Shown here one piece after another: positions 1 to 64,000 of a stretch of DNA of 64,000 bases. The stretch lies in the NCBI GenBank assembly GCA_964483405.1, contig CAZABC010000002.1:108355-172354 (forward strand). Reading direction: 5' to 3'. Under the pieces are notes generated by a model. That model ran no database searches, was not told the DNA's origin, and was given only the letters and a program-made list of their open reading frames with translations. The position numbers and the translations under genes are program-made. This DNA comes from an uncultured Anaerolineaceae bacterium. GTDB lineage: Bacteria; Chloroflexota; Limnocylindria; Limnocylindrales; CSP1-4. The first letter of the stretch is position 1, and the number at the start of each line of letters is the position of its first letter.

Positions 1-630
1 CTCCTGGGCCTGGTACGGCCCGGAGCCGACGAGCGGCGGCTCGAACTCGACGTTGCCGATCGTCTCCCAGGTCTCCTCGCCCCAGACGTGCTTCGGCAGG
101 ATCGGGACGTAGGTCTGGAGGATCCGGCCGGAGGCGTCCTCGGTGTAGGCGATCATCGTCGTCGGGTCGGGGCACTCGACCTTGGTCAGCCCGGCGTCGG
201 CGACACTCGGGTCGATGTAGCCGAGCCCGACGCTGCCCTCGTTGGCGATCGCGTCGAGGGCAAGCTGGAACGAGAAGCAGGCGTCGGCGGAGGTCGCCGG
301 CTCACCGTCCGACCACAGCATGTCGTCGCGGAAGGTGAAGGTCCACGACTTCCCGTCGGCGGCCCGCTCCCACGTCTCGGCGAAGCCGGGGATCGGCTCG
401 AGGTCGGGGCCGAAGTCGACGAGCAGCTGGTAGGACAGCAGGAACGCCTCGTACCCGACGACGAGCGCGGTGCCATACGGGTTCAGCGAGTCGTTGTCCT
501 GGGTGCCGCCGACCTTGAGGACGAGGGGGTCCGCGGCGGCCACCGGGGCCAGGGCCGGGAGCAGGAGCGCCCCGGCAAGGCCGAGCGCGCCCGCCAGGCG
601 GGCTCCTCGGGCGCGGAGTGAGCGTGCCAT
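1..630 (-). CDS. ABC transporter peptide/oligopeptide-type substrate-binding protein (OppA/DppA family), truncated at the window edge
   Basis: Not in the ORF track; translated by hand from ATG at 630: MARSLRARGARLAGALGLAGALLLPALAPVAAADPLVLKVGGTQDNDSLNP...FAETWERAADGKSWTFTFRDDMLWSDGEPATSAD...GSGPY. Signal peptide, SBP family 5 motifs, GAGGAGG RBS upstream. Confidence 0.88.
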   Translation of the reverse strand, partial: MARSLRARGARLAGALGLAGALLLPALAPVAAADPLVLKVGGTQDNDSLNPYGTALVVGYEAFLLSYQLLVDFGPDLEPIPGFAETWERAADGKSWTFTFRDDMLWSDGEPATSADACFSFQLALDAIANEGSVGLGYIDPSVADAGLTKVECPDPTTMIAYTEDASGRILQTYVPILPKHVWGEETWETIGNVEFEPPLVGSGPYQAQE

Positions 631-802
631 CGACGTCCTCCTCGAGCCGCGGGTGCGGGGCCGTCCCGCCTCGTCGCCCGCCCGTTCCCCGTCCGATCGA
701 CCCCCGCCGGCACGGGGCACGGGCCGACTCTCGCACACCGGCACCCGCCGCCGCAAGTCGGCGGCGCAGCGGGCGGGTCGGGCGGCCAGCTTGGGGGGCC
801 GG

Positions 803-2068
803 TCAGACGAGGAAGCGTCGCTCGGCGTCGGGCTCCCGGAGCGCCGGTCGGTCGATCCCGAACGCCGCGATCTCGCCAGCCGCCGGGGTCGCCGCGTCGA
901 GGGCGAGCTCGGCGGCGATCGCGCCGAGCGCGGACGCGAACTTGAAGGCGTGGGCAGCGCCCTGCAGGACGACCACGCCCGGCGCCTCCGGCAGCCGATC
1001 GACGATGAAGTCCCGGTCGGGCGGCATCGTGTAGAGGCATGTCTTCGTGGACAGCCGCGGCCCGAGGGCGCCCGGCAGCCGGGCGGCCAGGAAGGCCTCG
1101 ACCCGGGCGAGCGCGTCCGGGTCGGGCTCGAAGGTCCTCGTCGAAGGGCTCACCTCGCGACCACCGACGTCCTGGGCGGCCTTGGGACCCGGCTCGCCGT
1201 ACGTCGGGAACCCGTAGAACGACGGGTCATCCATCCAGATCCAGACCGGGAAGCGCTCCGGCGCGAACGCGGCGGCGTCGGGCGCGGCGAAGTAGGTGAC
1301 CTGTTCCTGGGTCACCGTCAGCGGCAGGCGCCGCTCGAAGGAGGCGAGCAGCTCGTTCGTCCAGGCATCGGCCGCGATCACCACCGAGCCGGCCCGGTGG
1401 ACCGACCCGTCGACGAGGACGAGGTCGTGGCCGCCCGCGATGGGCCGGATCGCCGTGACCGGGCTGCCGGCGAAGAGCGTCGCGCCGGCGGCCCGGGCGA
1501 GCCGCCGGTGGGCGGCGTTGCCGCGGTACGGATCGGCGATGCCCGCGTCCGCCTGGTGGAGGGCGACCGTGTCGTCGGCGAGGCGCCACGCCGGCCAGCG
1601 ACGCATGACCTCGCGTGCGTCGAGGCGCTCGAACGGGACGCCGGCGGCGGTCATCGCCTCGACGTAGTCGGCTTCGCCGATCGCCGCGCCGACGGGGAAC
1701 AGGTCGAGGCCGCCGGTCAGCGTCACGATCCGCTCGGCGGGCCCGAGCCCGGCGGCCGCCTCGACCTCGGCCCAGCTCGCGTACGCCCGCGCGGCGAGCC
1801 GGACGTAGTCGGCCCGGTGGTACGAGCGGCGGATGATCCGCGAGTGGTCGGCCGAGGCGCCGTTCGCGTGGCCCAGCGCGAACCGCTCGAACCCGGCGAC
1901 CCGGTCGCCGAGCCGCGCCGCCAGCCACCAGGCCGCCGCCGAGCCGAGGGCGCCGAGGCCGACGACCGCCGCATCCCACTCGCGCCGGCCGGTCCAGCCG
2001 GCCGCCGACTCGCCCGGCGGCTCGGGCGGCTGGCCGGCGCCGGGGCCGGGGCCGGTGGATCCGCTCAC
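803..2068 (-). CDS. Monomeric sarcosine oxidase / N-methyl-L-tryptophan oxidase (SolA/MSOX-like) flavoenzyme
   Basis: VVGLGALGS FAD motif, GASADHSRIIRRSY, CLYT flavinylation-type Cys, C-terminal HAFKFA. Confidence 0.85.
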   Translation of the reverse strand: MSGSTGPGPGAGQPPEPPGESAAGWTGRREWDAAVVGLGALGSAAAWWLAARLGDRVAGFERFALGHANGASADHSRIIRRSYHRADYVRLAARAYASWAEVEAAAGLGPAERIVTLTGGLDLFPVGAAIGEADYVEAMTAAGVPFERLDAREVMRRWPAWRLADDTVALHQADAGIADPYRGNAAHRRLARAAGATLFAGSPVTAIRPIAGGHDLVLVDGSVHRAGSVVIAADAWTNELLASFERRLPLTVTQEQVTYFAAPDAAAFAPERFPVWIWMDDPSFYGFPTYGEPGPKAAQDVGGREVSPSTRTFEPDPDALARVEAFLAARLPGALGPRLSTKTCLYTMPPDRDFIVDRLPEAPGVVVLQGAAHAFKFASALGAIAAELALDAATPAAGEIAAFGIDRPALREPDAERRFLV

Positions 2069-3279
2069 CCGGCGGGTCCCGCGTCGAGCGCCGCCGGTCC
2101 GAGCCGCTCGGCGACATAGCGGCGCATGTCGAGCGAGAGGTCCTCCATCGGCGCGTAGTAGCCGACGTCGAAGCGACTCGACGACATCCCCGACTGGACG
2201 GCCTCGCAGACGACCCAGTCCTGGCGGTTCACGAGATCCCAGAAGTCGACCGCGTCGGACGGGTCGAAGTTGGGCCTCGCCATCTCGTCGGGGTGGAACA
2301 GGAAGTCGACGACGACCCGGGTCCTACCAGGGCCGTCCGGCAGGAGCATGAAGGCCGCCGCGTGGTCGGCCGAGAGGCTCAGCATCAGGTTCGGATAGAC
2401 GAGCTCGCCCTTGTGGCGGACCTGCTCCTCGGGCGAGAGGCCCGGGAAGGGCGACCGGTCGCTCGTGCCGGTCATCGTGAACGTCCACGTCCCGTCGGCC
2501 TGCGGCACGCCGTCGTCCCAGTCGAGGTCGACCCCGCCGCCCTCCCGGAAGGCCGGGACGATCCGGCACAGCTCCGGGTGGACGCCCGCGCAGTGGTAGC
2601 ACTCGTTGTAGTTCTCTTCGACGACCTTCCAGTTCGCGGCGACGTCGTAGACGATCCGACGGGCGATCCGGAGGTCGGCCAGCGGGTACCGGGCGACGCG
2701 GCCGGGGATCGGCCCGAGCTGCGCCGCGAGCCGCCCCGCCGGGTCGTCGAGGGCGGCCGGGTCGAGGCTGGCGAAGACGAAGCCGCCCCAGGTCGCGACG
2801 GCGACGGGGTGGAGCCCGAACCGTTCGCGCGGGAAGTCGGGTGCCTCGCCGAGGAAGGGCGCGCCGCGGACGGGTCCGTCGAGCTCGTACGTCCAGGAGT
2901 GGTATGGGCAGCGGATGACCCCGCGGAACGTCCCGGCCGGGCCCGGCGGCCCGGCGCAGGTGTCGATGGCGGGTGGGTCGAGGACGAGCCGGCTGCCGCG
3001 GTGGCGGCACAGATCGACGTGGGCGCGCAGCTCCCCGGTCCGGGTCCGCACGACGAGGATCCGCTCGCCGGCGAGATCGACATGGAGGTAGTCGCCGGCC
3101 GCCGCGAGGCTCTCCTCGCGTCCGACGAGGACGAGCTCGCGATGCCAGATCGCGGCCCGCTCGGCGTCGTGGAACGCCGGATCGAGGTAGGCCCGTCGCG
3201 GCAGCGACGGCTCGATGGCCGTCCGGGCCATCCGGTTCGGCGACGGCTCGTAGGTCGGCTCGACGGCGCGGTCGGTCAC
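2065..3279 (-). CDS. Rieske non-heme iron oxygenase alpha subunit (choline/betaine/carnitine monooxygenase-like)
   Basis: Rieske ligands CRHRG...CPYHSW and mononuclear Fe site ENYNECYHCAGVHPEL. Start chosen at GTG 3279 with GAGGA RBS; 4-nt overlap with the downstream gene. Confidence 0.88.
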   Translation of the reverse strand: MTDRAVEPTYEPSPNRMARTAIEPSLPRRAYLDPAFHDAERAAIWHRELVLVGREESLAAAGDYLHVDLAGERILVVRTRTGELRAHVDLCRHRGSRLVLDPPAIDTCAGPPGPAGTFRGVIRCPYHSWTYELDGPVRGAPFLGEAPDFPRERFGLHPVAVATWGGFVFASLDPAALDDPAGRLAAQLGPIPGRVARYPLADLRIARRIVYDVAANWKVVEENYNECYHCAGVHPELCRIVPAFREGGGVDLDWDDGVPQADGTWTFTMTGTSDRSPFPGLSPEEQVRHKGELVYPNLMLSLSADHAAAFMLLPDGPGRTRVVVDFLFHPDEMARPNFDPSDAVDFWDLVNRQDWVVCEAVQSGMSSSRFDVGYYAPMEDLSLDMRRYVAERLGPAALDAGPAG

Positions 3280-3379
3280 GGTGGGTCCTCGGATCGACGG
3301 GGCGGGACGCTCCGGCATGGGTAGCACACGGCCGCGGCCCGCGCCAGCGGGGTGCGAGGACCGCGACGGATCCCGAGAC

Positions 3380-3940
3380 CTACCGACCGCGGGTCGAGCG
3401 CTCGAGGGCGACCCGAAGCAGCCCGACCTGGCTCATCGCGTCGGTGATCTCGCCGCGGTCGATCATCGCCAGCGCCTCGGCCAGGGAGACCCAACGGAGC
3501 TCGATGTCCTCGGTCCCCTCGGGCGAGGCTTCCCCGGCCTCGAGCCCGGTCGCGACGTAGACGACGCCCGCCTCGTCGGTGACCGAGTCGGAGGTGTGGA
3601 GGCGGAGGAGCTCGCGCCACTCCCGGGCCCGGTAGCCGGTCTCCTCGGCGAGCTCCCGCCGCGCCCCCTCGAGCGGGTCCTCGTCGAATGGGACGCCACC
3701 CTCGGGGATCTCCCATGACGGCCGATCGAGCGTGTAGCGCCACTGGCCGACGAGGAGGATCCGGGCATCGTCGGCGATCGGGACGACCCCGACCGCGAGG
3801 CTCCGGAAGTGGACGACGCCGTAGATCCCGGCGACCCCATCGGGCCGCGTCACGTCGTCATGGAGGACCTCGATCCAGTCGTTCCGGTAGACCGTCCGCC
3901 GGGCGCGGCGGACCCAGGGGCCGATGCGCTCCTCGAGCAT
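3380..3940 (-). CDS. Nudix hydrolase (ADP-ribose pyrophosphatase-like)
   Basis: Nudix box GGVPFDEDPLEGARRELAEETGY. ATG at 3940 has a TACGAT -10 box 6 nt upstream. Confidence 0.88.
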   Translation of the reverse strand: MLEERIGPWVRRARRTVYRNDWIEVLHDDVTRPDGVAGIYGVVHFRSLAVGVVPIADDARILLVGQWRYTLDRPSWEIPEGGVPFDEDPLEGARRELAEETGYRAREWRELLRLHTSDSVTDEAGVVYVATGLEAGEASPEGTEDIELRWVSLAEALAMIDRGEITDAMSQVGLLRVALERSTRGR

Positions 3941-3980
3941 GTCCCCATCGTAGCCGGCGCCGGCCCGTAGACTCGGTCCC

Positions 3981-6077
3981 GTGCCGACACCCGAGGTCCC
4001 CGCCCCCACCCCCGGCGCTCGCCCGGCGAGCGGGCCCGAGCACGAGGTCGAGGTCCGCTTCGACGTCCGGATCCCGGCCCGCGACGGGGTCGAGCTATCG
4101 GCGAACCTGTGGCTCCCGGTGCCGCGACCGGATCGGCCGGACGAGCGGTTCCCCGCCCTGCTCGAGATGATCCCGTACGGCAAGGACAGCTGGCGCCGCA
4201 ACGCCGACCTCGCCCGGGGCGAGTGGTTCGCCCGGCGCGGCTACGCGGTCTGCCGCGTCGACGTCCGGGGGACCGGCTCCTCGGGCGGGATCGCCCTCGA
4301 CGAGTACACCGCTGCCGAGACGCTGGACGGCTGCGACGCCGTGGAGTGGCTCGCGGCCCAGCCGTGGTGCAGCGGCCGGGTCGGGATGTGGGGGATCAGC
4401 TACGGCGGCTTCACCGCGATCCAGGTCGCGGCGCTCCGGCCACCGCATCTCGCCGCGATCGTGCCCTTCTACGCGACCGACGACCGCTATCTCGACGACG
4501 TCCACTACCGGGGCGGCTGCGTCACCGTCAGCGAGCTCTCGCAGTACGCGGTCAGCCAGGTCGCGATGAACGCCATGCCGCCCGATCCGTCGTTCCGCGG
4601 ACCCGGCTGGCGCGACGAGTGGCGAGCCCGCCTCGAGGCGACCCCGACCTGGCTCTTCACCTGGCTCCGGAACCAGGCCGACGGGCCGTACTGGCGACAG
4701 GGCTCGCTCGCCCCGCGCTACGACGCGATCGAGGCGGCGATCCTGCAGGTCGGCGGCTGGAACGACAGCTACGTCGACCCGGTCCTCCGGATGCACGAGC
4801 GGTGCACCGCTCCGCGCCGGTCGATCGTCGGCAACTGGGTCCATTCGTGGCCGCACGACGCCTTCCCCGGCCCGGGGATCGACGAGCTCCACGAGATGAC
4901 CCGCTTCCTCGACCACTGGCTCATGGGGGTCCCGAACGGGACGATGGACGAGGCGCCGTTCACCTGGTTCGAGCGGGAGTGGGCGCCACCGGAGCGCTTC
5001 CCGGTGACCTGGCCCGGCCGCTGGCGGGCGGCCTCGGCCCTCCCCCACCCGGCGATGGCGCCGCGGTCGTGGCGGCTCGCGCCCGGCGACGAGCCGGACC
5101 GCGGGCGGCTGACCGGCGATGCCGTCGACGGACCCGAGACCGTGGTCCGCCTGCCGCACCGCCCGACGGTCGGCACCCGCTCCGCGCTGTCGTGGGGCGC
5201 CGGTGATGCCCCCAACGGCCTTGGCGGCGACACCCGGCCCGACGAGGCGCGGTCGCTCGTCTGGACGTCGGCGCCGCTCGAGGCCGCGGTCTCGATCCTC
5301 GGCGTGCCCGCCGCGACGCTCGCGGTGTCGGCGGACGTCCCCGTCATGTCCCTCGTCTGTCGGCTGATGGACGTCGCGCCCGACGGCGTCCCGCACCAGG
5401 TCGCGGCGGGCGTCCTCAACCTGACCCACCGCGACGGCCATGCCGCGCCGACCCCGCTCGAGCCGGGCGTCCGATACGACGTGACGGTGCCGCTCCGCTC
5501 GTCGGGCTACCGGTTCCTGGCCGGTCACCGGCTGCGGCTCGTCGTCTCGACCGCCTACTGGCCGGTCATCTGGCCGTCGCCGTACCTCGGCGAGCTCGCC
5601 GTCCATCTCGGCGGACCGGACGGCTCGCGGCTCGTCCTGCCGGTCGTCCCGGAGGCCGGCGGCGACGGCGACGTGGCGGTGCCCTCGTTCCGGACCGACC
5701 CGCCGGACGTCCCCGCGGTCGGCGACGGCGATGACGAGCCGCCCCGCTGGACGGTCACCGAGGACGTGCTCGCCGGCACGGTCACCGTCGAGACCCACGA
5801 GGGCGGGACCACGATCCTGCCGGACGGTCGATCGCTCCTCGCGAGCGAGCACCTCGTCATGACCGCGTCGGACGACGACCCGCTCGCGACGACGTTCGAT
5901 GGCGCCGTCGTCTACCGTTGGATCGAGCGCTCGGCGATCGTCGACATCCGGGCGACCGCCTCGCTTCGCTCGACCGTCGAGGCGTTCGACCTGGCGGTCG
6001 ACCTCGAGGTCGACCTCGACGGCGAGCGGTTCCACGAGCGCCGCGAGCGGGCGTCGATCCCCCGCCACCTCGTCTGA
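3981..6077 (+). CDS. CocE/NonD family serine hydrolase (peptidase S15)
   Basis: RDGVELSANLWLP, DVRGTGSSGG, nucleophile motif GISYGG, C-terminal PepX-like domain. Confidence 0.9.
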   Translation: MPTPEVPAPTPGARPASGPEHEVEVRFDVRIPARDGVELSANLWLPVPRPDRPDERFPALLEMIPYGKDSWRRNADLARGEWFARRGYAVCRVDVRGTGSSGGIALDEYTAAETLDGCDAVEWLAAQPWCSGRVGMWGISYGGFTAIQVAALRPPHLAAIVPFYATDDRYLDDVHYRGGCVTVSELSQYAVSQVAMNAMPPDPSFRGPGWRDEWRARLEATPTWLFTWLRNQADGPYWRQGSLAPRYDAIEAAILQVGGWNDSYVDPVLRMHERCTAPRRSIVGNWVHSWPHDAFPGPGIDELHEMTRFLDHWLMGVPNGTMDEAPFTWFEREWAPPERFPVTWPGRWRAASALPHPAMAPRSWRLAPGDEPDRGRLTGDAVDGPETVVRLPHRPTVGTRSALSWGAGDAPNGLGGDTRPDEARSLVWTSAPLEAAVSILGVPAATLAVSADVPVMSLVCRLMDVAPDGVPHQVAAGVLNLTHRDGHAAPTPLEPGVRYDVTVPLRSSGYRFLAGHRLRLVVSTAYWPVIWPSPYLGELAVHLGGPDGSRLVLPVVPEAGGDGDVAVPSFRTDPPDVPAVGDGDDEPPRWTVTEDVLAGTVTVETHEGGTTILPDGRSLLASEHLVMTASDDDPLATTFDGAVVYRWIERSAIVDIRATASLRSTVEAFDLAVDLEVDLDGERFHERRERASIPRHLV

Positions 6078-6086
6078 GCGCGCGGC

Positions 6087-6737
6087 TCAGCCGGCGATCA
6101 GGTCCCGGGCGATCAGCGCCGCGAAGCCGAGGATCACGAGGTTGCCGACGACGCTCGTCGCCCGGATCGCCCCGGGCGAGGCGTGCCGGTGGAGGAGTCC
6201 GCCGGCGCCGGCGAGCAGGAGCTGCCACGACGCGGAGGCGATGAACGCCGCGAGGGCGAAGACGAGCCGCGCGCCGGCCCCGCCCTGGACCGCCGGCAGC
6301 CCGAGGACGAGCGCCGCGAAGTAGGCGATCGTCATCGGGTTGAGGATCGTCAGGGCAAGGAAGCCAGCGTAGGTCCGGAGCGCCGAGCCGGCGGCCGCGT
6401 CGCGGGCGACGCCGTCGGCCCCGGCGACGACGTCGGCGGGCCGACCCCGGGCCGCGAGGAGCAGCCCGCGGCCGCCGATGCCGACGAGGACGAGGACCGA
6501 GAGCCAGCGGAGCGGCACGGACAACGGCGCGAGGGCGACCGCGATCGCAGCCCCGAACAGGCCCGCGAGCGTGGCGTAGATGCCGTCGGCGGTCGCGGCG
6601 CCGAGGCCGGCCGCCGCCCCGATCCGGACGCCGCGGCGCGCCGCCGTCTCGACGATGAGCACCGCGATCGCCCCGACGGGGATCGCGACGCCGTAGCCCG
6701 CGAGCGCGCCGGCGATCGCGGCGTCGACGAGGTCCAT
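6087..6737 (-). CDS. LysE family amino-acid exporter
   Basis: AIPVGAIAVL, GLGAATADGIY, FLALTILNPMTIAYF; about six hydrophobic segments. Confidence 0.85.
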   Translation of the reverse strand: MDLVDAAIAGALAGYGVAIPVGAIAVLIVETAARRGVRIGAAAGLGAATADGIYATLAGLFGAAIAVALAPLSVPLRWLSVLVLVGIGGRGLLLAARGRPADVVAGADGVARDAAAGSALRTYAGFLALTILNPMTIAYFAALVLGLPAVQGGAGARLVFALAAFIASASWQLLLAGAGGLLHRHASPGAIRATSVVGNLVILGFAALIARDLIAG

Positions 6738-6749
6738 CGGGCCGCCGGG

Positions 6750-8291
6750 TCAGGCCCCGGGCAGACCGAGCTGGGCGATCGCGTCACCGAGCGCAGCCCG
6801 GTGCTCGGCGGTCGAGAAGTCGAGGAGCGGGTGCGGGGGCAGCGCCACCTCCCGGATCGTGCCGCCGGCCCGGACGTAGGCGACCGGGAAGATCGAGCCC
6901 GCGCCGTCGGCCTCGACGGTCATCGCGACGGCCGCATCGGGGCCCTCGTCGACGAACGACGCGAGCGGCACGATCCCCTCGTCGCGCACCCCGAGCTCCG
7001 GCGAGACCGAGACGACCCGGGCGAGGAACGCCTTCTGGTGCCACAGCTCGGGCGCGCAGGTCGCCTCCTCGAGGAGCATCGGCAGGACCGCCTCGGGTGC
7101 CAGCGACGGGCGCACCGCCGGCCGCCCGAAGCGCGTCTCGGCCAACCGCCGGGCGAGGATCCGGGCGTTGTAGCGATGGCCATGGACGGCCCCGGAGTTC
7201 GGCGGGATGCCGTGCTTCTTGAGCCCGGCCTGGGCTTGGGTGATCGTCCCCGCGAAGAAGATGCCCGGGACCGACGCGGACTCCCACCAGGTCGTCTGGG
7301 CCGGCAGGGCGGCCTGACCGAAGGTGGCGACGCCGAGGCCGGGCAGGTCGCGGAGCGGGCAGGTGAAGCCGGTCGCACTGATGACATCGTCGGCGGCGAA
7401 GCCGAGCTCGGCGCCGGTGTCGGTCCGGCGGACCCGGATGGCGAGCGCGCCGTCGCGCGGCTCGATCCCCTCGATCGTCGCGTCGAGGATGCCGACCCCG
7501 CCGCCGAGGGCGTGGTCCTCGAACGGCTGGAGGTAGCGGGCCCGGACGCCGACGAGCGACTTCGTGACGACCGAGAGCTTCGCCGGCGAGGGCGAGGCGA
7601 GGGTGATCGAGCCCGCCCACGGGAGGAGGCCCGAGGCGAGCTCGAAGCCCGAGTTGTGCTTGCCGAGGATGAAGACCCGCCGGCCGGCGTACGACCGGGC
7701 GGGCCGGACGGCCGCGTAGTGGTGGGCATGCTCGATCCCGGGGACCGCGGGGTCCCATGGCTCGGCCACGCCGACCGCGAAGATGGCGACCCGGCAGCGG
7801 TACTCGCCGTCCTCGGTCTCGAGGACGAACCGCTCGCCATCCGGCCCGTCCTCCCGCCGCGTCGCCGTCCAGGCACAGCCGTACCGCACGGCGGTCCCGG
7901 TGCGGTCGGCGAAGGCGGTGAGGTTCGCCTCCATCTCCGGACGCGACGGGAAGGACGAGGTCCCGTCCATCAGCCCGGCCTGGAGCGAGGCCGCCTCGGG
8001 CTCGTCGGCCAGCAGGCTGTTCCAGTCGTAGCGCTCGTAGGCGCGGGTCCCGCGCTCGTGCGGCGCGTACGGCTTCGTCCACGACAGGAGCCGCTGGAAG
8101 AACGGCCAGCGACGGAACATGCCGCCGGGGCCCGGGTCGGCCGAGACGATCGCGTGGTCGATCCCGAGGCGCCGCAGCGAGTACGAGAGCTGGAGGCCGC
8201 CTGGGCCGCTGCCGACCACGACGACCGGGTAGTCGCCGGGCGGGAACGGGCGCCCGTCCGGCCCGACGGGGATCGTGGGCTCGGGAGTCAT
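6750..8291 (-). CDS. FAD/NAD(P)-dependent oxidoreductase, FOXRED2/ERFAD-like
   Basis: VVVGSGPGGLQ FAD motif, RYDWNSLL, second dinucleotide motif VFILGKHNSGFE, VHGHRYNAR. Start at MTPEPT (ATG 8291). Confidence 0.8.
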   Translation of the reverse strand: MTPEPTIPVGPDGRPFPPGDYPVVVVGSGPGGLQLSYSLRRLGIDHAIVSADPGPGGMFRRWPFFQRLLSWTKPYAPHERGTRAYERYDWNSLLADEPEAASLQAGLMDGTSSFPSRPEMEANLTAFADRTGTAVRYGCAWTATRREDGPDGERFVLETEDGEYRCRVAIFAVGVAEPWDPAVPGIEHAHHYAAVRPARSYAGRRVFILGKHNSGFELASGLLPWAGSITLASPSPAKLSVVTKSLVGVRARYLQPFEDHALGGGVGILDATIEGIEPRDGALAIRVRRTDTGAELGFAADDVISATGFTCPLRDLPGLGVATFGQAALPAQTTWWESASVPGIFFAGTITQAQAGLKKHGIPPNSGAVHGHRYNARILARRLAETRFGRPAVRPSLAPEAVLPMLLEEATCAPELWHQKAFLARVVSVSPELGVRDEGIVPLASFVDEGPDAAVAMTVEADGAGSIFPVAYVRAGGTIREVALPPHPLLDFSTAEHRAALGDAIAQLGLPGA

Positions 8292-8304
8292 CGGACCGCC
8301 ACGC

Positions 8305-8727
8305 TCAGGCGCGCCAGCGGTTGGCGTTCCGCAGGCGACGGGCCTGCGACTGGAGCATCCGGTACATGACCCGCGGATGGGCGACGAGGAAGGCCTCGAC
8401 CGCCGGCCCGCCGAGGACGAGCGCCCGGACCGGCCGGAGGGCGACCACGTCGGCGGTCGGCGGCTCGCCGAGGAGGATCGACACCTCGCCGAAGAACTCG
8501 CCCCGGCCGAGCCTGGCCCGCTCCTCCCCGTCGACGAGGACCGAGCACTCGCCGTCGAGGATGACGTAGAAGCCCGAGCCGGTGAGGCCCTGGCGGAGGA
8601 TCCGCTCGCCGTCGGGGAACCAGACTTCCTCGAACTGGCCGGCGACCGCCTGTAGCTGCGGCGTCTGGAGATCCGCGAACATCGCGAACCCGGCGATCGT
8701 GTCGACGATCTCGTCGCGACCCGCCAT
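8305..8727 (-). CDS. Stand-alone cyclic nucleotide-binding domain protein (variant phosphate-binding cassette)
   Basis: ILRQGLTGSGFYVILDG...GEFFGEVSILLGEPPTADV; 140 aa; no HTH; GGAGG RBS. Confidence 0.85.
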   Translation of the reverse strand: MAGRDEIVDTIAGFAMFADLQTPQLQAVAGQFEEVWFPDGERILRQGLTGSGFYVILDGECSVLVDGEERARLGRGEFFGEVSILLGEPPTADVVALRPVRALVLGGPAVEAFLVAHPRVMYRMLQSQARRLRNANRWRA

Positions 8728-8875
8728 CGGCCCTCCCTCTCCACCGCGGGGCTCGGGGTCCGCGATGAGCCGCGATGGTACACCCGCGCCTTCGGGCCGC
8801 GGAAGGACCCCGGTCGCCTTGACGCCCGTCGGTCCGGCGCGCACGATGCGCGGCACGCAGGGAGGGTACCGGTCC

Positions 8876-9298
8876 ATGCCAAGCGGTCCGCACGACGAGG
8901 CGCTCCGGTCGGTCCCGCTGTTCGCCGGCGCGGAGCCCGACGACCTCGGCGCCATCGCCGCCATCGCCGCCGAGGTCGAGTTCCCGGCGGGCCGCGTCAT
9001 CGTCCGCCAGGGCGACCCGGCGAACGGCCTCTTCCTGATCGTCAGCGGCGGGGTCCACGTCGTCTCCGACGGCGAGACGGTCGCCTCGCTCGGGCCGGGG
9101 GAGGTCTTCGGCGAGCTCGCGGTCCTCGATCGCGGCCCGCGGGTCGCGTCGGTCGTCGCCGACTCGCCGACGCGCTGCCTCGCGGTCGCGGCCTGGGACG
9201 CCGAGCGGCTCCTCCTCGAGCGCCCAACGCTCGCGGTCGCCGTCGCCCGGACCCTCGCCGTCCGCCTCCGGAAGCGCGCGGAGGACCATCACCACTGA
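8876..9298 (+). CDS. Stand-alone cyclic nucleotide-binding domain protein (canonical cassette)
   Basis: IVRQGDPANGLFLIVSG...GEVFGELAVLDRGPRVASV; 140 aa; GGAGG RBS. Confidence 0.88.
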   Translation: MPSGPHDEALRSVPLFAGAEPDDLGAIAAIAAEVEFPAGRVIVRQGDPANGLFLIVSGGVHVVSDGETVASLGPGEVFGELAVLDRGPRVASVVADSPTRCLAVAAWDAERLLLERPTLAVAVARTLAVRLRKRAEDHHH

Positions 9299-9354
9299 CC
9301 GAGCCCGGACCGCCCGCGAGCGACACCCCCGGCGTCCCGGGCGATCCGGGGCCG

Positions 9355-12081
9355 GTGGGCGGCCCGGCCGTGGCCGGCGGGCTGCCCACCGGCACGATCA
9401 CCTTCGTCTTCACCGACATCGAAGGCTCGACCCGCCTCGGGCAGCGGCTCGGCCCGGATCGCTACGGCGAGGTCCTCGAGCGCCAGCGAACGGCCCTCCG
9501 GGCCGTCTGGGCGGCCCACGGCGGCGTCGAGGTCGGGACCGAGGGCGACTCGTTCTTCGTCGCCTTCCCGAGCGCCGCCGAGGCCGTCGCCGCGGTCGCC
9601 GACGGGCAGCGGGCGCTGGCGGCGACGGACTGGCCGCACGACGAGCCGGTCCGCGTCCGGATGGGGGCCCACACCGGCGAGGGCCGCCTCGCCGCCGGCA
9701 CGTACGTCGGTCATGACGTCAACCGGGCCGCCCGGGTCGCCGCGGCCGGCCATGGCGGCCAGGTCCTGCTGAGCGAGACGACCCGGGCCCTCGTCGCCGA
9801 CGCGCCACCGCCGGGGACGGCCATCCGCTCGCTCGGCGAGCATCGCCTCAAGGATCTCCGGCCGGAGACGATCTTCCAGCTCGACGTCGAGGGCCTGCCG
9901 GTCGAGTTCCCGCCGCTCCGCTCGCTCGACGCGCGCCCCAACAACCTGCCGACGCTGCTCACCTCGTTCGTCGGCCGCGAGCACGAGCTCGTCGAGACGG
10001 AGCGGTATCTCGAGACGACCCGGCTGCTGACCCTGACCGGGCCGGGCGGCACGGGCAAGACCCGGCTCTCGCTCCAGGTCGCCGCGCGGGTCGGCGACCG
10101 GTTCCCCGACGGGACCTGGTTCGTGGCGCTCGAGCCGATCCGCGACCCGGCCCTCGTCGCGCCGACGATCGCCCGCGCGATGGGGCTCGCCGACAGCGGC
10201 GCCAGGCCGGCGGTCGACGTCGTCGCCGATGCCGTCGGCGAGCAGCGGGTGCTGCTCGTGCTCGACAACTTCGAGCAGGTCCTCGACGCCGCGCCGGTCG
10301 TCGCCGCGCTGCTCGGGCGGTGTCCGTCGCTCCGGGTCGTCGCGACGAGCCGGGCGGCGCTGCACGTCGCCGGCGAGCAGGAGTACCCGGTCCCCGGCCT
10401 GCCCGCGCCGCCGGACGCGAGCCACCTATCGCCGCTCGAGCGCGAGAACCTCCCGGCCGACGTCCTCCGGCCCGGACCGGCGGCGCTGTCGCAGTACGAG
10501 GCCGTCCGGCTCTTCATCGCCCGGGCGGGGGCCGTCCGGCCCGGGTTCGCCGTGACGAACGAGAATGCGCCCGCCGTCGCGGCGATCTGCGCCCGGCTCC
10601 ACGGCATGCCGCTCGCGATCGAGCTCGCGGCGGCCCGGGTCAAGCTCCTCGGTCCGGACCAGATCCTCGCCCGGCTCGAGCAGCAGCTCGGGACGCCGTC
10701 GGGGGCCGCCCGGGACGTCCCCGACCGCCAGCGCACCCTCCGTGGGGCGATCGCCTGGAGCTACGACCTGCTCGACGAGCCCGTCCGGCGCCTCCTCGAC
10801 CGGCTCTCCGTCTTCAGCGGCGGGTGGGACCTCGACGCCGCCGAGGCCGTCTGCGGCCCGGGCCCCGAGCTCGACGTCGAGGTCATCGACGGCCTCGCCG
10901 TGCTCGTCGACCAGAGCCTGGTGCGGGCCGACACCGAGGCCACCGACCCACGCTTCGACCTCTTCCCGACGATCCGCGAGTTCGCCGCCGAGATGCTCGC
11001 CGGGCGCGGCGAGGCGGCGGTCATCGCCGCGGCCCACACCGCCCACTTCCTGGCGGTCGCCGAGACCGCCGCACCGCACCTCTCGGGCGCCGACCAGCGC
11101 CGCTGGCTCGACGCGCTCGAGCGCGATCACGACAACCTGCGGGCCGCCCTGGAGCGGGCGACCGCCGCGCCGGACCCGGAGTCGGCGGTCCGGATCGCCT
11201 TCGCGCTGTGGCGGTTCTGGCAGCAGCGCGGCTACCTCAACGAGGCGCGCGCACGCCTCGCGACCCTCGCCGCGCAGGATTGGGCGCTCGCGCCCGAGCT
11301 CCGGGCGCGCCTCGCCGAGGCCGCCGGCGGGGTCGCCTACTGGCAGGCCGATCATGCCGAGACGATCCGCTGGTACGACGAGGCGCTCGCCATCCGCCGC
11401 GAGCTCGGCGACCCGCGCGAGCTCGCCAACGCCATGTACAACCGGGCCTACGCGGCGATCCTGCCGGTGACGGACGAGGCGGAGCGCCGGCGCAACTTCG
11501 AGGCCTCGCGGGCGATGGCCGAGGAGGCGCTGGCGATCTATCGCGAGCTCGGCGACGAGGCCGGCGAGGGTAACCTGCTGTGGGCCCTCGGCAGCCTCGC
11601 CTACTTCGACAACGACCCGGCCGGGGCCGAGCGGTGGTACCGCGAGGCGCTCGAGACGTTCCGGGCGGCCGGCCACCGGACGATGGAGGCCTGGGCGCTC
11701 CACATGGTCGCGACGACCGACCTCAAGCTCGGCCGGGTGGACGACGCCCTCGCTGCGGGGCGGCACGCCCTGCGCCACTTCCGCGACGCCGGTGACCTGT
11801 CCGGGCTGACGCTCGTCCTCGACGACCTGTCGGCGACGGCGGTCGCGATGGGCGACCACGATCGAGCCGGCCGGCTGCGCGGGGCCGCCCGCCGGCTCCA
11901 GGCGACGACGGGCACCGAGCTCGCCGGCTGGGTGGACGCGTACTTCGAGGAGGAGACCCGGCCGAGCGCGGCGCGGACGCTCTCGGCGGCCGATCTCGAG
12001 CGGACGATGGCCGCCGGCGCGGCGATGAGCCTCGACGACGCGGTCGCCTACGCGCTCGGCGAGCGCGACGCGCTACCATGA
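9355..12081 (+). CDS. Class III adenylate/guanylate cyclase fused to STAND (NB-ARC-like) NTPase and TPR repeats
   Basis: FTDIEGST...EGDSFF...VNRAAR cyclase motifs; LTSFVGRE; Walker A GPGGTGKT; Walker B LLVLDNFEQ; GMPLAIELAAAR; helical C-terminus without a LuxR HTH. Confidence 0.92.
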   Translation: MGGPAVAGGLPTGTITFVFTDIEGSTRLGQRLGPDRYGEVLERQRTALRAVWAAHGGVEVGTEGDSFFVAFPSAAEAVAAVADGQRALAATDWPHDEPVRVRMGAHTGEGRLAAGTYVGHDVNRAARVAAAGHGGQVLLSETTRALVADAPPPGTAIRSLGEHRLKDLRPETIFQLDVEGLPVEFPPLRSLDARPNNLPTLLTSFVGREHELVETERYLETTRLLTLTGPGGTGKTRLSLQVAARVGDRFPDGTWFVALEPIRDPALVAPTIARAMGLADSGARPAVDVVADAVGEQRVLLVLDNFEQVLDAAPVVAALLGRCPSLRVVATSRAALHVAGEQEYPVPGLPAPPDASHLSPLERENLPADVLRPGPAALSQYEAVRLFIARAGAVRPGFAVTNENAPAVAAICARLHGMPLAIELAAARVKLLGPDQILARLEQQLGTPSGAARDVPDRQRTLRGAIAWSYDLLDEPVRRLLDRLSVFSGGWDLDAAEAVCGPGPELDVEVIDGLAVLVDQSLVRADTEATDPRFDLFPTIREFAAEMLAGRGEAAVIAAAHTAHFLAVAETAAPHLSGADQRRWLDALERDHDNLRAALERATAAPDPESAVRIAFALWRFWQQRGYLNEARARLATLAAQDWALAPELRARLAEAAGGVAYWQADHAETIRWYDEALAIRRELGDPRELANAMYNRAYAAILPVTDEAERRRNFEASRAMAEEALAIYRELGDEAGEGNLLWALGSLAYFDNDPAGAERWYREALETFRAAGHRTMEAWALHMVATTDLKLGRVDDALAAGRHALRHFRDAGDLSGLTLVLDDLSATAVAMGDHDRAGRLRGAARRLQATTGTELAGWVDAYFEEETRPSAARTLSAADLERTMAAGAAMSLDDAVAYALGERDALP

Positions 12082-12150
12082 CCCGGATGCGCGGACGAGC
12101 AGAGCCTCCATCGCCCACCGCCCCCGGCCTGCCGGCGGGGTGCGATTGAC

Positions 12151-12570
12151 ATGGCCATCGCACCGATCGTCATCCGGATCGACAGCCCGGCCTCGCCGGC
12201 GACGGCCTGGCGGGCGATCACCGATCCGGCCTGGGTCACCCGCTGGTTCACCGACGCGACGCCGATCGGGCCGCCCGGCGAGACCTACCATCTCGACTTC
12301 GGCGGTGGCTCGGTCATCGAGGGCGAGATCGAGGTCGTCGACCCGGGCCGGACCTTCCGCCACCGTTGGGACTGGGTGGACGGCGCGCCCGGTGGCGGGA
12401 CCGTCGTGACCTGGACCATCGAGTCACTCGACGACGACGGCGCCCGGGTGACCCTGCGGCACGATGGCTGGGCCGAGGCCGGCCAGCCCGAGGAGGTCCG
12501 GGACGACCACGCCTCCTACTGGGAGGGCTACCTGGCCGACCTCGAGGACCTGCTCGCGAACGAGGCGTGA
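12151..12570 (+). CDS. SRPBCC/AHSA1 (START-like) domain protein
   Basis: PATAWRAITDPAWVTRWF...VTLRHDGW...WEGYLADL. Confidence 0.8.
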   Translation: MAIAPIVIRIDSPASPATAWRAITDPAWVTRWFTDATPIGPPGETYHLDFGGGSVIEGEIEVVDPGRTFRHRWDWVDGAPGGGTVVTWTIESLDDDGARVTLRHDGWAEAGQPEEVRDDHASYWEGYLADLEDLLANEA

Positions 12571-13889
12571 TCGCCCGGCTCCGGGCGTACGCCGCCGGCT
12601 TCCGCGGGTTCCAGCCGGACGCCCGGCTCTTCCTCGTCACGACGGTCGTCGCGGGTGCCGCGATCGGGCTCTACTGGGTCGACTTCTACCTGTACCTCGC
12701 GGCGCTCGACTTCGACAACGCGACGATCGGCATCGTCGCCGCCATCTCGTCGTTCGCCGCGGCGATCGCATCGATCCCGACCAGCGCCATCTCGGATCGC
12801 ATCGGACGGCGCCTCCCGCTCGCGGGCGGGATCGTCCTGATGATCGGCGCCACGATCGGCTTCATCGCCGTCACCGAGCCGATCGCCATCGCGGCGCTCG
12901 TCGCGGTCTACGCGGTCGGCCAGCAGGCGTTCTTCGTCGTCACGATCCCGTTCATGGCCGAGCACAGCCGGCCCGAGGAGCGCAACGAGCTCTTCTCGCT
13001 CCAGTTCGCGCTGAGCACCGGCTCGAACATCATCGCGGTCCTGCTCGGTGGCGGGCTCGCCGCGGCCGTCGCCACCGGGCTCGGCCTCTCGGCCGACGCC
13101 GACGTCTATCGGGTCATCCTCGGGGCCATGGTGATCGCGCTCGTGGTCGCCCTCGTCACCGTCGCCCGGCTGGGCGACGATCGCCCGCGCGCCCGGGCGA
13201 TCGCGAACCCGGCCGCGCTCGGCGAGCCCGCCGCGTGGCCGACCCGACCGCCGTCGTCCGGGTCGGCGGCCCGGATCGGCCTGACGGTCGTCGACCGGGG
13301 TCGCTTCGTCCGGCTGGTCCTGCCGGGCTTCCTCATCGCCCTGGGCGCCGGACAGGTCATCCCGTTCCTCAACCTCTTCATCCAGGGCAAGTTCGGGCTC
13401 GATCTCGCCCAGCTCAACGTCGTCTTCGCCATCACGAGCCTCGGCACGGTCGTCGCGATCATGGTCCAGCCGGCGATCGCCCGGCGGCTCGGCCAGGTCG
13501 GCTCGGTCGTCGCGGTCCAGGGGGCGAGCATCCCGTTCCTGGTCGTCCTCGGCTTCTCGCCGATCCTCGGGTCGGTCATCCTCGCGATGGCCGTCCGGAA
13601 CTCGCTGATGAACGCGGGCAATCCGATCCAGAACGCCTTCGCGATGCGGATCCTCCACCCCGCCGAGCGGGCATCGTGGTCGGCGACGACGAGCTTCCTG
13701 TGGTCGACCGGCTGGATCATCGCCGGCGCCTGGTACGCGATCCTCCAGCGCCAGCTCGGCTTCGAGGCGGGCTACGCGGTCGCGTTCATCACGATCATCG
13801 TCCTGTACTCCACGGCGACCCTGCTGTTCTGGTGGTGGTTCCACCGGTTCGACGAGCGGGTCACGGACCCGGTCGTCGCGAGCGGCTAG
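12567..13889 (+). CDS. MFS transporter
   Basis: About 12 TM segments, SDRIGRR motif A. GTG start overlaps the upstream TGA (GTGA). Confidence 0.88.
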   Translation: MIARLRAYAAGFRGFQPDARLFLVTTVVAGAAIGLYWVDFYLYLAALDFDNATIGIVAAISSFAAAIASIPTSAISDRIGRRLPLAGGIVLMIGATIGFIAVTEPIAIAALVAVYAVGQQAFFVVTIPFMAEHSRPEERNELFSLQFALSTGSNIIAVLLGGGLAAAVATGLGLSADADVYRVILGAMVIALVVALVTVARLGDDRPRARAIANPAALGEPAAWPTRPPSSGSAARIGLTVVDRGRFVRLVLPGFLIALGAGQVIPFLNLFIQGKFGLDLAQLNVVFAITSLGTVVAIMVQPAIARRLGQVGSVVAVQGASIPFLVVLGFSPILGSVILAMAVRNSLMNAGNPIQNAFAMRILHPAERASWSATTSFLWSTGWIIAGAWYAILQRQLGFEAGYAVAFITIIVLYSTATLLFWWWFHRFDERVTDPVVASG

Positions 13890-13899
13890 ACTGCCCCGC

Positions 13900-14784
13900 A
13901 TGACGCCGGAGCCGACCGCTGCCGCTCCCGGGGCGCCGGCCGGCGCGCCGCGCGAGAAGACCGGGATCCCGCGCAACCCCGGCCGCCACGAGCTGGGGAT
14001 GCGGGCGACGCTCCTCTTCCCGGACCGCGAGATCGTCGAGCGCTTCTACGTGCCGCTCGTCTACACCGCCTGCCGGACCTGCTACTCCGAGCTGCCGCCC
14101 GAGGAGATCTTCCGGCGGGCCGTCGCTGGCGAGATCGAGCCGGCGAAGATGCAGAAGCTCATCAGCGGCGTCATCGAATCGGGCCACGGCAGCACGATCG
14201 AGCACGTCGTCTTCACCTTCGGGATCACCGGCGTGAGCCGGACCCTCAGCCACCAGCTCGTCCGGCATCGGGCCGGCGTCGCCTTCGACCAGCAGAGCCA
14301 GCGCTACGTGACGTTCAAGGGCGCGACGACGATGCTGCCGGGCTCGATCGCCGAGGCCGAGCCAGCCCTTCGCGAGCGGTACGAGACGTCGATCGAGGGC
14401 TCGCTCGCGCTCTACCGCGAGCTCGTCGGCGCGGGGATCCCGGGCGAGGACGCTCGCTTCGTCTTTCCGAACGCGACCCGGACCAACCTCGTCATGACGA
14501 CGAACCTGCGCGCCCTGATCCACATGTCCGGGCTCCGGCTCTGCACGATGGCCCAGTGGGAGATCCGACGCCTCTTCCAGCTCATCCGCCACGAGGTCTT
14601 CTCGGTCAGCCCGTTCCTCGGCTCGTTCCTCGCGCCCAAGTGCGTGCCGCTCGGCTACTGCGACGAGATGGGCAACCGCGACGAGCACTGCCCGATCCGG
14701 CCCCACAAGGACAGCGTCCTCGCGGCGTGGGCCGAGAAGGCGAAGGCCGCCAAGGCCGCCGGGCGGGACGTGCCGGTCCGCTGA
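13900..14784 (+). CDS. thyX: FAD-dependent thymidylate synthase
   Basis: GHGSTIEH, SRTLSHQLVRHR...FDQQSQRYV, EDARFVFPNA, AQWEIR. Confidence 0.95.
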   Translation: MTPEPTAAAPGAPAGAPREKTGIPRNPGRHELGMRATLLFPDREIVERFYVPLVYTACRTCYSELPPEEIFRRAVAGEIEPAKMQKLISGVIESGHGSTIEHVVFTFGITGVSRTLSHQLVRHRAGVAFDQQSQRYVTFKGATTMLPGSIAEAEPALRERYETSIEGSLALYRELVGAGIPGEDARFVFPNATRTNLVMTTNLRALIHMSGLRLCTMAQWEIRRLFQLIRHEVFSVSPFLGSFLAPKCVPLGYCDEMGNRDEHCPIRPHKDSVLAAWAEKAKAAKAAGRDVPVR

Positions 14785-14807
14785 CCGCGCGGTCCGCTGA
14801 GGCGCGC

Positions 14808-15704
14808 TTACCAGCCCTCGTCGACGAGGTCGCCGACGAACCGGCGGATCACCCGGACGAAGCGCGGCCCGGCCGCGGCACCGGCAGCGAGGACCTCCTC
14901 GTGCGTCAGGGGCTCGCCGGTGTAGCCGGCGCCGGGGTTCGTCACGAGCGAGACGCCCGCCACCTCGATCCCGGCCCAGCGGCAGGCGATCGTCTCGAGA
15001 ACGGTCGACATACCGACCGCATCGCCGCCCCAGGCGCGGAGCATCCGGACCTCGGCCGGGGTCTCGTACGTGGGCCCGAGCAGCCCGATGTACACGCCCT
15101 CCTCGAGGGCGACCCCCTCGGCCACCCCGGCGGCGTGGAGCCGCTCACGAAGGCGGCGGCTGTACGCCTCGGTCAGGTCGGGGAAGCGCTCGCCGATCGC
15201 GTCGGCGTTCGGGCCGAGGAGCGGCGTCCGGCCGGTCATGTTGATGTGGTCGGCGATGACCATCAGGGTGCCCGGGCCATAGGCCGGGTCGAGTCCGCCG
15301 GCCGCGTTCGTCAGGACGACGACGCGTGCGCCGAGCCGGCCCATGAGCAGGACGGGCTGGACCACGAGCCCGGGATGGTTGCCCTCGTAGAGGTGGAGGC
15401 GACCCTGGAGCAGGACGACCGGCACCCCCTCGAGCGTGCCGAGGAGCAGCCGCCCGGCATGGCCGGGCGCCGTCGCGGCCGGCCAACCCGGCAGCTCGGC
15501 GAAGGGGATCGCCACGGGGTCAGCGACCTCGTCGGCGAGGCCGCCGAGTCCCGACCCCAGGACGATGCCGACGCGCGGGACGAGGTCCGTCCGGGCGCGG
15601 ACGGCCGCCTCGAGCGCGTCGAGACGGGCGGGCAGCTCGGCCGGGAGGATGGGCCGGGACGGATCCGGCGACGCGGGATCCCGGGGTGCCGTGTCGATGG
15701 ACAT
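14808..15704 (-). CDS. punA: Purine-nucleoside phosphorylase (trimeric PNP-I type)
   Basis: IVLGSGLGG, GHAG, QGRLHLYEG, LTNAAGG, GPTYETPAE, VGMSTV, SLVTN. GGAGG RBS. Confidence 0.93.
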   Translation of the reverse strand: MSIDTAPRDPASPDPSRPILPAELPARLDALEAAVRARTDLVPRVGIVLGSGLGGLADEVADPVAIPFAELPGWPAATAPGHAGRLLLGTLEGVPVVLLQGRLHLYEGNHPGLVVQPVLLMGRLGARVVVLTNAAGGLDPAYGPGTLMVIADHINMTGRTPLLGPNADAIGERFPDLTEAYSRRLRERLHAAGVAEGVALEEGVYIGLLGPTYETPAEVRMLRAWGGDAVGMSTVLETIACRWAGIEVAGVSLVTNPGAGYTGEPLTHEEVLAAGAAAGPRFVRVIRRFVGDLVDEGW

Positions 15705-15870
15705 GGCTGCGCCTCCGTGGCGGTCCGTCGGGGACGCCGGTCGGGCGGACCGGCTTCACCCGCCCAGCGGGTCGGCCGACACCGGGATGTCGCTCGATCC
15801 CGCCGGGCGAGGCGCCCGTCGGCCGGCCTTGCGGCCGCCGGCCGGGCAACGAAGCGCCCGAAGGAACCTC

Positions 15871-16128
15871 GGTGGACAAGGACCGTTGAGGTGATCGCCG
15901 ATCCTCGGTCCCCGGTCGACGCGCTTGATGCGATCGCTCGCGTCGTCCGGTCCCGTCGCCCCGTTGATGTGATCTCCGGCGCTCCGGTTTCCCGTGGCCC
16001 CTTCGGGCAGGACGAACACTACCGGCCGGCGCGCGAACCGGGCAACGGGCTTATCCACGAACTTCGGCCGGTCGCCGAGCCGTCTGTCCACGAAACCGGC
16101 CGCGATGTGGACGGTCCGTGGATAAGCC
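15871..16128. promoter_or_regulatory. Cluster of five DnaA-box-like 9-mers
   Basis: TTATCCACG at 16051-16059 (+) and 16117-16125 (-), forming a 12-bp inverted repeat GGCTTATCCACG/CGTGGATAAGCC. Also CTGTCCACG 16084-16092 (+), CCGTCCACA 16106-16114 (-) and TTGTCCACC 15871-15879 (-). All lie in the 503-bp moaA-punA gap. Confidence 0.6.
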
Positions 16129-16207
16129 GGCCCGTCGCGCAGCCCGCCGTGGGGGCCGGGCGACGGACGACCGACCGGGCGCCCGACCTCGGCCGGACCC
16201 CCGACCG

Positions 16208-17239
16208 TCAGCCGCCGATGGCGAACATCTCGATGCGCGGCAGCCCCTCGGTGGCCGCGCTGCGGAGCTCGCTGTAGCGGTCGGCGCGAGCTCGCCAGAC
16301 CCGGCTGATCGCCGCGCGGAGGGCGGCGTCGTCGGCCCCGCCGCGGACGACGGCCCGGAGGTCGTGGCCGGCCGCGGCGAAGAGGCAGGTGTAGAGCTGC
16401 CCGTCGGCCGACAGCCGCGCCCGCGTGCAGTCGCCGCAGAAGGGCTTGCTGACCGAGCCGATGACGCCGATCTCGCCGGACCCATCCGCGTAGCGCCAGC
16501 GCTCGGCGACCTCGCCCGGGTAGCTCGCCGCGAGGGGGACGAGCGGCCGCTCGGCCGAGATCCGCTCGACGAGCTCGGCCGCCGGCACCACGTCATCGAG
16601 CCGCCAGGCGTTCGCCGTCCCGACGTCCATGTACTCGATGAAGCGGAGGACGAGCCCCTGGTCGCGGGCCCAGCGGGCCATCGGCAGGACCGAGTCGTCG
16701 TTGATCCCGCGCCGGACGACCATGTTGACCTTGATCGGCACGAGGCCGACCGCCCGGGCGGCCTCGATGCCGTCGAGGACGCGCCCGACCGGGAAGTCGA
16801 CGCCGTTCATGGCCCGGAACGTCGCGTCGTCGAGCGCGTCGAGGCTGACCGTGATCCGCGCCAGGCCGGCGTCGCGGAGCGGGCCGGCGAGGGCGCGGAG
16901 CGCGGCCCCGTTGGTCGTCAGCGTCAGGTCGAGCCGGCCGCCCGTCGGCGTCCGGAGCGCGGCGAGCTGGGCGACGAGGTCGGGCAGGTCTCGCCGGATG
17001 AGCGGCTCGCCGCCGGTGATCCGAAGCTTCTCGACCCCGAGCGAGACGAACGCCTCGGCGATCCGGGCGATCTCCTCGAAGGTCAGGACCTCCGCCCGCG
17101 GCAGGAACGGGAAGTCGCGACCGAAGACCTCCCGGGGCATGCAGTAGACGCACCGGAAGTTGCAGCGGTCGGTGACCGAGATCCGGAGGTCGTGCAGGCG
17201 CCGGCCGAGCCGGTCGATCGGGGCGCGCGGGTCCGCCAT
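16208..17239 (-). CDS. moaA: GTP 3',8-cyclase (molybdenum cofactor biosynthesis, radical SAM)
   Basis: [49 protein letters not shown]-terminal IGG. Confidence 0.96.
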
Positions 17240-17459
17240 GGCGGCATGGTAGCCGAGGGCGGGCCGAGCGCTCGATCGCCGACCGCGACGCCGGGGTGGT
17301 CGAACGCGACGCGACGACGGTCGCCCGGGGTGGTGCGCGCCGGTACCACCGGGTGGGTGCCGTGGTACCTCCTGCCGACTGCACCGCACCGGACCCGCCA
17401 CCTAGCATCGGCAACGGCCGTCGAGGTATGTCCGACGGCGTGGTGGGAGGTCAGTCCCG

Positions 17460-18911
17460 ATGGCAAGCACCGAAACGCGGTCCGGCTTCCGGCTTCCGTG
17501 GAGCACGGACCGTCCGGCCGCCGTCGACACCGAGGGAGTCGACGACGCGGCGCCGGCCGAGACGACCCAGCCCATCGACCAGGTCGAGGCCCCAGAGTCG
17601 GAGACGAGTCCCGAGATGCTCGAGCTGCACGCCGCCCCGGATACCGGTCGCGCCCCCGAAGCGATCGCCGAGGGCGATGCCGCCCCGGCCGTCGCCCACG
17701 ACGAGCCGGCCCCGGCCTCGCCCGAGGCCCACGAGCCGAGCCCGGCCCCTTCGGACGCGGCGGAGCCGCCCGTCCGGCCGACGAAGTTCCTGGCCGACCT
17801 GACCCGCGCCATGCGCGCGACCGCCGAAGCCGAGCGCGCCGAGCTGGTCGGCGGGCTCCAGGAGCGGGCGAAGGGCTGCGTCGAGACGGTCCGCAACCGC
17901 GCCACGAGCGGCGCGACCGAGATCCGCACCGCCGCCGACGACGACATCGTCGGGATCCGCGAGTGGTCGAAGGCCGAGATCGCCCGCATCCGGGATGAGA
18001 CCGAGCGTCGGATCGCCGATCGCCGGTCCGACCTCGAGGCCGAGCTCCAGCACCACGCCGCCTCGGTCGAGCGCGAGGTCGAGCGGGTCAACGACGCGGT
18101 CGCGGCCTACGAGGCCAGCATGGCCCGGTTCTTCGAGGCGCTCATCGCCGAGGACGACCCGAGCCGCTTCGCCGCGATGGCCGCCAACCTGCCCGCCCCG
18201 CCCGACCTCGACGACGTCGTCCGCGGCATCGCGAAGGTCGAGCCCCCCGCCGCGCCGGTCGAGCCGGCGGCGACGGGCTCGGGCTGGCCGACCGACGACG
18301 ACGCCATGCCGACCGTCGCGACGCCGACCGCCGAGGCCGCGACGGATGGCGCGACGACCGAGGCGACCCTCGAGCCGGACGCCGCGTCGGCGACCGGCAC
18401 CGAGGACGCCGGCGCGACGACGATGGGCGCGTCGGTCGAGCCCGAGGCCGACCCGGAGGCCGAGGCCGCCGAGGTCGACCCGCGCGTGGCCGCGCTGGGG
18501 CTCACGCCCGACTTCGCGTCGGCCGAGGCCGAGGCGCTCGCCGCGGCCGGGTCCGACGACGGATCCGACGACGCCGACGGCCCGATGATCGACGACGACA
18601 CGATCGCCGCCCGGCTGTCCGGGCTCGGCGCCGCCCCCGTCGAGACCGCGAAGACCCAGCTCGTCGTCACCGGCCTGATGAGCGTCGCCAGCATCGCCGG
18701 GTTCAAGCGGCAGGTCGCCGGCATCTCCGGCGTCCGATCGGTCGGCGTCTCGTCGGGCCCCGACGGCGAGTTCGTCTACGCCGTCGAGCACGACGCCACG
18801 GTGTCGCTCGGCGACGCCATCCCGACCCTCCACGGCTTCGCGGCCCGCGTCACCGGCACCGGCGACGGCGTGGTGTCGGTCGCCGCGCGCGACCCCGAGT
18901 CGGACGCCTAG
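17460..18911 (+). CDS. Hypothetical acidic protein: disordered regions, central coiled coil, small C-terminal alpha/beta domain
   Basis: GGGAGG RBS; coding-like codon use; Ala/Glu/Pro-rich with heptad-like EAERAELV...EREVERVN segment. Confidence 0.75.
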   Translation: MASTETRSGFRLPWSTDRPAAVDTEGVDDAAPAETTQPIDQVEAPESETSPEMLELHAAPDTGRAPEAIAEGDAAPAVAHDEPAPASPEAHEPSPAPSDAAEPPVRPTKFLADLTRAMRATAEAERAELVGGLQERAKGCVETVRNRATSGATEIRTAADDDIVGIREWSKAEIARIRDETERRIADRRSDLEAELQHHAASVEREVERVNDAVAAYEASMARFFEALIAEDDPSRFAAMAANLPAPPDLDDVVRGIAKVEPPAAPVEPAATGSGWPTDDDAMPTVATPTAEAATDGATTEATLEPDAASATGTEDAGATTMGASVEPEADPEAEAAEVDPRVAALGLTPDFASAEAEALAAAGSDDGSDDADGPMIDDDTIAARLSGLGAAPVETAKTQLVVTGLMSVASIAGFKRQVAGISGVRSVGVSSGPDGEFVYAVEHDATVSLGDAIPTLHGFAARVTGTGDGVVSVAARDPESDA

Positions 18912-18938
18912 GCGCCCGCGCGCGGGAGGGTCGCACCG

Positions 18939-20186
18939 ATGCCCCGTCCGATCGTCGTCGTCGCCCTGGCCGCGGAGGAGTCCGGGCCGGTCGCCGCCGA
19001 GCTCTCGACCGCCGGCTTCCAGCCGGTCGCCGTCGGCCGGCCCGGCGAGCTGGCGGCCTACCTGGACGCCGGGCTGGCTCCGGCCGTCGCGATCCTCGAC
19101 GGCGAGGCCGACCTCAGCACCTCGCTCGAGTACTACGAGCTCCTCCATCAGGGCGACCGGGCCATCCCGGCTCTGATGGTCCTCGACCTCCACGCCTTCG
19201 AGCGACTCTCCTCGTCGGGCGCCCACGGCGTCCACGACGAGCTGATGACCCGGCCGTTCACGGCCGATTCGATCCGCTGGCGGATCGAGGCGATGATCAT
19301 CCGGTCGGCGACCGTCGACGACGGCACCGGTGAGGCGGTCCTGAGCGGCGATGTCGCCGGCGGGAGCGGCTGGGCCGGTCTCGCCAACGTCATCGTCGTC
19401 TTCAACCCCAAGGGTGGCGTCGGCAAGACGACGGTGGCGACGAACCTCGCCGCGGCGCTCTGCGAGCGCGGCGACCAGCGGGTCCTCCTCGTCGACGCCG
19501 ACACGGTGACCGGCCACATCCTGTCGTCGCTCGGCATCGAGGCCGTCGGGACCCTCGCCGACGCCTGGCGCGACGAGGCCGATGGCGGCGAGCCCGCTCC
19601 GTCGGTCGCCGAGCTGGCCGCGCACCACTCGAGCGGGATGCGCGTCCTCGCCCTCACGAACAGCCCGCTCTTCGTCGACGTCCTGGAGCCGACCCGGGTC
19701 GCGGCCGCGATCAACCACGCCCGCCGCGCGTTCGACGTCGTCGTCGTCGACCTCCACCCGTCGTACAGCCAGCTGAACCGGGCGATCTTCGAGATCGCCG
19801 ACCGGATCCTCGTCCCGGTCACGCCCGACGTCCCCGCCATCCGGGCGGCGATCCAGCTCCGCGAGATCGCCGTAGACCTCGGCATCCGCGAGCGCCTCGC
19901 GATGGTCGTCAACCGGGTCAACAGCGGGGTCTCGCTCGAGGACCTCGAGCGGACGATCGGGATGACGGCCTTCGCCCGCATCAACTCCGGGGGGCTCGTC
20001 TTCGTCAAGGCGGCGAACGAGGGCCGGACGGTCATCGATCGCTTCCCCAAGGAGCGCGTCAGCGACGACTTCCGGGCGCTCGCCCGGGCGCTCGTCGCCC
20101 CCGCCGGCAGCGAGGCCGAGCCGGCGCCCTCCCCTCGGGCCGGGTTCCGGCTCTTCAGCCGGGTCAAGGAGGCCGCCCGCGCCTGA
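18939..20186 (+). CDS. Receiver-like domain fused to MinD/ParA/CpaE-family P-loop ATPase
   Basis: Deviant Walker A NPKGGVGKTT, LLVDAD, FDVVVVDL, LVPVTPD, VVNR. N-terminal REC-like fold (VAILDG). GGGAGG RBS. Confidence 0.85.
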   Translation: MPRPIVVVALAAEESGPVAAELSTAGFQPVAVGRPGELAAYLDAGLAPAVAILDGEADLSTSLEYYELLHQGDRAIPALMVLDLHAFERLSSSGAHGVHDELMTRPFTADSIRWRIEAMIIRSATVDDGTGEAVLSGDVAGGSGWAGLANVIVVFNPKGGVGKTTVATNLAAALCERGDQRVLLVDADTVTGHILSSLGIEAVGTLADAWRDEADGGEPAPSVAELAAHHSSGMRVLALTNSPLFVDVLEPTRVAAAINHARRAFDVVVVDLHPSYSQLNRAIFEIADRILVPVTPDVPAIRAAIQLREIAVDLGIRERLAMVVNRVNSGVSLEDLERTIGMTAFARINSGGLVFVKAANEGRTVIDRFPKERVSDDFRALARALVAPAGSEAEPAPSPRAGFRLFSRVKEAARA

Positions 20187-20228
20187 TCCGGGCGACGACG
20201 CCGGCGCGACCCACGTCGCGCAGGACGG

Positions 20229-20873
20229 TCAGCGGCTCCGGTCCTGCCAGCTCGTGCCGCCGAGCGGCATGCCCGGCAGCGGCTGGACCGGCGACATCGT
20301 CCGCCGGTCGATCTGGGCCACCCCACGCAGGTAGAAGCGGTTCACCAGGATCGTCTCGTGGGCCTCGGCGTCGAGCTGCCGCTCGCCGAGGAAGGCCTGC
20401 GCGTCGGAGACCGCGACGAACATCTCGGTCGAGCGGTCCATCAGCCGTGACGGATCCGTCCCGGGGTACAGGTAGACCGTCCCGACGACCCGGAAGGGCG
20501 GCACCTCGAGCCCCACGTCGAAGGGCACCTTGTGGACCTTGAAGGCGACCTTCTCCGCGTCGGTGAGCACGGGCAGCGAGTCGGGCCCGGCCATGACCAG
20601 GATCAGGTCGTACGGGTCGACGCTCCGCAGGCCGGCGACCGGCTCGAGCGGGGCCGATCCGTCGGCCGGGCCCCAGGTCATCGCCGAGATCGCGATCGGC
20701 TCCCGGCGGTTGAGCGCGTCGGACAGCCGACCCTCGAGGTGCATCGTCCCGACGAGCCGCCACTCCTCGGTCAGGCCCTCGAAGGCGACCGGGCGGCCGG
20801 GTGGTGGCGGGCTGCCGGGCACGGCCGGCGACGCGGCCTCGACCGGCTTCCGACGGAACGGGTTGAACGGCAC
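20229..20873 (-). CDS. Hypothetical protein with two internally repeated beta-rich domains
   Basis: C-terminal part of the track ORF 20229..23093. GTG start 2 nt after the acs stop; codon use is coding-like only from here. Confidence 0.7.
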   Translation of the reverse strand: MPFNPFRRKPVEAASPAVPGSPPPPGRPVAFEGLTEEWRLVGTMHLEGRLSDALNRREPIAISAMTWGPADGSAPLEPVAGLRSVDPYDLILVMAGPDSLPVLTDAEKVAFKVHKVPFDVGLEVPPFRVVGTVYLYPGTDPSRLMDRSTEMFVAVSDAQAFLGERQLDAEAHETILVNRFYLRGVAQIDRRTMSPVQPLPGMPLGGTSWQDRSR

Positions 20874-20875
20874 CG

Positions 20876-22852
<1,977 letters not shown>

Positions 22853-22914
22853 CTGGGCCCTCCGGCTCGAACGGCTCGTCCTGGTCGGGCCATCGTACCG
22901 CGCCCGGAGCGCGC

Positions 22915-24240
22915 CTAGGCGGGCGCCGTCCCGCCACCGTCCGGGCCGGTCGGCGAGCCGGCCTCGGCCGGCGCGTCGGGCAGCACCGCCCGGGCGATGG
23001 CGATGAGGGCGACGCCGCCGATGATGCCGACGGCGGGCCCGAGCGCGTTCCACAGGACCCACGTGCCGCCGGCGACGAGCGCCGCGAGCGCAAGGCCGAT
23101 CCGGTTGGCGCGGAACCAGGCCACGACGGCGCCCTGGTCGCCGCTCCGCGCCGCGGAGGCGCCGGCGGTGAGCCACCGAGGCCGGCCGAGGAGATAGGCC
23201 GCGATCGCGACGACGATCCCGACGGCGGCGAGGACGGTCATCCACCAGCGGAGGTCGGTGACGAGATCGGTGACGATCCGGTCCACCACGACCAGGCCCT
23301 GGCCCGCGACGATCGTATCGACGATCGCGGCCTGGACGAGCCCGATCACGGCAAGCCCGACCGCGAACGAGACGGCGCCGCCGACCGCGAGGAGCCCGAC
23401 CATCCGCAGCCGACGCCGCGCGAGCAGGACGGTCAGGACCGCGAGGACGATCGCCACGACGACCGAGCCGATCGCGATGAGGTCGAATGCCCGGACCGCG
23501 GTCTGGGCCGTGGTCAGCGACTCGGACTCGACCACCGGGACCATCGCGAAGTCCTCGGGCAGGTCGCGGCCGAGCCGCTCCTCGAGGCTCGCGACGAACG
23601 CGTCGCGCTGGGCCGGGTCGGTCAGCTCGGGGATCGCGAGGTCGGCCGGCAGGACCCCCTGCTCCTGGAGGGCGACGAGGGCGACGGACGCGAGCGGCAG
23701 CAGGTCGATCGACAGGACGCCATCCTCGATCTCGGCGAACGACGAGTCGCCCCGCAGGATCGCGAGGATCTGCTCGTGGGTGAACCGGTTCGCGGCCAGC
23801 CAGGCGTCCTGGAAGCCGGGGCTGGCGAGGGTCGTCCGGAGTCGCTCCTCGAGGCCCTCCTGGATCCGCGCGGCGAGGGTGGCCGCGACCGGGTCGAGGA
23901 CGTCCGGCAGCAGCGCCTGCAGCCGGCCCTCGACGTCGATCGCCTCCATGACCTCATCGGCGAGCCGGACGCTCACCGCGTCGATGACCGCGGGATCGCT
24001 CGAGACCGACGAGACGAGCGCGACGTAGCGGTCGGTGACGAGGACGGTCTGGTGGGTCCAGACGATGACGCTCGAGGCGACGACGGCGAGGCAGGTCAGG
24101 AGGAAGAGGATCCCGACGAGGAACGAGCGGCCGCGGCCCCCGGCCGCGCGGGGAGCTGGTCCGGCCGCCGGCCCGGGGGGCGGAGCGGCGGGCGGCGGCG
24201 TCGCGACCGTCATCGGCGGGACGCCCTGTGGCTCAGACAT
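22915..24240 (-). CDS. Hypothetical integral membrane protein with a large extracytoplasmic loop
   Basis: N-terminal TM, long acidic helical region, about five C-terminal TMs. AAGGAG RBS before MSEPQG. Confidence 0.7.
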   Translation of the reverse strand: MSEPQGVPPMTVATPPPAAPPPGPAAGPAPRAAGGRGRSFLVGILFLLTCLAVVASSVIVWTHQTVLVTDRYVALVSSVSSDPAVIDAVSVRLADEVMEAIDVEGRLQALLPDVLDPVAATLAARIQEGLEERLRTTLASPGFQDAWLAANRFTHEQILAILRGDSSFAEIEDGVLSIDLLPLASVALVALQEQGVLPADLAIPELTDPAQRDAFVASLEERLGRDLPEDFAMVPVVESESLTTAQTAVRAFDLIAIGSVVVAIVLAVLTVLLARRRLRMVGLLAVGGAVSFAVGLAVIGLVQAAIVDTIVAGQGLVVVDRIVTDLVTDLRWWMTVLAAVGIVVAIAAYLLGRPRWLTAGASAARSGDQGAVVAWFRANRIGLALAALVAGGTWVLWNALGPAVGIIGGVALIAIARAVLPDAPAEAGSPTGPDGGGTAPA

Positions 24241-25138
24241 CTCCGGCAGCTCCTTCATCCGGCGCCACGGCGGGCGCCATCGATCCGATCACCACCCGCC
24301 CACGCTGCGGGAGCTCGATCCCGGCCTCCTGGAACCCGAGTGCGAGCCGACGCCGGTACTCGCCCGGGACGGCCCAGCGGTCGCCGGCCCGGACCCGGCC
24401 GATGGCCCGCAGGATGATGCCATTGTCGGTCAGCGCGGCGACGTTGCGGAACGACGGCGCCTCGAGGATCCGGTCGGCCCAGGCCGGGTCGGTCGCGAGA
24501 TCGGCGCCGATCCGGTCCATGACCGCGGCGGCGCGCTCGACGTCGGTGCCGGGCACGACCGGGACGTCGACGACGAGGGCGGCGTAGACACGGGTGAGGT
24601 TGGAGGCGATCCGGATCTCGCCGTTCGACACCGAGTGGACCGTCCCGGTCGTGTCGCGGACGATCGTCCGTCGCAGCCCGACCTCCTCGACCGTGCCCTC
24701 CGCGGTCCCGACGGAGATGTAGTCGCCGACGAAGTAGGGGCCCTCGATGAGGATGAGCATCCCCATCAGGTAGTCGAGGACGATCGACTGGCCGGCCAGG
24801 GTGATCGCGGCGACGACGATCCCGAGCGCGCCGATGACCGGCAGCAGCCCGAGGACGGCCATGACCGAGAGGACGACGGCGAAGACGACGCCGCCCTTGA
24901 TCAGCTTGGCCAGCAGCGACTCGATCGTCTCGGCCCGCTTGGCCGCCTCGGCCTCGAGCAGCGACCGGTCGACGCCCTCGACGACCGGGACCGTGACGGC
25001 CCGCCGGACGGCCCGGTGGACGAGCGGCCGGGCGAGGGTCCACAGCAGGAACGCGCCGCCGGCGACGACGACGACCGGCAGCCAGTTGGCCTGGAGCCAG
25101 GAGGCGAGGTCGCTGAACCCGTCCGACACCGATGGCAC
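24233..25138 (-). CDS. Small-conductance mechanosensitive channel (MscS family)
   Basis: ITLAGQSIVLDYLMG, YFVGDYISVG, GTVEEVGLRRT, VSNGEI. Confidence 0.88.
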   Translation of the reverse strand: MPSVSDGFSDLASWLQANWLPVVVVAGGAFLLWTLARPLVHRAVRRAVTVPVVEGVDRSLLEAEAAKRAETIESLLAKLIKGGVVFAVVLSVMAVLGLLPVIGALGIVVAAITLAGQSIVLDYLMGMLILIEGPYFVGDYISVGTAEGTVEEVGLRRTIVRDTTGTVHSVSNGEIRIASNLTRVYAALVVDVPVVPGTDVERAAAVMDRIGADLATDPAWADRILEAPSFRNVAALTDNGIILRAIGRVRAGDRWAVPGEYRRRLALGFQEAGIELPQRGRVVIGSMAPAVAPDEGAAGDV

Positions 25139-25143
25139 GCCGG

Positions 25144-25914
25144 TCAGCCGACGGTCGCGCCGAGCCGGACCGAGATCGCCGCGGCCGCCTCGCGGACCTG
25201 GGCGGCGAGCTCCGGGACGCGGCGGGGGGTGAGCCGGAAGGTCGGGCCCCAGATGTCGACGGCCGCGATGACCTGGCCGCGGGCGTCGTGGACCGGCGCT
25301 GCGACCGCGTTGAGCCCGAGCTCGAACTCGCCGATCGCCGTCGCGTAGCCGCGGCGCCGGATCCGGGCGAGCTCCTCGAGGAGCGGCTCGAGCTCGACGA
25401 TCGTCCGCTCGGTGTAGCGGGGCAGGCCGCGCTTCACGATCCGGACGACCTCGCGCTCGGCGAGGGCGGCCATGACGACCTTGCCCGAGGCGACGCAGTG
25501 GAGCGGGGTCGCCCGCCCGGTCCAGTCGCCGACGGCGACGAGGTTCGGGCCGTCGGCCTGGGCGACGCACAGGAGCTGGTCGCCGTCGAGGACGCCGAGG
25601 CTGGTCGTCTCGTGGGTGAGCCGGGCGAGCCGCTCGAGCTCGGGCGTGGCGATCCCGCGCAGGTCGAGGGTCCGCTCGGCGCGCTCGGCGAGCCGGATGA
25701 CGACGAGCCCGAGGCGGTACTTGCCGGTCTCGTCGTCCTGCTCCACCAGCCCCCGTCGCTCGAGGGTCGCGAGGAGCCGCGAGGCGGTCGACTTGTGCAG
25801 GCCGAGGCGGCGGGCGAGCTCGGTCACGCCGGCCGCACCGGGGCTCTCGCCGAGGGCGAGGAGCAGCGCGGCCGCCCGATCGACCGAGCGGACCGCGTTA
25901 CCGTCGATCGCCAT
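25144..25914 (-). CDS. IclR family transcriptional regulator
   Basis: VRSVDRAAALL, HTH GVTELARRLGLHKSTASRLLATL, ETTSL, LHCVASGK, IRRRGYA, AVAAPV. Confidence 0.93.
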   Translation of the reverse strand: MAIDGNAVRSVDRAAALLLALGESPGAAGVTELARRLGLHKSTASRLLATLERRGLVEQDDETGKYRLGLVVIRLAERAERTLDLRGIATPELERLARLTHETTSLGVLDGDQLLCVAQADGPNLVAVGDWTGRATPLHCVASGKVVMAALAEREVVRIVKRGLPRYTERTIVELEPLLEELARIRRRGYATAIGEFELGLNAVAAPVHDARGQVIAAVDIWGPTFRLTPRRVPELAAQVREAAAAISVRLGATVG

Positions 25915-25925
25915 CGCGCCCCCCG

Positions 25926-27344
25926 TCAGGCATCGACGAGCCGATCGGGATCGGCCGGCGCCGCGCCGCTGTAGGCGGCTTCGGTGGCATGCGGCAGGGC
26001 CACGCCGTGGGCCCGGGCCTCGAGCGCCGCATGGAGCGAGTCGGCGAAGATCGAGACGACCCGGTCGACGGTGTCGCCGCCGGCGTGCGCCTCGCAGACG
26101 AACCACGGCTCGCGCGAGTCGGGCTCCGGCATCGCGCCGCGGGCGTGCATGCCGACCGCGATCGCGTCGTAGAGCTCGTGATCGGTCGTCGCCCAGTCGC
26201 GGTACTCGGTCGCGACCTCCTCGCGGAACATGATCCCGAACATCGACGGGTGGCCGGTGAAGTGATAGGCGAGACCGGTCGGGTCGAGGACCGCCTTGAG
26301 CCCGGCCTGGATCGACTCGCCGGTGCGCCGGATCGTGTCGAGGGCCGACGTGTCGCGGATGATCTCGAGGGTCCGCACGGCGGCCGCCGCCGCGATCCGG
26401 TTGCCGGCGTAGGTCCCGCCGTGGGAGACCTTGTCGGGCAGGACGCTCATCACCTCGGCCGTCCCGCCGAACGCGGCGGCCGGGTAGCCGTTGCCCATCG
26501 CCTTGGCGTAGGTCGCGAGGTCGGGCGTGATGCCGAAGAACTCGGCCGCGCCGCCGCGGGCGAACCGGAAGCCCGTCTTGACCTCGTCGAAGATGAGGAG
26601 GATCCCGAACTCGCGCGTCAGGGCCCGCATCGCCTGGTGGAAGCCCGGCTGCGGCATGATCCCCTGAGCATTGCCGAGGACCGGCTCGACGATGATCGCG
26701 GCGATCTCGTGGCCCCGCTCCTCGAAGAGCCGCCGGAGGCGCTCGATGTTGTTGTAGCGGGCCGGGATGATGGTGTCGGCCACCGGCCCCGGGATGCCGC
26801 GGCCCCAGGTGAGCCGGACGGGGTTCTCCGCATCGCCGAGCTCGCCCATGTCGTTCGGCGCGACCGAGATGAGGGCGTAGTCGTGGACGCCGTGGTACTG
26901 GCCCTCGAACTTCACGATCTTGTCGCGGCCGGTGTATGCCCGGGCGACGCGCATCGCGTGCATCGTCGCCTCGGTGCCCGACACCGTCATCCGGGCGCGC
27001 TCGACCCAGCCGGTCAGCTCGCAGACGAGCTCCATCGCCCGGACCTCGTCCTCCGACGTCAGCGAGAAGCTGACGCCGCGTCGCATCCGCTCGTTGACGT
27101 GGTCGTCGACGCGATCGTCAGCGTGGCCGAGGATGACCGGGCCATAGCCCATCCGGAGGTCGATGTACTCGTTGCCGTCGAGGTCCCAGACCATCCCGCC
27201 CTTGCCGCGGTCGATGTAGACCGTGTCCTCGCCCCAGGCGCGGAAGTTCGAGTCGGTGCCGCCCGGCAACGTGCCGAGCGCCCGGCGGTACATCGCCAGC
27301 TGCACGTCTCGCCGGAGTCGGGGGGTGGCAGGCTCGGTGGCCAT
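25926..27344 (-). CDS. Class III PLP aminotransferase, glutamate-1-semialdehyde aminomutase-like (substrate uncertain)
   Basis: DLDGNEYIDLRMGYGPVILGH, VSGTEATM, FEGQYHG, FDEVKTGFR, PLP lysine in TYAKAMGNGYP, HGGTYAGN. Confidence 0.85.
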   Translation of the reverse strand: MATEPATPRLRRDVQLAMYRRALGTLPGGTDSNFRAWGEDTVYIDRGKGGMVWDLDGNEYIDLRMGYGPVILGHADDRVDDHVNERMRRGVSFSLTSEDEVRAMELVCELTGWVERARMTVSGTEATMHAMRVARAYTGRDKIVKFEGQYHGVHDYALISVAPNDMGELGDAENPVRLTWGRGIPGPVADTIIPARYNNIERLRRLFEERGHEIAAIIVEPVLGNAQGIMPQPGFHQAMRALTREFGILLIFDEVKTGFRFARGGAAEFFGITPDLATYAKAMGNGYPAAAFGGTAEVMSVLPDKVSHGGTYAGNRIAAAAAVRTLEIIRDTSALDTIRRTGESIQAGLKAVLDPTGLAYHFTGHPSMFGIMFREEVATEYRDWATTDHELYDAIAVGMHARGAMPEPDSREPWFVCEAHAGGDTVDRVVSIFADSLHAALEARAHGVALPHATEAAYSGAAPADPDRLVDA

Positions 27345-27420
27345 GGGGCTCCTCTCGGCCGTCGGTCGACGGGCGCGCGCGACGGGACTTCGTCGTCGCT
27401 GTCGCGCCTGTGCGAACGGC

Positions 27421-27481
27421 CGTTGCGCATGGTGGAACGACCGATGCGCCGATGCTGCCACAGCGCCGGAGCGGGCGTCAA
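27421..27481 (-). promoter_or_regulatory. Putative promoter and IclR-type operator of the aminotransferase-IclR operon
   Basis: TTGACG (27481-27476), 18 nt, TG-n-CAGCAT (27457-27452). Imperfect palindrome CGTTGCGCATGGTGGAACG at 27421-27439 just downstream of the predicted start site. Confidence 0.4.
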
Positions 27482-27567
27482 CACGCCCCCGGCGGCTCGA
27501 CGCGGGCGGGCGCCCGGCAGCCGCCCGCTGCAGCCGACGGCGCGAGGCCCGACACTTGTCGGCGCCC

Positions 27568-27906
27568 ATGCTCCCGCCGTACGCCTACCTCCTGGCGATC
27601 CTCGTCTCGTTCGCCGGCATGGTCGTCATCGACCGTCGCTGGCGGCTCGGTGTCGTCGGCCGCCGCCTGGTCGTCTCGATCGTCGCCGTCGAGGTCGCCT
27701 TCCTCCTCGTCTTCGACGCCCTCGGGTCGGCCCGCGGCTGGTTCGCGACGAACCCCGACCTCGTGGTCGGCCTCGGGCCGCTCGGCATCCCGCCCGAGGA
27801 GCCGCTCCTCCTCGCCTTCCTGGCGACGTTCGCGGTCGTCGTCGACCGGATCGCCGGCCGGCTGACCGGCGAGGATCCTGCGCCCGACGGGGGCTCGGAC
27901 GGCTGA
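27568..27906 (+). CDS. Heterodimeric lycopene/C50 carotenoid cyclase subunit (CrtYc/Ye-like)
   Basis: YAYLLAILVSFAGMVVIDRRW...FDALG...GIPPEE; 112 aa, hydrophobic. Confidence 0.8.
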   Translation: MLPPYAYLLAILVSFAGMVVIDRRWRLGVVGRRLVVSIVAVEVAFLLVFDALGSARGWFATNPDLVVGLGPLGIPPEEPLLLAFLATFAVVVDRIAGRLTGEDPAPDGGSDG

Positions 27907-28202
27907 TGCCCGAGTACACGCTCGCCTCGATCGTCGCCCTCGGCCTGGCCGCCGTCGGCGCGCTGGTGGCGGGCCTGCACCGCCGGCGGGCGACCTGGCT
28001 GACATTGGCGGTCTTCGGCGCCTTCACCGTCGTCTTCGACATCGTCCTGACCGGCCTGCCGATCGTGACGTACGGCGACGGGACGACGACCGGCATCGCG
28101 ATCGGGCCGATGCCGGTCGAGGACCTCCTCTACGGCTGGGCCCTCTGCCTCACCGCGCTCGTCGCCTGGGCCGTCGCCGGACGGCGCCGCGCGACCCGCT
28201 GA
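27906..28202 (+). CDS. Heterodimeric lycopene/C50 carotenoid cyclase subunit (CrtYd/Yf-like)
   Basis: YTLAS...TVVFDIVLT...GPMPVEDLLY; TGATG overlap with the upstream gene. Confidence 0.8.
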   Translation: MPEYTLASIVALGLAAVGALVAGLHRRRATWLTLAVFGAFTVVFDIVLTGLPIVTYGDGTTTGIAIGPMPVEDLLYGWALCLTALVAWAVAGRRRATR

Positions 28203-28206
28203 CCCG

Positions 28207-30240
28207 GTGACCCGCCTGCGCGAGCTCCTCTTGGCGAGCCGGCCGCTGTCGTGGATCAACACCGGCCTGCCGTTCCTCGCGGCCGCGTACGAGGTCGACC
28301 GGGCGCTCACCCCGCTCGGGCTGCTCGGGTTCGCCTACTTCCTCGTGCCGTTCAACCTGCTGATGTACGGCGTCAACGACATCTTCGACTACGCCTCGGA
28401 CCTGGCGAACCCCCGCAAGCGCTCGCTCGAGGGCGGGATCGTCCCGCCGGATCGCCGCCGGGCCACGTGGGCTGCGATCGCCGCGACGAACCTGCCGTTC
28501 CTCGCCCTCCTCGGCTGGCTCGCGCCACCGGCCGGCTTTGCCGCCGTCCTCCTCGCCGCCTTCGCGGCGCTCGCCTACTCCGCGCCGCCGCTGCGGACGA
28601 AGGTCCGGCCATTCCTCGACTCGCTGACGAGCGCGTCGCACTTCGTCCTGCCGGCCGTCGCGGGGTTCCTCGTCGCCGGCCTCGACCCGGCGGCGCTGCC
28701 GTGGGCGCTGATCGTCGGCTTCACCGCGTGGGGCGTCGCGAGCCACGCCCTCGGGGCGATCCAGGACATCGCCTACGACCGGGCCGCGGGCATCGGCTCG
28801 ATCGCCACGGCGATCGGGGCGCGGCCGACGGCCCTGCTCGCCCTCGCCGGCTACGGCATCGCGATCGGAGCCGCCCTCTCGTACGGGGGCCTCGCTGCGG
28901 TCGCCGGTCTCGCCCTCGCGACGTACCTCCTCCTGCCGTTCGCCGTCCTCTGCCGGCCCGACGAGCCACAGGCGCGCCGCGCCTGGCGCTCGTTCCTCGG
29001 GCTCAACCTGCTCGTCGGCTTCGTGCTGACCCAGCTCCTGCTGCGGCACTGGGGGCTGGTGACGCTGCCGCTCGGGGCCGCACTCGGAGCCGCCGCGGTC
29101 GCAGCCGCCGGGACGAGCCTCGTCCAGCTCCTCGCGACGGTCGTCCTCCTCCGCCGATCACGCGCGTCGGCGCTGGCCGGCGCGGGGACCGCTGCCCTGC
29201 CCCGCCTCAGCGTCGTCGTCCCATGCCGGGACGAGGCCGTCCGGCTGCCGGCCGTCATCGCCGCGCTCGCCGCGCAGGACCACCCCGACCTAGAGATCGT
29301 CGTCATCGACGACGGCTCGACCGACGGGACGGCCGATATCGCCCGACGCGAGCTCGCGGCCCGGCGGCCCACGGGTGGCGATCGCGACCGGGTCGTCGTC
29401 GCGCCGCCGATGCCCGCCGGCTGGACCGGCAAGAGCTGGGCGTGCGACGTGGGCGCTCGCACGGCGATCGGCGGGCATGTCCTCTTCCTCGACGCCGACA
29501 CGCTCCCTGCGCCGAGTGCGCTCCGGACGCTCCACGCGATCGCCCGCGGCTCGCGGGCGGCCCTCGTCTCGGGCGTGAGCGCGTACGCGATGCCGACGAC
29601 GACCGAGCGGGCGCTCGTGCCGGGCTTCCCGCTCGTCATGTACGGGCTCGTGCCGGTCTGGGCGGCCATCCTCGGGCGGGGTCGGAGCGGCTACCGATTC
29701 GCCTACGGCCCGCTCCTGCTCGTCGAGGCCGCCGCGTACCGCGCGGCCGGTGGGCACGCCGCGGCGCCCGCCTCGGCGCGCGAGGACCTCGACCTCGCCG
29801 CGACGATCGGCCGGGCCGGCGGCGAGGTCCGGCTCGTCGCCGCGGCCGACCTAGCGGCGACCCGCCACTACCCCGATGGGACCGGGGCGCTCGCCGCCTG
29901 GCGACGGGTCGCGGTGGCGTACGGCGGCGACTCGTTCGCCACGATCCTCGCCCTGCTCGCTGTCGAGGCGCTCGCCTGGCTGCTGCCGCTCGTCGCCCCG
30001 CTCGCCGGCGCGGCCCTCGGGGACCCGGACCTGCTCGGCGCCGGCCTCGTCGCGCTCGGGGCGCTCGTCGCCTTCCGGGTCGGCCTGGCCGTCGCGGAGC
30101 GGCAGCCGCTCGCCGCGATCGTCTGGCACCCGATCACCGTCGGTGCGACGATGGCGGCCCAGGCCGCCAGCCTCGTCGACGCCGTCCTCGGTCGTCCGGC
30201 GATCTGGCATGGGCGCTCGCTCGAACGGAAGGCACCATGA
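28207..30240 (+). CDS. Fusion: lycopene elongase-like prenyltransferase (CrtEb/LyeJ, UbiA family) plus family 2 carotenoid glycosyltransferase (CrtQ/CruC-like)
   Basis: N-terminal half: SRPLSWINT, NLLMYGVNDIFDYASD, YSAPPLRTK, AIQDI. C-terminal half: SVVVPCRDE, DDGSTDGT, GWTGKSWAC, FLDADT, EDLDL. One continuous 677-aa ORF. Confidence 0.85.
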   Translation: MTRLRELLLASRPLSWINTGLPFLAAAYEVDRALTPLGLLGFAYFLVPFNLLMYGVNDIFDYASDLANPRKRSLEGGIVPPDRRRATWAAIAATNLPFLALLGWLAPPAGFAAVLLAAFAALAYSAPPLRTKVRPFLDSLTSASHFVLPAVAGFLVAGLDPAALPWALIVGFTAWGVASHALGAIQDIAYDRAAGIGSIATAIGARPTALLALAGYGIAIGAALSYGGLAAVAGLALATYLLLPFAVLCRPDEPQARRAWRSFLGLNLLVGFVLTQLLLRHWGLVTLPLGAALGAAAVAAAGTSLVQLLATVVLLRRSRASALAGAGTAALPRLSVVVPCRDEAVRLPAVIAALAAQDHPDLEIVVIDDGSTDGTADIARRELAARRPTGGDRDRVVVAPPMPAGWTGKSWACDVGARTAIGGHVLFLDADTLPAPSALRTLHAIARGSRAALVSGVSAYAMPTTTERALVPGFPLVMYGLVPVWAAILGRGRSGYRFAYGPLLLVEAAAYRAAGGHAAAPASAREDLDLAATIGRAGGEVRLVAAADLAATRHYPDGTGALAAWRRVAVAYGGDSFATILALLAVEALAWLLPLVAPLAGAALGDPDLLGAGLVALGALVAFRVGLAVAERQPLAAIVWHPITVGATMAAQAASLVDAVLGRPAIWHGRSLERKAP

Positions 30241-31799
30241 GCACGACCGCCGCACCCACCACCACCACTACCACCGACCCGGCCGGCCGCCGGCCGTCGG
30301 CGAGCGCGTCGCGCCCGCGGGCCGTCGTCGTCGGCTCGGGGATCGGCGGCCTCGCCGTCGCCATCCGCCTCCTCGCCGACGGTCACGACGTGACCGTCCT
30401 CGAGGCCCGCGCCACGGTCGGCGGCCGGGCGTCGCGGATCCGCGACGCCGGCTTCACCTGGGACACCGGCCCCTCGCTCATCACGATGCCGTGGCTCTTC
30501 GACGAGCTCTTCGCCCTCGGCGGCAGCCGCTTCCGCGACGAGGTGGTCCTGCACGAGCTCATGCCCGGCTACCGGATCCACTGGACCGACGTGGACGGTC
30601 GCGTCCAGCCCCGACACGTCGACTTCTCGAGCGACGTCGACATCCTCCGGTCGGAGGTGGCGAAGTTCTCGACGGTCGACGCGGGCCGGCTCGACGACTT
30701 CCTCGCGGCGAGCAAGCGGATCCACGAGGAGGGTGTCCTCGTCGCCGGCCGGAAGCCGTTCCTCCGGCTGACCGACTTCGTCGGCCTCGTCCCCCGGATG
30801 GTCGGGATGAACGCGATCCGGAGTCTCGACGCGTTCGTCGGGAGCTACTTCAAGGACCCCCGGGTCCGCCAGGTCTTCGACTTCCACTCGCTCTTCATCG
30901 GCGGCGACCCGCGGCGGGTCCCGGGGATCTACGCGGCGCTCGTCTACCTCCAGGTCGCCGACGGCATCTGGTACTCCGAGGGCGGTGTCTACAGCGTCAT
31001 CGAGGCGATGGCCCGGATCATCGAGCGGGGCGGCGGCCGGATCGTGACCGGGGCGCCGGTCGAGCGGATCGTCCATCGCGGCGGGCGGGCCGTCGCCGTC
31101 CGGACCGCGTCCGGCGACGAGATCCCGGCCGACGTCGTCGTGAGCAACACCGATGTGACGGCCCGGCCGCACCTCCTGCCCGACGCGCCCGAGCCGCTGC
31201 CGTGGCGGGCCCGCCGCTTCCGGACGACGATGAGCGCCTTCCTGCTCTACCTCGGGACGAGCCGGCGGTTCCCGCAGCTCCTCCACCACACGCTCATCGT
31301 CGGGTCCGACTACCACGGCTTCATCCGCCAGGTCACCCGCGAGCGGCGGCTCCCCGAGTCCCTCAGCTTCTACATCCACGCCCCCGCCAGGACCGAGCCC
31401 GGGATGGCGATCCCCGGCGGCGACGCGCTGACCGTCCTCCTGCCGGTCCCGAACCTCGACGCGGACGTCGACTGGGACGAGGCGGGCCCGGCCCTCCGCG
31501 ACCGCGTCGTCGACGCGCTCGAGACCTTCGGGATGGCGGGTCTCCGCGACTCGATCGTCGCCGAGCACGCCTGGACGCCGCGCACGTTCCGCGACGAGCT
31601 CGGTGCGCCCGACGGCAACGCCTTCGCGATCGAGCCGGCGCTCCACCAGTCGGCGTACTTCCGCCAGCCGAACCGGGACCGCGCGGTCGCGGGGCTGTAC
31701 TGGGTCGGTGGTGGGACGCACCCGGGCGCGGGGATGCCGGGGACGCTGATGACGGCCGAGGTGACGGCCGGCCTCGTCCGCGCGGCCGCCGGTCGCTGA
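30237..31799 (+). CDS. crtI: Phytoene desaturase
   Basis: VVGSGIGGLA, GFTWDTGPS, MSAFLLYLG, YWVGGGTHPGAGMPG. The real start is the ATG at 30237, not the track's 28251. Confidence 0.93.
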   Translation: MSTTAAPTTTTTTDPAGRRPSASASRPRAVVVGSGIGGLAVAIRLLADGHDVTVLEARATVGGRASRIRDAGFTWDTGPSLITMPWLFDELFALGGSRFRDEVVLHELMPGYRIHWTDVDGRVQPRHVDFSSDVDILRSEVAKFSTVDAGRLDDFLAASKRIHEEGVLVAGRKPFLRLTDFVGLVPRMVGMNAIRSLDAFVGSYFKDPRVRQVFDFHSLFIGGDPRRVPGIYAALVYLQVADGIWYSEGGVYSVIEAMARIIERGGGRIVTGAPVERIVHRGGRAVAVRTASGDEIPADVVVSNTDVTARPHLLPDAPEPLPWRARRFRTTMSAFLLYLGTSRRFPQLLHHTLIVGSDYHGFIRQVTRERRLPESLSFYIHAPARTEPGMAIPGGDALTVLLPVPNLDADVDWDEAGPALRDRVVDALETFGMAGLRDSIVAEHAWTPRTFRDELGAPDGNAFAIEPALHQSAYFRQPNRDRAVAGLYWVGGGTHPGAGMPGTLMTAEVTAGLVRAAAGR

Positions 31800-31806
31800 G
31801 GCGCGG

Positions 31807-32703
31807 ATGGCGGCGGACCCGGCGCGCCCGTCGTCGAGGGACCCCGCGGTCGAGGCGCTGCTGCCGGAGGCCCGGCGGACGATCGAGCGGGTCGCCCGGA
31901 CGTTCGCCATCGCCGCCCGGCTCCTGCCACGATCGGTCCGCGAGGACGTCGACCTCCTGTACCTCGTCCTCCGCGGCCTCGACGACCTCGTCGATCTCGA
32001 GGCCGAGCGGCCCAACGACCCGGCCGCCGCGGCGCGGCTCGCCGCGGTCGAGGCGTGGGCGGCCGGAGCGCCGCTCCCCGACGGCCCGACGCGCGAGACG
32101 AGGGTCCTCGCCGAGCTCGCCCGGCGACACCCCGCGCTGCCGCGCGACGCGGTGGCCGACTTCACGGCCGGGATGCGCCAGGACCTCGCCGGGACGGTCA
32201 TCGAGACCGAGGCGGACCTCGACACGTACGCCTACCGGGTCGCCGGGACGGTCGGCCGGCTGATGGCGGCGATCCTCGGGGCCGAAGGGCCCGAGGCCGA
32301 CGCCGCCGCCCGCGCGCTCGGGATCGCGATGCAGCGGACGAACATCCTCCGTGACGTCGACGAGGACCTTGCCCGGGGTCGCTGCTACCTGCCGACCGAG
32401 ACGCTGCGGGCCCACGGGATCACCTCGCCAGACGAGCTCCGGACCGCCGACCGGCGGACCCTCCTGCGCGACGGGATCGCCAGGGCCGACGCCGCGTACG
32501 ACGCGGGGCTGCGGGGCATCGTCCATCTCCGCCACGGCCGTCGCTCGATCGCCGCGGCCGGTCGGATGTACCGCGAGATCCTCCGCCAGATCGAGCGGGA
32601 CGGGCTCGGTGCCCGGCGCCCGCACCGCGCCGCCGTCGCCCGCTGGCGCAAGGTCGCGCTCATCCTCGGGGCGATGGTCGCCCCCACCGCGGGCGACCGA
32701 TGA
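31807..32703 (+). CDS. crtB: Phytoene synthase
   Basis: TFAIAARLLP, LDDLVD, YAYRVAGTVG, LGIAMQRTNILRDVDED, GRCYLP. Confidence 0.93.
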   Translation: MAADPARPSSRDPAVEALLPEARRTIERVARTFAIAARLLPRSVREDVDLLYLVLRGLDDLVDLEAERPNDPAAAARLAAVEAWAAGAPLPDGPTRETRVLAELARRHPALPRDAVADFTAGMRQDLAGTVIETEADLDTYAYRVAGTVGRLMAAILGAEGPEADAAARALGIAMQRTNILRDVDEDLARGRCYLPTETLRAHGITSPDELRTADRRTLLRDGIARADAAYDAGLRGIVHLRHGRRSIAAAGRMYREILRQIERDGLGARRPHRAAVARWRKVALILGAMVAPTAGDR

Positions 32704-33338
32704 TCCCCGACCCGGCGAGCGCCGGGGTCCCCGACATCGGTCTCCCGGCGACCATCGCCCTGCTCGCCATCGGCTGGCTCGTCGGATCGTTCCCGAGCGC
32801 GATCGTCGTCGGGCGGGCCCGCGGGTTCGACGTCACCAGGGACGGCGACGGCAACCCCGGCTCGGCGAACGTCTGGAAGCTCGCCGGGCCAGCCGCCGGG
32901 ACGACGGTCTTCCTGCTCGACATCGCCAAGGTGGTCCTGCCTGGGCTGGCCGGCTGGGTCGTCGCCGGATGGTGGGGCGCCTGGGCCGGCGCGATCGGGG
33001 CGGTCCTCGGGGCGATGCGACCGGCGTGGCCGGCCTGGCCGGGCGGGCGGGGCGTCAACGCCGGCGCGGGCGCCGCGATCGTCCTCGCTCCGACGGCCGC
33101 GGCGCTCGGCGTCGTCGCGTTCGCGGCGACGTACCTGGTCGCCCGGAGCCGAGTGGCGGCCGTCAGCGCCGGCTTCGTCGCCTACCCGATCGCGCTCGTC
33201 GCGCTGACCGTCCGCGAGCCCGACGACATGTGGCCGATCGCCGGGATCGGCGTGCTCTACCTGCTCCTCGTCGCCCGCTACGTCGCGACCGACCGCGCCC
33301 GCCGCGGCCGACCCGGGGGTGCGCCGCCCGGGCCCTGA
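32700..33338 (+). CDS. PlsY (DUF205)-like membrane acyltransferase, atypical active site, encoded in the carotenoid operon
   Basis: GSFPSA, GDGNPGSAN, DIAK, GGRGV; ATGA overlap with crtB. Confidence 0.75.
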   Translation: MIPDPASAGVPDIGLPATIALLAIGWLVGSFPSAIVVGRARGFDVTRDGDGNPGSANVWKLAGPAAGTTVFLLDIAKVVLPGLAGWVVAGWWGAWAGAIGAVLGAMRPAWPAWPGGRGVNAGAGAAIVLAPTAAALGVVAFAATYLVARSRVAAVSAGFVAYPIALVALTVREPDDMWPIAGIGVLYLLLVARYVATDRARRGRPGGAPPGP

Positions 33339-33341
33339 CGC

Positions 33342-35018
33342 TCAGGCCGGGGTCCGGACCCAGCGCGGCAGCTCGCGGGCGAGCGTCGCGAGCGGCAGCG
33401 AACCGTGCCCGAGCACCTCGTCGTGGAAGCTCCGCAGGTCGAAGGCGGCTCCATCGCGCTCGGCGATCTCGCGCCGGAGCCGCTCGATCTCGAGCTGCCC
33501 GAGGCGGTAGCTGAGCGCCTGGCCCGGCCAGGTCAGGTAGCGGTCGGTCTCGATGAGCGCGTCCGTCTCGGTCAGCCCGACCGAGAGGAGGAAGTCGATC
33601 GACTGCTGGCGCGTCCAGCGCAGGGCGTGCATCCCCGTGTCGACGACGAGTCGCGCCGCCCGCCAGGCCTGGGCGGTCAGCATCCCGAACCGCTCCTGGT
33701 CGTTGCGGAACAGCCCGAGCTCGTCGGCGAGCCGCTCGGAGTAGAGGCCCCAGCCCTCGACGTAGGCGCCGCCCGCCGCTCGCGAGCCGAGCCGGCGGAA
33801 CGTCGAGAGCTCGTCGTTCTCGGTCTCGAGCGCGATCTGGAAGTGGTGGCCGGGGACCGCCTCGTGATAGGTCGTGGTCGCGAGCGTCGAGAACATCCGC
33901 GAGGGCAGGTCGTAGGTGTTCGCGTAGTAGATCCCCGCCCGACTGCCGTCGGGGGCCGGCGGGAAGTAGTAGGCGAAGGGGCTGTCCTTCTCCTTGAAAG
34001 CCTCGACGGCCCGGACCTCGCAGCCTGACCGGGGCAGCCGGCCGAAGATCCTGGGCGCGACCTCCATCGCTCGCTGAATGTCCTCGCGGGCGCGCTGGAG
34101 GAGTGCCTCCGCCGTCGCCGCGTGGTTCGCCGGATCGGCGACCAGCGTCTCGCGGTAGGCCATGATGTCGTCGCCGAAGCCGGCCGCGCGGCTGATCGCG
34201 CGCTGCTCCTCCTGGATCGAGGCCACGCCGTCGAGACCGATCCGGTGGACCTCCGCCGGGTCGATGTCGAGCGTCGTCCAGACGAGGGCCTGGGTCCGGT
34301 AGAGCGCATCGCCGTCCGGGGCGGACCACAGGCCCGGCTCCTCGCGGCTCGCCGGGAGATAGGCCCGGACCGCCTCGAGGAAGGCGGCGTCGGCCGGGTA
34401 GACGACGTCCCGGACCGCGTCGCGGATCCGCCCGCGATCCGCCTCGGATGCGCCGGTGACCGCGGCCGGGATGACCGCCGCCTCGATCGGGATCGCGAGG
34501 AGTCGCTCGAGCTGGGCGACCGTCCGCTCGGCGGTGATCCGGGGCACGGTCAGCCCGCGCGCGGCGCCCTCGCGGACCAGCTCGGCGTTCGCCGCCATGT
34601 AGGGCCCGTACGCGTGGATCCGGGCGAGCAGCCGCTCGACGCGCTCGGGGGTGTCGGCCTTCTGGAAGACGGCGATCTGGGCGAGGACCGTCTGGGGCCC
34701 GGCCATGTGGTCGACGACGCGAAGCAGGTCCACCCGCTGGTCGTCCTGCTCGATCGCGAGCTCGCAGATGACCCGGAGGATGTCGCGCGTGATCCGGTCC
34801 TCGAGGTCGAGCCCCTCCTCGGGGATCGCCATCGCCTCGGCGAGGGTCGACACGGCGAGGGCCCGGGCGGCGGCCCGGCCGACCTCCGAAGGGTCCTCCA
34901 GCCGGTCGTCGTAGCGCTCGTCGCCGTACACCGTCGCGGTCGTCGGGTTGAGCGCGAGCGTCGCCTCCCAGAACCGGTCGGCGAGCTGGTTGACGGGCGT
35001 GGTCGGGTCGAACGGCAC
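33342..35018 (-). CDS. DUF885 family protein (metallopeptidase-like)
   Basis: YHEAVPGHHFQ, YVEGWGLYSE, RAARLVVDTGMH, EIDRY-like ETDRY, PGQALSY. Confidence 0.9.
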   Translation of the reverse strand: MPFDPTTPVNQLADRFWEATLALNPTTATVYGDERYDDRLEDPSEVGRAAARALAVSTLAEAMAIPEEGLDLEDRITRDILRVICELAIEQDDQRVDLLRVVDHMAGPQTVLAQIAVFQKADTPERVERLLARIHAYGPYMAANAELVREGAARGLTVPRITAERTVAQLERLLAIPIEAAVIPAAVTGASEADRGRIRDAVRDVVYPADAAFLEAVRAYLPASREEPGLWSAPDGDALYRTQALVWTTLDIDPAEVHRIGLDGVASIQEEQRAISRAAGFGDDIMAYRETLVADPANHAATAEALLQRAREDIQRAMEVAPRIFGRLPRSGCEVRAVEAFKEKDSPFAYYFPPAPDGSRAGIYYANTYDLPSRMFSTLATTTYHEAVPGHHFQIALETENDELSTFRRLGSRAAGGAYVEGWGLYSERLADELGLFRNDQERFGMLTAQAWRAARLVVDTGMHALRWTRQQSIDFLLSVGLTETDALIETDRYLTWPGQALSYRLGQLEIERLRREIAERDGAAFDLRSFHDEVLGHGSLPLATLARELPRWVRTPA

Positions 35019-35118
35019 GGTCGGATCTCCGGATCGGGGGTCGGCGCGGGTCGGCGGCGGTCGCAGGGACGGGACGACGTCGAGGTCAGGATAGCCTCTC
35101 GGGCCGACCGGACGGTCG

Positions 35119-38043
35119 TCAGCCGCCGAACATCGGCAGCTGTTCGCCGCCCCGCTCGACGATCGGGTCGAGCCCGAGGAAGGGCTCGAGGCCGTCGAGC
35201 ATCGGCGCTTCCGCGCCGGCGAAGGTCCGGAGGTGGCTCCACTTGAGGAGATGCCAGTTGTCATCGACGAGCGCCGCGCGCAGGAGCGGCGACCGCTCGA
35301 GCTTGTGCCGGATCAGCTCGGTCCGCTCGGGCGCGACGACGAGGAAGCGGACGGTGCCGTCGTCGCCGGGGATCCGGGCGTGGCGGCGGAGGATCGGCTC
35401 GGCGAGCATCGCCGTCCAGAGGACCTCGAGGTAGATCGTCGCTCGGCCCCGGACGTACCAGATCGCGTCGACGTCGGCCAGCGCGTCGGCCGGCGCGCGG
35501 GCGACGAGCGGCAGGTGGACGCTCCGCTCGCGGGCCTCGAGGTGGTCGGCGAGGCGGTGACCGGCGACCGGCCGGTCGAGCTCGCGCTCGGCGATCGCGA
35601 CCCGGAAGCCCATCCGGTGCCCGAGGTCGGCGAGCAGCGCGAGGATCGCGGTCCGCTCGGCCGTCCGGCGCAGGAGGTCGTCGCCGGTGACGAGCCCGTC
35701 GGGCGTCGAGGCGAGGCCACGGTAGCTCTCGAGGCAGGCCCGGACGAGACCCTCGTCGGGGAGATCGTGGCCCGGGAACAGCCCGGCGATCCGCTCGGCG
35801 AAGGCCGCCTCGGAGAGCGGCCCAGCGGTCGACAGGAGCGAGAAGACCGCCCACTCCACGCGATCGGACAGCGGGACGGCGGCCGCCTCCCGGTCCGTCG
35901 GGTCGGCCAGCCACCAGCGGCCCGGCTCGATCTCGACGATCCGGCGCTGCGTCGGCCGGGCAAGCTCGGCGCCGATGAGGTCGATGAGGCGCTCGACGTT
36001 GCCGGCCGCGACGACCTCCTCGCGCGGCCGGCGGTCCCACAGCCCGGGCATCGTCGCGATCGACGCGCCCGGCTCTGCCGATCCCGGCGCGTCAGGAGTC
36101 TCCGGTCCCGGCGCGTCCGTCGAAGCGGGCACATCCGGCGACGCCGCGGCGCGGGGCGACCGGGCGCGGGGATCGCCCGACCGGGGCGATGGCCTCGGCT
36201 CGGGGCCGGAGGGCGACCCGGCAGCGGCGCGACCCGCGTCGTCGGGTGCGGCTCCGGGCGTGGGGGCCACGGGCGTGGGGGCATCGGCCGTCGCCCCGTC
36301 GTCGGACGCGCCGTCGGACGCGCCGCCCGCGACGAGCCGGCGAAGATGGCCAGCGCGGTCCAGCCCGACGAGGATCTCGCCGAGGAGCCGCTCGGTCCGG
36401 GCCGGCTCGCCGCGGGCCTTGAGCACTTCGACCGCCGACTCGGTGATCGTCCGGGCGGCCTCGGCTGCCGCGAACGGCCGCGCCTCGAACCGCTCAGCCG
36501 GTGCGAACAGCGAGCCGCTCGGGATCGACTCCGGATCCCCGCGGCCGCCCGGGACCGGCGGGAGCGACACGTTCGCCCGGGTCCGGGGACCGGGCGGCAG
36601 GGCAGCACCCGGCGGGACGAGCTCGACGGTCGCGACCGTCTCGCCGGACTCCGCGAGCCGCGCCCCGGTGACCCGGAAGCCCGCGCCGACCGCCCCGAGG
36701 ACCGCGGCGATGATCGGCTCGGGACCGCTCGGGTCGCACAGGAAGACGACGCGGCCGTCACGGGTCAGCATCGGCTCGACCGACCCGAGCGCGCGGCCGA
36801 TGGCGGCGGACTGCCAGCCCCACGGGACGCGGAACGGCCCGGCGGTCAGCGCGTCGAGCGGCAGGAGCGCGGCGGCCTCCCGGCCGAGGACCCAGGCGGT
36901 CCCGAGGTAGGCGAAGGCGAGCCGTTCCGCCGTCGGCCGGACCGGTGGCTGGGCGAGGACCAGCCGGACCCCGGCGCCAGGGCGGGCTCGGGCGGCGTCG
37001 CGGGCCTCGGCGGCGAGCGAGCGCTGCGCCGACGCGGTCCCGATCCGCATGGAGACCGTCGCCGTGCCGTCGACGAGCGATCGGAGGTCCATCCCGACCC
37101 GGGCCTGCAGCTGGCTGCCCGGACCACCCTCGAGCCGCTGGAGGAAGGCTCGGACGGCCCGGTAGCCGTCCTCGAACGCGAGCCACGGGTTCCGCTCCCG
37201 CCAGGCGCCCGACGGCAGGCGGACCCGGCCGCCGACGATGCGGAGCTGGGCGGTCCGGCCGGGGGCGACGAGCAGCCGACCCGAGGGCAGGATCGCGTGG
37301 AGGAGGGCGAGCCGCAGGGCGGCCTGCACGTTCGCCGCACGGAGGTCCCCTTCGAGTCGCTCGAGGATCGCTGCCAGCCCGAGCAGCTGCCGCGGCGTGT
37401 GGAGGTCGAGCAGCTCGTCGACGAGACCGGGTGCGGCGTCGGGCACCGGGAAGCGATCGGCGACGGCCCGGCGCATCGACTCGAAGTCCTCGCCCGTGTC
37501 GTCGGCCGCCCGCGCGAGGTCGGCGTCGTCGAGCGGGGCGTGACGGTCCTCGCTGCCGCCGCGCTGGGCGCGGCACGCCGAGCAGCGGTAATGCCGGGTC
37601 GTCGGCCGGACGACACCGTCCGGTCCGGGGCTCCAGCCGATCTCGTCGATCACGAGCGGGCGCTCGCAGGTCGCGCAGCGCGTCGCGAACCGGTCGCAGA
37701 TCCAGAGCTTGAGGCTCGTCTCGCGGCGCGGGGCGCCGGCCAGCGACTGGAACGCCGCGTCGAGGTGGCGGAGGTCGGGCGGCCGCAGGACGACCTCGGC
37801 GAGCAGCCGGTCGAGCGGGCTCGATTCGAGGGTGATCGCCCGCCGTTGCCGATCGACGGCGGCCCGGGCGATCCAGCCGCCGCGGCCATGGAGGTCGAGG
37901 ACGACGTCGCCGGGGGCCGAGAGCGCCTCGAGCCGGGCGACGACGACCGCCGGCGGGGGCGGCGGACTGAGCCGCTCGAACGCGGGCAGGGCGAGGCCCG
38001 GCTCGTCCCGGGCGAGGAGGGCGCGGCCGACCATCGCCCCCAT
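35119..38043 (-). CDS. Large DNA-methyltransferase-fold protein with Zn ribbon, winged-helix region and C-terminal restriction-endonuclease-like domain; catalytic motifs degenerate
   Basis: VVLDLHGRGG (motif I-like), CATC...CSAC, LVLAQPP (DPPY-like position), C-terminal DVDAIWY...LEVLW. Start is 38043 or 38034. Confidence 0.6.
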   Translation of the reverse strand: MGAMVGRALLARDEPGLALPAFERLSPPPPPAVVVARLEALSAPGDVVLDLHGRGGWIARAAVDRQRRAITLESSPLDRLLAEVVLRPPDLRHLDAAFQSLAGAPRRETSLKLWICDRFATRCATCERPLVIDEIGWSPGPDGVVRPTTRHYRCSACRAQRGGSEDRHAPLDDADLARAADDTGEDFESMRRAVADRFPVPDAAPGLVDELLDLHTPRQLLGLAAILERLEGDLRAANVQAALRLALLHAILPSGRLLVAPGRTAQLRIVGGRVRLPSGAWRERNPWLAFEDGYRAVRAFLQRLEGGPGSQLQARVGMDLRSLVDGTATVSMRIGTASAQRSLAAEARDAARARPGAGVRLVLAQPPVRPTAERLAFAYLGTAWVLGREAAALLPLDALTAGPFRVPWGWQSAAIGRALGSVEPMLTRDGRVVFLCDPSGPEPIIAAVLGAVGAGFRVTGARLAESGETVATVELVPPGAALPPGPRTRANVSLPPVPGGRGDPESIPSGSLFAPAERFEARPFAAAEAARTITESAVEVLKARGEPARTERLLGEILVGLDRAGHLRRLVAGGASDGASDDGATADAPTPVAPTPGAAPDDAGRAAAGSPSGPEPRPSPRSGDPRARSPRAAASPDVPASTDAPGPETPDAPGSAEPGASIATMPGLWDRRPREEVVAAGNVERLIDLIGAELARPTQRRIVEIEPGRWWLADPTDREAAAVPLSDRVEWAVFSLLSTAGPLSEAAFAERIAGLFPGHDLPDEGLVRACLESYRGLASTPDGLVTGDDLLRRTAERTAILALLADLGHRMGFRVAIAERELDRPVAGHRLADHLEARERSVHLPLVARAPADALADVDAIWYVRGRATIYLEVLWTAMLAEPILRRHARIPGDDGTVRFLVVAPERTELIRHKLERSPLLRAALVDDNWHLLKWSHLRTFAGAEAPMLDGLEPFLGLDPIVERGGEQLPMFGG

Positions 38044-38146
38044 CGTGCCACAGGGCGGCCGGCCCGACACCGGGGCGGCGAGTACCATCGCCACGGTCGG
38101 CGCTCCCGGGCCGGACGCGCCGCGCAGGTACGACGGAGGTACGAAG

Positions 38147-39199
38147 GTGACCGACGACCGGCGGCCGCGCGATGGTCGAGCCACCTGGGCGGCCGTCCGG
38201 GAGGCCGTCGCCCGGGCGGTCGTCGGCGGCGACTCGGCGCTCCGGCTCGTCCTCGTCGCGGTCCTCGCCGACGGCCACGCGCTCATCGAGGACGTGCCCG
38301 GCATCGGCAAGACGCTCCTCGCCCGGGCCGTCGCCCGGGCGCTCGGGATCCGGACCGCCCGGATCCAGGGCACGCCGGACCTCCTCCCGGTCGACGTCAC
38401 CGGTGGCTCGATCCTCGAGGGAGGCTCCCTCCGGTTCGTCGAGGGCCCGGTCTTCACGAACCTCCTCCTCGTCGACGAGATCAACCGGGCCACCCCGCGG
38501 ACGCAGTCCGCGCTGCTCGAGGCGATGCAGGAGCGTCAGGTGTCCGTCGAGGGTGTCACCCGGCTCCTGCCCGACCCGTTCCTCGTCCTGGCGACCCAGA
38601 ACCCGGTCGAGTACGAGGGGACCTTCGCCCTGCCCGAGGCCCAGCTGGACCGGTTCCTGCTCCGCATCCGGCTGGGCTACCCCGACGCCGCGGGCGAGCG
38701 GGCGATCGCCCGGCGCTACCGCGAGGTCGCGGAGCCGCTCGAGCTCGTCCCGGCGGTCCTCGACGGCCCGACGATCGTCGGGCTCCGCGAGCAGGTCCGG
38801 GGGATCCACGTCGCCGATGAGGTCGAGGGCTACGTGGTGGCCCTGACGGCGGCGACGCGCGAGCACCCGCAGCTCTCGCTCGGCGCGAGCCCGCGGGCGA
38901 CCGTCGCGCTCTACCGCGCGGCCCAGGCGTGGGCGTTCCTCGACGGGCGCGACTTCGTCCGACCCGACGACGTGAAGGCGATGACCCCCGCGGTCCTCCC
39001 CCACCGGCTCGTCGTCGATCTCGACCAGGGGCTCCGTGGCGCGACGGCGGACGGGATCGTGGCCGGGCTCCTCGCCTCGGTCCCCGCGCCGCCGGGACCC
39101 GACGCGGCCGGCAACGGTGCGGACCAGGCCGCGGTGACGGCCCCGTCGGCGGTCGCCCCGCCCGGCACGGAGCGATACCGGCGCCCGGACCCCGCGTGA
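38147..39199 (+). CDS. MoxR family AAA+ ATPase
   Basis: GHALIEDVPGIGKT, DLLPVDVTG, LLVDEINRATPRTQSALLEAMQE, ATQNPVE, GASPRA. GGAGGT RBS. Confidence 0.93.
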   Translation: MTDDRRPRDGRATWAAVREAVARAVVGGDSALRLVLVAVLADGHALIEDVPGIGKTLLARAVARALGIRTARIQGTPDLLPVDVTGGSILEGGSLRFVEGPVFTNLLLVDEINRATPRTQSALLEAMQERQVSVEGVTRLLPDPFLVLATQNPVEYEGTFALPEAQLDRFLLRIRLGYPDAAGERAIARRYREVAEPLELVPAVLDGPTIVGLREQVRGIHVADEVEGYVVALTAATREHPQLSLGASPRATVALYRAAQAWAFLDGRDFVRPDDVKAMTPAVLPHRLVVDLDQGLRGATADGIVAGLLASVPAPPGPDAAGNGADQAAVTAPSAVAPPGTERYRRPDPA

Positions 39200-39203
39200 C
39201 GCG

Positions 39204-40430
39204 GTGACCGGTCGGATCGCCCTCGGCCTCGCCGTCGCGGTCGCCGGCAGCCTGCTCGCTGCCCCGCTCGTCGTCGCCCTCGGTCTTGCCATCGCCCTGG
39301 TCGACGCGATCCGGCTGCCCTGGCGCCGGCGCGGCCTCGACGACGTCGAGTACAGCCGGCGGCTGTCGACCGATCGGGCGGTCGTCGGCGACGAGATCGC
39401 CCTCGACGTCAGCGTCTGGAACCGCAAGCGCCTGCCGCTCGCCTGGCTGCGAGCCGAGGACGCGGCGAGCGTCGGGCTCGAGGTGCGAGAGCGCGAGCTC
39501 ACCTCGGTCGAGGGCGTCGGGCGGGCACTGGTCAACGCCTGGACGCTCGCGCCGTACGAGCGCGTGGTCCGCCACTTCCACCTCGTCGCGGCCCGACGGG
39601 GCGTCCACCAGCTGGGACCCGTCCGGCTCGCCGTCGGCGACCTGCTCGCCGGACAGGCCGGCGAGGCCGCGCGACCGAGCGTCGACCGGATCGTCGTCCG
39701 GCCGCGGATCGTGCCGGTCGCCGGGCTGGAGCCGGCCGCCCGGTGGGGCGGCCTCGACCGGGCCAGGCGTGGCCTGCTCGAGCAGCCGCTCGCCTACGCG
39801 GGGGTCCGCGACTACCAGCCGGGCGACCCGCTCCGGCGGATCCACCAGCGGGCGTCGGCGCGGCTCGGCCGGCCCGTGGTCAAGCGGTTCGACCCGGCCC
39901 GGGAACGCGAGGTCCTCGTGGCCCTCGACATCCAGACGGTCGAGGGTCCGGCCTGGATGCCGGTCGCCGACGACGACCGGGTCGAGGAGCTGTGCGTCGT
40001 CGTCGCGTCCGTCGCCCGGCGCCTCCGGGCGGACGGCGCAGCCGTCGGGCTCGCGGTCGCGGGCTATGCGGGAACGGTCCGGCCGGTCGCGATCCTGCCG
40101 CCCGCGGCATCGGCCGGCCAGGTCCCCCGGATCCTCGACCTCCTGGCCCGGCTCGCCCCGTACCCGTCGGCGAGCTTCGACCGGCTCCTCGGGACGTTAC
40201 CGCGGGTGCTCGCGCCGGGCGCCGAGATCCTGCTCGTGTCGGCTCGCGACCCGGCCCCGTTCCTCGCTGCCGCCCGACGCCTCGGCGCGATGGGCTATGG
40301 CGTGACGCTGCTCGCGATCGGGCCGGGCGCCGACGGAGCCGCCGATCGGGCTCGGGCGGCCCGGATCGCGGCCCGGGTGGGCCGGCTGGACGGCACGTGG
40401 GCCGACGCCCGCGGCCTGGCGGTCGCGTGA
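39204..40430 (+). CDS. DUF58 (VWA-like) MoxR partner protein
   Basis: GVRDYQPGDPLRRIHQRASAR, VKRFDP; follows moxR. Confidence 0.88.
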   Translation: MTGRIALGLAVAVAGSLLAAPLVVALGLAIALVDAIRLPWRRRGLDDVEYSRRLSTDRAVVGDEIALDVSVWNRKRLPLAWLRAEDAASVGLEVRERELTSVEGVGRALVNAWTLAPYERVVRHFHLVAARRGVHQLGPVRLAVGDLLAGQAGEAARPSVDRIVVRPRIVPVAGLEPAARWGGLDRARRGLLEQPLAYAGVRDYQPGDPLRRIHQRASARLGRPVVKRFDPAREREVLVALDIQTVEGPAWMPVADDDRVEELCVVVASVARRLRADGAAVGLAVAGYAGTVRPVAILPPAASAGQVPRILDLLARLAPYPSASFDRLLGTLPRVLAPGAEILLVSARDPAPFLAAARRLGAMGYGVTLLAIGPGADGAADRARAARIAARVGRLDGTWADARGLAVA

Positions 40431-41800
40431 GCGCGGCGACGTCTCCGCCCGCGGTCGCCCGACCGGCCCGGACGGGGGCTGCCCTCGACTTCGCGCCATC
40501 GCTCCTCGTCGCGCTCGCGGAGGGTGCCTGGGTCGCCGCGATCTACGCGGTCGTGCAGGCGGCGGCGGGCGGGCCGGCACCGCTCGGGCCGGTCGCGATG
40601 GGCCTCGCGGCGCTCACCGGCATGCTCGTCGCCCGGCGCTGGGGCCCGGGGCTCGGCGACCGCTGGCCGACCGTCGCCCTCGCCGGCGTCATCGCCGCCG
40701 GGGCGATCGGCTGGCTCGTCGTCCCGGCGGTCCTCGGCGAGCTCCTCGCCCTCGACCCGGACGGGGCCGCCCGGGCGCACCCCGGTGGCTGGCTGGCCGG
40801 GCTCGCCTTCTTCCGCGGGACCGCCCACGCGCGGGCGGTCCGGTCCGACGAGGTCACCGCCACGCTCATCGAGGTCGGCCTGCCCGGCCTGATCCTGCCG
40901 GTCCTCGCCGCCGGGATGCTCCCGGAGCCGGAGCGCTCGGCCGCGCTCGGCGGCGTGACCGTGGCGGTCGTCGTCTTCCTCGTGGCGGGCACGCTCGCCC
41001 TCGCCGTCACCCGGATCGCCGCGGTCGGTCGCTCGGCCGGCTTCGACTGGCGGCGCAACCGGGCCTGGCTCGGCCTCGTCGCCCTCCTCGCCGTCGGGGT
41101 CGTCGTCGCGGCGCTGCCGGCGGCGGTCGTGGTCGGCCCGGCCGTCCGCGTCCTGATCGCGCTCTTCGCCCTGCCGGTCCTCGCCGTCGGGACGCTCGCG
41201 GGGCTCGGCCAGGTCCGGACCAGGACGCTCATCGGGCTGCTCGTGCTCGCCGTCGTCCTCGTCATCCTCGCGGCGCTCGCCGGTGGGCCTGGCCAGCTCG
41301 CCCCCGAGCCGGCCGAGCCCGGCGGCGTCGGCGGCGACGACGGCGAGTCGACGCTGGTCACGATCTCCGGCGGCGGGCTGCTCGTCGTCCTCGTCGTCGT
41401 CGGGATCCTCGTCCTGGCCCGGCTCTGGATGCGCGAGGCGCTCGGGCCGGTCGAGGGCGACGTCGGCGAGGAGCGGACGATCGACACGACCGCGCCGGTC
41501 CGCGTCGTCGCGGCGCCGGGGCGCCGTGGTCGACGCCGGACGGCCGAGCCGGTCGACGCCGCCGGGGCCTACCTCGCCCTCCTCGACGACCTCGAGCCCG
41601 ACGCCGACCGGCGCCGCCGAGACGGGGAGACCCCGGCCGAGCATGCCGGTCGGCTCCGTCGCGCCGGGCTCGGGGCATTGGGCATCGACCTGCTCGCCGC
41701 GGACTACGAGCTCGTGCGGTTCGCCGGCCGGCCGCTGCGACCGAGCGAGACGCGGCGGGCGCTCGACCGCTGGCGGCGGCTCCGGCGCGGCCGACGCTGA
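40427..41800 (+). CDS. Membrane protein with C-terminal DUF4129-like domain
   Basis: Many TMs, then RRDGETPAEH...YELVRFA; GTGA overlap with the DUF58 gene. Confidence 0.75.
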   Translation: MSAATSPPAVARPARTGAALDFAPSLLVALAEGAWVAAIYAVVQAAAGGPAPLGPVAMGLAALTGMLVARRWGPGLGDRWPTVALAGVIAAGAIGWLVVPAVLGELLALDPDGAARAHPGGWLAGLAFFRGTAHARAVRSDEVTATLIEVGLPGLILPVLAAGMLPEPERSAALGGVTVAVVVFLVAGTLALAVTRIAAVGRSAGFDWRRNRAWLGLVALLAVGVVVAALPAAVVVGPAVRVLIALFALPVLAVGTLAGLGQVRTRTLIGLLVLAVVLVILAALAGGPGQLAPEPAEPGGVGGDDGESTLVTISGGGLLVVLVVVGILVLARLWMREALGPVEGDVGEERTIDTTAPVRVVAAPGRRGRRRTAEPVDAAGAYLALLDDLEPDADRRRRDGETPAEHAGRLRRAGLGALGIDLLAADYELVRFAGRPLRPSETRRALDRWRRLRRGRR

Positions 41801-41803
41801 CCG

Positions 41804-43078
41804 ATGGACCGGCCACCCGCGGACCGCGGCTCGCGGCTGCGAGGGATGGTCGTCGACGTCGCGCCGCTCCGACACGACCGCGACTTCCGGCTGCTCTGGG
41901 TCGGCCAGCTCGTGAGCGGCGTCGGCCGCCAGGTGACGGTCGTCGCGCTGCCCTTCCAGCTGTACGTCCTGACCGGCTCGCCGCTCGCCGTCGGGCTGCT
42001 CGCGGTCGTCCAGCTCGTGCCGATCCTGCTCTTCGCGCTCGGCGGCGGCGCGCTCGCCGACGCGATCGACCGCCGCCGGCTGCTGCTGGCGACGCAGGGC
42101 GGCCTCGCCCTCGCCAGCCTCGCCCTCGTGGGCCTGGCGATCACCCCGGACGCTCCCATCGCCGGCTACTACGTCGTCGCGTTCCTCGCCGCCGGCATCG
42201 GCGCCGTCGACCAGCCCGCCCGGACGGCGTCGATCCCGCGGCTGGTCCCGCGCGAGCGGCTGCCCGCGGCCATCTCGCTCGGCCAGCTCGGCTTCAACGC
42301 GATGTCCGTCGCCGGGCCGGCGCTCGGCGGCGTCCTCATCGCCACCATCGGGGTGGCGGGGGCGTTCGCCTTCGACGCGGTGACCTTCCTCGCCGCCATC
42401 GTCGCGCTCCTCGGGATGGCGCCGTTGCCACCTCACCCGGGGGCCGCCCGGCCGAGCCTCACGACGATCCGCGAGGGGCTCCGGTTCGCCCGGCGGCGCC
42501 GGGTCGTCCTCTCCACGTTCGTCGTCGACCTCGTGGCGATGGTCTTCGGGATGCCGACGTCGCTCTTCCCCGCCCTCGCCCTCGACGTCTTCAAGGTCGG
42601 CCCGGTCGGGGTCGGGTTGCTGACCGCGGCGCCGGCAGCCGGCGCGCTCGTCGCGGTGCTCGCCAGCGGCTGGACCGGCCGGGTCCGGCGGCCGGGCCGG
42701 GCCGTCATCATCGCCGTCGCCGGCTGGGGTGCGGCGATCGTCGCCTTCGGCCTCGTGACCGAGGCGTTCGCCCTCGCCCTCGTGTTCCTCGCGATCGCCG
42801 GCGCCGCCGACGTGATCAGCGCCATCTTCCGGAGCGTGATCGTCCAGTTCGAGACGCCCGACGACCTCCGGGGGCGGGTCATGTCGATCCACGGGCTGGT
42901 CGTGACGAGCGGTCCACGGCTCGGCGACGCCGAGGCCGCGGTCGTCGCGGCGCTCGTCGGTCCGCAGCTGTCGGTGATCTCGGGGGGCGTGCTCTGCCTC
43001 ATCGGCCTGGCATGGGTCGTCCGCGCCTTCCCGGAGCTCGGCCGGTACGAGAGCCCGATCGCCCCGGGCACCGGCTGA
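41804..43078 (+). CDS. MFS transporter (EntS/MFS_3-like)
   Basis: RDFRLLWVGQLVS, ADAIDRRRLL, TPDDLRGRV. Confidence 0.88.
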   Translation: MDRPPADRGSRLRGMVVDVAPLRHDRDFRLLWVGQLVSGVGRQVTVVALPFQLYVLTGSPLAVGLLAVVQLVPILLFALGGGALADAIDRRRLLLATQGGLALASLALVGLAITPDAPIAGYYVVAFLAAGIGAVDQPARTASIPRLVPRERLPAAISLGQLGFNAMSVAGPALGGVLIATIGVAGAFAFDAVTFLAAIVALLGMAPLPPHPGAARPSLTTIREGLRFARRRRVVLSTFVVDLVAMVFGMPTSLFPALALDVFKVGPVGVGLLTAAPAAGALVAVLASGWTGRVRRPGRAVIIAVAGWGAAIVAFGLVTEAFALALVFLAIAGAADVISAIFRSVIVQFETPDDLRGRVMSIHGLVVTSGPRLGDAEAAVVAALVGPQLSVISGGVLCLIGLAWVVRAFPELGRYESPIAPGTG

Positions 43079-43118
43079 GGGCGTCGCGGAGCGACCGGCG
43101 CTCGGCTACCCTGCGGCG

Positions 43119-43271
43119 ATGGATCCGATCCTCGAGGCGGCCGTCTTCGGCCTGCCGCCGACCGTCATGGACGCCCGTGACGATCGGGGTCGGAGCGTCG
43201 CCGACGCGTTCGCCGCGCTCGACGCGCTGCCGGGCTCGGCGGCCTCGCTGCGGCGAGCCGCCGAGGCCTGA
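43119..43271 (+). CDS. Small hypothetical protein, 50 aa, probably leaderless
   Basis: MDPILEAAVFGLPPTVMDARDDRGRSVADAFAALDALPGSAASLRRAAEA. TACCCT -10 box 6 nt upstream of the ATG; GC3-rich codons; fills the gap between two genes. Confidence 0.55.
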   Translation: MDPILEAAVFGLPPTVMDARDDRGRSVADAFAALDALPGSAASLRRAAEA

Positions 43272-43298
43272 TCCGGGGGTTCGGGCCGGGCCGGGGGT

Positions 43299-44156
43299 CT
43301 ACGCCTCCTCGAGCTCGTCGGGCTCCTCGACGAACGCCTCGTCGCTCGTCTCCTCGGGCGGCAGGACGCGCTCGAGATCCTCGATCTCCTCGTCCTCCTC
43401 GTCGTCCTCGAGGTCGTCCTCGAGGTCCATCTCCTCGCGGACGAGGGTGCCCTTGGTGTACGGCCGCAGGTCGGTCGACTTGGCCGCGGTCGGGAAGCTG
43501 ACCTTGCCGTAGTTGCGCGGGTCCTGGAAGACCTCGCGGATGATGATCCGGACGTCCTCGCTGCCGAGCGAGGTCACCCCGGCGGCGTACTTGTTGCCGT
43601 CGGCGATGAGCTTGAGCAGCCGGGCGGCGACCCGCGGCTCGACGGCGCCGATCCGGACGCCGTTGCTGAACGCGATGAGGCGGTTGCGCTCGGGGGTCAG
43701 CTCGACATAGTCACCCGGGTTGACCTGGGCGAGCAGGGCCGGCGTGGCGAGGTCGACGAGGTGGGCGAAGCCGGTCTTGCCGGTCTCCTCGACGAAGATG
43801 CTGACCGGCGCCTTGCTGCCGGGGTTGGCCGGCACCGTCTTCTCGCCGGCCTCGACGAGGAGCATCCGGAGCCGGTCGATGTTCCGCTCGGCGATCCGGT
43901 TCGTCGGGTCGAGGGCGAGCGCGGTCTGGTAGTGCTCGCGGGCCGCCCCGAGCTCGCCGAGCTCCCAGAGGGCCTTGGCGAGTCGGTTCTCGGCCTCGGC
44001 GTCGGGTCCGAGCTCGAGGAGGCGGCGGTTGGTCTCGGCGGCGCCCGACCAGTCGGCGGCGCTCGCGGCCGCGATCGCCTGCTCGGCGAGCTGGCGCTTG
44101 AGGCGCACGGTGTTGGCGGGACCGGACGACTGGGGCTCGAGATCGGAGAAGGTCAA
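43299..44156 (-). CDS. TPR-containing protein with a possible HIRAN-like beta domain and a very acidic tail
   Basis: AENRLAKALWELG...ALALDPTNRIAERN (TPR); GDYVEL...IGAV...AARLLKLIADGNKYAAGV; D/E-rich C-terminus. TTG start after AAAGGA. Confidence 0.75.
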   Translation of the reverse strand: MTFSDLEPQSSGPANTVRLKRQLAEQAIAAASAADWSGAAETNRRLLELGPDAEAENRLAKALWELGELGAAREHYQTALALDPTNRIAERNIDRLRMLLVEAGEKTVPANPGSKAPVSIFVEETGKTGFAHLVDLATPALLAQVNPGDYVELTPERNRLIAFSNGVRIGAVEPRVAARLLKLIADGNKYAAGVTSLGSEDVRIIIREVFQDPRNYGKVSFPTAAKSTDLRPYTKGTLVREEMDLEDDLEDDEEDEEIEDLERVLPPEETSDEAFVEEPDELEEA

Positions 44157-44237
44157 GGGAGGGTGTCCTTTCGGCGCGACGATCGACCCGCCTGGCGGCG
44201 GCACGGCGGAGCCGGCGGCCGGGATGGGGGCCGAGTG

Positions 44238-44266
44238 GTTCTACCACCGACCCGCCGGCCTGTCAA
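44238..44266 (-). promoter_or_regulatory. Near-consensus sigma70-type promoter of the TPR gene
   Basis: TTGACA (44266-44261), 17-nt spacer ending in TGG, TAGAAC (44243-44238). Confidence 0.6.
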
Positions 44267-44282
44267 CGCGAGGGGTCGGCCG

Positions 44283-45548
44283 TCAGTGGACCTCGGGCTC
44301 CTGGAGCGGGAGGACCATCGCCGCGAGCGTGACCAGCAGGGCACCACCCGCGAGGATCCCGACGACGATGAGCCACTCGATGATCGTCGGCACGTACCAG
44401 TACGACGTCGCGAACGAGCCGACGGCTCCGCCGGTGTCGCCGACCGACACCCCCGGTGGGATCCCGACCGGCAGGTACGACAGGCCGTTGAGCAGCAGGT
44501 TCAGGCGGTGGACCCAGATCCCGACGATCACGATCCCGGCCGCCAGGGCGACCCAGCGCGGATCGGTCCGGAGACGGCGGACGACCAGGATCGCGAACGG
44601 GATGGCCAGCCCCACGAGCGCCTCGAACCAGAAGATCGGGGCGTACGGACCGACGAGGAGCCGATGGATGGCGTCCGCCTCTTCCGGCGCACCCGGGTAG
44701 GCCGCGGTGAGCATCTCGGCGAAGACGAAGAAGGCCTCGACCACGATGAACACCCCGAGCAGCCCACCGAGGAAGGCGACGAGGTCGTTCCCGAACCGGA
44801 CGACGCCGAACCTCCGGAAGGCGAGAGCCATGAGGATCACGAGCCCAAGACCCGAGACGAGCGCCGAGCTGATGAACATCGGGGCCATGATCGCCGAGTA
44901 CCAGAAGCCGCGGCTGATCTGCAGCCCGAAGATCCAGGCGGTGATCGAGTGGAGCAGGATCGCCGCCGGCAGGGCGACCCAGGCGAGCGCCCCGATGAGC
45001 CGCTGGTCACGGGCCGCCGCGCCGTCCGACGCCGACGTCCCGAAGGCGAGCCAGCTGCCGCGTCGGGCGAGGTCGGCCCGGGTGTAGAGCCAGACGTACG
45101 TCGCCGACATCCCCATGTAGATGAAGACGATCGCGATGTCCCAGATCATCGGCGAGGTCGGGTTCGGGTGCAGCAGGATGTTGAGGATGCGGTCCGGCCG
45201 TCCGAGGTCCGGGAGGATGAACGTCGCCGCGAGGATGATCGCGACGGTCGCCTCGAGGACCGCGACGCGGACGATCGGCTTGAAGATCGTCGCCCCGAAC
45301 AGCCGACCGGCCGACGCGACGATCAGGCCGCCGGCCGACAGGCCGACGAAGAACATGAAGAACAGGATGTACTGGCCCCACATGACGATGTTCGTCAGGC
45401 CGGTCACGACGAGGCCCTGCGAGAACTGGTAGAGCCAGGCCGCGACCCCGACGCCGATGGCGACGAGGAGGAGGAGCAGCCAGATCGCCAGGCCGCGGCG
45501 GATCGCGGGGCGTCGTGGGGTGGCTGCCGGGATGGCGCCAGCGCTCAT
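44283..45548 (-). CDS. NrfD/PsrC-type membrane anchor (quinol-interacting subunit)
   Basis: WGQYI..F.FFVGLSAGG, DLGRPDR, SPMIWD, ILLHSITAWIFG, WYSAIMAPMFISSAL; about 10 TMs. Confidence 0.9.
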   Translation of the reverse strand: MSAGAIPAATPRRPAIRRGLAIWLLLLLVAIGVGVAAWLYQFSQGLVVTGLTNIVMWGQYILFFMFFVGLSAGGLIVASAGRLFGATIFKPIVRVAVLEATVAIILAATFILPDLGRPDRILNILLHPNPTSPMIWDIAIVFIYMGMSATYVWLYTRADLARRGSWLAFGTSASDGAAARDQRLIGALAWVALPAAILLHSITAWIFGLQISRGFWYSAIMAPMFISSALVSGLGLVILMALAFRRFGVVRFGNDLVAFLGGLLGVFIVVEAFFVFAEMLTAAYPGAPEEADAIHRLLVGPYAPIFWFEALVGLAIPFAILVVRRLRTDPRWVALAAGIVIVGIWVHRLNLLLNGLSYLPVGIPPGVSVGDTGGAVGSFATSYWYVPTIIEWLIVVGILAGGALLVTLAAMVLPLQEPEVH

Positions 45549-46252
45549 AGCTCGTCCTTCCGCCGTGGGGGAAGGTAGGTCACCGATGGCCGGGTGCCGA
45601 GGGCCTCGAGGAGGACCTCGCCCTCTCGCTCGCGGATGAGGCGATTGACCCGGCTGTCCGGGTCGTTGAGATCGCCGAAGATCCGGGCCTGGGCCGGGCA
45701 GGACCAGACGCACGACGGGACCTGGCCCTCGGCGAGGCGGTGGACGCACATCGTGCACTTCTCGACCGTGCCGACCGGCCGGGCGGCGACCATCCCGAAC
45801 TCGATCGGGATCGGCTGGTCCTGCTGGCCCCAGTTGAAGGTCCTGACGCCGTAGGGGCAGGCGATCATGCAGTAGCGGCAGCCGATGCAGCGCTCGCTGT
45901 CCTGCATGACGATGCCGTCGTCGCGGTGATAGGTGGCCTGGACGGGGCAGACCTTGACGCACGGGGCGTTGCCGCAGTGCTGACAGGCCAGCGGCACCCA
46001 GTGCATCTCGGGCTCGCCGTGCTCGAGTCGTGGCGTGTCGAGCGCCTCGCCGTCGGTCAGGATCCGGTTCCACCAGTTCCCGATCGGGATCTGGTTCTCC
46101 GACTTGCAGATGACGGCGCACGACCAGCAGCCGATGCAGCGCTCGGTGTCGACGACCATGCCCCAGTGGGGTGCGTCAGTGTGGGGCTCGATCTCGCCCC
46201 AGGCCCGCGAGGCGGGCGGCAGGGCCTCGATCGGGGAGACCTTGTCAGGCAT
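45545..46252 (-). CDS. 4x[4Fe-4S] electron-transfer subunit (NrfC/PsrB/DmsB-type)
   Basis: CIGCWSCAVIC, CQHCGNAPCVKVCP, CIGCRYCMIACP, KCTMC...PSCVWSCP. Confidence 0.93.
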   Translation of the reverse strand: MPDKVSPIEALPPASRAWGEIEPHTDAPHWGMVVDTERCIGCWSCAVICKSENQIPIGNWWNRILTDGEALDTPRLEHGEPEMHWVPLACQHCGNAPCVKVCPVQATYHRDDGIVMQDSERCIGCRYCMIACPYGVRTFNWGQQDQPIPIEFGMVAARPVGTVEKCTMCVHRLAEGQVPSCVWSCPAQARIFGDLNDPDSRVNRLIREREGEVLLEALGTRPSVTYLPPRRKDEL

Positions 46253-48809
46253 CGGTCCCCTCCCCGGTCCGGCGGACCTCGACCCGGCAGTCCTTCCAGC
46301 CGGTCGACGGGCACCACATGTTCGGGACGTTGTGGATCTCGTGGATCGGGTTGACCGCCGACGAGGTCAGCTCGTTGACCCCCTTGCCCTTCCGGAACTG
46401 GCGCGGCCACCACCCTTCGTACAGGGTCGCGGCGCCCCGCCGGGCTCCCTCGGTGACGTGAGCCCAGCACTCGACCGTGCCCCGGGTGTTGAGGATCTCG
46501 ACGGTGTCGCCATCGGCGATCGACCGGGCGGCGGCGTCGTCGGGGTGGAGCTGGACGATCGGGCGCCCGCCGTGGATCTCCGCCAGCCAGGGGTTGTTCG
46601 CGTACGAGGAGTGGATCCGCCACTTCGAGTGCGGCGTCAGCAGGGTCAGCGGCCAGGTCGCGGGATCGTGGACCTCATCGTCCTTGGGCGGCAGGTAGGT
46701 CGGGACCGTCTCGCCGAGCTCGATGAAGCGGTCCTCCTCCTTGTAGAACTCGATGCGGCGGGTCGGGATGAACGCCGCCGTCGCCTCGAGTGGCGCCGGC
46801 AGCGAGCGTGGCGGGAACGGCTCGAGGCGCTCGATCTGGCCGAGGAACGGGATGTCCGGGTCGGGCACGTTGAGCCGGACCGGACCGGCCTTGAGCTGCT
46901 CGAGGGTGATCCCCTCGGTCGGTCCGCCGGGGCCGCCACCTGCCGCGAGGATCGCCTCGATCGCGGCCTCCTCGTCGAGGTCGAACCAGGCCGCGGCGGC
47001 CTCGGGGTCGATCCGGCGGACGAGCTCCTGCCACACCCAGAGCTCGGAGCGGGACTCGCCGACCGGGTCGATCGCTGGCTGCTGGAGCTGGAGGAACGGG
47101 TGGAGCGGCGTCGCCGTGAGGTCCCACTTCTCGTACCAGGTCGTCGCCGGCAGGACGATGTCGGCCCACTCGACGGTGTGGGTCCGCTGGTGATCGATGA
47201 CGACGATCAGGTCGAGCGCCGCCAGTGTCTCGTGGAAGTGGTTGACGTCCATCCCCTGGACGAACATGTTGGCGAAGGCGCAGACGAGGGCGTGCCAGCC
47301 GTTCTCCGGGTACGGAACGTCGGGATGCATCGTCGGCGTCCGACCGTGGGCGAAGTAGATGCTCGGGACGATCTTCGCCTTGATCTCGTGCTCGTTCCCG
47401 ACGTTGTACCAGGGCGCCGTGTTGACCCGGACCTTGTACTGGCCGACGTAGACCGAGAACCCTCCGCCGGACCGGCCGATGTTGCCGGTCAGGGCCGCCA
47501 GCAGGGCCAGCGCCCGGCCGGTCTGGTCACCGTGGAACCAGTGGTTCGAGCCACCGCCCATCAGGATTGCCGCGGGCTTGGTCGTCGCGTAGGCGCGGGC
47601 GATGGTCGTGATCCGGTCGGCGGGGATCTCGCAGACCTCGGCCGCCCGCTCCGGAGTCCAGCGCTCCACCTCGGCCCGGACCAGCGCGAAGCCTGGCGTG
47701 GCCGAGACCGTCGAGCCGTCCGTGAGCCGGAGGTCGTAGACGCCCGCGAGTGCCGATCGGACGCCCGGGCCGCCGAGCCGATCGGTCCCGACCTCGACGG
47801 GTCGACCGCGGACCTCGTCCCAGGCGACGAACGCCTCTGCGCCCGGGGTGGCCTGCGGCCCGACTCCCGCCAGCTCCGACCAGCGCAGTCGCCTGCCGGT
47901 GTCGAGGCTCACGAGCAGCGGGCCATCGGTGTAGGTCCGCATGAACGCCAGGTCGGCCAGGCCCTCGCCGAGGATGACGTTCGCCATCCCAAGCGCGAAC
48001 GCCGTATCGGTGCCGGGCCGGATCGCCAGCCAGGCGTCGGCCTTCGAGGCGGTCGGAGAGTAGTTCGGGTCGACGACGACGAGCTTCGCCCCCGCTTCGA
48101 TGGCGTCGAAGAGGAAGTGGACGTCGGGGATCCGGGTCTCGACCGGGTTGCTCCCGATCAGCAGGAGAAAGCGACTGTTCGCCCAGTCCTTCGCCTCGTG
48201 CTCTGCGTTCTGGACGCCGAAGGTGATCGGCATCCCCATCGGCAGGTCGCCGTTGAAGTCGAAGCTCGTGCCGTGGATCATCCCGAGGGTCGCGCAGGCC
48301 CGGTAGTTGGCGCCCTTCTGGATGTAGCCGGAGCCCGGGACCTGGTCGAAGACGTGGATCGAATCCCAGCCGTACGTTTCGCCGATCCGCTTCAACTCGG
48401 CCGCGATCGTGTCGAGGACCTCGTCCCAGCTGGCCTCCCGGAACTCGCCCGAACCACGAACCCCGGTCCGCACGAGCGGGGTCGTGATCCGATCCTCGCC
48501 GTAGATGTGGAGCTGGTAGCTGATCCCCTTCATGCACCCGCGGGGGTTGTATGCGCCGTCGGGATAGTCGGCGGCCTGCTGGACCTTGACGACCTTGCCG
48601 TCCCGGACGAAGGCGAGCTGGCCACAGCTGCCGGTGCAATTCGGCGAGCAGGTGGTCCGGACGACCTTGTCGACCGGCAGCGACGGCTCGATGTCGTAGT
48701 CTCGCCCGGCATGGACGGGCGGCGGGTCGAGGACCGGCAGCGATGCGCCGACCGCCGCGCCGGCGACGCCAGCCGCACCCTTGAGGAACGTCCGGCGATC
48801 AAGCGGCAT
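46245..48809 (-). CDS. Tat-exported Mo/W-bisPGD oxidoreductase catalytic subunit, DMSO reductase family, type II (Asp-ligand) like
   Basis: Tat signal MPLDRRTFLK; FS0 motif TCSPNCTGSC...NPRGCMKG; FNGDLP ligand region; GSNPVETRIPD; TPHSKWRIHS molybdopterin-dinucleotide domain. Confidence 0.9.
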   Translation of the reverse strand: MPLDRRTFLKGAAGVAGAAVGASLPVLDPPPVHAGRDYDIEPSLPVDKVVRTTCSPNCTGSCGQLAFVRDGKVVKVQQAADYPDGAYNPRGCMKGISYQLHIYGEDRITTPLVRTGVRGSGEFREASWDEVLDTIAAELKRIGETYGWDSIHVFDQVPGSGYIQKGANYRACATLGMIHGTSFDFNGDLPMGMPITFGVQNAEHEAKDWANSRFLLLIGSNPVETRIPDVHFLFDAIEAGAKLVVVDPNYSPTASKADAWLAIRPGTDTAFALGMANVILGEGLADLAFMRTYTDGPLLVSLDTGRRLRWSELAGVGPQATPGAEAFVAWDEVRGRPVEVGTDRLGGPGVRSALAGVYDLRLTDGSTVSATPGFALVRAEVERWTPERAAEVCEIPADRITTIARAYATTKPAAILMGGGSNHWFHGDQTGRALALLAALTGNIGRSGGGFSVYVGQYKVRVNTAPWYNVGNEHEIKAKIVPSIYFAHGRTPTMHPDVPYPENGWHALVCAFANMFVQGMDVNHFHETLAALDLIVVIDHQRTHTVEWADIVLPATTWYEKWDLTATPLHPFLQLQQPAIDPVGESRSELWVWQELVRRIDPEAAAAWFDLDEEAAIEAILAAGGGPGGPTEGITLEQLKAGPVRLNVPDPDIPFLGQIERLEPFPPRSLPAPLEATAAFIPTRRIEFYKEEDRFIELGETVPTYLPPKDDEVHDPATWPLTLLTPHSKWRIHSSYANNPWLAEIHGGRPIVQLHPDDAAARSIADGDTVEILNTRGTVECWAHVTEGARRGAATLYEGWWPRQFRKGKGVNELTSSAVNPIHEIHNVPNMWCPSTGWKDCRVEVRRTGEGTDA

Positions 48810-49032
48810 CGCGGACCACCCTGCGCTCCATCGGGCAGCGCGCGTCGAGCATCGTGTGCGACAGGTCGCCGCAGCGAGCGCAGCGCGTCGCGCTCGAACC
48901 CGAGGCCGACGGTCGGGCGGCGTCGACGGCCGACCGGACCAGACGAGCGGCCGAGACCGCCACGGCCCCGGCGACAGCGCCGATCGGAGCCAGAACGGCG
49001 ATGCCGAGGAGGTCGCGGCGCGTGAGGGGCAT
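48799..49032 (-). CDS. Small twin-arginine protein with a C-x2-C-x4-H-x6-C motif
   Basis: MPLTRRDLLG, hydrophobic stretch, CARCGDLSHTMLDARC. GAGGTG RBS; the stop overlaps the start of the molybdoenzyme gene. Confidence 0.75.
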   Translation of the reverse strand: MPLTRRDLLGIAVLAPIGAVAGAVAVSAARLVRSAVDAARPSASGSSATRCARCGDLSHTMLDARCPMERRVVRDAA

Positions 49033-49092
49033 GGGATCACCTCGCCATCTAGTAGTCAGGTGGTATGTATTTCATCCCTCCCGCGCCGGTCG

Positions 49093-49114
49093 GGCATGTG
49101 CCGAATGTCATGCC
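49093..49114. promoter_or_regulatory. 22-bp imperfect palindrome between divergent promoters (possible CRP/FNR-family site)
   Basis: GGCATG-N10-CATGCC, containing TGTGC-N6-TCATG versus the CRP core TGTGA-N6-TCACA. Confidence 0.3.
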
Positions 49115-49165
49115 GTGGCCGGATGGCTGGACTACGATCGGGTCGCACCCGCACGGAGGATCACC

Positions 49166-49432
49166 ATGTCGCCACTCGATCCTGCCCTCGAGGCAGACCT
49201 CGCCGCCTGGCTCGTCCGGTACGACGCCGTCCTCCCCGAGCCAGGATCGGACAGCCTCGGTGGCGACGAGCGCGAGCTCATCCTGGACGTCGCCCGGATC
49301 GCCGCCCACCGCGGGGTCCGCGCCGCGGCGCCGGTGGCGACGTACCTCGCTGGGATGGCGGCCGCCGGACTGCCCGCCGACGAGCGGGTCGCGCGCCTGC
49401 GGGCACTGGTCGCGGCCCTCGACACCGACTGA
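49166..49432 (+). CDS. DUF6457-like small protein (often associated with MobA/molybdenum cofactor genes)
   Basis: ELILDVARIAAHRGVRAAAPVATYLAG; GGAGGA RBS; TACGAT -10 at 49133. Confidence 0.7.
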   Translation: MSPLDPALEADLAAWLVRYDAVLPEPGSDSLGGDERELILDVARIAAHRGVRAAAPVATYLAGMAAAGLPADERVARLRALVAALDTD

Positions 49433-49453
49433 CGTCGCGCGCCGGACCGGCCG

Positions 49454-50257
49454 TCAGCCATCCAGACGCAGGTTCAGCCCGATCACGAGGACGCCGAGCA
49501 GCGCGAGCAGGACGACCTCCCACAGCCAGCGCGGGTCCCGGCGTCGCGCCGGGGCGGTCCCGTGGAGCGTGTCCCAGAGGAAGAAGACGAGGGTCAGGAG
49601 CGCCGGTCCGACGAGGAGCGGCAGCGCGAGGGCCCGCGCCGCGCCGGCCGCGATGGCGACGACGACGGCATAGGTCACCGCCGACAGGGCCGCGTCCCGG
49701 ACGCTCGTGACGCGCAGCGCGACGACCCGATAGCCGAGCAGGAACGCCACCAGGGCGTCGACGGCGGCGAGGACCGCGACCCCCCCGCCGGTCAGGGGCT
49801 CGGGGCTCTCGGCGCCGGGGAGGACGAGGGCGCCGGGCACGGTCGCCGCGACCCCGGTGAAGGCGACGAAGGCGAGGATGAGCGCGAGCGACCGGACCCG
49901 GGCCCGGTCCTCCGGTCCAGGCAGGCCGACGGCCGAGACAAGACGGGTCTCGAGCGCCACGCTGCGCTCGACGAGGAGCCAGGTCAGCGCGAGCGCCGGC
50001 ACGAGGAAGAGGCCGACGGGAACGAGGCGGATCGCGCCGGCCGCGCCGACCGCGGCGACCGCCGGCAGGAGGAGCGACTCGATCGGGACGCCGCGGGGCT
50101 CGCCCTCGCCGATGACCTGGAGCGTCGCGAGCGCGACCCCGACGAGGAGGAGCGCGACCGAGGCCCACAGGAGCGGGCCATCGGCGACGCGGGTCAGCCC
50201 GACGATGCACGTGGCGAGCAGGGCGAGGTCGCGGCGTCCGACGCGGCGGGGATCCAT
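49454..50257 (-). CDS. Hypothetical polytopic membrane protein
   Basis: About eight hydrophobic segments; TACCAT 8 nt upstream of the ATG. Confidence 0.7.
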   Translation of the reverse strand: MDPRRVGRRDLALLATCIVGLTRVADGPLLWASVALLLVGVALATLQVIGEGEPRGVPIESLLLPAVAAVGAAGAIRLVPVGLFLVPALALTWLLVERSVALETRLVSAVGLPGPEDRARVRSLALILAFVAFTGVAATVPGALVLPGAESPEPLTGGGVAVLAAVDALVAFLLGYRVVALRVTSVRDAALSAVTYAVVVAIAAGAARALALPLLVGPALLTLVFFLWDTLHGTAPARRRDPRWLWEVVLLALLGVLVIGLNLRLDG

Positions 50258-50289
50258 CGCGCCGCATGGTACGCGAGCGCGTCGGGCGG

Positions 50290-52218
50290 CTACCGGGCGA
50301 GCCGCTCTGGCTTGGCGCCGACCCAGGCGAGGAGCTCGGCCCGCGAGCGCGTGTTGAGCACCGCGGACGGCTCGACCCACGCCCGTCGCGCCTGGCCCAC
50401 GCCGAACCACACGTCGCGGAGCTCCTCGGTCCGATGGGCGTCGGAGTCGATCGAGACGAGACAGCCCGCGGCGACGGCCCGCCGCGCCCGCTCGGCCGAG
50501 AGGTCGAGGCGGTGCGGCGAGCCGTTGATCTCGAGGACGGTGCCGGTCCGCGCGGCGGCGTCGACGACCGCGTCCCAGTCGAGGTCGAGGTCGTCGCGGC
50601 CCTGGATCATCCGCCCCGCCGGGTGGGCGATGACGTCGACGTGCGGGCTGCCGATCGCGCCGAGGACGCGGACGGTCAGCTGGGCCCGCGGCTGGCGTCG
50701 GCCGACGTGGAGCGAGGCGACGACGACGTCGAAGCGGGCGAGGACCTCGTCGGGGAGGTCGAGGGCGCCATCGGCCCGGATCTCGAGCTCGCAGCCGTGG
50801 AGCAGCCGGAAGCCCTCCGGGGGCGTCCCGGGCGGCGCCGTCCCCGCGTCCTCCTCGGCGGCGAACCGGGCATTGAGCGCGTCGACGATCGTCCGCTGCT
50901 CGGCGAAGCGAGCCGGGTCGAGCCCGCGGGCGATGCCGAGGCTCATCGTGTGGTCGGTCAGGACCTGGTAGGCGTAGCCCCGACGGCGCGCGGTCTCCGC
51001 CATCGCCTCGATCGGGTGGACCCCGTCGGTCCAGTCGGAGTGGCTGTGGAGATCGCCCCGGAGGTCCTCGACCCGGACGAGCGTCGGAAGGCGACCGGCC
51101 AGCGCCGCCTCGATCTCGCCGGCGTCCTCGCGGAGCTCGGGCTCGATGAACGGCAGGTCGAGGAACGCGTACGCCTCGGCCTCGGTCGCGAACGTCCGGA
51201 GCTCCGCGCCCGCGCCAGGGTCGGCGTCGTCCGGCCCGAGCCGGAGATAGCCGTGCTCGGACAGGCTCCAGCCGCGGTCGCGGGCCATCGCCCGGAGCCG
51301 GACGTTGTGCTCCTTGCTGCCGGTGAAGTGGATCCGATAGGTCCCGCCTGCGCCCGGCGGCATGATCATCAGGTCGACCTGGGGGCCGTCGCGCAGCGTG
51401 ACGGCGGCCTTGTGGCTGCCCGCCCCCAGGATGCCCTCGACGGCCGGCAGCGCCGTGAACGCGGCGACGAGGGCCGCCGGGTCGTCGGTCTCAGCGAGGA
51501 TGTCGAGGTCGCCGACGGTCTCCCGTCGACGCCGGTAGGACCCCGCGGCCTCGACCGACCGGACGCCGGGCACGGTCCGCAGCGTCGCGAGCAGGCCCCC
51601 CACGATCGCCTCGGCCCGGTCGAGGAGGAGCCGCCCGCCGCGGGCCTCGAGCGCGGCGATGCCGGCGAGGATCGACGCCTCCGACTTCGCCGAGAACCCC
51701 CGCACGCTCCGGATCCGGCCGGCCTCCGCCGCTCGACGCAGATCCTCGATCGACTCGACGCCGAGGACCTCGTGGACGAGCCGGACGGTCTTGGGACCGA
51801 CCCCCGGCACGCGCAGCAGGTCGATGAGCGTCGGCGGGATCTCCGCGCGGAGCCGCTCGTGGTAGGCGAGGCGGCCGGTCATCGCCAGCTCGGCGAGCTT
51901 GTCGTGGATCGCCCGGCCGACGCCGGGGATCTCGGGCGGACGGCCCTCGCGGTACAGCCGGGCCACGTCGTACGGGCTCCGTTCGATCGCGTCGGCGGCG
52001 CGGTGGTAGGCGACGGTCTTGAAGACGAGCTCGCCCTTGACCTCGAGGATGTCTCCGATCTCGTGGAAGATCCGCCCGAGGTCGGCGTTCGAGAGCGGCG
52101 GCGGCTCGGCGGTGCGGTCGGCGGCACGGTCGGCGGGCGGCTCGGCGGGCGGCTCGGCGGGTAGCTCGGCGGGCGGCTCGGCGGCGGTCGGCGGCGGGGC
52201 GGGCTTATCGTCGGCCAT
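50290..52218 (-). CDS. polX: DNA polymerase X family with PHP domain (polymerase/3'-5' exonuclease)
   Basis: HhH repeats, GSYRRRRETVGDLDIL, QVDL, FTGSKEHN, PHP GDLHSHSDWTDG...LTDH...IAHP...DSDAH. Confidence 0.95.
   Translation of the reverse strand: MADDKPAPPPTAAEPPAELPAEPPAEPPADRAADRTAEPPPLSNADLGRIFHEIGDILEVKGELVFKTVAYHRAADAIERSPYDVARLYREGRPPEIPGVGRAIHDKLAELAMTGRLAYHERLRAEIPPTLIDLLRVPGVGPKTVRLVHEVLGVESIEDLRRAAEAGRIRSVRGFSAKSEASILAGIAALEARGGRLLLDRAEAIVGGLLATLRTVPGVRSVEAAGSYRRRRETVGDLDILAETDDPAALVAAFTALPAVEGILGAGSHKAAVTLRDGPQVDLMIMPPGAGGTYRIHFTGSKEHNVRLRAMARDRGWSLSEHGYLRLGPDDADPGAGAELRTFATEAEAYAFLDLPFIEPELREDAGEIEAALAGRLPTLVRVEDLRGDLHSHSDWTDGVHPIEAMAETARRRGYAYQVLTDHTMSLGIARGLDPARFAEQRTIVDALNARFAAEEDAGTAPPGTPPEGFRLLHGCELEIRADGALDLPDEVLARFDVVVASLHVGRRQPRAQLTVRVLGAIGSPHVDVIAHPAGRMIQGRDDLDLDWDAVVDAAARTGTVLEINGSPHRLDLSAERARRAVAAGCLVSIDSDAHRTEELRDVWFGVGQARRAWVEPSAVLNTRSRAELLAWVGAKPERLAR
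52100..52183. repeat. 12-bp tandem repeat, 7 units, in the 5' end of polX
   Basis: GGCGGCTCGGCG and variants; encodes AEPP/AELP/ADRA units. Confidence 0.8.
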
Positions 52219-52243
52219 GGGGACCGATGGTACGCTCGGCGCG

Positions 52244-53149
52244 ATGTCGCACGTCCCGACGATCCACGTCGGCCGCTTCGAGATCGCGACGATCTGCGAG
52301 GGGTTCGCGCCGCTCGCCCTCGCCGACGAGCTGCCGGGGCAGGCGGTCGACTGGACGGCCGAGCGCCGCCGCCAGCCATGGGCGTTCCACGACGACGCCA
52401 CCTGGCCATGGCATGTCCATGCCTTCATCGTGCGGTCGGGCTCGACCGCCGTCCTCGTCGACACCGGCACGGGCGCATCGGGCCCGTACGTCCCGTGGGC
52501 GACTGCCGACCCGGAGGCCTGGGCCGGCGTCGACCCGGCGGACATCGCGCACGTCGTGCTGACCCACCTCCACGCGGACCATGCCGGCGGGGCGACCGTC
52601 CGCACCGCCGGCGGGGCGGCGGTCCGCACCGCCGGCGGGGGGACCGTCCGCATCGCCGCCGGGAGGATCGCCCGCAGCGCCGCCGATGCCGCCGCGACGG
52701 CCCCGCGCTTCCCGAACGCGACGGTCCACGTCCATCCGGCCGACTGGGCGTTCTTCGCCGACGCGGACGACGAGCAGGACTACGTCAGCCGGCAGGCGCT
52801 CCGCTCGGTCGAGACGGCCGGAGCGCTCGATCTCGACCCGCGCGACCGCGAGCTCGTCCCCGGGATCGCCGTGCGACACACGCCGGGTCACACGCCCGGC
52901 CACCGCAGCGTGGTCGTTCGCGACGGTGACGCCATCCTGCTGCTGGCAGGCGACCTCCTCCACCTGCCGACGCAGGCCGCCCGACCGTCCTGGCCGTCCA
53001 GCCATGACGAGGACCCGGCCGTCGGGGTGGTCTCCCGCGTCGCCCTCCTGCGTGAGGCGCGACACGGCAGGTGGCGGGTCGGCGTCCCGCACTTCGCTGC
53101 GCCGTTCGGGCGGGTCGGCGACAGGGGCTGGCGGAGCGACCCCGGCTGA
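52244..53149 (+). CDS. Metallo-beta-lactamase fold hydrolase (AHL-lactonase/MPH-like)
   Basis: VLVDTG, THLHADHAGG, TPGHTPGH, LAGDLLH. TACGCT 7 nt upstream of the ATG. Confidence 0.88.
   Translation: MSHVPTIHVGRFEIATICEGFAPLALADELPGQAVDWTAERRRQPWAFHDDATWPWHVHAFIVRSGSTAVLVDTGTGASGPYVPWATADPEAWAGVDPADIAHVVLTHLHADHAGGATVRTAGGAAVRTAGGGTVRIAAGRIARSAADAAATAPRFPNATVHVHPADWAFFADADDEQDYVSRQALRSVETAGALDLDPRDRELVPGIAVRHTPGHTPGHRSVVVRDGDAILLLAGDLLHLPTQAARPSWPSSHDEDPAVGVVSRVALLREARHGRWRVGVPHFAAPFGRVGDRGWRSDPG
52583..52678 (+). repeat. In-frame 24-bp tandem repeat (3 good units plus 1 degenerate) inside the MBL gene
   Basis: GCCGGCGGGGCGACCGTCCGCACC / GCCGGCGGGGCGGCGGTCCGCACC / GCCGGCGGGGGGACCGTCCGCATC, encoding AGGATVRT AGGAAVRT AGGGTVRI. 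Confidence 0.85.
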
Positions 53150-53542
53150 AGGTCGGGCCCGGTCCCGCGGGACGGTGGAGACGACACGGATGCGCCCACC
53201 GGAGCCCGGACGGGATCGATGCTCAACGCACTGACGACTGCATGGACAGCGCGTGCGGAAGGCGAGCACGACGCGCGCTCCCGCACGGCTTCGACCGAGT
53301 GATGCCGAATGCCGCGAGCGTGGGACGTCCGTGCAGGCGACGCCCGCAGCGACAAGGCTCGCCGGCGTCGCCACGTGGCAGCGACTGTCGTCGGCCATGA
53401 CCGTCCGGCGTCCATGCAGGCGACACGCGCGACCTCTGGCGCCGCGCGCGACCATCGGCCCCTCGCCGGACCCGGCGGGGCGGGGCGGAAGGCGGCCGTG
53501 CGGGGCGTCGGGTCCGATGGCGGCGCAACGGGGCGAGTCGGC

Positions 53543-53600
53543 GGGGCGCCGATCGGCACGCGCCGCCCGACGGGGCGCCGATCGGCACGCGCCGCCCGAC
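53543..53600. repeat. Perfect 29-bp tandem duplication in a convergent intergenic region
   Basis: GGGGCGCCGATCGGCACGCGCCGCCCGAC at 53543-53571 and 53572-53600. Confidence 0.9.
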
Positions 53601-53622
53601 GGCGCGGCCCGGGCCCCGGGGG

Positions 53623-55083
53623 TCAGCCGGCGATGACCCGGTCCCGACCGGCCTTCTTCGCCCGGTACAGCGCCTGGTCGGCCCGCTCCACCAGCCGGTC
53701 GATCGGTTCGTCGGGCACCTTCTGGACGGCGACGCCGACCGACACGGTCACGCGCGACACGCCGAAGGGCGCGAGGTCGAGCCGACCGACCGCGCCGCGG
53801 GCGCGCTCGCCGATCTCCGTCGCCACCTCGGCGGTCGGGTTGCGGAGCAGGACGACGAACTCCTCGCCCCCGTAGCGAGCCGGCACGTCGTCGTCGCGGA
53901 CGGCGGTCGCGATCGCCTGGGCGACGGCCCGCAGGACCTCGTCACCGGTCGCGTGGCCGTAGCGGTCGTTCAGCCGCTTGAAGTGGTCGATGTCGACCAT
54001 CATCACGCCGACCGCGTCTCGCGACCGACGCCGCCGGGCAAGGAGGCCGCAGAACTCGTCGAAGTAGCGACGGTTCGGCAGTCCGGTCAGCGCGTCGGTG
54101 CTCGCGCGGAGCTCGGCGGCCCGGTAGCCCTCCGCGCGGCCGAGGGCGATCGAGGCCTCTCCGGCCGCCTCGTCGAGGAAGCGGCGGGTCGCCGCCGGCC
54201 ACGGGCCGACCGTGCGCCTGGACAGGACGAGCGCGCCGACCACCGTCGCGTCGACGACGATCGGCGCCGAGAGCGTGTCGCGCAGCCCGTAGATCGACGC
54301 GACGCGGTCCGCCAGCCGGTCGGCGAGGCGGGCCGCTGCGACGGGGTCTCGCCCGCTGCCGGCCGGTCGCGCATGCCCGGGCCCACCGCGCCCTGCGCCG
54401 GCCCCGAGCGGTGGCCGTCCACCCGGCGCCCTCGCGGTGTCCGGCGATGCGGCGGCCTGAGCCGAGCGGTCCGTCGCCGGCGCGGCGCCCGCCGCCGTCC
54501 CGTCCGAGGTCGCGCCGGTCGCCGCCGCCGGCCAGGTCACCGCCGGTGCCGGCATGTCGACCTCGACATCGACCGGCACGGGCGCCCGCCGGCGGCCGGC
54601 GAGCTCGGCCGGGGTGAGTGGCGCCTCGATGTCCGTCAGCGGCAGGTTCGTCGTCGAGCTGGCCACGCCGGGGCGGGCGCTGACGAGCATCGCCTCGAGC
54701 CGGGCCGGGTCCGTCCGGCGCCGGACGACGACGACGTGATCGGCCTCGACCGTCGCCGCGAGCTCGCGGGCGATGGCTCCGACGATCGCGTCGGCCGACA
54801 GCGAGCGCGAGAGCCCGCGGACGAGCCGGGCGGTGCGCTCGGCCTCGCCCCGTCGGCGCGCCTCGAGCGCCCCGACCGCCCGGCGGTTCGCGACGGCGGC
54901 CGACCCGGCGACACCGATGAGCGCCAGGGCGAGCAGGTCTAGCGCGCTGGCGCCGCCCGAGAGACGGGCGAGGGTCAGGAGCCCCAGGACGGCGAGCGAG
55001 CCGACGAAGACCCACCAGCTCCGGCGGATCAGCAGGTCCTCCGGGCCGGTCGGGTCGTCGGGTTCGAGCGGGGGCGCCTCCAC
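53623..55083 (-). CDS. Membrane-anchored GAF-like plus GGDEF diguanylate cyclase
   Basis: Two N-terminal TMs, TDALTGLPNRRYF, DIDHFKRLNDRYGH, RDDD I-site, ARYGGEEF. Confidence 0.92.
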   Translation of the reverse strand: MEAPPLEPDDPTGPEDLLIRRSWWVFVGSLAVLGLLTLARLSGGASALDLLALALIGVAGSAAVANRRAVGALEARRRGEAERTARLVRGLSRSLSADAIVGAIARELAATVEADHVVVVRRRTDPARLEAMLVSARPGVASSTTNLPLTDIEAPLTPAELAGRRRAPVPVDVEVDMPAPAVTWPAAATGATSDGTAAGAAPATDRSAQAAASPDTARAPGGRPPLGAGAGRGGPGHARPAGSGRDPVAAARLADRLADRVASIYGLRDTLSAPIVVDATVVGALVLSRRTVGPWPAATRRFLDEAAGEASIALGRAEGYRAAELRASTDALTGLPNRRYFDEFCGLLARRRRSRDAVGVMMVDIDHFKRLNDRYGHATGDEVLRAVAQAIATAVRDDDVPARYGGEEFVVLLRNPTAEVATEIGERARGAVGRLDLAPFGVSRVTVSVGVAVQKVPDEPIDRLVERADQALYRAKKAGRDRVIAG

Positions 55084-55180
55084 GTCGGGGTCAAGGATGC
55101 GCCCGGCGCGGGGTGGCGTCCACTCGGGCCGACCGGTACCTCCGGCGACGGGCGACCGGTACTTCGGTACCGGGCGTGGC

Positions 55181-57103
55181 TCAGGCAGGCCCGGTCGCCG
55201 GTGCGACCACCCGGTCCCGGTCCCTCGTCGCCCGCCCGCGACGCGCCGTCGCCGCCGGTCGCTCGATCCCGTGGCCGCCCGTCCGCTTCACCCCGTACAG
55301 ACCGGCGTCGGCCGTGGCGATGAGCGCGGTCGCGGTGAGGCCGTCGTCGGGGCAGGTCGCGACGCCGATCGAGACGCCGATCGGCACGGCGCCGCGGCCC
55401 TCGGGCTGGAATGCCCGGTCGGCGAAGGCTCCGACGATGCGCTCGCCGACCCGGGCGGCGGCTGCAGCGTCGGTGTCGGGCAGGATGACCGCGAACTCGT
55501 CGCCGCCGTAGCGCGCCGGGACGTCGGACGCCCGGAGCGTCGAGCGGACGACATCGGCGACCCAGGTGAGGACGCGGTCGCCGACGATGTGGCCCAACGT
55601 GTCGTTGACGGCCTTGAACTCGTCCAGATCGAGCATCAGGACGCTGACCGGCGCGCGCGTCCGGCCGGCGCGGAGCAGCTCCTCGCCGAGGCGCTCGTGG
55701 AAGTAGCGGTGGTTGAAGAAGCCGGTCAGCGGATCGCGGTCGGCGAGATCGCGCGCCCGCTCGTACAGGATCGCGTTCTCGAGCGCGATCGCCGCCTCGT
55801 TCGCCATCGTCCGGACGAGACCGAGCTTGGGGCCCTCGAGGTCCAGCCGCTCGGTCCCGTAGAGCTCGACGAGCCCGATCGACTCGTCCTTGGCGACGAG
55901 GGGCAGCATGATCATCGTCCGCTGGCTGTGCCGGGCGAGATACGCCCGCTCGTGCGGGTCGGCCGCCGGGTCGTCGACCTGGACGACGACCTCCGCCTTG
56001 GTCTCGAGGACGCGGCGGGTCTCCGGATACTCGCCCAGGCCGAAGGCGTCCTGGATGTTCTCGGGCGACTCGACCGGGTAGTAGCCAACGGTCAGGACCC
56101 GGTCGCCCGCCCGGTCCCAGGTCGAGATCCCGCACTCGTCGGCGCCGACCGCCTCGGCGAGGTGGCGGGCCATCAACTCCCCGACCTGGCGCGGGTCGAG
56201 GCTCTTCGAGAGCGACGAGCTCATGTCGAGCAGGCTGCGGAGCTCGGCGGCGAGGCCCGACGTGCGGGTGACCAGCCGCGCCGTCTCGAGCGCCGTCGCC
56301 GCCTGGTCGGCGAGGATCGTCAGGAGCCGCAGGTCGTCCGGCTGGAACTGGTGGAGGCCGAGCTTGGAGAGCGTGATGACCCCGACGACCCGGTCGTCGT
56401 AGCGCATCGGCACGACGAGCATCGACTCGTCGACGTCCTCGGTACCCGGGATCGTCTGGCCGCGTGGATCGGTGTTCGCGTCGTCGATGAGCAGCGGGAC
56501 GCCGTGGAGGGCGACCCAGCCGGTGAAGCCCTGGCCGACCGTCGTCCTGAGCAGCTCGAGGTCGACGTCGTCGTACGCCCCGACCCGACCCTCGAAGGCG
56601 ATCGGGACGAGCTGGTCGGGCGGCTCGAGGGTGTAGACACGGGCGTTGTGGTAGTCGAGGATCCGGCCGGTCTCCTCGACGATCGCCCGGCCGACCGCCT
56701 CGACCGAGGGCGCCCGGCTCATCCGGGCGGACGCGGCCTGGAGGACCGCGAGGTGGCCGGTCTTGGCGTGGACCCGCCGGGCACCGAGTCGCCAGGCGAT
56801 GAACATCGCGCCGGCGATCGCCAGCGGCATGTCGAGGGTCAGGTCGAACTGCGGGTACTGGATGTGGTCGATGATCCAGGCGGCGGCCCCGATCCCCATC
56901 AGCACGATGCCACCGACGAGCCAGGCGTCCTTGATCAGCTCGAGGGCCCGCAGCAGGCCGGAGCGCCAGACGATCGCCCGCCCACGGGCACGGGCACGCT
57001 CCGCGCCCGAGGCGTGACCGGGCGGTGTCGCCGGCACGACCGCGGGCGCGACGGTCGCTCCTCCCGGGCTCGGCGCCGCGGGGCGGTCGATCTGCGCGCT
57101 CAT
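55181..57103 (-). CDS. Membrane-anchored GAF-GAF-GGDEF diguanylate cyclase
   Basis: Two TMs, GAF domains (ESMLVVPMRY...VGVITL; IMLPLVAK...IGLVEL), DPLTGFFNHRYF, RASD I-site, ARYGGDEF. Confidence 0.92.
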   Translation of the reverse strand: MSAQIDRPAAPSPGGATVAPAVVPATPPGHASGAERARARGRAIVWRSGLLRALELIKDAWLVGGIVLMGIGAAAWIIDHIQYPQFDLTLDMPLAIAGAMFIAWRLGARRVHAKTGHLAVLQAASARMSRAPSVEAVGRAIVEETGRILDYHNARVYTLEPPDQLVPIAFEGRVGAYDDVDLELLRTTVGQGFTGWVALHGVPLLIDDANTDPRGQTIPGTEDVDESMLVVPMRYDDRVVGVITLSKLGLHQFQPDDLRLLTILADQAATALETARLVTRTSGLAAELRSLLDMSSSLSKSLDPRQVGELMARHLAEAVGADECGISTWDRAGDRVLTVGYYPVESPENIQDAFGLGEYPETRRVLETKAEVVVQVDDPAADPHERAYLARHSQRTMIMLPLVAKDESIGLVELYGTERLDLEGPKLGLVRTMANEAAIALENAILYERARDLADRDPLTGFFNHRYFHERLGEELLRAGRTRAPVSVLMLDLDEFKAVNDTLGHIVGDRVLTWVADVVRSTLRASDVPARYGGDEFAVILPDTDAAAAARVGERIVGAFADRAFQPEGRGAVPIGVSIGVATCPDDGLTATALIATADAGLYGVKRTGGHGIERPAATARRGRATRDRDRVVAPATGPA

Positions 57104-57242
57104 GGCAGCCCGATCGTGGCAGCCGACGGCCCGATCGGACGCCCATCCGTGGTACCAGCCGTGGCGGGACCGTGGTACCCGCCGCGGCGCGCCGGAGGCG
57201 GGCGCCGCCGACCGGCGCCATGGGCCCCGGCCCGCAGGAGGG

Positions 57243-58319
57243 CTACGGCGCGATGCGCCCGTGCCGGACGATCTCGTCGCCGGAGTCGAAGCGGCACTTG
57301 CCGTACAGGACGTCGCCGGCCGCGAGGTCGATGTCGGCCGTCACGTCCCAGGTCCGGACGCCCGACGCGTTGGTCGTCCCGGAGCGATACGCGCTGTCCG
57401 AGTAGTCCGCCTTGCGGACCGAGATGTACGCCCCCTGGCCGGTCATCCCCGGGCAGGTCAGCGTCACGACGTCGGAGCCGGGGTCGGCGGTGACCGTGAT
57501 CGCCGGGACCGTCAGCGTCGCGTCGCTGGCGAAGTCGCCGACCACCTTGTCGCCGGCCCGCGGGTAGACGGCGGTCCCGGCGCCGGTCCGGAACATCCCC
57601 GTGGCGTAGGTCTCGGATCCGCCCGGCGCGAGGTAGGCACGCCCGCGGACGGCGCCGGCCGACGTCCGCAGCTCGAGCTCGGTGACGCCCGGGTTGAGGT
57701 GACCCTCGGCCGTCGGCGACCCGCGGACGACCCGCATGTACTCGACCTGGCCGGAGTGCCGGAACTCGTCACCGGTCGTCGTGTTCGTGTACACGACGTA
57801 CACGTAGTCGCCACCGCGGAAGCCGCCATCGGCCGTCACGTCGACCGAGAAGGTGCCGCTCGCGGTCGCCGTGACGGTCTTGGCGATGGTGGGCCCGGGG
57901 CCGTAGGTCCCGGTCGCGTATCGATTGACCGTCACCGAGATCGACTTCCCGGCCGGCGCGAGCCCCGAGACGACGTCGCCGTTGCGGTCGGTCCGGACGC
58001 TGAACGCGGGGACGGTGATCGTCCGAGTGTAGCCGGACGTCTGGATGCGGACCTTCATCCCCGCGACGACCGGGAACGGTGCGCAGATGTAGCCGTTGCC
58101 CGAGCCGTCGGTCGTCGCCGCGGCGACGTCGAGCACGTCGGTCCCGTCGAGGATCGTGATGGTGTACACGACACCCGCACCGCCGGTCCAGTAGACGCAG
58201 CCCGAGCCGGGATACAGGAGCAGCTTCGGCGCGACGACCGCGCCGGCGGGTGCGCCGATGGCGCCGGCCAGCAGCCCGCCGGCGACGAAGGCCGCCATGA
58301 GGCGGCGACGGATGGACAT
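57243..58319 (-). CDS. Secreted beta-strand-rich (Ig-like) protein, paralogue 1
   Basis: Signal peptide MSIRRRLMAAFVAGGLLAGAIGAPAGA; Thr/Val/Gly-rich; four Cys. Confidence 0.8.
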   Translation of the reverse strand: MSIRRRLMAAFVAGGLLAGAIGAPAGAVVAPKLLLYPGSGCVYWTGGAGVVYTITILDGTDVLDVAAATTDGSGNGYICAPFPVVAGMKVRIQTSGYTRTITVPAFSVRTDRNGDVVSGLAPAGKSISVTVNRYATGTYGPGPTIAKTVTATASGTFSVDVTADGGFRGGDYVYVVYTNTTTGDEFRHSGQVEYMRVVRGSPTAEGHLNPGVTELELRTSAGAVRGRAYLAPGGSETYATGMFRTGAGTAVYPRAGDKVVGDFASDATLTVPAITVTADPGSDVVTLTCPGMTGQGAYISVRKADYSDSAYRSGTTNASGVRTWDVTADIDLAAGDVLYGKCRFDSGDEIVRHGRIAP

Positions 58320-58456
58320 CCCCGGGACCTCCGCGTACGCCCCGGGCACCCCGACGCCCGGGCAGGCGCCGATGGTGGCACCCGCCGAGGGCCGGGGCAA
58401 TGACCCGGACCGACCCGGACCGACCCGAGACGCTCGAAGCGCGCCTCGGTCCCGCG

Positions 58457-59545
58457 CTACGGGGCGACGACGGCGCGCACGTGGATCTCGTCGCCGGAGT
58501 CGAGCCGGCAGGTCCCCTCGAGCGCGTCGCCGACCTCGAGGTCGACCGACGCGGTCACGTCGTACGTCCGCACGCCGGATGCGCTGGTGACGCCGACCCT
58601 GGTGACCGACGCGGAGAAGTCCGCCCGCCTGGCCTCGACGATCGCGCCCTGACCGGGCATCCCGGGACAGGTGAGGGTGACGACATCGGTGGTCGGGTCC
58701 GCCACGATCGTGATGTCGGGGATGGTGAACGTCGCGTCCGGCGCGAGATCGCCGACGACCTTGTCGCCGGCGCGCGCCACGACGGTCGCGCCGTTGGCGG
58801 TCATGAAGCGCCCCCAGCTCGGGTTGTCCGGCAGGCCGACGAGCCTCGCCCGGCCGCGGATGCCCCCGGTCGCGTTCTGGAGGACGAGCTCGACCGGATC
58901 GCCGGGGCTGAGCCACCCGTCGACCCGGCTCGACCCCCGCTGGATCCTGGCGTGCTCGGCCGGGGCGCCGGTGAGCAACGAGTCGCCGGCCGCCGTCGTC
59001 ACCCAGACGCTCAGCGCGTCACCGCCCCGGAACCCGCCGTCCGCCGTCACGTCCACGGAGTAGGTGCCGGAGGCCGTCGCCGTGACGGTCCGCTCGTACG
59101 GCGCCGCGCCGTCGCTGTACGTCCCCGTCGCGTACCGATCGACCCCGACGTTCACGGTCCGGCCGGCCGGCGCCGCACCCGACACGACGTCGGTCGCCCG
59201 GTCATTCCGCATCGAGAATGCCGGGACGGTCATCGTCCGCGCGTACCCGGCGGTCACGGCCCTGAGCTTCTGGCCTGCCGTCGGCGCGTCGGCGAAGCAC
59301 GCCTGCCCCATGCCACCCCCATCGGTCGCGACGACGTCGCGGTCGAGGACGAGCGTCCCGTCCAGGCGCGAGACCGTGTAGGTCGTCGAGGCGGCCCCGT
59401 AGAAGTAGAGGCAGCTGTAGCGCAGGTCGACGCGGAACGTGACCGGCGTCGCTCCGCCGGCCGGCGCGGCCGGCACGACCGCCACGAAGCCGAGGAGCGC
59501 AGCCGCGAGGCCCGCCACCACGCCGCGAGATCCGGGAGCGCGCAT
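58457..59545 (-). CDS. Secreted beta-strand-rich (Ig-like) protein, paralogue 2
   Basis: Signal peptide; collinear with paralogue 1 (VDVTADGGFRGGD, DVVTLTCPGM.GQGA, DSGDEI). GAAGGAGG RBS. Confidence 0.8.
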   Translation of the reverse strand: MRAPGSRGVVAGLAAALLGFVAVVPAAPAGGATPVTFRVDLRYSCLYFYGAASTTYTVSRLDGTLVLDRDVVATDGGGMGQACFADAPTAGQKLRAVTAGYARTMTVPAFSMRNDRATDVVSGAAPAGRTVNVGVDRYATGTYSDGAAPYERTVTATASGTYSVDVTADGGFRGGDALSVWVTTAAGDSLLTGAPAEHARIQRGSSRVDGWLSPGDPVELVLQNATGGIRGRARLVGLPDNPSWGRFMTANGATVVARAGDKVVGDLAPDATFTIPDITIVADPTTDVVTLTCPGMPGQGAIVEARRADFSASVTRVGVTSASGVRTYDVTASVDLEVGDALEGTCRLDSGDEIHVRAVVAP

Positions 59546-59673
59546 GACCCGTCCTCCTTCGTCCCGGGACGCGTCATCGCGCCGATGCTCGGGCACCACG
59601 GGGTCGCGACGATAGGACCGGATGGCCCGAAGCGCGGCTTCGTCCCTGCTTCCGGGGGAAGGCCCGGCGGTGG

Positions 59674-59682
59674 TGCTAGACT
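59674..59682 (+). promoter_or_regulatory. Extended -10 promoter element for the sqdB operon
   Basis: TGC-TAGACT about 80 nt upstream of the start, which has an AAGGAGG RBS. Confidence 0.45.
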
Positions 59683-59760
59683 CCGCACGCCCGGGGGGAT
59701 GTCTCATGTCATCCCTGCGCGCCGCACGCGGCGCTTCATGTGACGTTCAAGGAGGCGGTG

Positions 59761-60948
59761 GTGGGTCAGCGGATCCTGGTGCTCGGCGGCGACGGCTATC
59801 TCGGATGGCCGACGGCGATGGCGTTCTCTCGCCAGGGCCATCGCGTCGCGGTCGTCGATAACTTCGCGAAGCGCCAGTGGGAGCTCGAGCTCGGCGTCCA
59901 GCCGCTCTTCCCGATCCCGACGCTCCACGAGCGGGCCCGCGCCTGGCGCGAGGTGAGCGAGAACGAGATCGAGGTCCACGTCGGCGACCTCGTCGACTAC
60001 GACTTCGTCGACGCGCTGCTCGCCGACTTCCAGCCGGACGCGATCGTCCACTACGGCCAGCAGCCGTCGGCGCCGTACTCGATGATCGACGTCAAGCACG
60101 CGACGTACACCCAGCGCAACAACGTCGTCGGCAACCTCAACCTGATCTTCGCGATCCGCGACCGGGCCATCGACACGCACCTCGTCAAGCTCGGCACGAT
60201 GGGCGAGTACGGGCAGCCGAACATCGACATCGAGGAGGGCTACCTCGAGGTCGAGCACAACGGCCGCAAGGAGACCTTTCTCTATCCCAAGCGCCCCGGC
60301 TCCTGGTACCACCTGAGCAAGGTCCACGACAGCCACAACATCGAGTTCGCCTGTCGCATCTGGGGGCTCCGGGCGACCGACCTCCACCAGGGCGTCGTCT
60401 ACGGCGTCGAGACCGACGAGTCGGCCCTCGACCCGCGGCTCGCGACCTCGTTCCACTACGACGAGGTCTTCGGGACCGCACTCAACCGCTTCTGCGTCCA
60501 GGCGGCGATCGGCCACCCGCTGACCGTCTACGGCAAGGGCGGCCAGACCCGTGGCTACCTCAACATCCGCGACACGATCGCCTGCGTCGGCCTCGCGGTG
60601 GCCAACCCGGCCGACCGTGGCGAGCTCCGCGTCTACAACCAGTTCACCGAGCAGTTCAGCGTGCTCGAGCTGGCCGAGAAGGTGAGGGTCGCGAGCGAGC
60701 ACCTCGGCTGGAGCGTCGAGGTCGCCCACACGACGAACCCGCGCAAGGAGCTCGAGGAGCACTACTACAACGCCAAGCACTCGAAGCTCGTCGAGCTCGG
60801 CCTCCAGCCCCGGCTGCTCAACGAGGAGCTCATCGACACGATGCTCCTCAAGATCAAGGCCAACGAGGCCCGGATCGACCGGGCGACGCTCGTCCAGAAC
60901 GTCCGCTGGGTGCCCGAGCATCTCGCCCAGCCCGTCGGCGCCCGCTGA
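59761..60948 (+). CDS. sqdB: UDP-sulfoquinovose synthase
   Basis: GGDGYLGWPTA, QQPSAPYSMID, HLVKLGTMGEYG, YHLSKVHDS, RATDLHQGVVYG, FGTALNRFC, GHPLTVYGKGGQTRG. Start placed after AAGGAGG. Confidence 0.9.
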   Translation: MGQRILVLGGDGYLGWPTAMAFSRQGHRVAVVDNFAKRQWELELGVQPLFPIPTLHERARAWREVSENEIEVHVGDLVDYDFVDALLADFQPDAIVHYGQQPSAPYSMIDVKHATYTQRNNVVGNLNLIFAIRDRAIDTHLVKLGTMGEYGQPNIDIEEGYLEVEHNGRKETFLYPKRPGSWYHLSKVHDSHNIEFACRIWGLRATDLHQGVVYGVETDESALDPRLATSFHYDEVFGTALNRFCVQAAIGHPLTVYGKGGQTRGYLNIRDTIACVGLAVANPADRGELRVYNQFTEQFSVLELAEKVRVASEHLGWSVEVAHTTNPRKELEEHYYNAKHSKLVELGLQPRLLNEELIDTMLLKIKANEARIDRATLVQNVRWVPEHLAQPVGAR

Positions 60949-60975
60949 CCGCCGGCTCCGTCCGGTAGCGGGCCG

Positions 60976-61953
60976 ATGCCCCGCACCGTCCTCGTCACCG
61001 GCGGCGCCGGGTTCATCGGCTCGAACCTGGCCCGCCTCCTCGTGGACCGGGGCGACCGCGTCCGGGTCTTCGACGACCTGTCGATCGGCTCGCTGCGCTA
61101 CCTCGACGGGATCCCCCACGAGCACGTCCACGCCACGCTCGCCGACCGAGCGGCCGTCGAGGCCGCCGTGCGGGGCGTCGACGCCGTCGTCCATCTCGCG
61201 GCGCGAGCGGGCATCCCCGACTCGGTCACCGACCCGCTCGGCACGTTCGAGGCGAACGTGACCCAGACGCTCGGCCTCCTCGACGCCGCGCGTCGCTCGG
61301 GGGCGACGCGCTTCGTCTTCGCCTCCTCGAATGCCGCCGCGGGCGACCACGAGCCGCCGGCCGACGAGACCGACCTCCCCCACCCCGTCTCGCCGTACGG
61401 CGCCTCGAAGCTCGCCGGCGAGGCCTACCTCCAGGCCTACGCCGCGACGTACGGGATGGCCGCCTGCTCGCTCCGCTTCTCGAACGCCTACGGGCCGAAC
61501 TCGCTCCACAAGAAGAGCGTGGTCGCCGCCTGGCTCCGGGCCGCGCTCGCCGGCCGCCCGGTCGTCATCCACGGCGACGGCGAGCAGACGCGCGACTTCG
61601 TCTTCGCCGGTGACCTCGCGGCCGCCGTCTGCGCGGTCATCGACGCGCCCGAGGAGGACGTGAGCGGCGAGCTGTTCCAGGCGGGCACGGGTCGCGAGAC
61701 GACGATCAACGGCCTCGTCGAGGCGATCCGGGTCGCGCTCGGGCGGCCGATCGAGGTCGTCCACGAACCGGGCCGGGCGGGCGACGTCCGACGAAACGTC
61801 AGCCGGGTCGACAAGGCGGCCCGGATCCTCGGCTACCGGGCGGCGGTGGCGCTGGAGGACGGACTGGCGACGACGGCTCGCTGGTACGAGGCCGCCCTGG
61901 CCGACCCCGAGCTGGCGGCCATCCGACCGCACGCGGCGTCCGGCTCCGAGTAG
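60976..61953 (+). CDS. NAD-dependent nucleotide-sugar epimerase/dehydratase (GalE-like)
   Basis: VTGGAGFIGS, YGASK, NAYGP, GDGEQTRDFV. Confidence 0.9.
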   Translation: MPRTVLVTGGAGFIGSNLARLLVDRGDRVRVFDDLSIGSLRYLDGIPHEHVHATLADRAAVEAAVRGVDAVVHLAARAGIPDSVTDPLGTFEANVTQTLGLLDAARRSGATRFVFASSNAAAGDHEPPADETDLPHPVSPYGASKLAGEAYLQAYAATYGMAACSLRFSNAYGPNSLHKKSVVAAWLRAALAGRPVVIHGDGEQTRDFVFAGDLAAAVCAVIDAPEEDVSGELFQAGTGRETTINGLVEAIRVALGRPIEVVHEPGRAGDVRRNVSRVDKAARILGYRAAVALEDGLATTARWYEAALADPELAAIRPHAASGSE

Positions 61954-61964
61954 GCCGCGGACCG

Positions 61965-63488
61965 GTGGCGACCGAGCCCGCCCCGGGGTCGGCGGTCCCC
62001 GCGTCTCCCGCCGGGGCCGCCGGACCCACCGCACCGGCGGAGCCGCCGCGCACCTCGCCGCTCGTCCGCGACGCGTTCGTCACGATCGGGACGCGCTTCG
62101 CCCTCGCGATCCTCATCTTCGGGACCGACATCGTCCTCGCCCGCCTGCTCGGGCCGGCGGCCAAGGGCCGGTTCACCCTCGTCCTGCTCTACTCGCAGCT
62201 CGCGGCTCTCATCCTCGGCTGGGGGATGGACCAGGCTCTCGCCGTCGTCGCCGGTCGCGACGTCGGGTCGGCCAGGCGGGGGCTCGCCAACGCGCTCTGG
62301 TGGACCGCCGTCGTCGGCGGCTTCGGGGTGGTCCTGTCGGCCTGGGCGTACGGGCTCGGCCACCCGGGCCCGCCGGACGGCCCGCTCGTCGCCTGGCTCC
62401 CCAACCTGTCCGCCCGCCAGTTCGTCTACGCCGCCCTCGCGATCCCGGGCGAGATGTTCTTCTCGATCGGGCTCTTCGCGCTGCTCGGGCGGCGGCTCGT
62501 CGTGGCCTACTCGGCCATCCGGATCCTCCGGCGGCTGGTCCTGCTCGTCCTCGTCGTCGCCATCGCGGCGGTGGCCCGGCTCAGCCTCGACATCGCCCTG
62601 GTGATGAACCTCGTCGCGCTCGGGCTCACGGCGTTCGCGATCGCCATCGTGGCCGCCCGGCATGGGCTGCTCACGGTCCGCCCGTCGCTCCCGCTCCTCG
62701 GCGAGGAACTCGCGTTCGGGACGCGGGCCGTCCCGGGCGCGCTCGCCGAGCGCCTCCAGTTCCGCGCCGATGCCTTCCTCGTCAACGCCTTCCTCGGCGT
62801 CCGGGCGACCGGCATCTACTCGGTCACGAGCGGGCTCGCGGAGATGCTGTGGTACATCCCGAACGCCCTCGGGGTCGTGATGTTCAGCCGGGCGGTCGAC
62901 CCGGGGGCCGACGCCGGCCGGATCGCGGCGGTCCTCACCAGGACGACGATCGCGGTCACGGCGCTCCTCGCGATCCCGATGTTCTTCATCGGCCCGTATC
63001 TCGTCCGCTTCTTCTACGGCCCGGCGTTCGCCGACGCAGGGGTGGCGCTCCGCTGGATCCTCCCGGGCGTCGTCGCCTACTCCGCCGTCGCCGTCCTGAC
63101 GCGGTACGTCACCGGGCGGGGGCGGCCCGGGACGACGACCTGGATCATGGTCGCAGGGCTGGGCGTGAACATCGCTGCCAACGTCGCCCTCATCCCGAGG
63201 CTCGGCATCAACGGCGCGGCGCTCTCGTCGTCGATCTCGTACGGTCTGACGGCGGCCCTGACCGTGGCCGTGTTCCTCCGGCTGTCGGGCCGCGGCGTGC
63301 TCGAGACGCTCATCGTGCGGCCCTCCGACGTCCGGGCCGCCGGACGGGCCTTCGCCGCCCTCGGGCGGCGGCTGCGCGGCCGACCGGTGCCGGCGGGCGA
63401 GGAGGCCGGCCCGGCGCTCGGCGTGACCGGCGGCGACACCGGGGCGGGCCTGGTCATCGAGGAGCGGGAGCTCGGCGACGAGCGCTAG
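61965..63488 (+). CDS. Oligosaccharide/polysaccharide flippase (Wzx-like, MOP superfamily)
   Basis: LARLLGPAAKG, RADAFLV, GIYSV, LIPRLGINGAA; 12 or more TMs. Confidence 0.88.
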   Translation: MATEPAPGSAVPASPAGAAGPTAPAEPPRTSPLVRDAFVTIGTRFALAILIFGTDIVLARLLGPAAKGRFTLVLLYSQLAALILGWGMDQALAVVAGRDVGSARRGLANALWWTAVVGGFGVVLSAWAYGLGHPGPPDGPLVAWLPNLSARQFVYAALAIPGEMFFSIGLFALLGRRLVVAYSAIRILRRLVLLVLVVAIAAVARLSLDIALVMNLVALGLTAFAIAIVAARHGLLTVRPSLPLLGEELAFGTRAVPGALAERLQFRADAFLVNAFLGVRATGIYSVTSGLAEMLWYIPNALGVVMFSRAVDPGADAGRIAAVLTRTTIAVTALLAIPMFFIGPYLVRFFYGPAFADAGVALRWILPGVVAYSAVAVLTRYVTGRGRPGTTTWIMVAGLGVNIAANVALIPRLGINGAALSSSISYGLTAALTVAVFLRLSGRGVLETLIVRPSDVRAAGRAFAALGRRLRGRPVPAGEEAGPALGVTGGDTGAGLVIEERELGDER

Positions 63489-63604
63489 CGGCCCGGCACG
63501 TCGCCGGCGGCGACGACGGCGCCGTCACCCCGGGGACCCCCGGCGACTCGCGACAGGACCGACGGGCCATGGCGCTGCGGCCGTGGCCGGCCGACGATCG
63601 GGCC

Positions 63605-64000
63605 ATGCACCGGTCCGTGCGCCGTCTCGCCGCGCTTGCCGCGCTCGCCGCCGTCGTCGGGGGCTCCGTCTCGCTCGCCCCGGCTCGCCCGGCATCGGCC
63701 GTCGTCGCGCCGCCGGATCCGGCGACGATCCCGTTCGCGACGTGGGAGGTACCGGTCGGCGACGTCGGGGCGATCGGGTCCCCGCGGACGGAGCTCCTCG
63801 TCAAGGCGTTCAGCCCGACGATGGACCCGGTGAAGTACCTCGACGCCGCGCAGGCGGCCGGCCAGAAGGTCGTCCTCTACTTCACCGACACGGTCGACTA
63901 CACGACCGGGGTCGTCTATCCGTCGCGGATCGCGAAGTGGGTCGCCCGGGTGCGGGGGCACCCCGCGCTCCACGGCTACCTCTCGGTCAAGGAGCCGTCG
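63605..64000 (+). CDS. Secreted glycoside-hydrolase-like (TIM-barrel) protein, truncated at the window edge
   Basis: Translated by hand from ATG 63605: MHRSVRRLAALAALAAVVGGSVSLAPARPASA...YLDAAQAAGQKVVLY...RVRGHPALHGYLSVKEPS; open to the window end. Confidence 0.65.
   Translation, partial: MHRSVRRLAALAALAAVVGGSVSLAPARPASAVVAPPDPATIPFATWEVPVGDVGAIGSPRTELLVKAFSPTMDPVKYLDAAQAAGQKVVLYFTDTVDYTTGVVYPSRIAKWVARVRGHPALHGYLSVKEPS

Follow-up and report, generated by a model that had tools for sequence, protein, structure and literature searches.

A conserved gene neighbourhood combining a cyclase-STAND-TPR protein, stand-alone cyclic nucleotide-binding proteins and a flavoprotein: a candidate cyclic-nucleotide/redox signalling module

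Class IIIc cyclases Rv0386, Rv1358 and Rv2488c of Mycobacterium tuberculosis consist of a cyclase domain followed by a MalT/STAND ATPase, TPRs and a LuxR helix-turn-helix (HTH) domain. Actinomycetota are rich in such STAND-TPR cyclases. STAND proteins sense through their C-terminal repeats and act through the N-terminal domain; TPRs typically bind proteins, and some STAND NTPases carry a DUF4062 domain. Rv0386 reportedly uses a Gln/Asn pair as substrate-specifying residues and has both adenylate and guanylate cyclase activity. One passage of a preprint (bioRxiv 10.1101/2024.03.06.583649) links a glutamine-asparagine pair to dual adenylate/guanylate cyclase activity and names Rv2488c. Ma1120 of Mycobacterium avium (PDB ID: 4wp3) and Rv1900c (LipJ; 1ybt) are, by comparison, single-domain or lipase-fused cyclases. 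On the receptor side, uncharacterised fusion proteins named 'Cyclic nucleotide-binding domain-containing thioredoxin-disulfide reductase' at NCBI unite a cyclic nucleotide-binding (CNB) domain with a low-Mr TrxR-fold flavoprotein. The CNB-homology domains of KCNH channels lack the cassette Arg and have a protein segment in the pocket, not a nucleotide.

The window, that is, the whole stretch of 64,000 nucleotides that was analysed, derives from an uncultured freshwater Chloroflexota bacterium. Four of its genes, in two divergent transcription units, are listed in Table 1. Coordinates and Pfam searches bore out every observed detail of the initial annotation, which had described four genes, two CNB proteins of 140 aa and a divergent gap of 148 bp. 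Since GC3 is 0.89–0.97 in the frames of all four genes, in a genome of 74–77% GC, the genes are real and not chance open reading frames. The gap is mostly 84–251 bp in relatives; in the window, it showed no sigma-70-like promoter, terminator or inverted repeat. A LysE-family exporter gene may be co-transcribed with FLAV. It is no conserved part of the module, as it was found within the flanks of 18 of the 57 loci of arrangement type A (see below) and was absent from all others.

Table 1. Genes of the locus and domains of CYC.
Feature	Position	Strand	Remarks
LysE-family exporter gene	6087..6737	(-)	Pfam LysE E=9.7e-12; start 12 nt past FLAV stop
FLAV	8291..6750	(-)	513 aa
CNB2	8727..8305	(-)	140 aa; stop 13 nt ahead of FLAV ATG
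Divergent intergenic gap	8728-8875		exactly 148 bp; between CNB2-FLAV and CNB1-CYC transcription units
CNB1	8876..9298	(+)	140 aa
CYC (cyclase-STAND-TPR)	9355..12081	(+)	908 aa; GTG start, 56 nt past CNB1 stop
Class III nucleotidyl cyclase domain	CYC residues ~10-190		Pfam Guanylate_cyc 43.6 bits (cut-off 21.9)
P-loop STAND NTPase	CYC residues ~200-450		Walker A GPGGTGKT, Walker B LLVLDNFE
C-terminal TPR array	CYC residues ~590-850		Pfam TPR_12 53.4 bits (cut-off 30.1)

The architecture assigned to CYC at the outset is real and conserved. As in Rv0386, Rv1358 and Rv2488c, an N-terminal class III cyclase is followed by a STAND/MalT-type NTPase and TPRs; matches to AAA_22, nSTAND1 and NB-ARC are slightly under the Pfam cut-offs, and one orthologue (L110) passes the NB-ARC gathering score. 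Unlike the mycobacterial proteins, CYC has no C-terminal LuxR/GerE HTH detectable with Pfam, so that its output cannot be direct transcription. It also differs from them in being genomically tied to a CNB-flavoprotein pair, a linkage that, to our knowledge, has not been described for the three. The best sequence matches of the catalytic domain are to Ma1120, the closest solved cyclase domain (E=4.7e-16), and to Rv1900c (E=8.5e-12), with which CYC shares the metal-binding Asp pair. These residues (Asp21 and Asp65), together with Arg127, are conserved in 66–68 of 68 orthologues, a near-invariance that argues for a catalytically competent cyclase. The specificity positions, canonically Lys and Asp, are Gly61 and Thr116 in CYC and vary among orthologues; thus, CYC resembles Rv0386 in being non-canonical here, albeit with a different pair, whereas Ma1120 keeps Lys at the position aligned with the Gly. 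The transition-state Asn position is occupied by Asn or His, in about half of the proteins each, within the class. Together with the specificity positions, this drift could signify weakened catalysis.

Both small proteins are CNB domains (Pfam PF00027; CNB1, E=1.7e-21, 76 bits against a cut-off of 27.5; CNB2, E=5.9e-17) that share 38% identity with each other (BLASTP E=7e-22), and their best PDB sequence matches are the CNB domains of PKG and PKA regulatory subunits. The contrast between their cassettes drawn in the initial annotation is correct and extends throughout the family. CNB1 has a canonical Gly-Glu...Pro-Arg cassette (FGELAVLDRGPRVAS), and these residues are kept in 93 of the 96 CNB1-type genes, i.e. 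those not adjacent to FLAV. The CNB2 cassette (FGEVSILLGEPPTAD) is Arg-less: in HMMER alignments to PKG and PKA domains, a Pro falls on the cassette Arg and an Asp on the Ser/Thr that follows it. The Arg is likewise replaced by Pro (GExPxAD) in 152 of 153 genes lying directly 5' of FLAV, including those of Actinomycetota-type loci such as Euzebyales L088. Like PKA regulatory subunits in the holoenzyme, the two proteins possess no enzymatic or DNA-binding domain and would act in trans on an enzyme. Unlike them, each is a single CNB domain without inhibitor sequence or docking domain, one of the two lacks the cassette Arg, and the putative partner, with which we infer an interaction, is a flavoenzyme rather than a kinase. 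The KCNH domain, although eukaryotic and channel-attached, is a possible model for CNB2.

FLAV (Pfam Pyr_redox_3, E=5.8e-24) is an FAD/NAD(P)H two-dinucleotide-binding flavoprotein of the YpdA/TrxR/type II flavin monooxygenase fold, for which 5499 homologues were retrieved at E<=1e-5; it scored 34.8 against TIGR04018, where the cut-off is 339.9. The AlphaFold2 (AF2) model (pLDDT 89, pTM 0.90) gave its top Foldseek matches to Bdr/YpdA (7a76, 7a7b), 3d1c and 4a9w, over ∼380 columns only: residues ∼1–390 match these folds with E values of ∼1e-19 to 1e-20 and target-normalised TM scores of 0.77–0.83. FLAV shares with Bdr/YpdA and type II flavin monooxygenases the GxGxxG FAD and GKxNSG NAD(P)H motifs, but only 15–23% identity. 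CxxC is absent, and the active-site Cys of YpdA (GGGPCG) is Gly in FLAV (GSGPGG); the enzyme has no redox-active cysteines. It further differs from Bdr/YpdA in an extra C-terminal alpha/beta domain of ∼115 aa (residues ∼399–513), which is family-specific and had no relatives in Pfam or the PDB.

Among 170 related loci from genomes and metagenomes, the four genes occur together far beyond the source genome, the test on which the proposed module had been made to depend. A CNB2-type gene lies directly 5' of FLAV in 153 of the 159 loci having upstream sequence, with a stop-to-start spacing of mostly −13 to +10 nt; the two are translationally coupled. CNB2 is truly absent only from L081 and from beside a remote, 32%-identical homologue in L085/L086. 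The invariant core is therefore a two-gene operon, CNB2 followed by FLAV. CNB2 and FLAV are always separate genes, and FLAV has no CxxC, unlike the CNB-TrxR fusions; apparent fusions of the FLAV family in the protein library were frameshifted gene calls.

The recurrent genomic partner of this core is a TPR-linked class III cyclase, usually of the cyclase-STAND NTPase-TPR kind. In type A (52 of 56 fully flanked genome loci), CYC and CNB1 are divergent from CNB2 and FLAV. Type B (at least 23 loci, most on short contigs; seven have >=4 kb upstream and 3 kb downstream) has the order CNB2-FLAV-CYC with gaps of 12–57 nt, the cyclase carrying Arg/Glu at the specificity positions and CNB1 not being in the available sequence. 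CYC is divergent from CNB2-FLAV in several loci without CNB1 (type C), precedes the pair in type D, where CNB1 was not seen, and converges on it in type I (L087), where the cyclase has a canonical Lys...Asp pair. In L081, a CYC homologue (38% identical to CYC over 839 residues) overlaps FLAV by 4 nt in the order CYC-FLAV, and there are no CNB genes. L098 and L099 have a TPR-cyclase of inverted domain order, without NTPase, beside the pair. CNB1 is the most dispensable part of the module. In Limnocylindria, the class to which the window belongs, it sits between the cyclase and the CNB2-FLAV core, and most loci adjoin thyX, an S15 peptidase gene and a NUDIX gene. None of the genes that flank the module in the window recurs beside types B, C, D or I. 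Nine well-flanked CNB2-FLAV loci, mostly Actinomycetota-type, have no cyclase within 3–8 kb.

We favour, with a probability of roughly 0.4, a module for cyclic-nucleotide/redox signalling, chromosomal and vertically inherited, in which a cNMP made by CYC switches FLAV via CNB1 and CNB2. The TPR array would bind a ligand or protein, leading to NTP-dependent STAND oligomerisation, whereby the cyclase domains at the N-terminus would form active dimers and produce a 3',5'-cNMP. Since distant partners retain Lys/Asp, cAMP was probably the ancestral product; in the lineage of the window (Gly/Thr) purine selection may be relaxed or altered. CNB1 would bind the cNMP and then pair with, or displace, CNB2 on FLAV, a place that it might fit as a paralogue of equal size. 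CNB2 would be a pseudo-receptor and permanent regulatory subunit, binding no nucleotide or a non-phosphate ligand, and FLAV would be switched in trans, as the PKA catalytic subunit is by the regulatory one. The initial proposal that CNB1 reads the cNMP and the CNB pair regulates FLAV thus stands as only one of two live models, as CNB1 is not seen in several arrangements. Where it was not seen (types B, C and D), either CNB2 would sense the cNMP in a non-canonical manner, or an unlinked receptor would do so, or the flow would be reversed. These loci, CNB-less L081, the nine cyclase-less loci and the drift of the specificity and transition-state positions of the cyclase count against the favoured reading. 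So does, at the level of a model, an AF2 read-through pseudo-fusion of CNB2 and FLAV, which reached a pTM of 0.71 against 0.90 for FLAV alone, without a confident interface; it was built from nine paired rows with an artificial linker.

Signal flow may instead run the other way, which we consider rather unlikely: CNB2-FLAV would be an input reporting redox state or a small metabolite, read by contact through the TPRs, and the cyclase would broadcast a cNMP to CNB1 where present and to unlinked receptors such as CRP-type regulators. The CNB1-less type B operon and the overlap of CYC and FLAV in L081 are consistent with this, as are the sensor position of the TPRs in STAND proteins and their retention with the cyclase in L098/L099 despite loss of the NTPase, and an Arg-less CNB2 is a poor candidate for a reader. 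However, CNB1, having no output domain, would need another target, its nearest relative in the locus being CNB2, and the pair-only loci show CNB2-FLAV working without a linked cyclase.

It is distinctly unlikely that the reading is done by CNB2 itself, through a remodelled cassette (Arg/Ser changed to Pro/Asp) that binds the product of the non-canonical cyclase, or another ribose-containing ligand, by a novel mode, with CNB1 as a lineage-specific accessory. The ribose-contacting Gly-Glu and the exact cassette length are retained, the substituting Asp/Glu is itself conserved, suggesting selection for a new contact and not decay, types B to D have CNB2 only, and the cyclase specificity residues of the window and of type B are non-canonical. 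Nevertheless, an acidic residue at the cyclic-phosphate site should repel a cNMP, the identical cassette occurs in pair-only Actinomycetota loci, and CNB2 of L087 is still Arg-less beside a canonical cyclase.

It is improbable that only CNB2-FLAV forms a unit, with the cyclase and CNB1 just often lying beside it in GC-rich bacteria of soil and freshwater, which have many such cyclases. The abundance of STAND-TPR cyclases in Actinomycetota, the nine loci without one nearby and the partly conserved flanks in Limnocylindria would fit, but the partners are always homologous TPR-cyclases (38–63% identical to CYC), arranged in five or more gene orders that have gaps of 12–100 nt or overlaps. Their occurrence in otherwise unrelated contexts supports a functional link and not mere synteny.

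Very improbable, finally, is an abortive-infection or immune system of the Pycsar or Avs type, in which STAND-TPR would sense a phage protein and the cyclase signal, through the CNB proteins, would activate FLAV as an effector that burns NAD(P)H or makes ROS. The class III-type cyclase and CNB reader do recall Pycsar (PycC with CNB-TIR/TM effectors), Avs and other STAND proteins of defence systems have the effector-NTPase-repeat layout too, the L081 homologue has an N-terminal DUF4062 and PADLOC matched the CNB proteins, though only to the CNB part of PycTIR (E=7.6e-19). Yet PADLOC matched neither CYC nor FLAV to PycC, Avs or any other model of a defence system, a TIR or TM effector is absent from the CNB proteins, the surroundings showed no genes of mobile elements, position is conserved in Limnocylindria, and arrangements fall on well-supported clades of the FLAV tree, which indicates vertical inheritance and not island-like turnover. 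The resemblance to Avs and Pycsar noted initially found no support; the accompanying remark that no toxic effector is evident did, nuclease, TIR, pore and other known effectors being absent. The module looks more like ordinary cell signalling than phage defence.

No papers characterising a split CNB-flavoprotein pair or a CNB-TrxR fusion were found. By analogy with those fusions, the CNB2-FLAV pair suggests that CNB control of TrxR-fold flavoenzymes is a recurring theme. The four-gene unit is real, widely conserved and apparently undescribed so far, and we judge the module to be a variant of cyclic-nucleotide signalling.

The module has the four-gene layout and the CNB cassettes read in the initial annotation, all of which coordinates, Pfam matches and HMMER alignments confirmed in full. 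In this region of 74–77% GC with many spurious ORFs, true frames were chosen by third-position GC and homology. A cyclase-STAND-TPR gene (CYC) follows the gene for a stand-alone cyclic nucleotide-binding protein with a canonical cassette (CNB1), 56 nt separating the CNB1 stop from the CYC start; divergently from them, the gene for a second CNB protein, devoid of the cassette arginine (CNB2), lies directly upstream of a gene for a YpdA/TrxR-fold flavoprotein (FLAV), with 13 nt from stop to start. The intergenic region between the two CNB genes was searched for a sigma-70-like promoter, a terminator and an inverted repeat, and none was found. Genes for a LysE exporter, an S15 peptidase, a NUDIX protein and a Rieske oxygenase flank the module on one side and genes for an SRPBCC/AHSA1 protein, an MFS transporter, ThyX, a purine nucleoside phosphorylase and MoaA on the other; all look unrelated to it. 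The LysE exporter gene may be co-transcribed with FLAV in the window; such a gene is present within the flanks of only 18 of the 57 loci sharing the window's arrangement (type A). The SRPBCC/AHSA1 gene, found in 14 of these 57 loci, is probably a mere neighbour.

Features of the module and adjoining genes in the window
Feature	Position	Strand	Length	Remarks
LysE-family exporter gene	6087-6737	-		begins 12 nt past FLAV stop
FLAV	8291..6750	-	513 aa	Pfam Pyr_redox_3
CNB2	8727..8305	-	140 aa	Pfam cNMP_binding, E=5.9e-17
Intergenic gap	8728-8875		148 bp	between CNB2 and CNB1
CNB1	8876..9298	+	140 aa	Pfam cNMP_binding, E=1.7e-21
CYC	9355..12081	+	908 aa	Pfam Guanylate_cyc and TPR_12
SRPBCC/AHSA1-family protein gene	12151-12570	+		directly past CYC
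MFS transporter gene, longest ORF	12366-13889			after and overlapping the SRPBCC/AHSA1 gene

The 80 best loci came from species-representative genomes titled Chloroflexota, mostly Candidatus Limnocylindria/Limnocylindrales. Among these, FLAV is directly preceded by a CNB2 homologue in each of the 75 loci whose sequence extends far enough; 69 of 72 loci have a divergent CNB1, and 64 of 68 a CYC homologue with a cyclase domain. CNB2 and FLAV are mostly spaced by −13 to +10 nt, a sign of translational coupling. Near-identical DNA, the matching runs being DNA only, was found in metagenomes from freshwater, groundwater, sediment and wetland. Since the flanking thyX, S15 peptidase and NUDIX genes are likewise often conserved in the class, within-class synteny alone is a weak sign of a functional link. 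One locus (L002) carries between CNB1 and CNB2 a luciferase-like monooxygenase gene (~6620-7472, + strand; PF00296, E=4.8e-44) co-directional with CNB2-FLAV, and CNB1-CNB2 gaps of 0.9–1.1 kb are also seen in L007, L026 and L076. A typical Limnocylindria-type module is found in sequences titled Candidatus Eisenbacteria (L045) and named Bauldia sp. (P0118), where it probably represents binning contamination and not transfer.

Ninety further loci were obtained from a 50%-identity representative library, contig look-ups and a scan of metagenomes that started from FLAV sequences of Actinomycetota type, and all 170 loci (80 + 90) were analysed jointly; many metagenome contigs are short, and absences were counted only where the flanks were long. 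Of the 159 loci having upstream sequence, 153 have a CNB gene immediately before FLAV, the true exceptions being L081 and a remote FLAV homologue of 32% identity (L085/L086). CNB2-FLAV is the constant part of the module, and the pair stands alone in nine well-flanked loci, mostly of Actinomycetota type. A TPR-linked cyclase homologous to CYC adjoins the pair recurrently and in many configurations. In the FLAV tree the arrangements occupy distinct clades with good support, and types B, C, D and I have none of the window's flanking genes. Through repeated rearrangement, and in different genomic contexts, the cyclase has therefore stayed beside CNB2-FLAV or come to lie beside it anew, a classical signature of a functional link. 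Co-occurrence of the module genes in other genomes, on which the unit proposed in the initial annotation had been made to depend, was indeed found among the 170 loci compared.

Gene orders at CNB2-FLAV loci and related arrangements
Type	Gene order	Remarks
A	CYC<-CNB1<- ->CNB2->FLAV	window's clade
B	->CNB2->FLAV->CYC	gaps of 12-57 nt or overlap; CNB1 not seen; 23 loci
C	CYC<- ->CNB2->FLAV	without CNB1; 6 loci
D	->CYC->CNB2->FLAV	L101, L112, L165
E	CNB1-type gene upstream, co-directional	six loci
I	->CNB2->FLAV<-CYC	L087
Other	->CYC->FLAV	4-nt overlap; without CNB; L081
Other	inverted-order TPR-cyclase without NTPase, convergent on FLAV	L098/L099

Some CNB1-type genes are placed downstream of FLAV in convergent orientation. 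The CYC homologue of L081 (2885-6004, + strand), 38% identical to the window's CYC over 839 residues, has an extra N-terminal DUF4062 domain; upstream of it are genes for a SARP-type regulator and a FAD_binding_4 oxidase, which suggest an actinobacterial context. The 656-aa protein encoded in L099 (2509-4479, − strand) and L098 has its TPRs at the N terminus and its class III cyclase at the C terminus, an independent architecture of TPR and cyclase at a FLAV locus.

Other genes also recur beside the module. An MFS efflux gene of the DHA2/EmrB-type 14-TMS subfamily (TIGR00711, 225 bits) occurs in three arrangements, upstream of CNB2 (L110, 6005-7591, + strand; L116, L132, L137, L145-L151, L155), convergent after FLAV (L118, L120, L140, L042) and after CYC (L005, L022, L029, L142), and hints that the module handles an exported small molecule; the window's own MFS gene is unrelated to it at E<=1e-10. 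In type-B operons, CYC is followed by a gene for a class I pyridine-nucleotide disulfide oxidoreductase with Pyr_redox_2 and Pyr_redox_dim domains (L110, 12096-13535, + strand; L147, L149-L151, L153, L155, L119), distant copies of which (33–37% identity) were found in L042, L118, L140, L162 and L170. This protein is LpdA/MerA/mycothione-reductase-like, scores under all equivalog cut-offs, goes with the MFS gene in type C and may belong to an extended module as its second redox enzyme.

Both CNB proteins of the window exceed the PF00027 cut-off of 27.5 bits (CNB1, 76.4; CNB2, 61.9). The CNB1 cassette (FGE...PRVAS) keeps both Gly-Glu, which serves the ribose 2'-OH, and Pro-Arg, with the Arg for the cyclic phosphate, and by its sequence CNB1 is predicted to be a canonical cNMP receptor. 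The CNB2 cassette reads FGE...PPTAD; HMMER aligns its Pro with the phosphate-binding Arg, and its Asp with the next Ser/Thr, of PKG and PKA domains, and CNB2 lacks the canonical phosphate-binding cassette. The same dichotomy runs through the whole collection: the cassette Arg is missing in 152 of the 153 FLAV-adjacent CNB genes (consensus GE-x-P-x-A-D-[VI]), including those of Actinomycetota MAG loci such as a Euzebyales genome (L088), and is present in 93 of the 96 non-adjacent, CNB1-type genes, in which it is followed by Val, Asn or Ile and not by Ser/Thr. With 38% identity and equal length, CNB1 and CNB2 are plausibly paralogues capable of forming CRP-like dimers. Both stop after the C-helix, the C-terminal HTH of CRP/FNR transcription factors being absent, and the CRP and FtrB models match them over the N-terminal half only.

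Profile and catalytic residues place CYC among the predicted class III nucleotidyl cyclases. Residues 12–166 match PF00211 with 43.6 bits (cut-off 21.9), and the catalytic domain is nearest to Ma1120 (PDB match, E=4.7e-16) and Rv1900c. The window's CYC has the metal-binding Asp21 and Asp65 and the transition-state residues Asn123 and Arg127; among 68 orthologues from the class, Asp21 and Arg127 are kept in all and Asp65 in 66, with Asn (36) or His (32) at position 123. The substrate-specifying pair, Gly61/Thr116 in the window, is neither the canonical Lys/Asp (ATP) nor of the Glu/Cys type (GTP); it varies among orthologues and is Arg/Glu in type-B partners. Partner cyclases in L087, L098 and L099 have the canonical adenylate-cyclase Lys/Asp, which makes cAMP the probable ancestral product; in the window's lineage, purine selection appears to have been relaxed or changed. 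CYC is classed as a STAND NTPase, in which a P-loop NTPase with both Walker motifs precedes a helical/winged-helix module and repeats at the C terminus: Walker A (GPGGTGKT) and Walker B (LLVLDNFE), read from the sequence, are intact, and TPR_12 scores 53.4 against a cut-off of 30.1. Scores of the window's CYC fall slightly under the cut-offs of AAA_22 (26.3/27), nSTAND1 (23.3/27.1) and NB-ARC (15.9/23.5), the last of which is passed by the L110 orthologue (28.9 vs 23.5); HTH_77 was recorded for the CYC homologues of L081 and L087. Unlike Rv0386, Rv1358 and Rv2488c, which have a LuxR HTH, the window's CYC gave no match to GerE or any other HTH in Pfam and ends within or just past the TPR region. 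In 13 Limnocylindria loci (L006, L015, L017, L025, L026, L027, L036, L037, L039, L051, L056, L070 and L075), CYC-homologous sequence upstream of CNB1 extends over ~5 kb and not ~2.7 kb; these appear to carry two tandem cyclase-STAND-TPR paralogues.

In the AlphaFold2 model of FLAV (pLDDT 89, pTM 0.90), the first ~390 residues superpose best, among the Foldseek matches listed, on Bdr/YpdA. The other best superpositions listed are with the putative FMO of S. aureus (3d1c), type II flavin monooxygenases (4a9w, 4c5o, 4usq) and TrxR-type ferredoxin reductases; no FOXRED2 structure is among the 50 PDB matches listed, and the names given to distant cluster members say nothing about such a relationship. 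By motif and profile, FLAV is not a low-Mr thioredoxin reductase, having no CxxC in its sequence and a TIGR01292 score of 18.2 against a cut-off of 343, and the JGI label 'thioredoxin reductase' reflects homology only. Nor is it a YpdA/Bdr bacillithiol disulfide reductase (TIGR04018, 34.8 bits against a cut-off of 339.9): the YpdA/Bdr fold is the closest, yet the Cys of the YpdA/Bdr FAD motif (GGGPCG) is Gly in FLAV (GSGPGG). Every NCBIfam cut-off lies far above the FLAV scores. Residues ~399–513 form an alpha/beta domain for which no Pfam or credible PDB sequence relative was found, ankyrin matches (E>=0.0017, spanning 48 residues) being most likely due to chance. The family comprises 5499 proteins at E<=1e-5, and its annotations go no further than 'NAD(P)-binding domain-containing protein' or the homology-based 'thioredoxin reductase'. 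Four candidate CNB-FLAV fusions with N-terminal extensions (P0139, P0151, P0186 and P0216; 560–780 aa) proved to be frameshifted low-complexity gene calls from error-prone assemblies, with long out-of-frame Arg/Pro-rich stretches, and could mislead domain-architecture surveys. An AlphaFold2 pseudo-fusion, for which the one in-frame stop separating CNB2 from FLAV in L013 was read through, gave a pTM of 0.71 with a disordered linker and showed no fixed docking of the two parts; this was a weak test, from only nine paired rows plus unpaired ones and without PAE.

Taking the gene structures, motif dichotomy, operon coupling, multi-arrangement linkage and fold as observed, we infer the direction of signal flow throughout. 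Our preferred reading, to which we give a probability of roughly 0.4, is that the CYC product is read by CNB1, which acts via CNB2 on FLAV. The TPR sensor and the NTPase switch would gate dimerisation of the N-terminal cyclase, according to STAND logic; the cNMP would then be bound by CNB1, and CNB1 would act through its paralogue CNB2, the permanent regulatory subunit of FLAV. CNB1 and CNB2 would thereby play a role on FLAV like that of PKA regulatory subunits, which work in trans. In the main rival reading the flow is reversed: CNB2-FLAV would sense redox state or a metabolite, the TPR array would read this sensor, and cNMP would be the output. This would account more simply for the 23 operons without CNB1 and for the CNB-less L081, but leaves CNB1 without an obvious target except CNB2, and we regard it as somewhat unlikely. 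A novel mode of ligand binding by the remodelled CNB2 cassette, with its retained Gly-Glu and conserved Asp, seems quite improbable.

The module is most probably not a defence system, and the likeness to Avs and Pycsar immunity seen in the initial annotation found no support. PADLOC gave neither a PycC nor an Avs match for CYC, only marginal ones (mad8, E=0.0011; TPR, E=0.0047), and no defence match for FLAV; CNB1 and CNB2 match PycTIR models over the CNB portion only and carry no TIR or TM effector domain. The position of the module on the chromosome is conserved in the class and its gene organisation tracks the FLAV phylogeny. That no toxic effector is evident was correctly noted: neither such a gene nor a mobile-element gene is present among the window's flanking genes.

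What is understood of bacterial cNMP signalling comes mainly from transcription factors of the CRP type and from a small number of fusions between CNB domains and enzymes. The components described here are of known kinds; the unit itself was not found in the literature searched, which gave nothing relevant on the module or on CNB-TrxR fusions. This unit combines an obligatory pseudo-receptor CNB with a new flavoenzyme, repeatedly accompanied by TPR-cyclases and, in one class, also by a canonical stand-alone CNB. Thousands of environmental bacteria have an Arg-less CNB-fold protein tied at the operon level to an uncharacterised flavoenzyme, a member of a large family whose C-terminal domain is novel and to which no substrate has been assigned; beside this pair, TPR-linked cyclases have been repeatedly recruited.

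Unlikely when taken as a whole is a PKA-like logic built from free-standing parts, of which no bacterial counterpart is described in the literature searched. The receptor CNB1 and the pseudo-receptor CNB2 would be exchangeable regulatory subunits of FLAV, to which a dedicated STAND-gated, TPR-sensing cyclase would write with a remodelled nucleotide specificity, so that the messenger may not be cAMP. If true, this would be a non-transcriptional second-messenger circuit spread over Chloroflexota (Limnocylindria) and Actinomycetota-type soil and freshwater bacteria. To our knowledge, the inputs and outputs of STAND cyclases are largely unknown, even in M. tuberculosis. If its parts cooperate, the module would provide a function for stand-alone CNB proteins and STAND cyclases, and would constitute a post-translational circuit from cNMP to a redox enzyme, or from redox to cNMP, with a built-in pseudo-receptor.

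Follow-up and report, generated by a model that had tools for sequence, protein, structure and literature searches.

The genes crtYe, crtYf and crtEb, in this order, form the signature block of cyclic C50 carotenoid pathways. In haloarchaea, bacterioruberin is made by a pathway consisting of the elongase/hydratase LyeJ, CruF and CrtD, and acyclic C50 carotenoids of the bacterioruberin type are also found in Rubrobacter and Arthrobacter agilis. Modules that pair a GT2 glycosyltransferase with an acyltransferase to produce carotenoid glycoside esters include CruC/CruD (green sulfur bacteria, Salinibacter, and Thermus) and CrtQ/CrtO (Staphylococcus); the acyltransferase of the Staphylococcus module belongs to a family other than LPLAT/PlsC. 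In C. glutamicum, the decaprenoxanthin cluster has the order crtE-cg0722(mmpL)-crtB-crtI-crtYe-crtYf-crtEb, with the regulator gene crtR, and the glycosyltransferase gene crtX located elsewhere (PMC5401885). A Glutamicibacter locus (L002) has the canonical order crtR-crtE-crtB-crtI-crtYe-crtYf-crtEb-idi, in agreement with the C. glutamicum gene set (PMC5401885). In Dietzia sp. CQ4, the C.p.450 genes are lbtA and lbtBC (LitAB/LitBC in Klassen 2010), the second cyclase subunit being fused to the elongase (PMC2889829).

The operon described here (g1-g6), located in a 64-kb stretch of DNA (the window), reads as a variation on the known C50 pathway, set apart by an elongase-GT2 fusion and a PlsY paralogue. 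Like the clusters of C. glutamicum, Glutamicibacter, Cellulomonas, and Isoptericola, it combines crtB, crtI, a cyclase pair and a UbiA-type elongase, and it has the crtYe-crtYf-crtEb order. However, the overall arrangement is cyclases-elongase-crtI-crtB rather than the actinobacterial crtB-crtI-cyclases-elongase, crtE and idi are missing from the window, a PlsY paralogue has been added, and the elongase carries a fused membrane GT2 whose subtype is not that of the short GT2 adjoining crtEb in Isoptericola. The hosts differ as well, being Chloroflexota and Dormibacterota here and Actinomycetota for decaprenoxanthin-type clusters. Relatives of the operon do resemble the actinobacterial C50 clusters in carrying a divergent MarR gene, an MMPL gene, crtE, and IDI. 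Dietzia lbtBC is a precedent for the cyclase::elongase fusions present in some of these relatives, although it has no glycosyltransferase domain, and in the window cyclase subunit B is encoded by a separate gene. As in the haloarchaeal bacterioruberin pathway, a UbiA-family enzyme is predicted to add C5 units to the ends of lycopene; in contrast to that pathway, the operon has a cyclase pair and lacks CruF and CrtD.

Operon layout, relatives and proposed pathway

A third-position GC frame plot revealed six consecutive coding segments on the + strand (GC3 0.89-1.00) at 27568-33338 (Table 1), with neighboring genes overlapping or at most 7 nt apart. In a Logan metagenome contig that is identical over the cluster (L001), independent gene calls recovered all six genes, with products of 112, 98, 677, 520, 298, and 212 aa. 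The frame plot and these gene calls agree with the six tightly coupled genes of the initial annotation, which had also reported crtE and idi to be absent from the window. This absence was borne out: tblastn with GGPP synthase, type-1 IDI, and type-2 IDI-like queries gave no match in the 64 kb, and Pfam scans found no polyprenyl synthase among the other window ORFs. GGPP and the C5 donor must derive from genes elsewhere in the genome. Both flanking genes are unrelated to the operon. To the left lies a class-III aminotransferase ORF on the - strand (25926-27569, likely start ATG at 27345), and to the right a DUF885 gene on the opposite strand (33342-35264). The divergent intergenic region contains a block at 27422-27482 that is conserved in two related loci (L086 and L087) in an alignment of upstream regions, as well as a palindrome, CGACA-CT-TGTCG, at 27549-27560. 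A sequence scan found no sigma-70 consensus promoter and no intrinsic terminator.

Table 1. Features of the g1-g6 operon and the region preceding it (window positions).
Feature	Position	Strand	Basis or remark
Divergent intergenic region, aminotransferase gene / g1	27346-27567	.	Sequence read and alignment
g1, putative cyclase subunit A, 112 aa	27568-27906	+	Profile-profile match to CrtYe position
g2, putative cyclase subunit B, 98 aa	27906-28202	+	1-nt TGATG overlap with g1; PF18916
g3, UbiA::GT2 fusion, 677 aa	28207-30240	+	4-nt gap after g2; UbiA and Glycos_transf_2
g3 UbiA half, aa 1-283	28207-29055	+	PF01040, NF009608; predicted CrtEb (lycopene elongase) type
g3 linker helix, aa 289-325	29071-29181	+	AlphaFold model
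g3 GT2 half, aa 327-677	29185-30240	+	PF00535; membrane-anchored, GT-A fold
g4, CrtI-family phytoene desaturase, 520 aa	30237-31799	+	4-nt overlap with g3; TIGR02734
g5, phytoene synthase CrtB, 298 aa	31807-32703	+	7-nt gap after g4; PF00494
g6, PlsY-fold membrane protein, 212 aa	32700-33338	+	4-nt overlap with g5; PF02660

The sole CrtI-family gene of the operon, g4, scored 485 bits on the crtI_fam model TIGR02734 (cut-off 238) and just 48 bits on HpnE. Its neighbor g5 scored 194 bits on the SQS_PSY family PF00494 (cut-off 26). The best NCBIfam match of g5 was HpnD, below cut-off; this is uninformative, because CrtB of the canonical actinobacterial clusters has the same top match. Scores alone would be compatible with a C30 CrtM/CrtN identity for g5 and g4, yet this is unlikely because the cyclases need psi-end groups.

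The core of the operon (cyclase pair, fusion, crtI, and crtB) recurs in L082, L084-L087, and L103-L107. Overall, crtI, crtB and two small cyclase genes accompany the fusion in the window and 11 related loci; in each of the 12 loci inspected (the 11 related loci and L001), the cyclase pair lies on one side of the fusion and crtI on the other. The nearest named homologues are from MAGs labeled Chloroflexi/Chloroflexota bacterium and Candidatus Limnocylindrales, and by these homologues the uncultured source bacterium is probably a member of the Chloroflexota. Accessory genes vary among relatives: crtE is present together with a type-2 IDI-like gene in L105, an IDI-like gene also in L084 and L107, a MarR gene in L085, L105, and L106, and MMPL and MerR/B12-binding regulator genes in L103-L105.

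The pathway proposed for this gene set would be membrane-bound throughout. CrtB (g5) would convert geranylgeranyl diphosphate to phytoene, and CrtI (g4) phytoene to lycopene. The UbiA half of g3 would attach a C5 unit to C-2, and probably also to C-2', leaving a hydroxyl, and the g1/g2 heterodimer would close the rings of the elongated ends. The GT2 half, on the same polypeptide as the elongase, would transfer a sugar to the hydroxyl, and g6 may then place a fatty acid on the sugar, a position held elsewhere by an LPLAT-type CruD/CrtO-like partner. We consider it fairly probable that the product is an elongated (C45/C50) cyclic carotenoid glycoside, each chemical step being one that we infer; how long its chain is, which type of ring it bears and whether it is acylated are predictions from sequence. 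The observations behind this reading are the gene content and its coupling, the family memberships, the collinearity with actinobacterial C50 clusters, the conservation in MAGs, and the loss of the glycerol-3-phosphate (G3P) site in g6. If g6 and its relatives in addition acylate the sugar, uncultured Chloroflexota (Limnocylindria-type) and Dormibacterota would make acylated cyclic C50 carotenoid glycosides by means of a single elongase::glycosyltransferase polypeptide, or, in some lineages, a cyclase::elongase::glycosyltransferase polypeptide. To our knowledge, C50 pathways are otherwise confined to Actinomycetota and haloarchaea, and this would be the first elsewhere.

The glycosyltransferase half of g3 and the PlsY-like protein

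The GT2 half of g3 matched Glycos_transf_2 (PF00535, 71 bits) and carries the motifs DDGSTDG and DAD (D429-A430-D431), of which D429 and D431 are invariant and A430 nearly so among 22 homologues. In the AlphaFold model, one helix precedes the GT-A domain and three C-terminal helices follow it; the best Foldseek matches were membrane GT2s (6yv7, BcsA, and hyaluronan synthase). Homologous GT2s with 35-40% identity to the GT2 half come from Microvirga ossetica (39.5%), Azospirillum brasilense Sp7 (36.2%), and Deinococcus deserti (34.8%). These three are plasmid-borne, lie between crtI/crtB-family genes, and are each directly beside an LPLAT acyltransferase gene; we take the cluster genes to be of the CruC/CruD and CrtQ/CrtO kinds, the records themselves being annotated generically. 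The initial annotation had called the GT2 half CrtQ/CruC-type. The three homologues in carotenoid clusters, next to an acyltransferase, favor this assignment, but no curated model cut-off was reached: the best matches in the NCBIfam library used, which has no CruC or CrtQ model, were HpnB (135 bits, cut-off 379) and CruG (80 bits, cut-off 600).

Unlike the glycosyltransferases of CruC/CruD- and CrtQ/CrtO-type modules, the GT2 half is fused to the elongase. The whole protein was modeled by AlphaFold as one confident unit (pLDDT 91.1, pTM 0.87), in which a single long helix (aa 289-325) joins the two domains. The UbiA fold has nine transmembrane helices, and on this topology the linker helix of the model would return the chain across the membrane. 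More than 100 protein clusters contain the UbiA::GT2 fusion; those with a name come from Chloroflexota (Limnocylindrales) and Dormibacterota MAGs, and in some relatives (P0100, P0108, and P0114) cyclase subunit B is fused to its N-terminus, giving cyclase::UbiA::GT2. A literature search found no paper describing the UbiA::GT2 fusion. In JGI auto-annotation, most fusion homologues are labeled '4-hydroxybenzoate polyprenyltransferase'.

The sixth gene, described from the outset as PlsY-like, does encode a PlsY-fold protein. It scored 91 bits on G3P_acyltransf (PF02660) and 67.5 bits on TIGR00023, below the equivalog cut-off of 137.2, and its model (pLDDT 87.5) had TM-scores of 0.72-0.79 to PlsY structures 5XJ7/5XJ5, with no other significant fold match in Foldseek. 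In Aquifex aeolicus PlsY, an acyl-phosphate:glycerol-3-phosphate acyltransferase, the G3P phosphate is clamped by S35, R45, K104, and N180, and the 2-OH is bound by S142 and H177 (PMC5700162). Relative to these positions, g6 has S35 replaced by D, R45 by K, K104 by R, and S142 by V, and N180 and H177 are missing. Similar changes mark all crt-linked PlsY-like copies, which have D or E for S35 and R for K104, have lost S142, and lack the C-terminal HxxN motif (H177, N180). With Aquifex PlsY (PDB 5XJ5-5XJ9), g6 shares its fold, the Gly-rich motif G-x-G-N-x-G-x-x-N, and the GG(K/R)G loop, here GGRG; unlike Aquifex PlsY, it lacks the G3P ligands and is encoded in a carotenoid operon. By these residues, g6 is a PlsY-fold paralogue without the G3P pocket.

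In 8 of the 10 related loci that could be assessed, a PlsY-like gene closes the operon, and these loci represent five different flanking contexts and two gene orders; in L106, crtB has moved to the front and the PlsY-like gene is still last. A second, independent adjacency was seen in an Ilumatobacter carotenoid cluster (L017), with a divergent PlsY-like gene and a CruG-like GT2. In the Microvirga, Azospirillum, and Deinococcus clusters the acyltransferase is LPLAT/PlsC-type, whereas Pfam scans of the window ORFs found no LPLAT acyltransferase, and g6 is the sole candidate here. We regard g6 as the candidate acyltransferase for the carotenoid glycoside, and tentatively suggest that it acylates the sugar. 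It is conceivable, on a still more cautious footing, that this PlsY-paralogue subfamily is a new class of carotenoid-glycoside acyltransferases, which would have kept the acyl-phosphate donor site, exchanged the G3P pocket for a sugar pocket, and functionally replaced LPLAT-type CruD/CrtO as the partner of carotenoid GT2s.

However, the donor side raises a competing possibility that deserves serious attention, namely that the glycoside pathway is as proposed and g6 is not the glycoside acyltransferase, acting instead in pigment binding, export or membrane insertion, acylating the carotenoid hydroxyl directly, or being catalytically dead in this lineage. The acyl-phosphate in Aquifex PlsY is held by T41 and H92 as the only binding side chains, plus a backbone 'phosphate hole' at 104-107 (PMC5700162). 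In g6 both side chains are replaced (T41A, H92A); the equivalents are also Ala in L082 and L086, and A41 and S92 in L087. On the other hand, the more divergent crt-linked copies of L105 and L106 retain both T41 and H92, and that of L103 retains H92; moreover, the Gly-rich loops and N37/N42 are kept, and the fold is confidently that of PlsY. Linkage is similarly two-sided. Two related lineages (L084 and L107) have the full core cluster without a PlsY-like gene, and a 38%-identical paralogue of g6 (P0146) has no crt genes upstream, its downstream side being without listed genes; against this, GT2s homologous to the GT2 half are consistently partnered with an acyltransferase elsewhere, and here g6 is the only candidate for that role.

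Predicted cyclase pair and elongase

The small heterodimeric cyclase claimed in the initial annotation stood up in profile comparisons. The g1 product consists of one lycopene-cyclase domain of the CarR type and carries an IPPEEP motif; its only family match, TIGR03462 (31 bits), was under the cut-off of 39. The g2 product has a PMPVED motif and passed the cut-offs of both PF18916 Lycopene_cyc (42 bits, cut-off 27) and TIGR03462 (48.7 bits, cut-off 39). Identity of either subunit to its counterparts in Cellulomonas, Isoptericola, and Glutamicibacter is 30-34%, with 31-34% for g1. In hhalign comparisons with profiles of the two subunits encoded immediately before crtEb in four C50 clusters of Micrococcales, g1 matched the CrtYe position with 98.2% probability (E 4e-14) and the CrtYf position with 12.9%, while g2 matched the CrtYf position with 97.4% (E 1.3e-11) and the CrtYe position with 30.6%. 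All cross pairs with the wrong actinobacterial subunit were below 37%. On these profiles, g1 is the specific counterpart of CrtYe and g2 that of CrtYf, in the same gene order.

Chloroflexus makes hydroxy-γ-carotene glucoside esters, and an elongated analogue of these could arise here if g1/g2 were a C40 CrtYc/CrtYd-like cyclase that closes one end only (γ-carotene type), with an elongase/hydratase acting on the open end; this would yield a monocyclic C45 carotenoid glycosylated at its tertiary 1'-hydroxyl. This is consistent with the resemblance of the GT2 half to CruG/HpnB-type enzymes, which act on terpenoid alcohols, and with the homology of CrtYc/Yd and CrtYe/Yf, which share one architecture (PMC2889829). 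A profile search with the cyclase gave 1904 matches, of which the best 120 were the query's own families and included no characterized CrtYc/Yd, CrtYg/Yh, or LbtA/B. Such a product is nevertheless unlikely, given that both subunits specifically match those next to crtEb with their order kept. The named relatives of g2 are also mostly Micrococcales, an argument that is partly circular as Micrococcales sequences were in the search profile. Finally, the fusion of a cyclase subunit to the elongase in some relatives argues that the cyclase acts on the product of the elongase.

The predicted elongase, likewise claimed at first reading, found support in the UbiA half of g3, which scored 78 bits on PF01040 UbiA and 289 bits on NF009608 (cut-off 217); the crtEb-position proteins of Glutamicibacter and Isoptericola scored 433 and 462 bits on the latter. 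Identity to the crtEb-position proteins of Glutamicibacter, Isoptericola, and Cellulomonas is 46-49%. The half has about nine TM helices in the AlphaFold model and two Asp-rich motifs, N57-D58-x2-D61-x3-D65 (NDxxDxxxD) and D187-x3-D191 (DxxxD), with little or no variation at these residues among 22 homologues. Membership of the predicted CrtEb-type lycopene elongases is supported by these matches. The NF009608 score and the reciprocal matches of g1 and g2 together indicate that a crtYe-crtYf-crtEb block is present.

Two further prenyltransferase equivalogs, NF009516 and NF010119, also matched the UbiA half (140-159 bits), as might suit an acyclic C50 carotenoid glycoside of the bacterioruberin type in which the small 'cyclase' subunits have some other role. 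We consider this very unlikely: the NF009608 score is about twice that on the other two models, a ratio also seen in actinobacterial crtEb-position proteins, the pair of cyclase domains is always conserved alongside, and neither a CruF-type hydratase (PF04240) nor a second CrtI-family desaturase (CrtD) was found in the operon or any related locus. Grouping of the UbiA half with non-carotenoid prenyltransferases, named in the initial annotation as a refuting outcome, was not seen, the best model of the BchG/UbiA/MenA types reaching about 42 bits. The JGI label and the sub-threshold top matches to HpnB (GT2 half) and HpnD (g5) might suggest a lipid substrate outside the carotenoids for the fusion, such as a hopanoid-related compound, a quinone precursor, or a polyprenyl-phosphate sugar, its crt setting being incidental. 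This is hardly credible in view of the low scores on BchG/UbiA/MenA-type models, the HpnD top match of bona fide CrtB, the absence of shc, hpnC, and hpnE genes, and the constant place of the fusion between the cyclase pair and crtI, joined in some relatives to the cyclase subunit itself.

The operon and its setting

The operon at 27568-33338 reads as a variation on the known cyclic C50 carotenoid pathway, in lineages outside those where that pathway is established, with two additions: an elongase::GT2 fusion and a PlsY-derived candidate acyltransferase. Chain length (C45 or C50), ring type, sugar, and acylation are predictions. The initial annotation, which had read the locus as specifying cyclic C45/C50 carotenoid glycosides, withstood every sequence-level test that was run. 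To our knowledge, characterised pathways to cyclic C50 carotenoids are confined to Actinomycetota, and those to acyclic C50 carotenoids to haloarchaea and a few actinobacteria. Literature searches turned up no description of an elongase-glycosyltransferase fusion, of C50 genes in Chloroflexota, Limnocylindria, or Dormibacterota, or of a PlsY-derived candidate carotenoid acyltransferase. If the reading is correct, C50 chemistry reaches two large phyla of soil and freshwater, most of whose members are uncultured; the fusion would be a natural single-polypeptide elongase-glycosyltransferase, of use in engineering glycosylated C50 pigments; and the PlsY fold would be a scaffold retargetable from phospholipid synthesis to pigment tailoring. 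As a "Rosetta stone," the fusion would put the long-sought glycosylation in physical linkage with elongation.

Spurious frames dominate raw ORF lists of the window because its G+C content is ~75%; filtering and frame-plotting by third-position GC resolved six consecutive plus-strand genes (see table). Neighbouring genes overlap by 1 nt (g1/g2), 4 nt (g3/g4), and 4 nt (g5/g6), or are separated by 4 nt (g2/g3) and 7 nt (g4/g5). Genes called separately on a Logan metagenome contig that is identical across the cluster have products of equal length, and together with the frame plot they bear out the six-gene description made initially. The flanking genes are unrelated and lie on the opposite strand (class-III aminotransferase, IclR, and MscS-like channel on the 5′ side; DUF885 on the 3′ side). 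A sequencing-run search placed the window sequence in DNA metagenomes only, from freshwater, groundwater, and sediment. No polyprenyl synthase or IDI was found within the 64-kb window, in agreement with the earlier remark that it lacks crtE and idi.

Coordinates of the operon genes and of features in related loci
Feature	Locus	Position	Strand	Basis
g1, cyclase subunit A	window	27568-27906	+	third-position GC frame plot
g2, cyclase subunit B	window	27906-28202	+	third-position GC frame plot
g3, UbiA::GT2 fusion	window	28207-30240	+	third-position GC frame plot
g4, crtI	window	30237-31799	+	third-position GC frame plot
g5, crtB	window	31807-32703	+	third-position GC frame plot
g6, PlsY-like	window	32700-33338	+	third-position GC frame plot
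Triple fusion, cyclase subunit B::UbiA::GT2	L103	4826-7054		
Triple fusion, cyclase subunit B::UbiA::GT2	L104	3290-5518		
MerR-family and B12-binding-domain genes	L103	9893-11232		
MerR-family and B12-binding-domain genes	L104	8357-9696		
MerR-family and B12-binding-domain genes	L105	15212-15998		
Acidimicrobiia carotenoid cluster	L017 (Ilumatobacter sp. MAG)	2034-10827		

Consensus promoter and terminator scans returned no match, as expected at 75% GC, and no obvious Shine-Dalgarno sequence precedes g1. The divergent aminotransferase/crt intergenic region contains a ~60-nt block (window 27422-27482, GTTGC...GGAACG...CATGCTGCCACA...GTCAAC) that is kept in the related loci L086 and L087, and a perfect palindrome, CGACA-CT-TGTCG (window 27549-27560), lies 8 nt 5′ of the g1 start codon; block and palindrome are possible promoter or operator elements. 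Elsewhere, the minus strand at 35119-38094 encodes a ~990-aa protein (1124 aa for the longest ORF, to 38493) with no Pfam match, adjoined by MoxR-type AAA ATPase and DUF58 genes in an arrangement also kept in L086 and L087. ARAGORN called an 89-nt tRNA-Gly(ACC) on the minus strand at 2544-2632, within a Rieske ring-hydroxylating oxygenase alpha-subunit gene (2065-3327); this call is probably a false positive.

Predicted elongase, cyclase subunits, and glycosyltransferase

The elongase assignment rests on the N-terminal half of g3, in which Pfam places UbiA at aa 24-264 and GT2 at aa 335-~600. The UbiA half scored 289 bits against the NCBIfam equivalog NF009608 (cut-off 217), vs. at most 42 bits for prenyltransferase models such as chlorophyll synthase and UbiA; it thus does not group with non-carotenoid prenyltransferases, and the elongase proposed initially is supported. 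NF009608 was calibrated with crtEb-position proteins of actinobacterial clusters, which, like the Ilumatobacter cluster L017, came from a scan of a genome collection with the fusion alignment (reference clusters L002-L005). Generic GT2 matches dominated the rows listed by that scan, among which no organism-named homologue of the fusion appeared. The Glutamicibacter bergerei cluster L002 has the canonical order MarR(crtR)-crtE-crtB-crtI-crtYe-crtYf-crtEb-idi, the same gene set as in C. glutamicum (PMC5401885). Glutamicibacter CrtEb scored 433 bits and the Isoptericola crtEb-position protein 462. Identity of the window's UbiA half to the actinobacterial crtEb-position proteins is 46-49%, and its two Asp-rich motifs are kept across 22 homologues.

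A Lycopene_cyc/CarR domain was detected over the cut-off in g2 and under it in g1 (Pfam, NCBIfam). Profiles of both types, built from seven related loci, were compared with the two small proteins directly 5′ of crtEb in four Micrococcales clusters, a reference set made up of C50-cluster proteins. The g1 profile matched the CrtYe position (98.2% probability, E 4e-14) and the g2 profile the CrtYf position (97.4%, E 1.3e-11), vs. 12.9% (g1/CrtYf) and 30.6% (g2/CrtYe) for the cross pairs. The initial call of a small cyclase subunit pair is thereby supported, and because the matches are clean and reciprocal, the crtYe-crtYf-crtEb block is homologous and collinear. A profile search with cyclase subunit B and actinobacterial CrtYf returned the query's own families alone among the 120 matches listed. 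A C50 rather than C40 (CrtYc/CrtYd) type for the g1/g2 pair is predicted from elongase linkage, and this assignment is strengthened by the fusion of subunit B to the elongase in relatives (P0100, P0108, P0114). An earlier example of a cyclase subunit-elongase fusion is Dietzia LbtBC (PMC2889829). Triple fusions of cyclase subunit B, UbiA, and GT2 (735-742 aa) occur in soil metagenomes (P0100, P0105, P0108, P0111, P0114, P0116); in L103 and L104, subunit A is a separate 105-aa gene just upstream.

Of 184 homologues of the fusion protein that were scored, 120 were listed (43-68% identity), and almost all of these have both domains and a length of 660-750 aa; the named ones among the matches listed belong to Chloroflexi/Chloroflexota, Candidatus Limnocylindrales, and Dormibacterota MAGs. 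AlphaFold modelled the 677-aa g3 as a single confident unit (pLDDT 91.1, pTM 0.87) comprising ~nine UbiA helices, a long helix (aa 289-325) that serves as linker, a GT-A domain at aa 334-552, and three C-terminal helices, and the top structural matches are membrane GT2s. UbiA proteins have an N-in, nine-TM topology; with the linker as a tenth helix the chain would re-enter the cytoplasm, such that both active sites would face the same side in this model.

The GT2 half had been described as CrtQ/CruC-type, a proposal that its genomic associations favor; it falls under the NCBIfam cut-offs of HpnB (135/379 bits) and CruG (80/600 bits). Its best plasmid-borne relatives, in Microvirga ossetica (39.5% identity), Azospirillum brasilense Sp7 (36.2%), and Deinococcus deserti (34.8%), all lie inside carotenoid clusters, directly adjoining a lysophospholipid-acyltransferase-family (LPLAT) gene, the GT2-acyltransferase pairing known as CruC/CruD or CrtQ/CrtO. 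Isoptericola has a short GT2 next to crtEb that is of a different subtype, so the fusion is more than a joining of actinobacterial crtEb and crtX. In both the M. ossetica plasmid cluster (L108) and the A. brasilense plasmid p3 cluster (L110), a GT2 is accompanied by an LPLAT acyltransferase, an aldehyde dehydrogenase, and two CrtI-family genes, with a 552-aa SQS_PSY-family protein and ispH in addition in Microvirga; they look like C30-type glycosyl-ester pathways.

Taken by themselves, the sub-threshold matches of g5 (HpnD) and of the GT2 half (HpnB) could point to hopanoid or squalene synthesis. The product of g5 scored 194 bits for SQS_PSY (Pfam), and its top NCBIfam match is HpnD, under the cut-off; this is uninformative, because CrtB of canonical Glutamicibacter and Ilumatobacter crt clusters gives the same sub-threshold match. 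Since g4 is CrtI and not HpnE (crtI_fam 485 bits vs. 48 bits, NCBIfam) and GT2 homologues also sit within carotenoid clusters, this reading was rejected.

A PlsY paralogue at the operon end

The product of g6 belongs to the PlsY family (G3P_acyltransf, 91 bits), and in its model it adopts the fold of PlsY (TM-score 0.72-0.79 to 5XJ7/5XJ5, 23% identity). In Aquifex PlsY, the G3P pocket is formed by S35, R45, K104, and N180 (phosphate clamp) with S142 and H177, and the acyl-phosphate site by the T41 and H92 side chains and backbone amides 104-107 (PMC5700162). Alignment with canonical PlsYs showed that all crt-linked copies carry D/E at position 35 and R at 104, lack Ser at 142 and the C-terminal HxxN motif, and keep N37, N42, and the Gly loops. 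An acidic residue 35 would repel phosphate, which argues that g6, as judged from its pocket, is not a G3P acyltransferase. The reading of g6 as the housekeeping PlsY was rejected on these residues and on a sub-threshold score for the PlsY equivalog TIGR00023 (67.5 bits vs. a cut-off of 137). Both acyl-phosphate side chains, T41 and H92, persist in the more divergent L105 and L106 copies, and H92 also in L103; in the window's lineage they are replaced, by Ala at both positions (T41A, H92A) in the window, L082, and L086 and by A41/S92 in L087.

A g6-type gene ends the operon in eight of 10 assessable loci (window, L082, L086, L087, L103/L104, L105, L106), in five different flanking contexts; in L106 crtB is at the front and the PlsY-like gene follows crtI. 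L084 and L107 lack this gene, and a Pfam scan of unannotated neighbours in relatives without it turned up no alternative acyltransferase. A metagenome scan with the PlsY-like alignment recovered four close relatives, all on short contigs, three of them crtI-crtB-PlsY-like and one (L093) incomplete. As GT2 homologues elsewhere are paired with LPLAT and the window has no LPLAT acyltransferase, non-orthologous replacement is the most economical reading; that g6 acylates the carotenoid glycoside in place of LPLAT is a proposal we hold tentatively, at slightly less than even confidence.

L017 offers a second, independent case of a PlsY paralogue accompanying a carotenoid GT2, with no elongase in this cluster: a divergent PlsY-like gene there adjoins a CruG-like GT2. 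This PlsY-like copy has D35, W41, E45, and R104, no HxxN, and retains Ser 142. The L017 cluster holds crtE-crtI-crtB, a second CrtI-family gene (696-aa ORF), the CruG-like GT2 (242 bits), the convergent PlsY-like gene, and a CrtZ-like hydroxylase. Another, more distant PlsY-like paralogue, P0146 (JGI 3300041967 contig; 38% identity, large insertion), has CN_hydrolase (nitrilase), Bac_luciferase, and MOSC genes on its 5′ side, no crt genes upstream, and nothing listed downstream. CN_hydrolase and Bac_luciferase genes also flank the crt cluster of L082; crt genes may have been lost from the P0146 locus or inserted there.

Accessory genes in related loci

Among the relatives, L105 has crtE and a type-2 IDI-like FMN_dh gene, and L084 and L107 the IDI-like gene alone. 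A divergent MarR gene occurs in L085, L105, and L106, and MMPL, MerR, and B12-binding (CarH/LitR-like) genes in L103-L105, the MerR/B12-binding genes lying directly downstream of the crt cluster in L103/L104 and ~3.3 kb downstream in L105. The MarR and MMPL genes are reminiscent of C. glutamicum, whose crt operon has crtR and mmpL (PMC5401885). These accessory genes suggest light-regulated pigment synthesis in the relatives; the regulator gene near the window's operon is instead an IclR, two genes 5′ of it. In the Limnocylindrales MAG locus L084, crtI matches two overlapping frames (10160-11625) with no gene called; it is a pseudogene or has a frameshift from assembly.

Follow-up and report, generated by a model that had tools for sequence, protein, structure and literature searches.

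A lycopene-elongase-type prenyltransferase fused to a family 2 glycosyltransferase in a carotenoid operon of an apparent Chloroflexota genome

Carotenoids with 50 carbon atoms (C50), like the glycosides derived from them, are rare pigments of biotechnological interest. To our knowledge, biochemical characterisation has been limited to those of Actinomycetota and haloarchaea. Elongase, cyclase and glycosyltransferase are usually encoded separately in C50 producers. The CrtX of Pantoea is a GT1 enzyme of a different fold from the GT2 enzymes considered here. CrtX of C. glutamicum (cg0730), M. luteus and Dietzia is a separate gene in all described C50 clusters. In LbtBC of Dietzia sp. CQ4, a cyclase subunit precedes the lycopene elongase within a single fused protein. 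The haloarchaeal LyeJ acts as elongase/hydratase in the bacterioruberin pathway, and Patescibacteria have been reported to possess a homologue of lyeJ.

The 64,000 nucleotides analysed in this study, termed the window, contain an uninterrupted ORF with a GTG start (28207..30240, forward strand) that encodes a 677-aa fusion of a UbiA prenyltransferase of the lycopene-elongase type and a GT2 glycosyltransferase. The protein shares with the CrtEb/LbtC/LctC-type elongases (C. glutamicum cg0717) the UbiA fold, the Asp-rich motifs (YGVND-FDY-SD; AIQD---DR) and the model NF009608, and like theirs, its gene adjoins crtI, crtB and a pair of small genes for cyclase-domain proteins. Unlike these elongases, it bears a C-terminal GT2 module of approximately 390 residues, the host belongs apparently to the Chloroflexota instead of the Actinomycetota, and the gene order differs, with the cyclases upstream and crtI and crtB downstream. 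With LbtBC it has in common that an elongase is naturally fused to another enzyme of the C50 pathway, but the partner is here C-terminal and a glycosyltransferase, the cyclase subunit cycB is a separate gene, and the UbiA domain begins at residue 3 without an N-terminal cyclase, which ten relatives do have. CrtX has the same presumed role as the GT2 half, the glycosylation of C50 carotenoid hydroxyls. The preliminary description was right in setting the fusion apart from the cyclase-elongase LbtBC and from the separate actinobacterial crtX. LyeJ belongs to the same UbiA subfamily in a broad sense; instead of the cruF and crtD that cluster with LyeJ-type genes, cyclase-domain genes were found in the window.

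The length of an ORF is no evidence for a gene in this DNA, because chance long ORFs abound in all frames at a GC content of 75 % in the window, e.g. an overlapping ORF of 1182 aa. The third-position GC was 0.88–1.00 in the frame of the fusion in every 150-nt window from 28168 to 29968, the junction included, and the frame of high GC3 changed only at the start of crtI, not inside the fusion ORF. The ORF call and this frame analysis bore out the full-length, uninterrupted reading proposed beforehand. Pfam located UbiA (PF01040) at residues 24–264 with an E value of 1e-21, and Glycos_transf_2 (PF00535, 1.6e-19) and Glyco_tranf_2_3 (PF13641, 2.5e-15) at residues 332–555. AlphaFold2 modelled the whole two-domain chain with a pLDDT of 94 and a pTM of 0.91. 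Two adjacent genes might have been joined by an assembly or sequencing error, since the sequence probably stems from an assembled metagenome and neighbour genes in related long-read MAG loci carry frameshift-like breaks. Such an artefact is extremely improbable: the GC3 periodicity is unbroken in frame over the junction, the same fusion recurs in over 100 independent sequences that stem from various projects and phyla, and the ancestral proteins lie only about 7 residues apart with an exactly fitting topology. We rejected the artefact on the continuous GC3 frame together with the recurrence in independent assemblies, and the ORF is confirmed as a single in-frame gene with a genuine elongase-GT2 join.

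The UbiA domain (residues 3–281, 28213..29049) comprises nine modelled transmembrane helices and corresponds to the NCBIfam model NF009608, with a score of 289 bits at a curated equivalog cutoff of 217; two other related NCBIfam 'prenyltransferase' models scored below their cutoffs. The first Asp-rich motif, N57-D58-I-F-D61-Y-A-S-D65 (NDxxDxxxD, 28375..28401), has an invariant D65, while N57, D58 and D61 are conserved to at least 90 % among 68 family members. In the second, D187-I-A-Y-D191 (DxxxD, 28765..28779), both aspartates are invariant in alignment A1. Both motifs are located in predicted cytoplasmic loops, as expected for the UbiA superfamily, whose profile also matched. Among PDB entries, 4tq3 and 4od4 were the profile matches. 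In a canonical C50 cluster of Arthrobacter, the elongase shared 44 % identity with this half over 295 aa, and an Agromyces homologue shared 47 %; these two proteins served as reference anchors. The Arthrobacter locus, unannotated on a megaplasmid, is laid out as crtE-crtB-crtI-cyclase-[cyclase-elongase]. The first motif is near-identical to that of the unfused actinobacterial homologues. When the Arthrobacter protein was used as the query, the search had no characterised elongase among its matches, which were named only 'prenyltransferase' or 'lycopene cyclase domain-containing protein'; look-ups of protein clusters likewise yielded generic names only. The gene neighbourhoods of the Agromyces UbiA (P0153) and of a standalone GT2 from Roseiflexaceae (P0233) gave no further clue.

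Upstream of the fusion, cycA (27568..27906) encodes a small membrane protein of 112 aa with a lycopene-cyclase domain, a putative subunit A of the CrtYe/LbtA type. It scored 31 bits with TIGR03462 (cutoff 39.4) and was assigned with the help of synteny; the syntenic homologues in loci L001–L015 are 53–65 % identical. The cycA stop and the cycB start overlap by 1 nt. The product of cycB (27906..28202, 98 aa), a CrtYf/LbtB-like subunit B, matched PF18916 with an E value of 1.2e-10, exceeded the TIGR03462 cutoff with 48.7 bits and shared 37 % identity with the cyclase portion at the N-terminus of an LbtBC-like protein of Arthrobacter. As a separate ORF, it ends 4 nt upstream of the fusion start. 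The UbiA half might not be a C50 elongase but prenylate another acceptor, or use a C40 carotenoid as its substrate; CycA and CycB would then be ordinary CrtYc/Yd-type lycopene cyclases of C40 carotenoids. The uninformative name 'prenyltransferase' of NF009608, the lower score in the window (289 bits vs 469 for the Arthrobacter elongase and 447 for the Agromyces homologue), the C40 cyclases that are also members of PF18916 and the cycA score below the TIGR03462 cutoff speak in this direction. Still, this is quite unlikely, given a score above the curated equivalog cutoff, the identities and near-identical motifs shared with the Arthrobacter and Agromyces homologues, the gene order cyclase-cyclase-UbiA that is the signature of C50 clusters, and relatives that hold an LbtBC-like cyclase-elongase fusion within the same protein. 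The UbiA half passes the NF009608 cutoff, and its gene clusters with crtI, crtB and cyclase genes of the heterodimeric C50 type; it is most likely a lycopene elongase of the CrtEb/LbtC type, which would produce C45/C50 carotenoids.

The membrane GT2 spans residues ~331–661 of the fusion protein. Its GT-A catalytic domain (residues ~331–560, 29197..29886; PF00535/PF13641) is predicted to be cytoplasmic and is followed by a helical membrane region (residues 574–661, 29926..30189), seen in the AlphaFold2 model and in hydrophobic windows, with helices modelled at 577–604, 607–630 and 641–661. The standalone GT2 homologues share this C-terminal region, as alignments extend to about residue 670 of the query. 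The profile match, the GT-A fold and the DD/DxD motifs with a downstream acidic catalytic residue place the half in glycosyltransferase family 2. The motifs are D368-D-G-S-T-D373, G405-W-T-G-K-S-W-A, D429-A-D431 and R525-E-D527. In alignment A1, the conservation of D368-D369, D429-A-D431 and R525-E-D527 reaches 90 % or more, and the window protein has all of them intact. All motifs quoted in the preliminary description (NDIFD, DDGSTD, GWTGKSWA and DAD) were located in the protein; its identification of two full domains held as well, both being complete with intact catalytic motifs according to profile matches and alignments. The best Foldseek matches, with a probability of 1.00, were membrane GT2 enzymes, namely PcManGT (6yv7), BcsA and hyaluronan synthase. 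PcManGT was the best fold match and also among the top sequence matches. The best NCBIfam matches were CruG, the myxol 2'-O-glycosyltransferase, and the hopene-associated glycosyltransferase HpnB. The GT2 half lies outside both equivalogs because its scores are far below the curated cutoffs (CruG NF045692, 78 vs 600 bits; HpnB TIGR03469, 132 vs 379 bits). CruG, HpnB and PcManGT have the same layout of an N-terminal transmembrane helix, a GT-A domain and C-terminal helices, but lack the prenyltransferase fusion. A plasmid search with the GT2 half gave only generic GT2 matches with 32–40 % identity over 60–67 % of the query.

As no curated carotenoid-glycosyltransferase model was passed, the acceptor was deduced from the context only. 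By sequence and fold, the half is equally similar to polyprenyl-phosphate or polysaccharide GT2s and to carotenoid glycosyltransferases. It may thus glycosylate a non-carotenoid, a polyprenyl phosphate or other membrane lipid, while the UbiA half elongates lycopene, and the fusion would provide co-regulation or shared membrane localisation, not a shared pathway. The scores below the CruG and HpnB cutoffs, the majority of standalone GT2 homologues without neighbouring crt genes and a second, paralogous clade of fused proteins (clade B) with a conserved non-carotenoid gene context are in line with such an acceptor. Due to clade B, the architecture alone is no proof of a carotenoid function. On the other hand, the fusion gene is part of a translationally coupled carotenoid operon conserved across phyla, crtI and/or crtB homologues occur within 8 kb of about 12 of the 51 standalone GT2 homologues, in other phyla, and glycosylated C50 carotenoids are the usual end products of actinobacterial C50 clusters. 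A non-carotenoid acceptor is thus considered unlikely, and the gene context suggests that the GT2 half is most likely a carotenoid glycosyltransferase.

The GT2 half may also be a non-catalytic structural module or scaffold, with the elongase as the sole active part. Some relatives have retained the fusion although one half is without catalytic residues, and in L018, P0119, P0125, P0128 and P0135 catalytic residues of the GT2 domain are lost with the domain still in frame; the module can thus persist without catalysis. Yet in the window protein D368, D369, D429, D431, E526, D527 and W565-R-R of the GT2 half are intact, and all nine scored acidic residues are retained in 112 of 146 fused proteins, the query included. 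A purely structural role in the window protein is hence very unlikely. L018 had been a candidate for a natural unfused control; it was rejected, as its UbiA reading frame stays open into a degenerate stretch that resembles GT2.

The ends of homologues define the junction. Unfused UbiA homologues stop at about residue 279–282 and standalone GT2 homologues begin at about 289–305 in query numbering, so the join was placed at residues 282–288 (WGLVTLP, 29050..29070), predicted to lie outside the membrane. The earlier estimate of 29050–29200 was accurate. The elongase half has a predicted inside N-terminus and outside C-terminus, with 11 lysine and arginine residues in the inside loops vs 1 in the outside loops. 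A transmembrane helix follows (residues 289–324, 29071..29178), assigned by DSSP in the AlphaFold2 model; it is present within the standalone GT2 homologues and corresponds to the own N-terminal anchor of the GT2 module. Residues 321–330 are the least conserved stretch of the fusion protein. In the model, the proteins are simply joined end to end and helix 289–324 returns the GT2 catalytic domain to the cytoplasm. Since this N-terminal helix of the GT2 crosses back, both active sites are predicted to face the cytoplasm.

The fusion is the third gene of a six-gene operon on the forward strand (27568–33338), cycA-cycB-fusion-crtI-crtB-PlsY-like. The start of crtI (30237..31799, 520 aa), a phytoene desaturase with 485 bits for TIGR02734, overlaps the fusion stop (ATGA). 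Phytoene synthase is encoded by crtB (31807..32703, 298 aa; Pfam SQS_PSY, E value 4e-57); both genes are syntenic in relatives. The last gene (32700..33338) encodes a membrane protein of 212 aa of the PlsY-like acyltransferase family (Pfam G3P_acyltransf, 91.5 bits), with 67.5 bits for the PlsY equivalog TIGR00023 below the cutoff of 137. It overlaps crtB (ATGA) and is syntenic in L003–L015 and L091/L092, and any acyltransferase role of its protein is putative. The ATGA overlaps indicate translational coupling. A scan of the predicted genes detected crtE neither in the operon nor in the window. Among the window genes scanned, the CruF-type carotenoid hydratase family of Pfam had no match, and crtI was the only desaturase-family gene, a crtD partner not being found. 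Rfam, tRNA and promoter/terminator scans revealed nothing of relevance to the operon.

The domains, intact motifs, conserved fusion, operon and topology together argue for a pathway to C50 carotenoid glycosides in which the ORF probably supplies an integral-membrane enzyme with two activities; we infer its substrates, product, step order and any physical hand-over of intermediates. Lycopene would be produced by CrtB and CrtI. The N-terminal UbiA half may then add C5 units to lycopene, yielding a hydroxylated acyclic C50 carotenoid; that the elongase itself would create the hydroxyl is adopted from the CrtEb literature. The two small cyclase-domain proteins CycA and CycB probably cyclise the ends of the C50 carotenoid, and the C-terminal GT2 half would move a sugar from a cytoplasmic nucleotide-sugar onto the hydroxyl. 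Elongation and glycosylation are probably not consecutive, because the upstream cyclase genes imply a cyclisation between them, so the direct substrate channelling proposed in the preliminary description is conjectural.

The preliminary description implied an actinobacterial setting, probably wrongly: the nearest relatives of the fusion, with 61–68 % identity and the same operon, are from MAGs of Chloroflexota or 'Limnocylindrales'. Public data contain 133 two-domain and 10 three-domain fused homologues in independent assemblies, deposited under generic names such as 'prenyltransferase'. All fused sequences found come from MAGs or metagenomes, with Chloroflexota, Dormibacterota and Saccharimonadia MAGs as lineages. 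The operon is kept in at least 15 Chloroflexota MAGs, in Dormibacterota and in the loci of triple fusions, and the distant Saccharimonadia fusions likewise adjoin crtI/crtB. The frame is open through both halves in L001–L013 and L016–L021. Groups were defined, and fusion events not counted, with a neighbour-joining tree from BLOSUM distances with midpoint root and without bootstrap. PDB sequence and fold searches found no chain with both domains. In the literature searched, on C50 carotenoids, on pigments of Chloroflexota, Limnocylindria, Dormibacterota and Saccharibacteria and on PlsY-like genes in carotenoid clusters, an elongase-GT2 fusion is not described. The suggestion that the architecture may be new thus stands as far as published descriptions are concerned, though the fusion is not rare; it is already common in public data, but uncharacterised. 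Fused forms occur also in Patescibacteria.

The fusion suggests that lineages which are abundant but uncultured in soil and freshwater, i.e., Limnocylindria-like Chloroflexota, Dormibacterota and Saccharimonadia, make glycosylated C50 pigments. For engineers, the elongase-GT fusion and the cyclase-elongase-GT triple fusion would offer a ready-made multi-enzyme module, and relatives with either half decayed form a natural series for asking about the structural interdependence of membrane biosynthetic enzymes. No paradigm is changed, as the two activities and the tendency of carotenoid enzymes to fuse were known before. A far-reaching integration of these observations is possible, but rather doubtful. 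The fusion would be the core of a C50 glycoside complex and the pathway the first of its kind outside Actinomycetota and Archaea, with cyclase subunit, elongase and glycosyltransferase as one unit; the GT2 or the UbiA module would stay in frame after the loss of catalysis because it is structurally indispensable, and the PlsY-like protein would be a new carotenoid(-glycoside) acyltransferase making glycoside esters. Related long-read MAG loci with frameshift-like breaks in neighbouring genes were L011, L014, L015 and L023. In relatives of approximately 742 aa, among them P0100, P0108 and P0114, cyclase subunit, elongase and glycosyltransferase are wholly fused in the order cyclase-elongase-GT2.

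The 677-aa reading frame at 28207-30240 (+), with GTG as start codon, was found exactly as in the preliminary description, and inspection of the protein sequence located all motifs quoted there. At the G+C content of the window (about 75 %) chance produces long ORFs in each of the six frames, so that ORF length alone is no evidence; an ORF of 1182 aa in another frame overlaps the fusion in the ORF listing of the window. Three independent tests identified the fusion frame as the coding frame over its full length. Pfam assigned residues 24-264 to UbiA (E 1e-21) and residues 332-555 to Glycos_transf_2 / Glyco_tranf_2_3, the NCBIfam model NF009608 matched residues 3-281 with 289 bits (curated cutoff 217 bits), and in this frame all 150-nt windows between 28168 and 29968 had a GC3 of 0.88-1.00. 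A scan past the ORF revealed a GC3 frame switch only at the start of crtI. In other assemblies, the frame was open over both halves in the loci L001-L013 and L016-L021. In L011, L014, L015 and L023, from MAGs of uncultured Chloroflexia with isolate names of the MFD series, tblastn matches to crtB, the GT2 half, the UbiA half or crtI were broken into adjoining pieces. These look like frameshift errors or pseudogenes and call for caution on read-through ORF calls in those assemblies.

When 5.8 billion proteins were searched, over 115 clusters (90 % identity) proved to have the UbiA and GT2 Pfam architecture of the query at full length; these fused proteins share 43-68 % identity with the query and are 660-750 aa long. 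Scanning 1.84 billion cluster representatives exhaustively with HMMER extended the set to remoter fusions, with identities as low as about 26 %. Among 292 proteins from the protein-database search, the HMMER scan and cluster look-ups, 133 had the UbiA and GT2 architecture, 10 a cyclase, UbiA and GT2, 44 UbiA alone, 15 an LbtBC-like arrangement (N-terminal extension and UbiA) and 44 GT2 alone. Among species-representative genomes, numerous independent MAGs carried the fusion at 51-65 % identity under the labels Chloroflexota, 'Candidatus Limnocylindrales' or 'uncultured Chloroflexia', and Saccharimonadia carried it at about 30 %. The sequence of the window itself was absent from this genome set; by its closest relatives the host would be a Limnocylindria-like member of Chloroflexota. 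The in-frame fusion proposed earlier is thus borne out by the continuous frame and by this recurrence, and is not an artefact. In nature the elongase is known to be fused to a cyclase subunit (LbtBC), and the described C50 clusters encode crtX separately, in agreement with the preliminary description. Full-text literature searches, which took in a comparative-genomics survey tabulating carotenoid fusion proteins, turned up neither a description of a UbiA-GT2 fusion nor any account of C50 clusters from Limnocylindria or Dormibacterota. Genes similar to lyeJ were reported from Lake Baikal Patescibacteria, the fusion not being mentioned (PMC9948471); this 'lyeJ' may be the fused type of Saccharimonadia. 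The suggestion of a new architecture therefore holds for the literature, but not for public data: the fusion is apparently undescribed and already abundant there under uninformative names. It represents known enzymes and not a new kind of system.

The name of NF009608 in NCBIfam is 'prenyltransferase' only. The model scored 447-469 bits on an Agromyces homologue and on a cyclase-elongase protein that an Arthrobacter megaplasmid encodes in a locus of the order crtE-crtB-crtI-cyclase-[cyclase-elongase], crtE and crtB being flanking ORFs assigned from position only. In the literature this order is the canonical actinobacterial C50 arrangement. The UbiA half shares 44 % identity over 295 residues with the Arthrobacter protein and 47 % with the Agromyces homologue, and its motifs (YGVNDIFDYASD; AIQDIAYDR) are nearly identical to the counterparts in both. 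Because of the NF009608 score, these identities and the motifs shared with both homologues, it was filed by sequence and context as a putative lycopene elongase of the CrtEb/LbtC type. In the GT2 half all acidic motifs are intact (D368-D369, D429-A-D431, R525-E-D527). Its top curated match in NCBIfam was HpnB with 132 bits against a cutoff of 379, and CruG reached 78 bits against 600; since both scores lie below the curated cutoffs, the sequence places this half outside the HpnB and CruG families, as a relative of isoprenoid-lipid GT2s. Of 51 standalone GT2 homologues with 28-40 % identity, about a dozen, from Verrucomicrobiota, Acidobacteriota, Spirochaetota and KSB1, lie no more than 8 kb from a homologue of crtI, of crtB or of both, which speaks for a GT2 clade linked to carotenoids. 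Two adjoining genes for NAD-dependent sugar-nucleotide epimerases/dehydratases (59740-61953, +), some 30 kb away from the operon, are possible candidates for nucleotide-sugar supply.

Unfused homologues of the N-terminal half stop at query residue ~279-282 and standalone homologues of the C-terminal half start at ~289-305, which sets the join at residues 282-288 (nt 29050-29070) and matches the earlier estimate of the junction. In an AlphaFold2 model from a 68-sequence family alignment (mean pLDDT 94.0, pTM 0.91), the UbiA half forms nine helices and is followed by a single long helix (289-324), a GT-A alpha/beta domain and the C-terminal helices (577-661). Loops on the side bearing both Asp-rich motifs hold 11 Lys and Arg residues versus 1 on the opposite side. 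In solved UbiA structures the Asp-rich motifs point to the cytoplasm, which predicts that the N-terminus is cytoplasmic and that the UbiA domain ends outside. The GT2 module's own N-terminal anchor, helix 289-324, would then lead the chain back to the cytoplasm with its nucleotide-sugars. With the UbiA end outside and the anchor crossing back, the two ancestral proteins appear in the model topologically matched, about seven residues being enough to join them. The least conserved part of the whole protein, 321-330, directly follows this helix. Fold and sequence searches found no PDB chain with both domains; PcManGT (6yv7) and cellulose and hyaluronan synthases matched the GT2 half only, 4tq3 and 4od4 the UbiA half only.

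By a crude NJ tree together with context look-ups, the fused proteins fell into four groups. The query belongs to clade A, along with members from Chloroflexota and Dormibacterota and the triple fusions of cyclase, UbiA and GT2; this clade is set in the carotenoid operon and usually has both halves intact. In clade D, from Saccharimonadia, the UbiA half is intact and scores 331 bits on NF009608, and crtI and crtB are adjacent; the MAGs L019-L025 of these CPR bacteria carry full-length fusions. Clade C lies beside polyprenyl synthase and phytoene synthase genes and has lost the UbiA motifs; in its member P0176 (L082:8001-9995; ~25-31 % identity) these flanking genes are divergent, the Asp motifs are gone and the NF009608 score is 166 bits against the cutoff of 217. 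Clade B is a paralogous clade of UbiA-GT2 fusions (P0092, P0136, P0127, P0123 and P0165 in L081, L083, L084, L085 and L086) that lost both UbiA Asp motifs and falls below the NF009608 cutoff. Its conserved neighbourhood consists of SnoaL-like (SnoaL_2), CN_hydrolase, luciferase-like oxidoreductase (Bac_luciferase), fusion and amidohydrolase (Amidohydro_1) genes, and no crt genes were present within 10 kb. The clade A members L018, P0119, P0125, P0128 and P0135 lost the GT2 motifs and kept the domain in frame. In L018:3440-5503 (Chloroflexota MAG JBJTJV010000065) the UbiA gene runs in frame, also by GC3, into a degenerate GT2-like half (DDGSTD to 'DHAADP', DAD to 'DAG'), and Pfam detects UbiA only. 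A separate GT2 homologue with 38 % identity lies on the opposite strand (11730-10885) beside a second CrtI-like gene; the degenerate half looks like a retained pseudo-enzyme domain, the activity being provided in trans. All nine scored acidic residues were kept in 112 of 146 fused proteins, the UbiA set only in 12, the GT2 set only in 3 and neither in 19. The persistence of dead halves in the fusion suggests structurally interdependent modules, in agreement with the high pTM of the two-domain model.

The fusion is the third of six closely packed genes on the + strand, following the small cyclase-domain genes cycA (27568-27906) and cycB (27906-28202) and preceding crtI (30237-31799), crtB (31807-32703) and a PlsY-like gene (32700-33338). 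Neighbouring genes either overlap, by 1 nt or by 4 nt (ATGA), or are 4-7 nt apart, and the operon is flanked by an aminotransferase gene (divergent) and a DUF885 gene (convergent). Chloroflexota relatives repeat the six-gene order, while a Dormibacterota locus has a MarR gene followed by crtB-cycA-cycB-fusion-crtI. The triple fusion P0114 (742 aa; cyclase subunit, elongase and GT2) was found in L091:4826-7054 and L092:3290-5518, in the order cycA-[cycB-UbiA-GT2]-crtI-crtB-PlsY-like. Downstream is a divergent pair of MerR_1 and B12-binding-domain genes, which we take to resemble light-responsive regulators of carotenogenesis of the CarH/LitR type. Gene scans of the 64-kb window revealed no crtE at all and no other pigment genes beyond the operon. 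The PlsY-like gene, whose start overlaps the crtB stop (ATGA), matches Pfam G3P_acyltransf and, at 67.5 bits, stays far under the PlsY equivalog cutoff of 137. Its synteny is conserved in the operons of clade A and of the triple fusions, and it is a candidate for a dedicated acyltransferase of the pigment pathway, a role on which no literature was found.

Lycopene would be formed by CrtB and CrtI and elongated by the UbiA half to a hydroxylated C50 carotenoid; for CrtEb of C. glutamicum the product is given as flavuxanthin (citing Krubasik et al. 2001). CycA and CycB would cyclise the ends of the C50 carotenoid, the GT2 half would add sugar to the hydroxyls from the cytoplasmic side, and the PlsY-like protein may, speculatively, acylate the product. 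With the cyclase step in between, elongation and glycosylation probably do not follow directly on one another, which leaves the direct channelling envisaged in the preliminary description a hypothesis. It seems more plausible that cyclase, elongase and GT2 form a physical assembly, since both LbtBC-type and triple fusions exist.

Elsewhere in the window, ARAGORN called an 89-nt tRNA-Gly(ACC) at 2544-2632 (-), within the predicted gene for a Rieske ring-hydroxylating oxygenase (2068-3327, -). Rfam gave no tRNA at this position, so that the call is probably spurious. Upstream of the carotenoid operon and divergent from it are genes for an IclR-family regulator (25147-26106, -) and a class-III aminotransferase (25929-27569, -). 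As called from the longest ORFs, the two genes would share about 180 nt, thus at least one of the two start codons probably lies further downstream than called.
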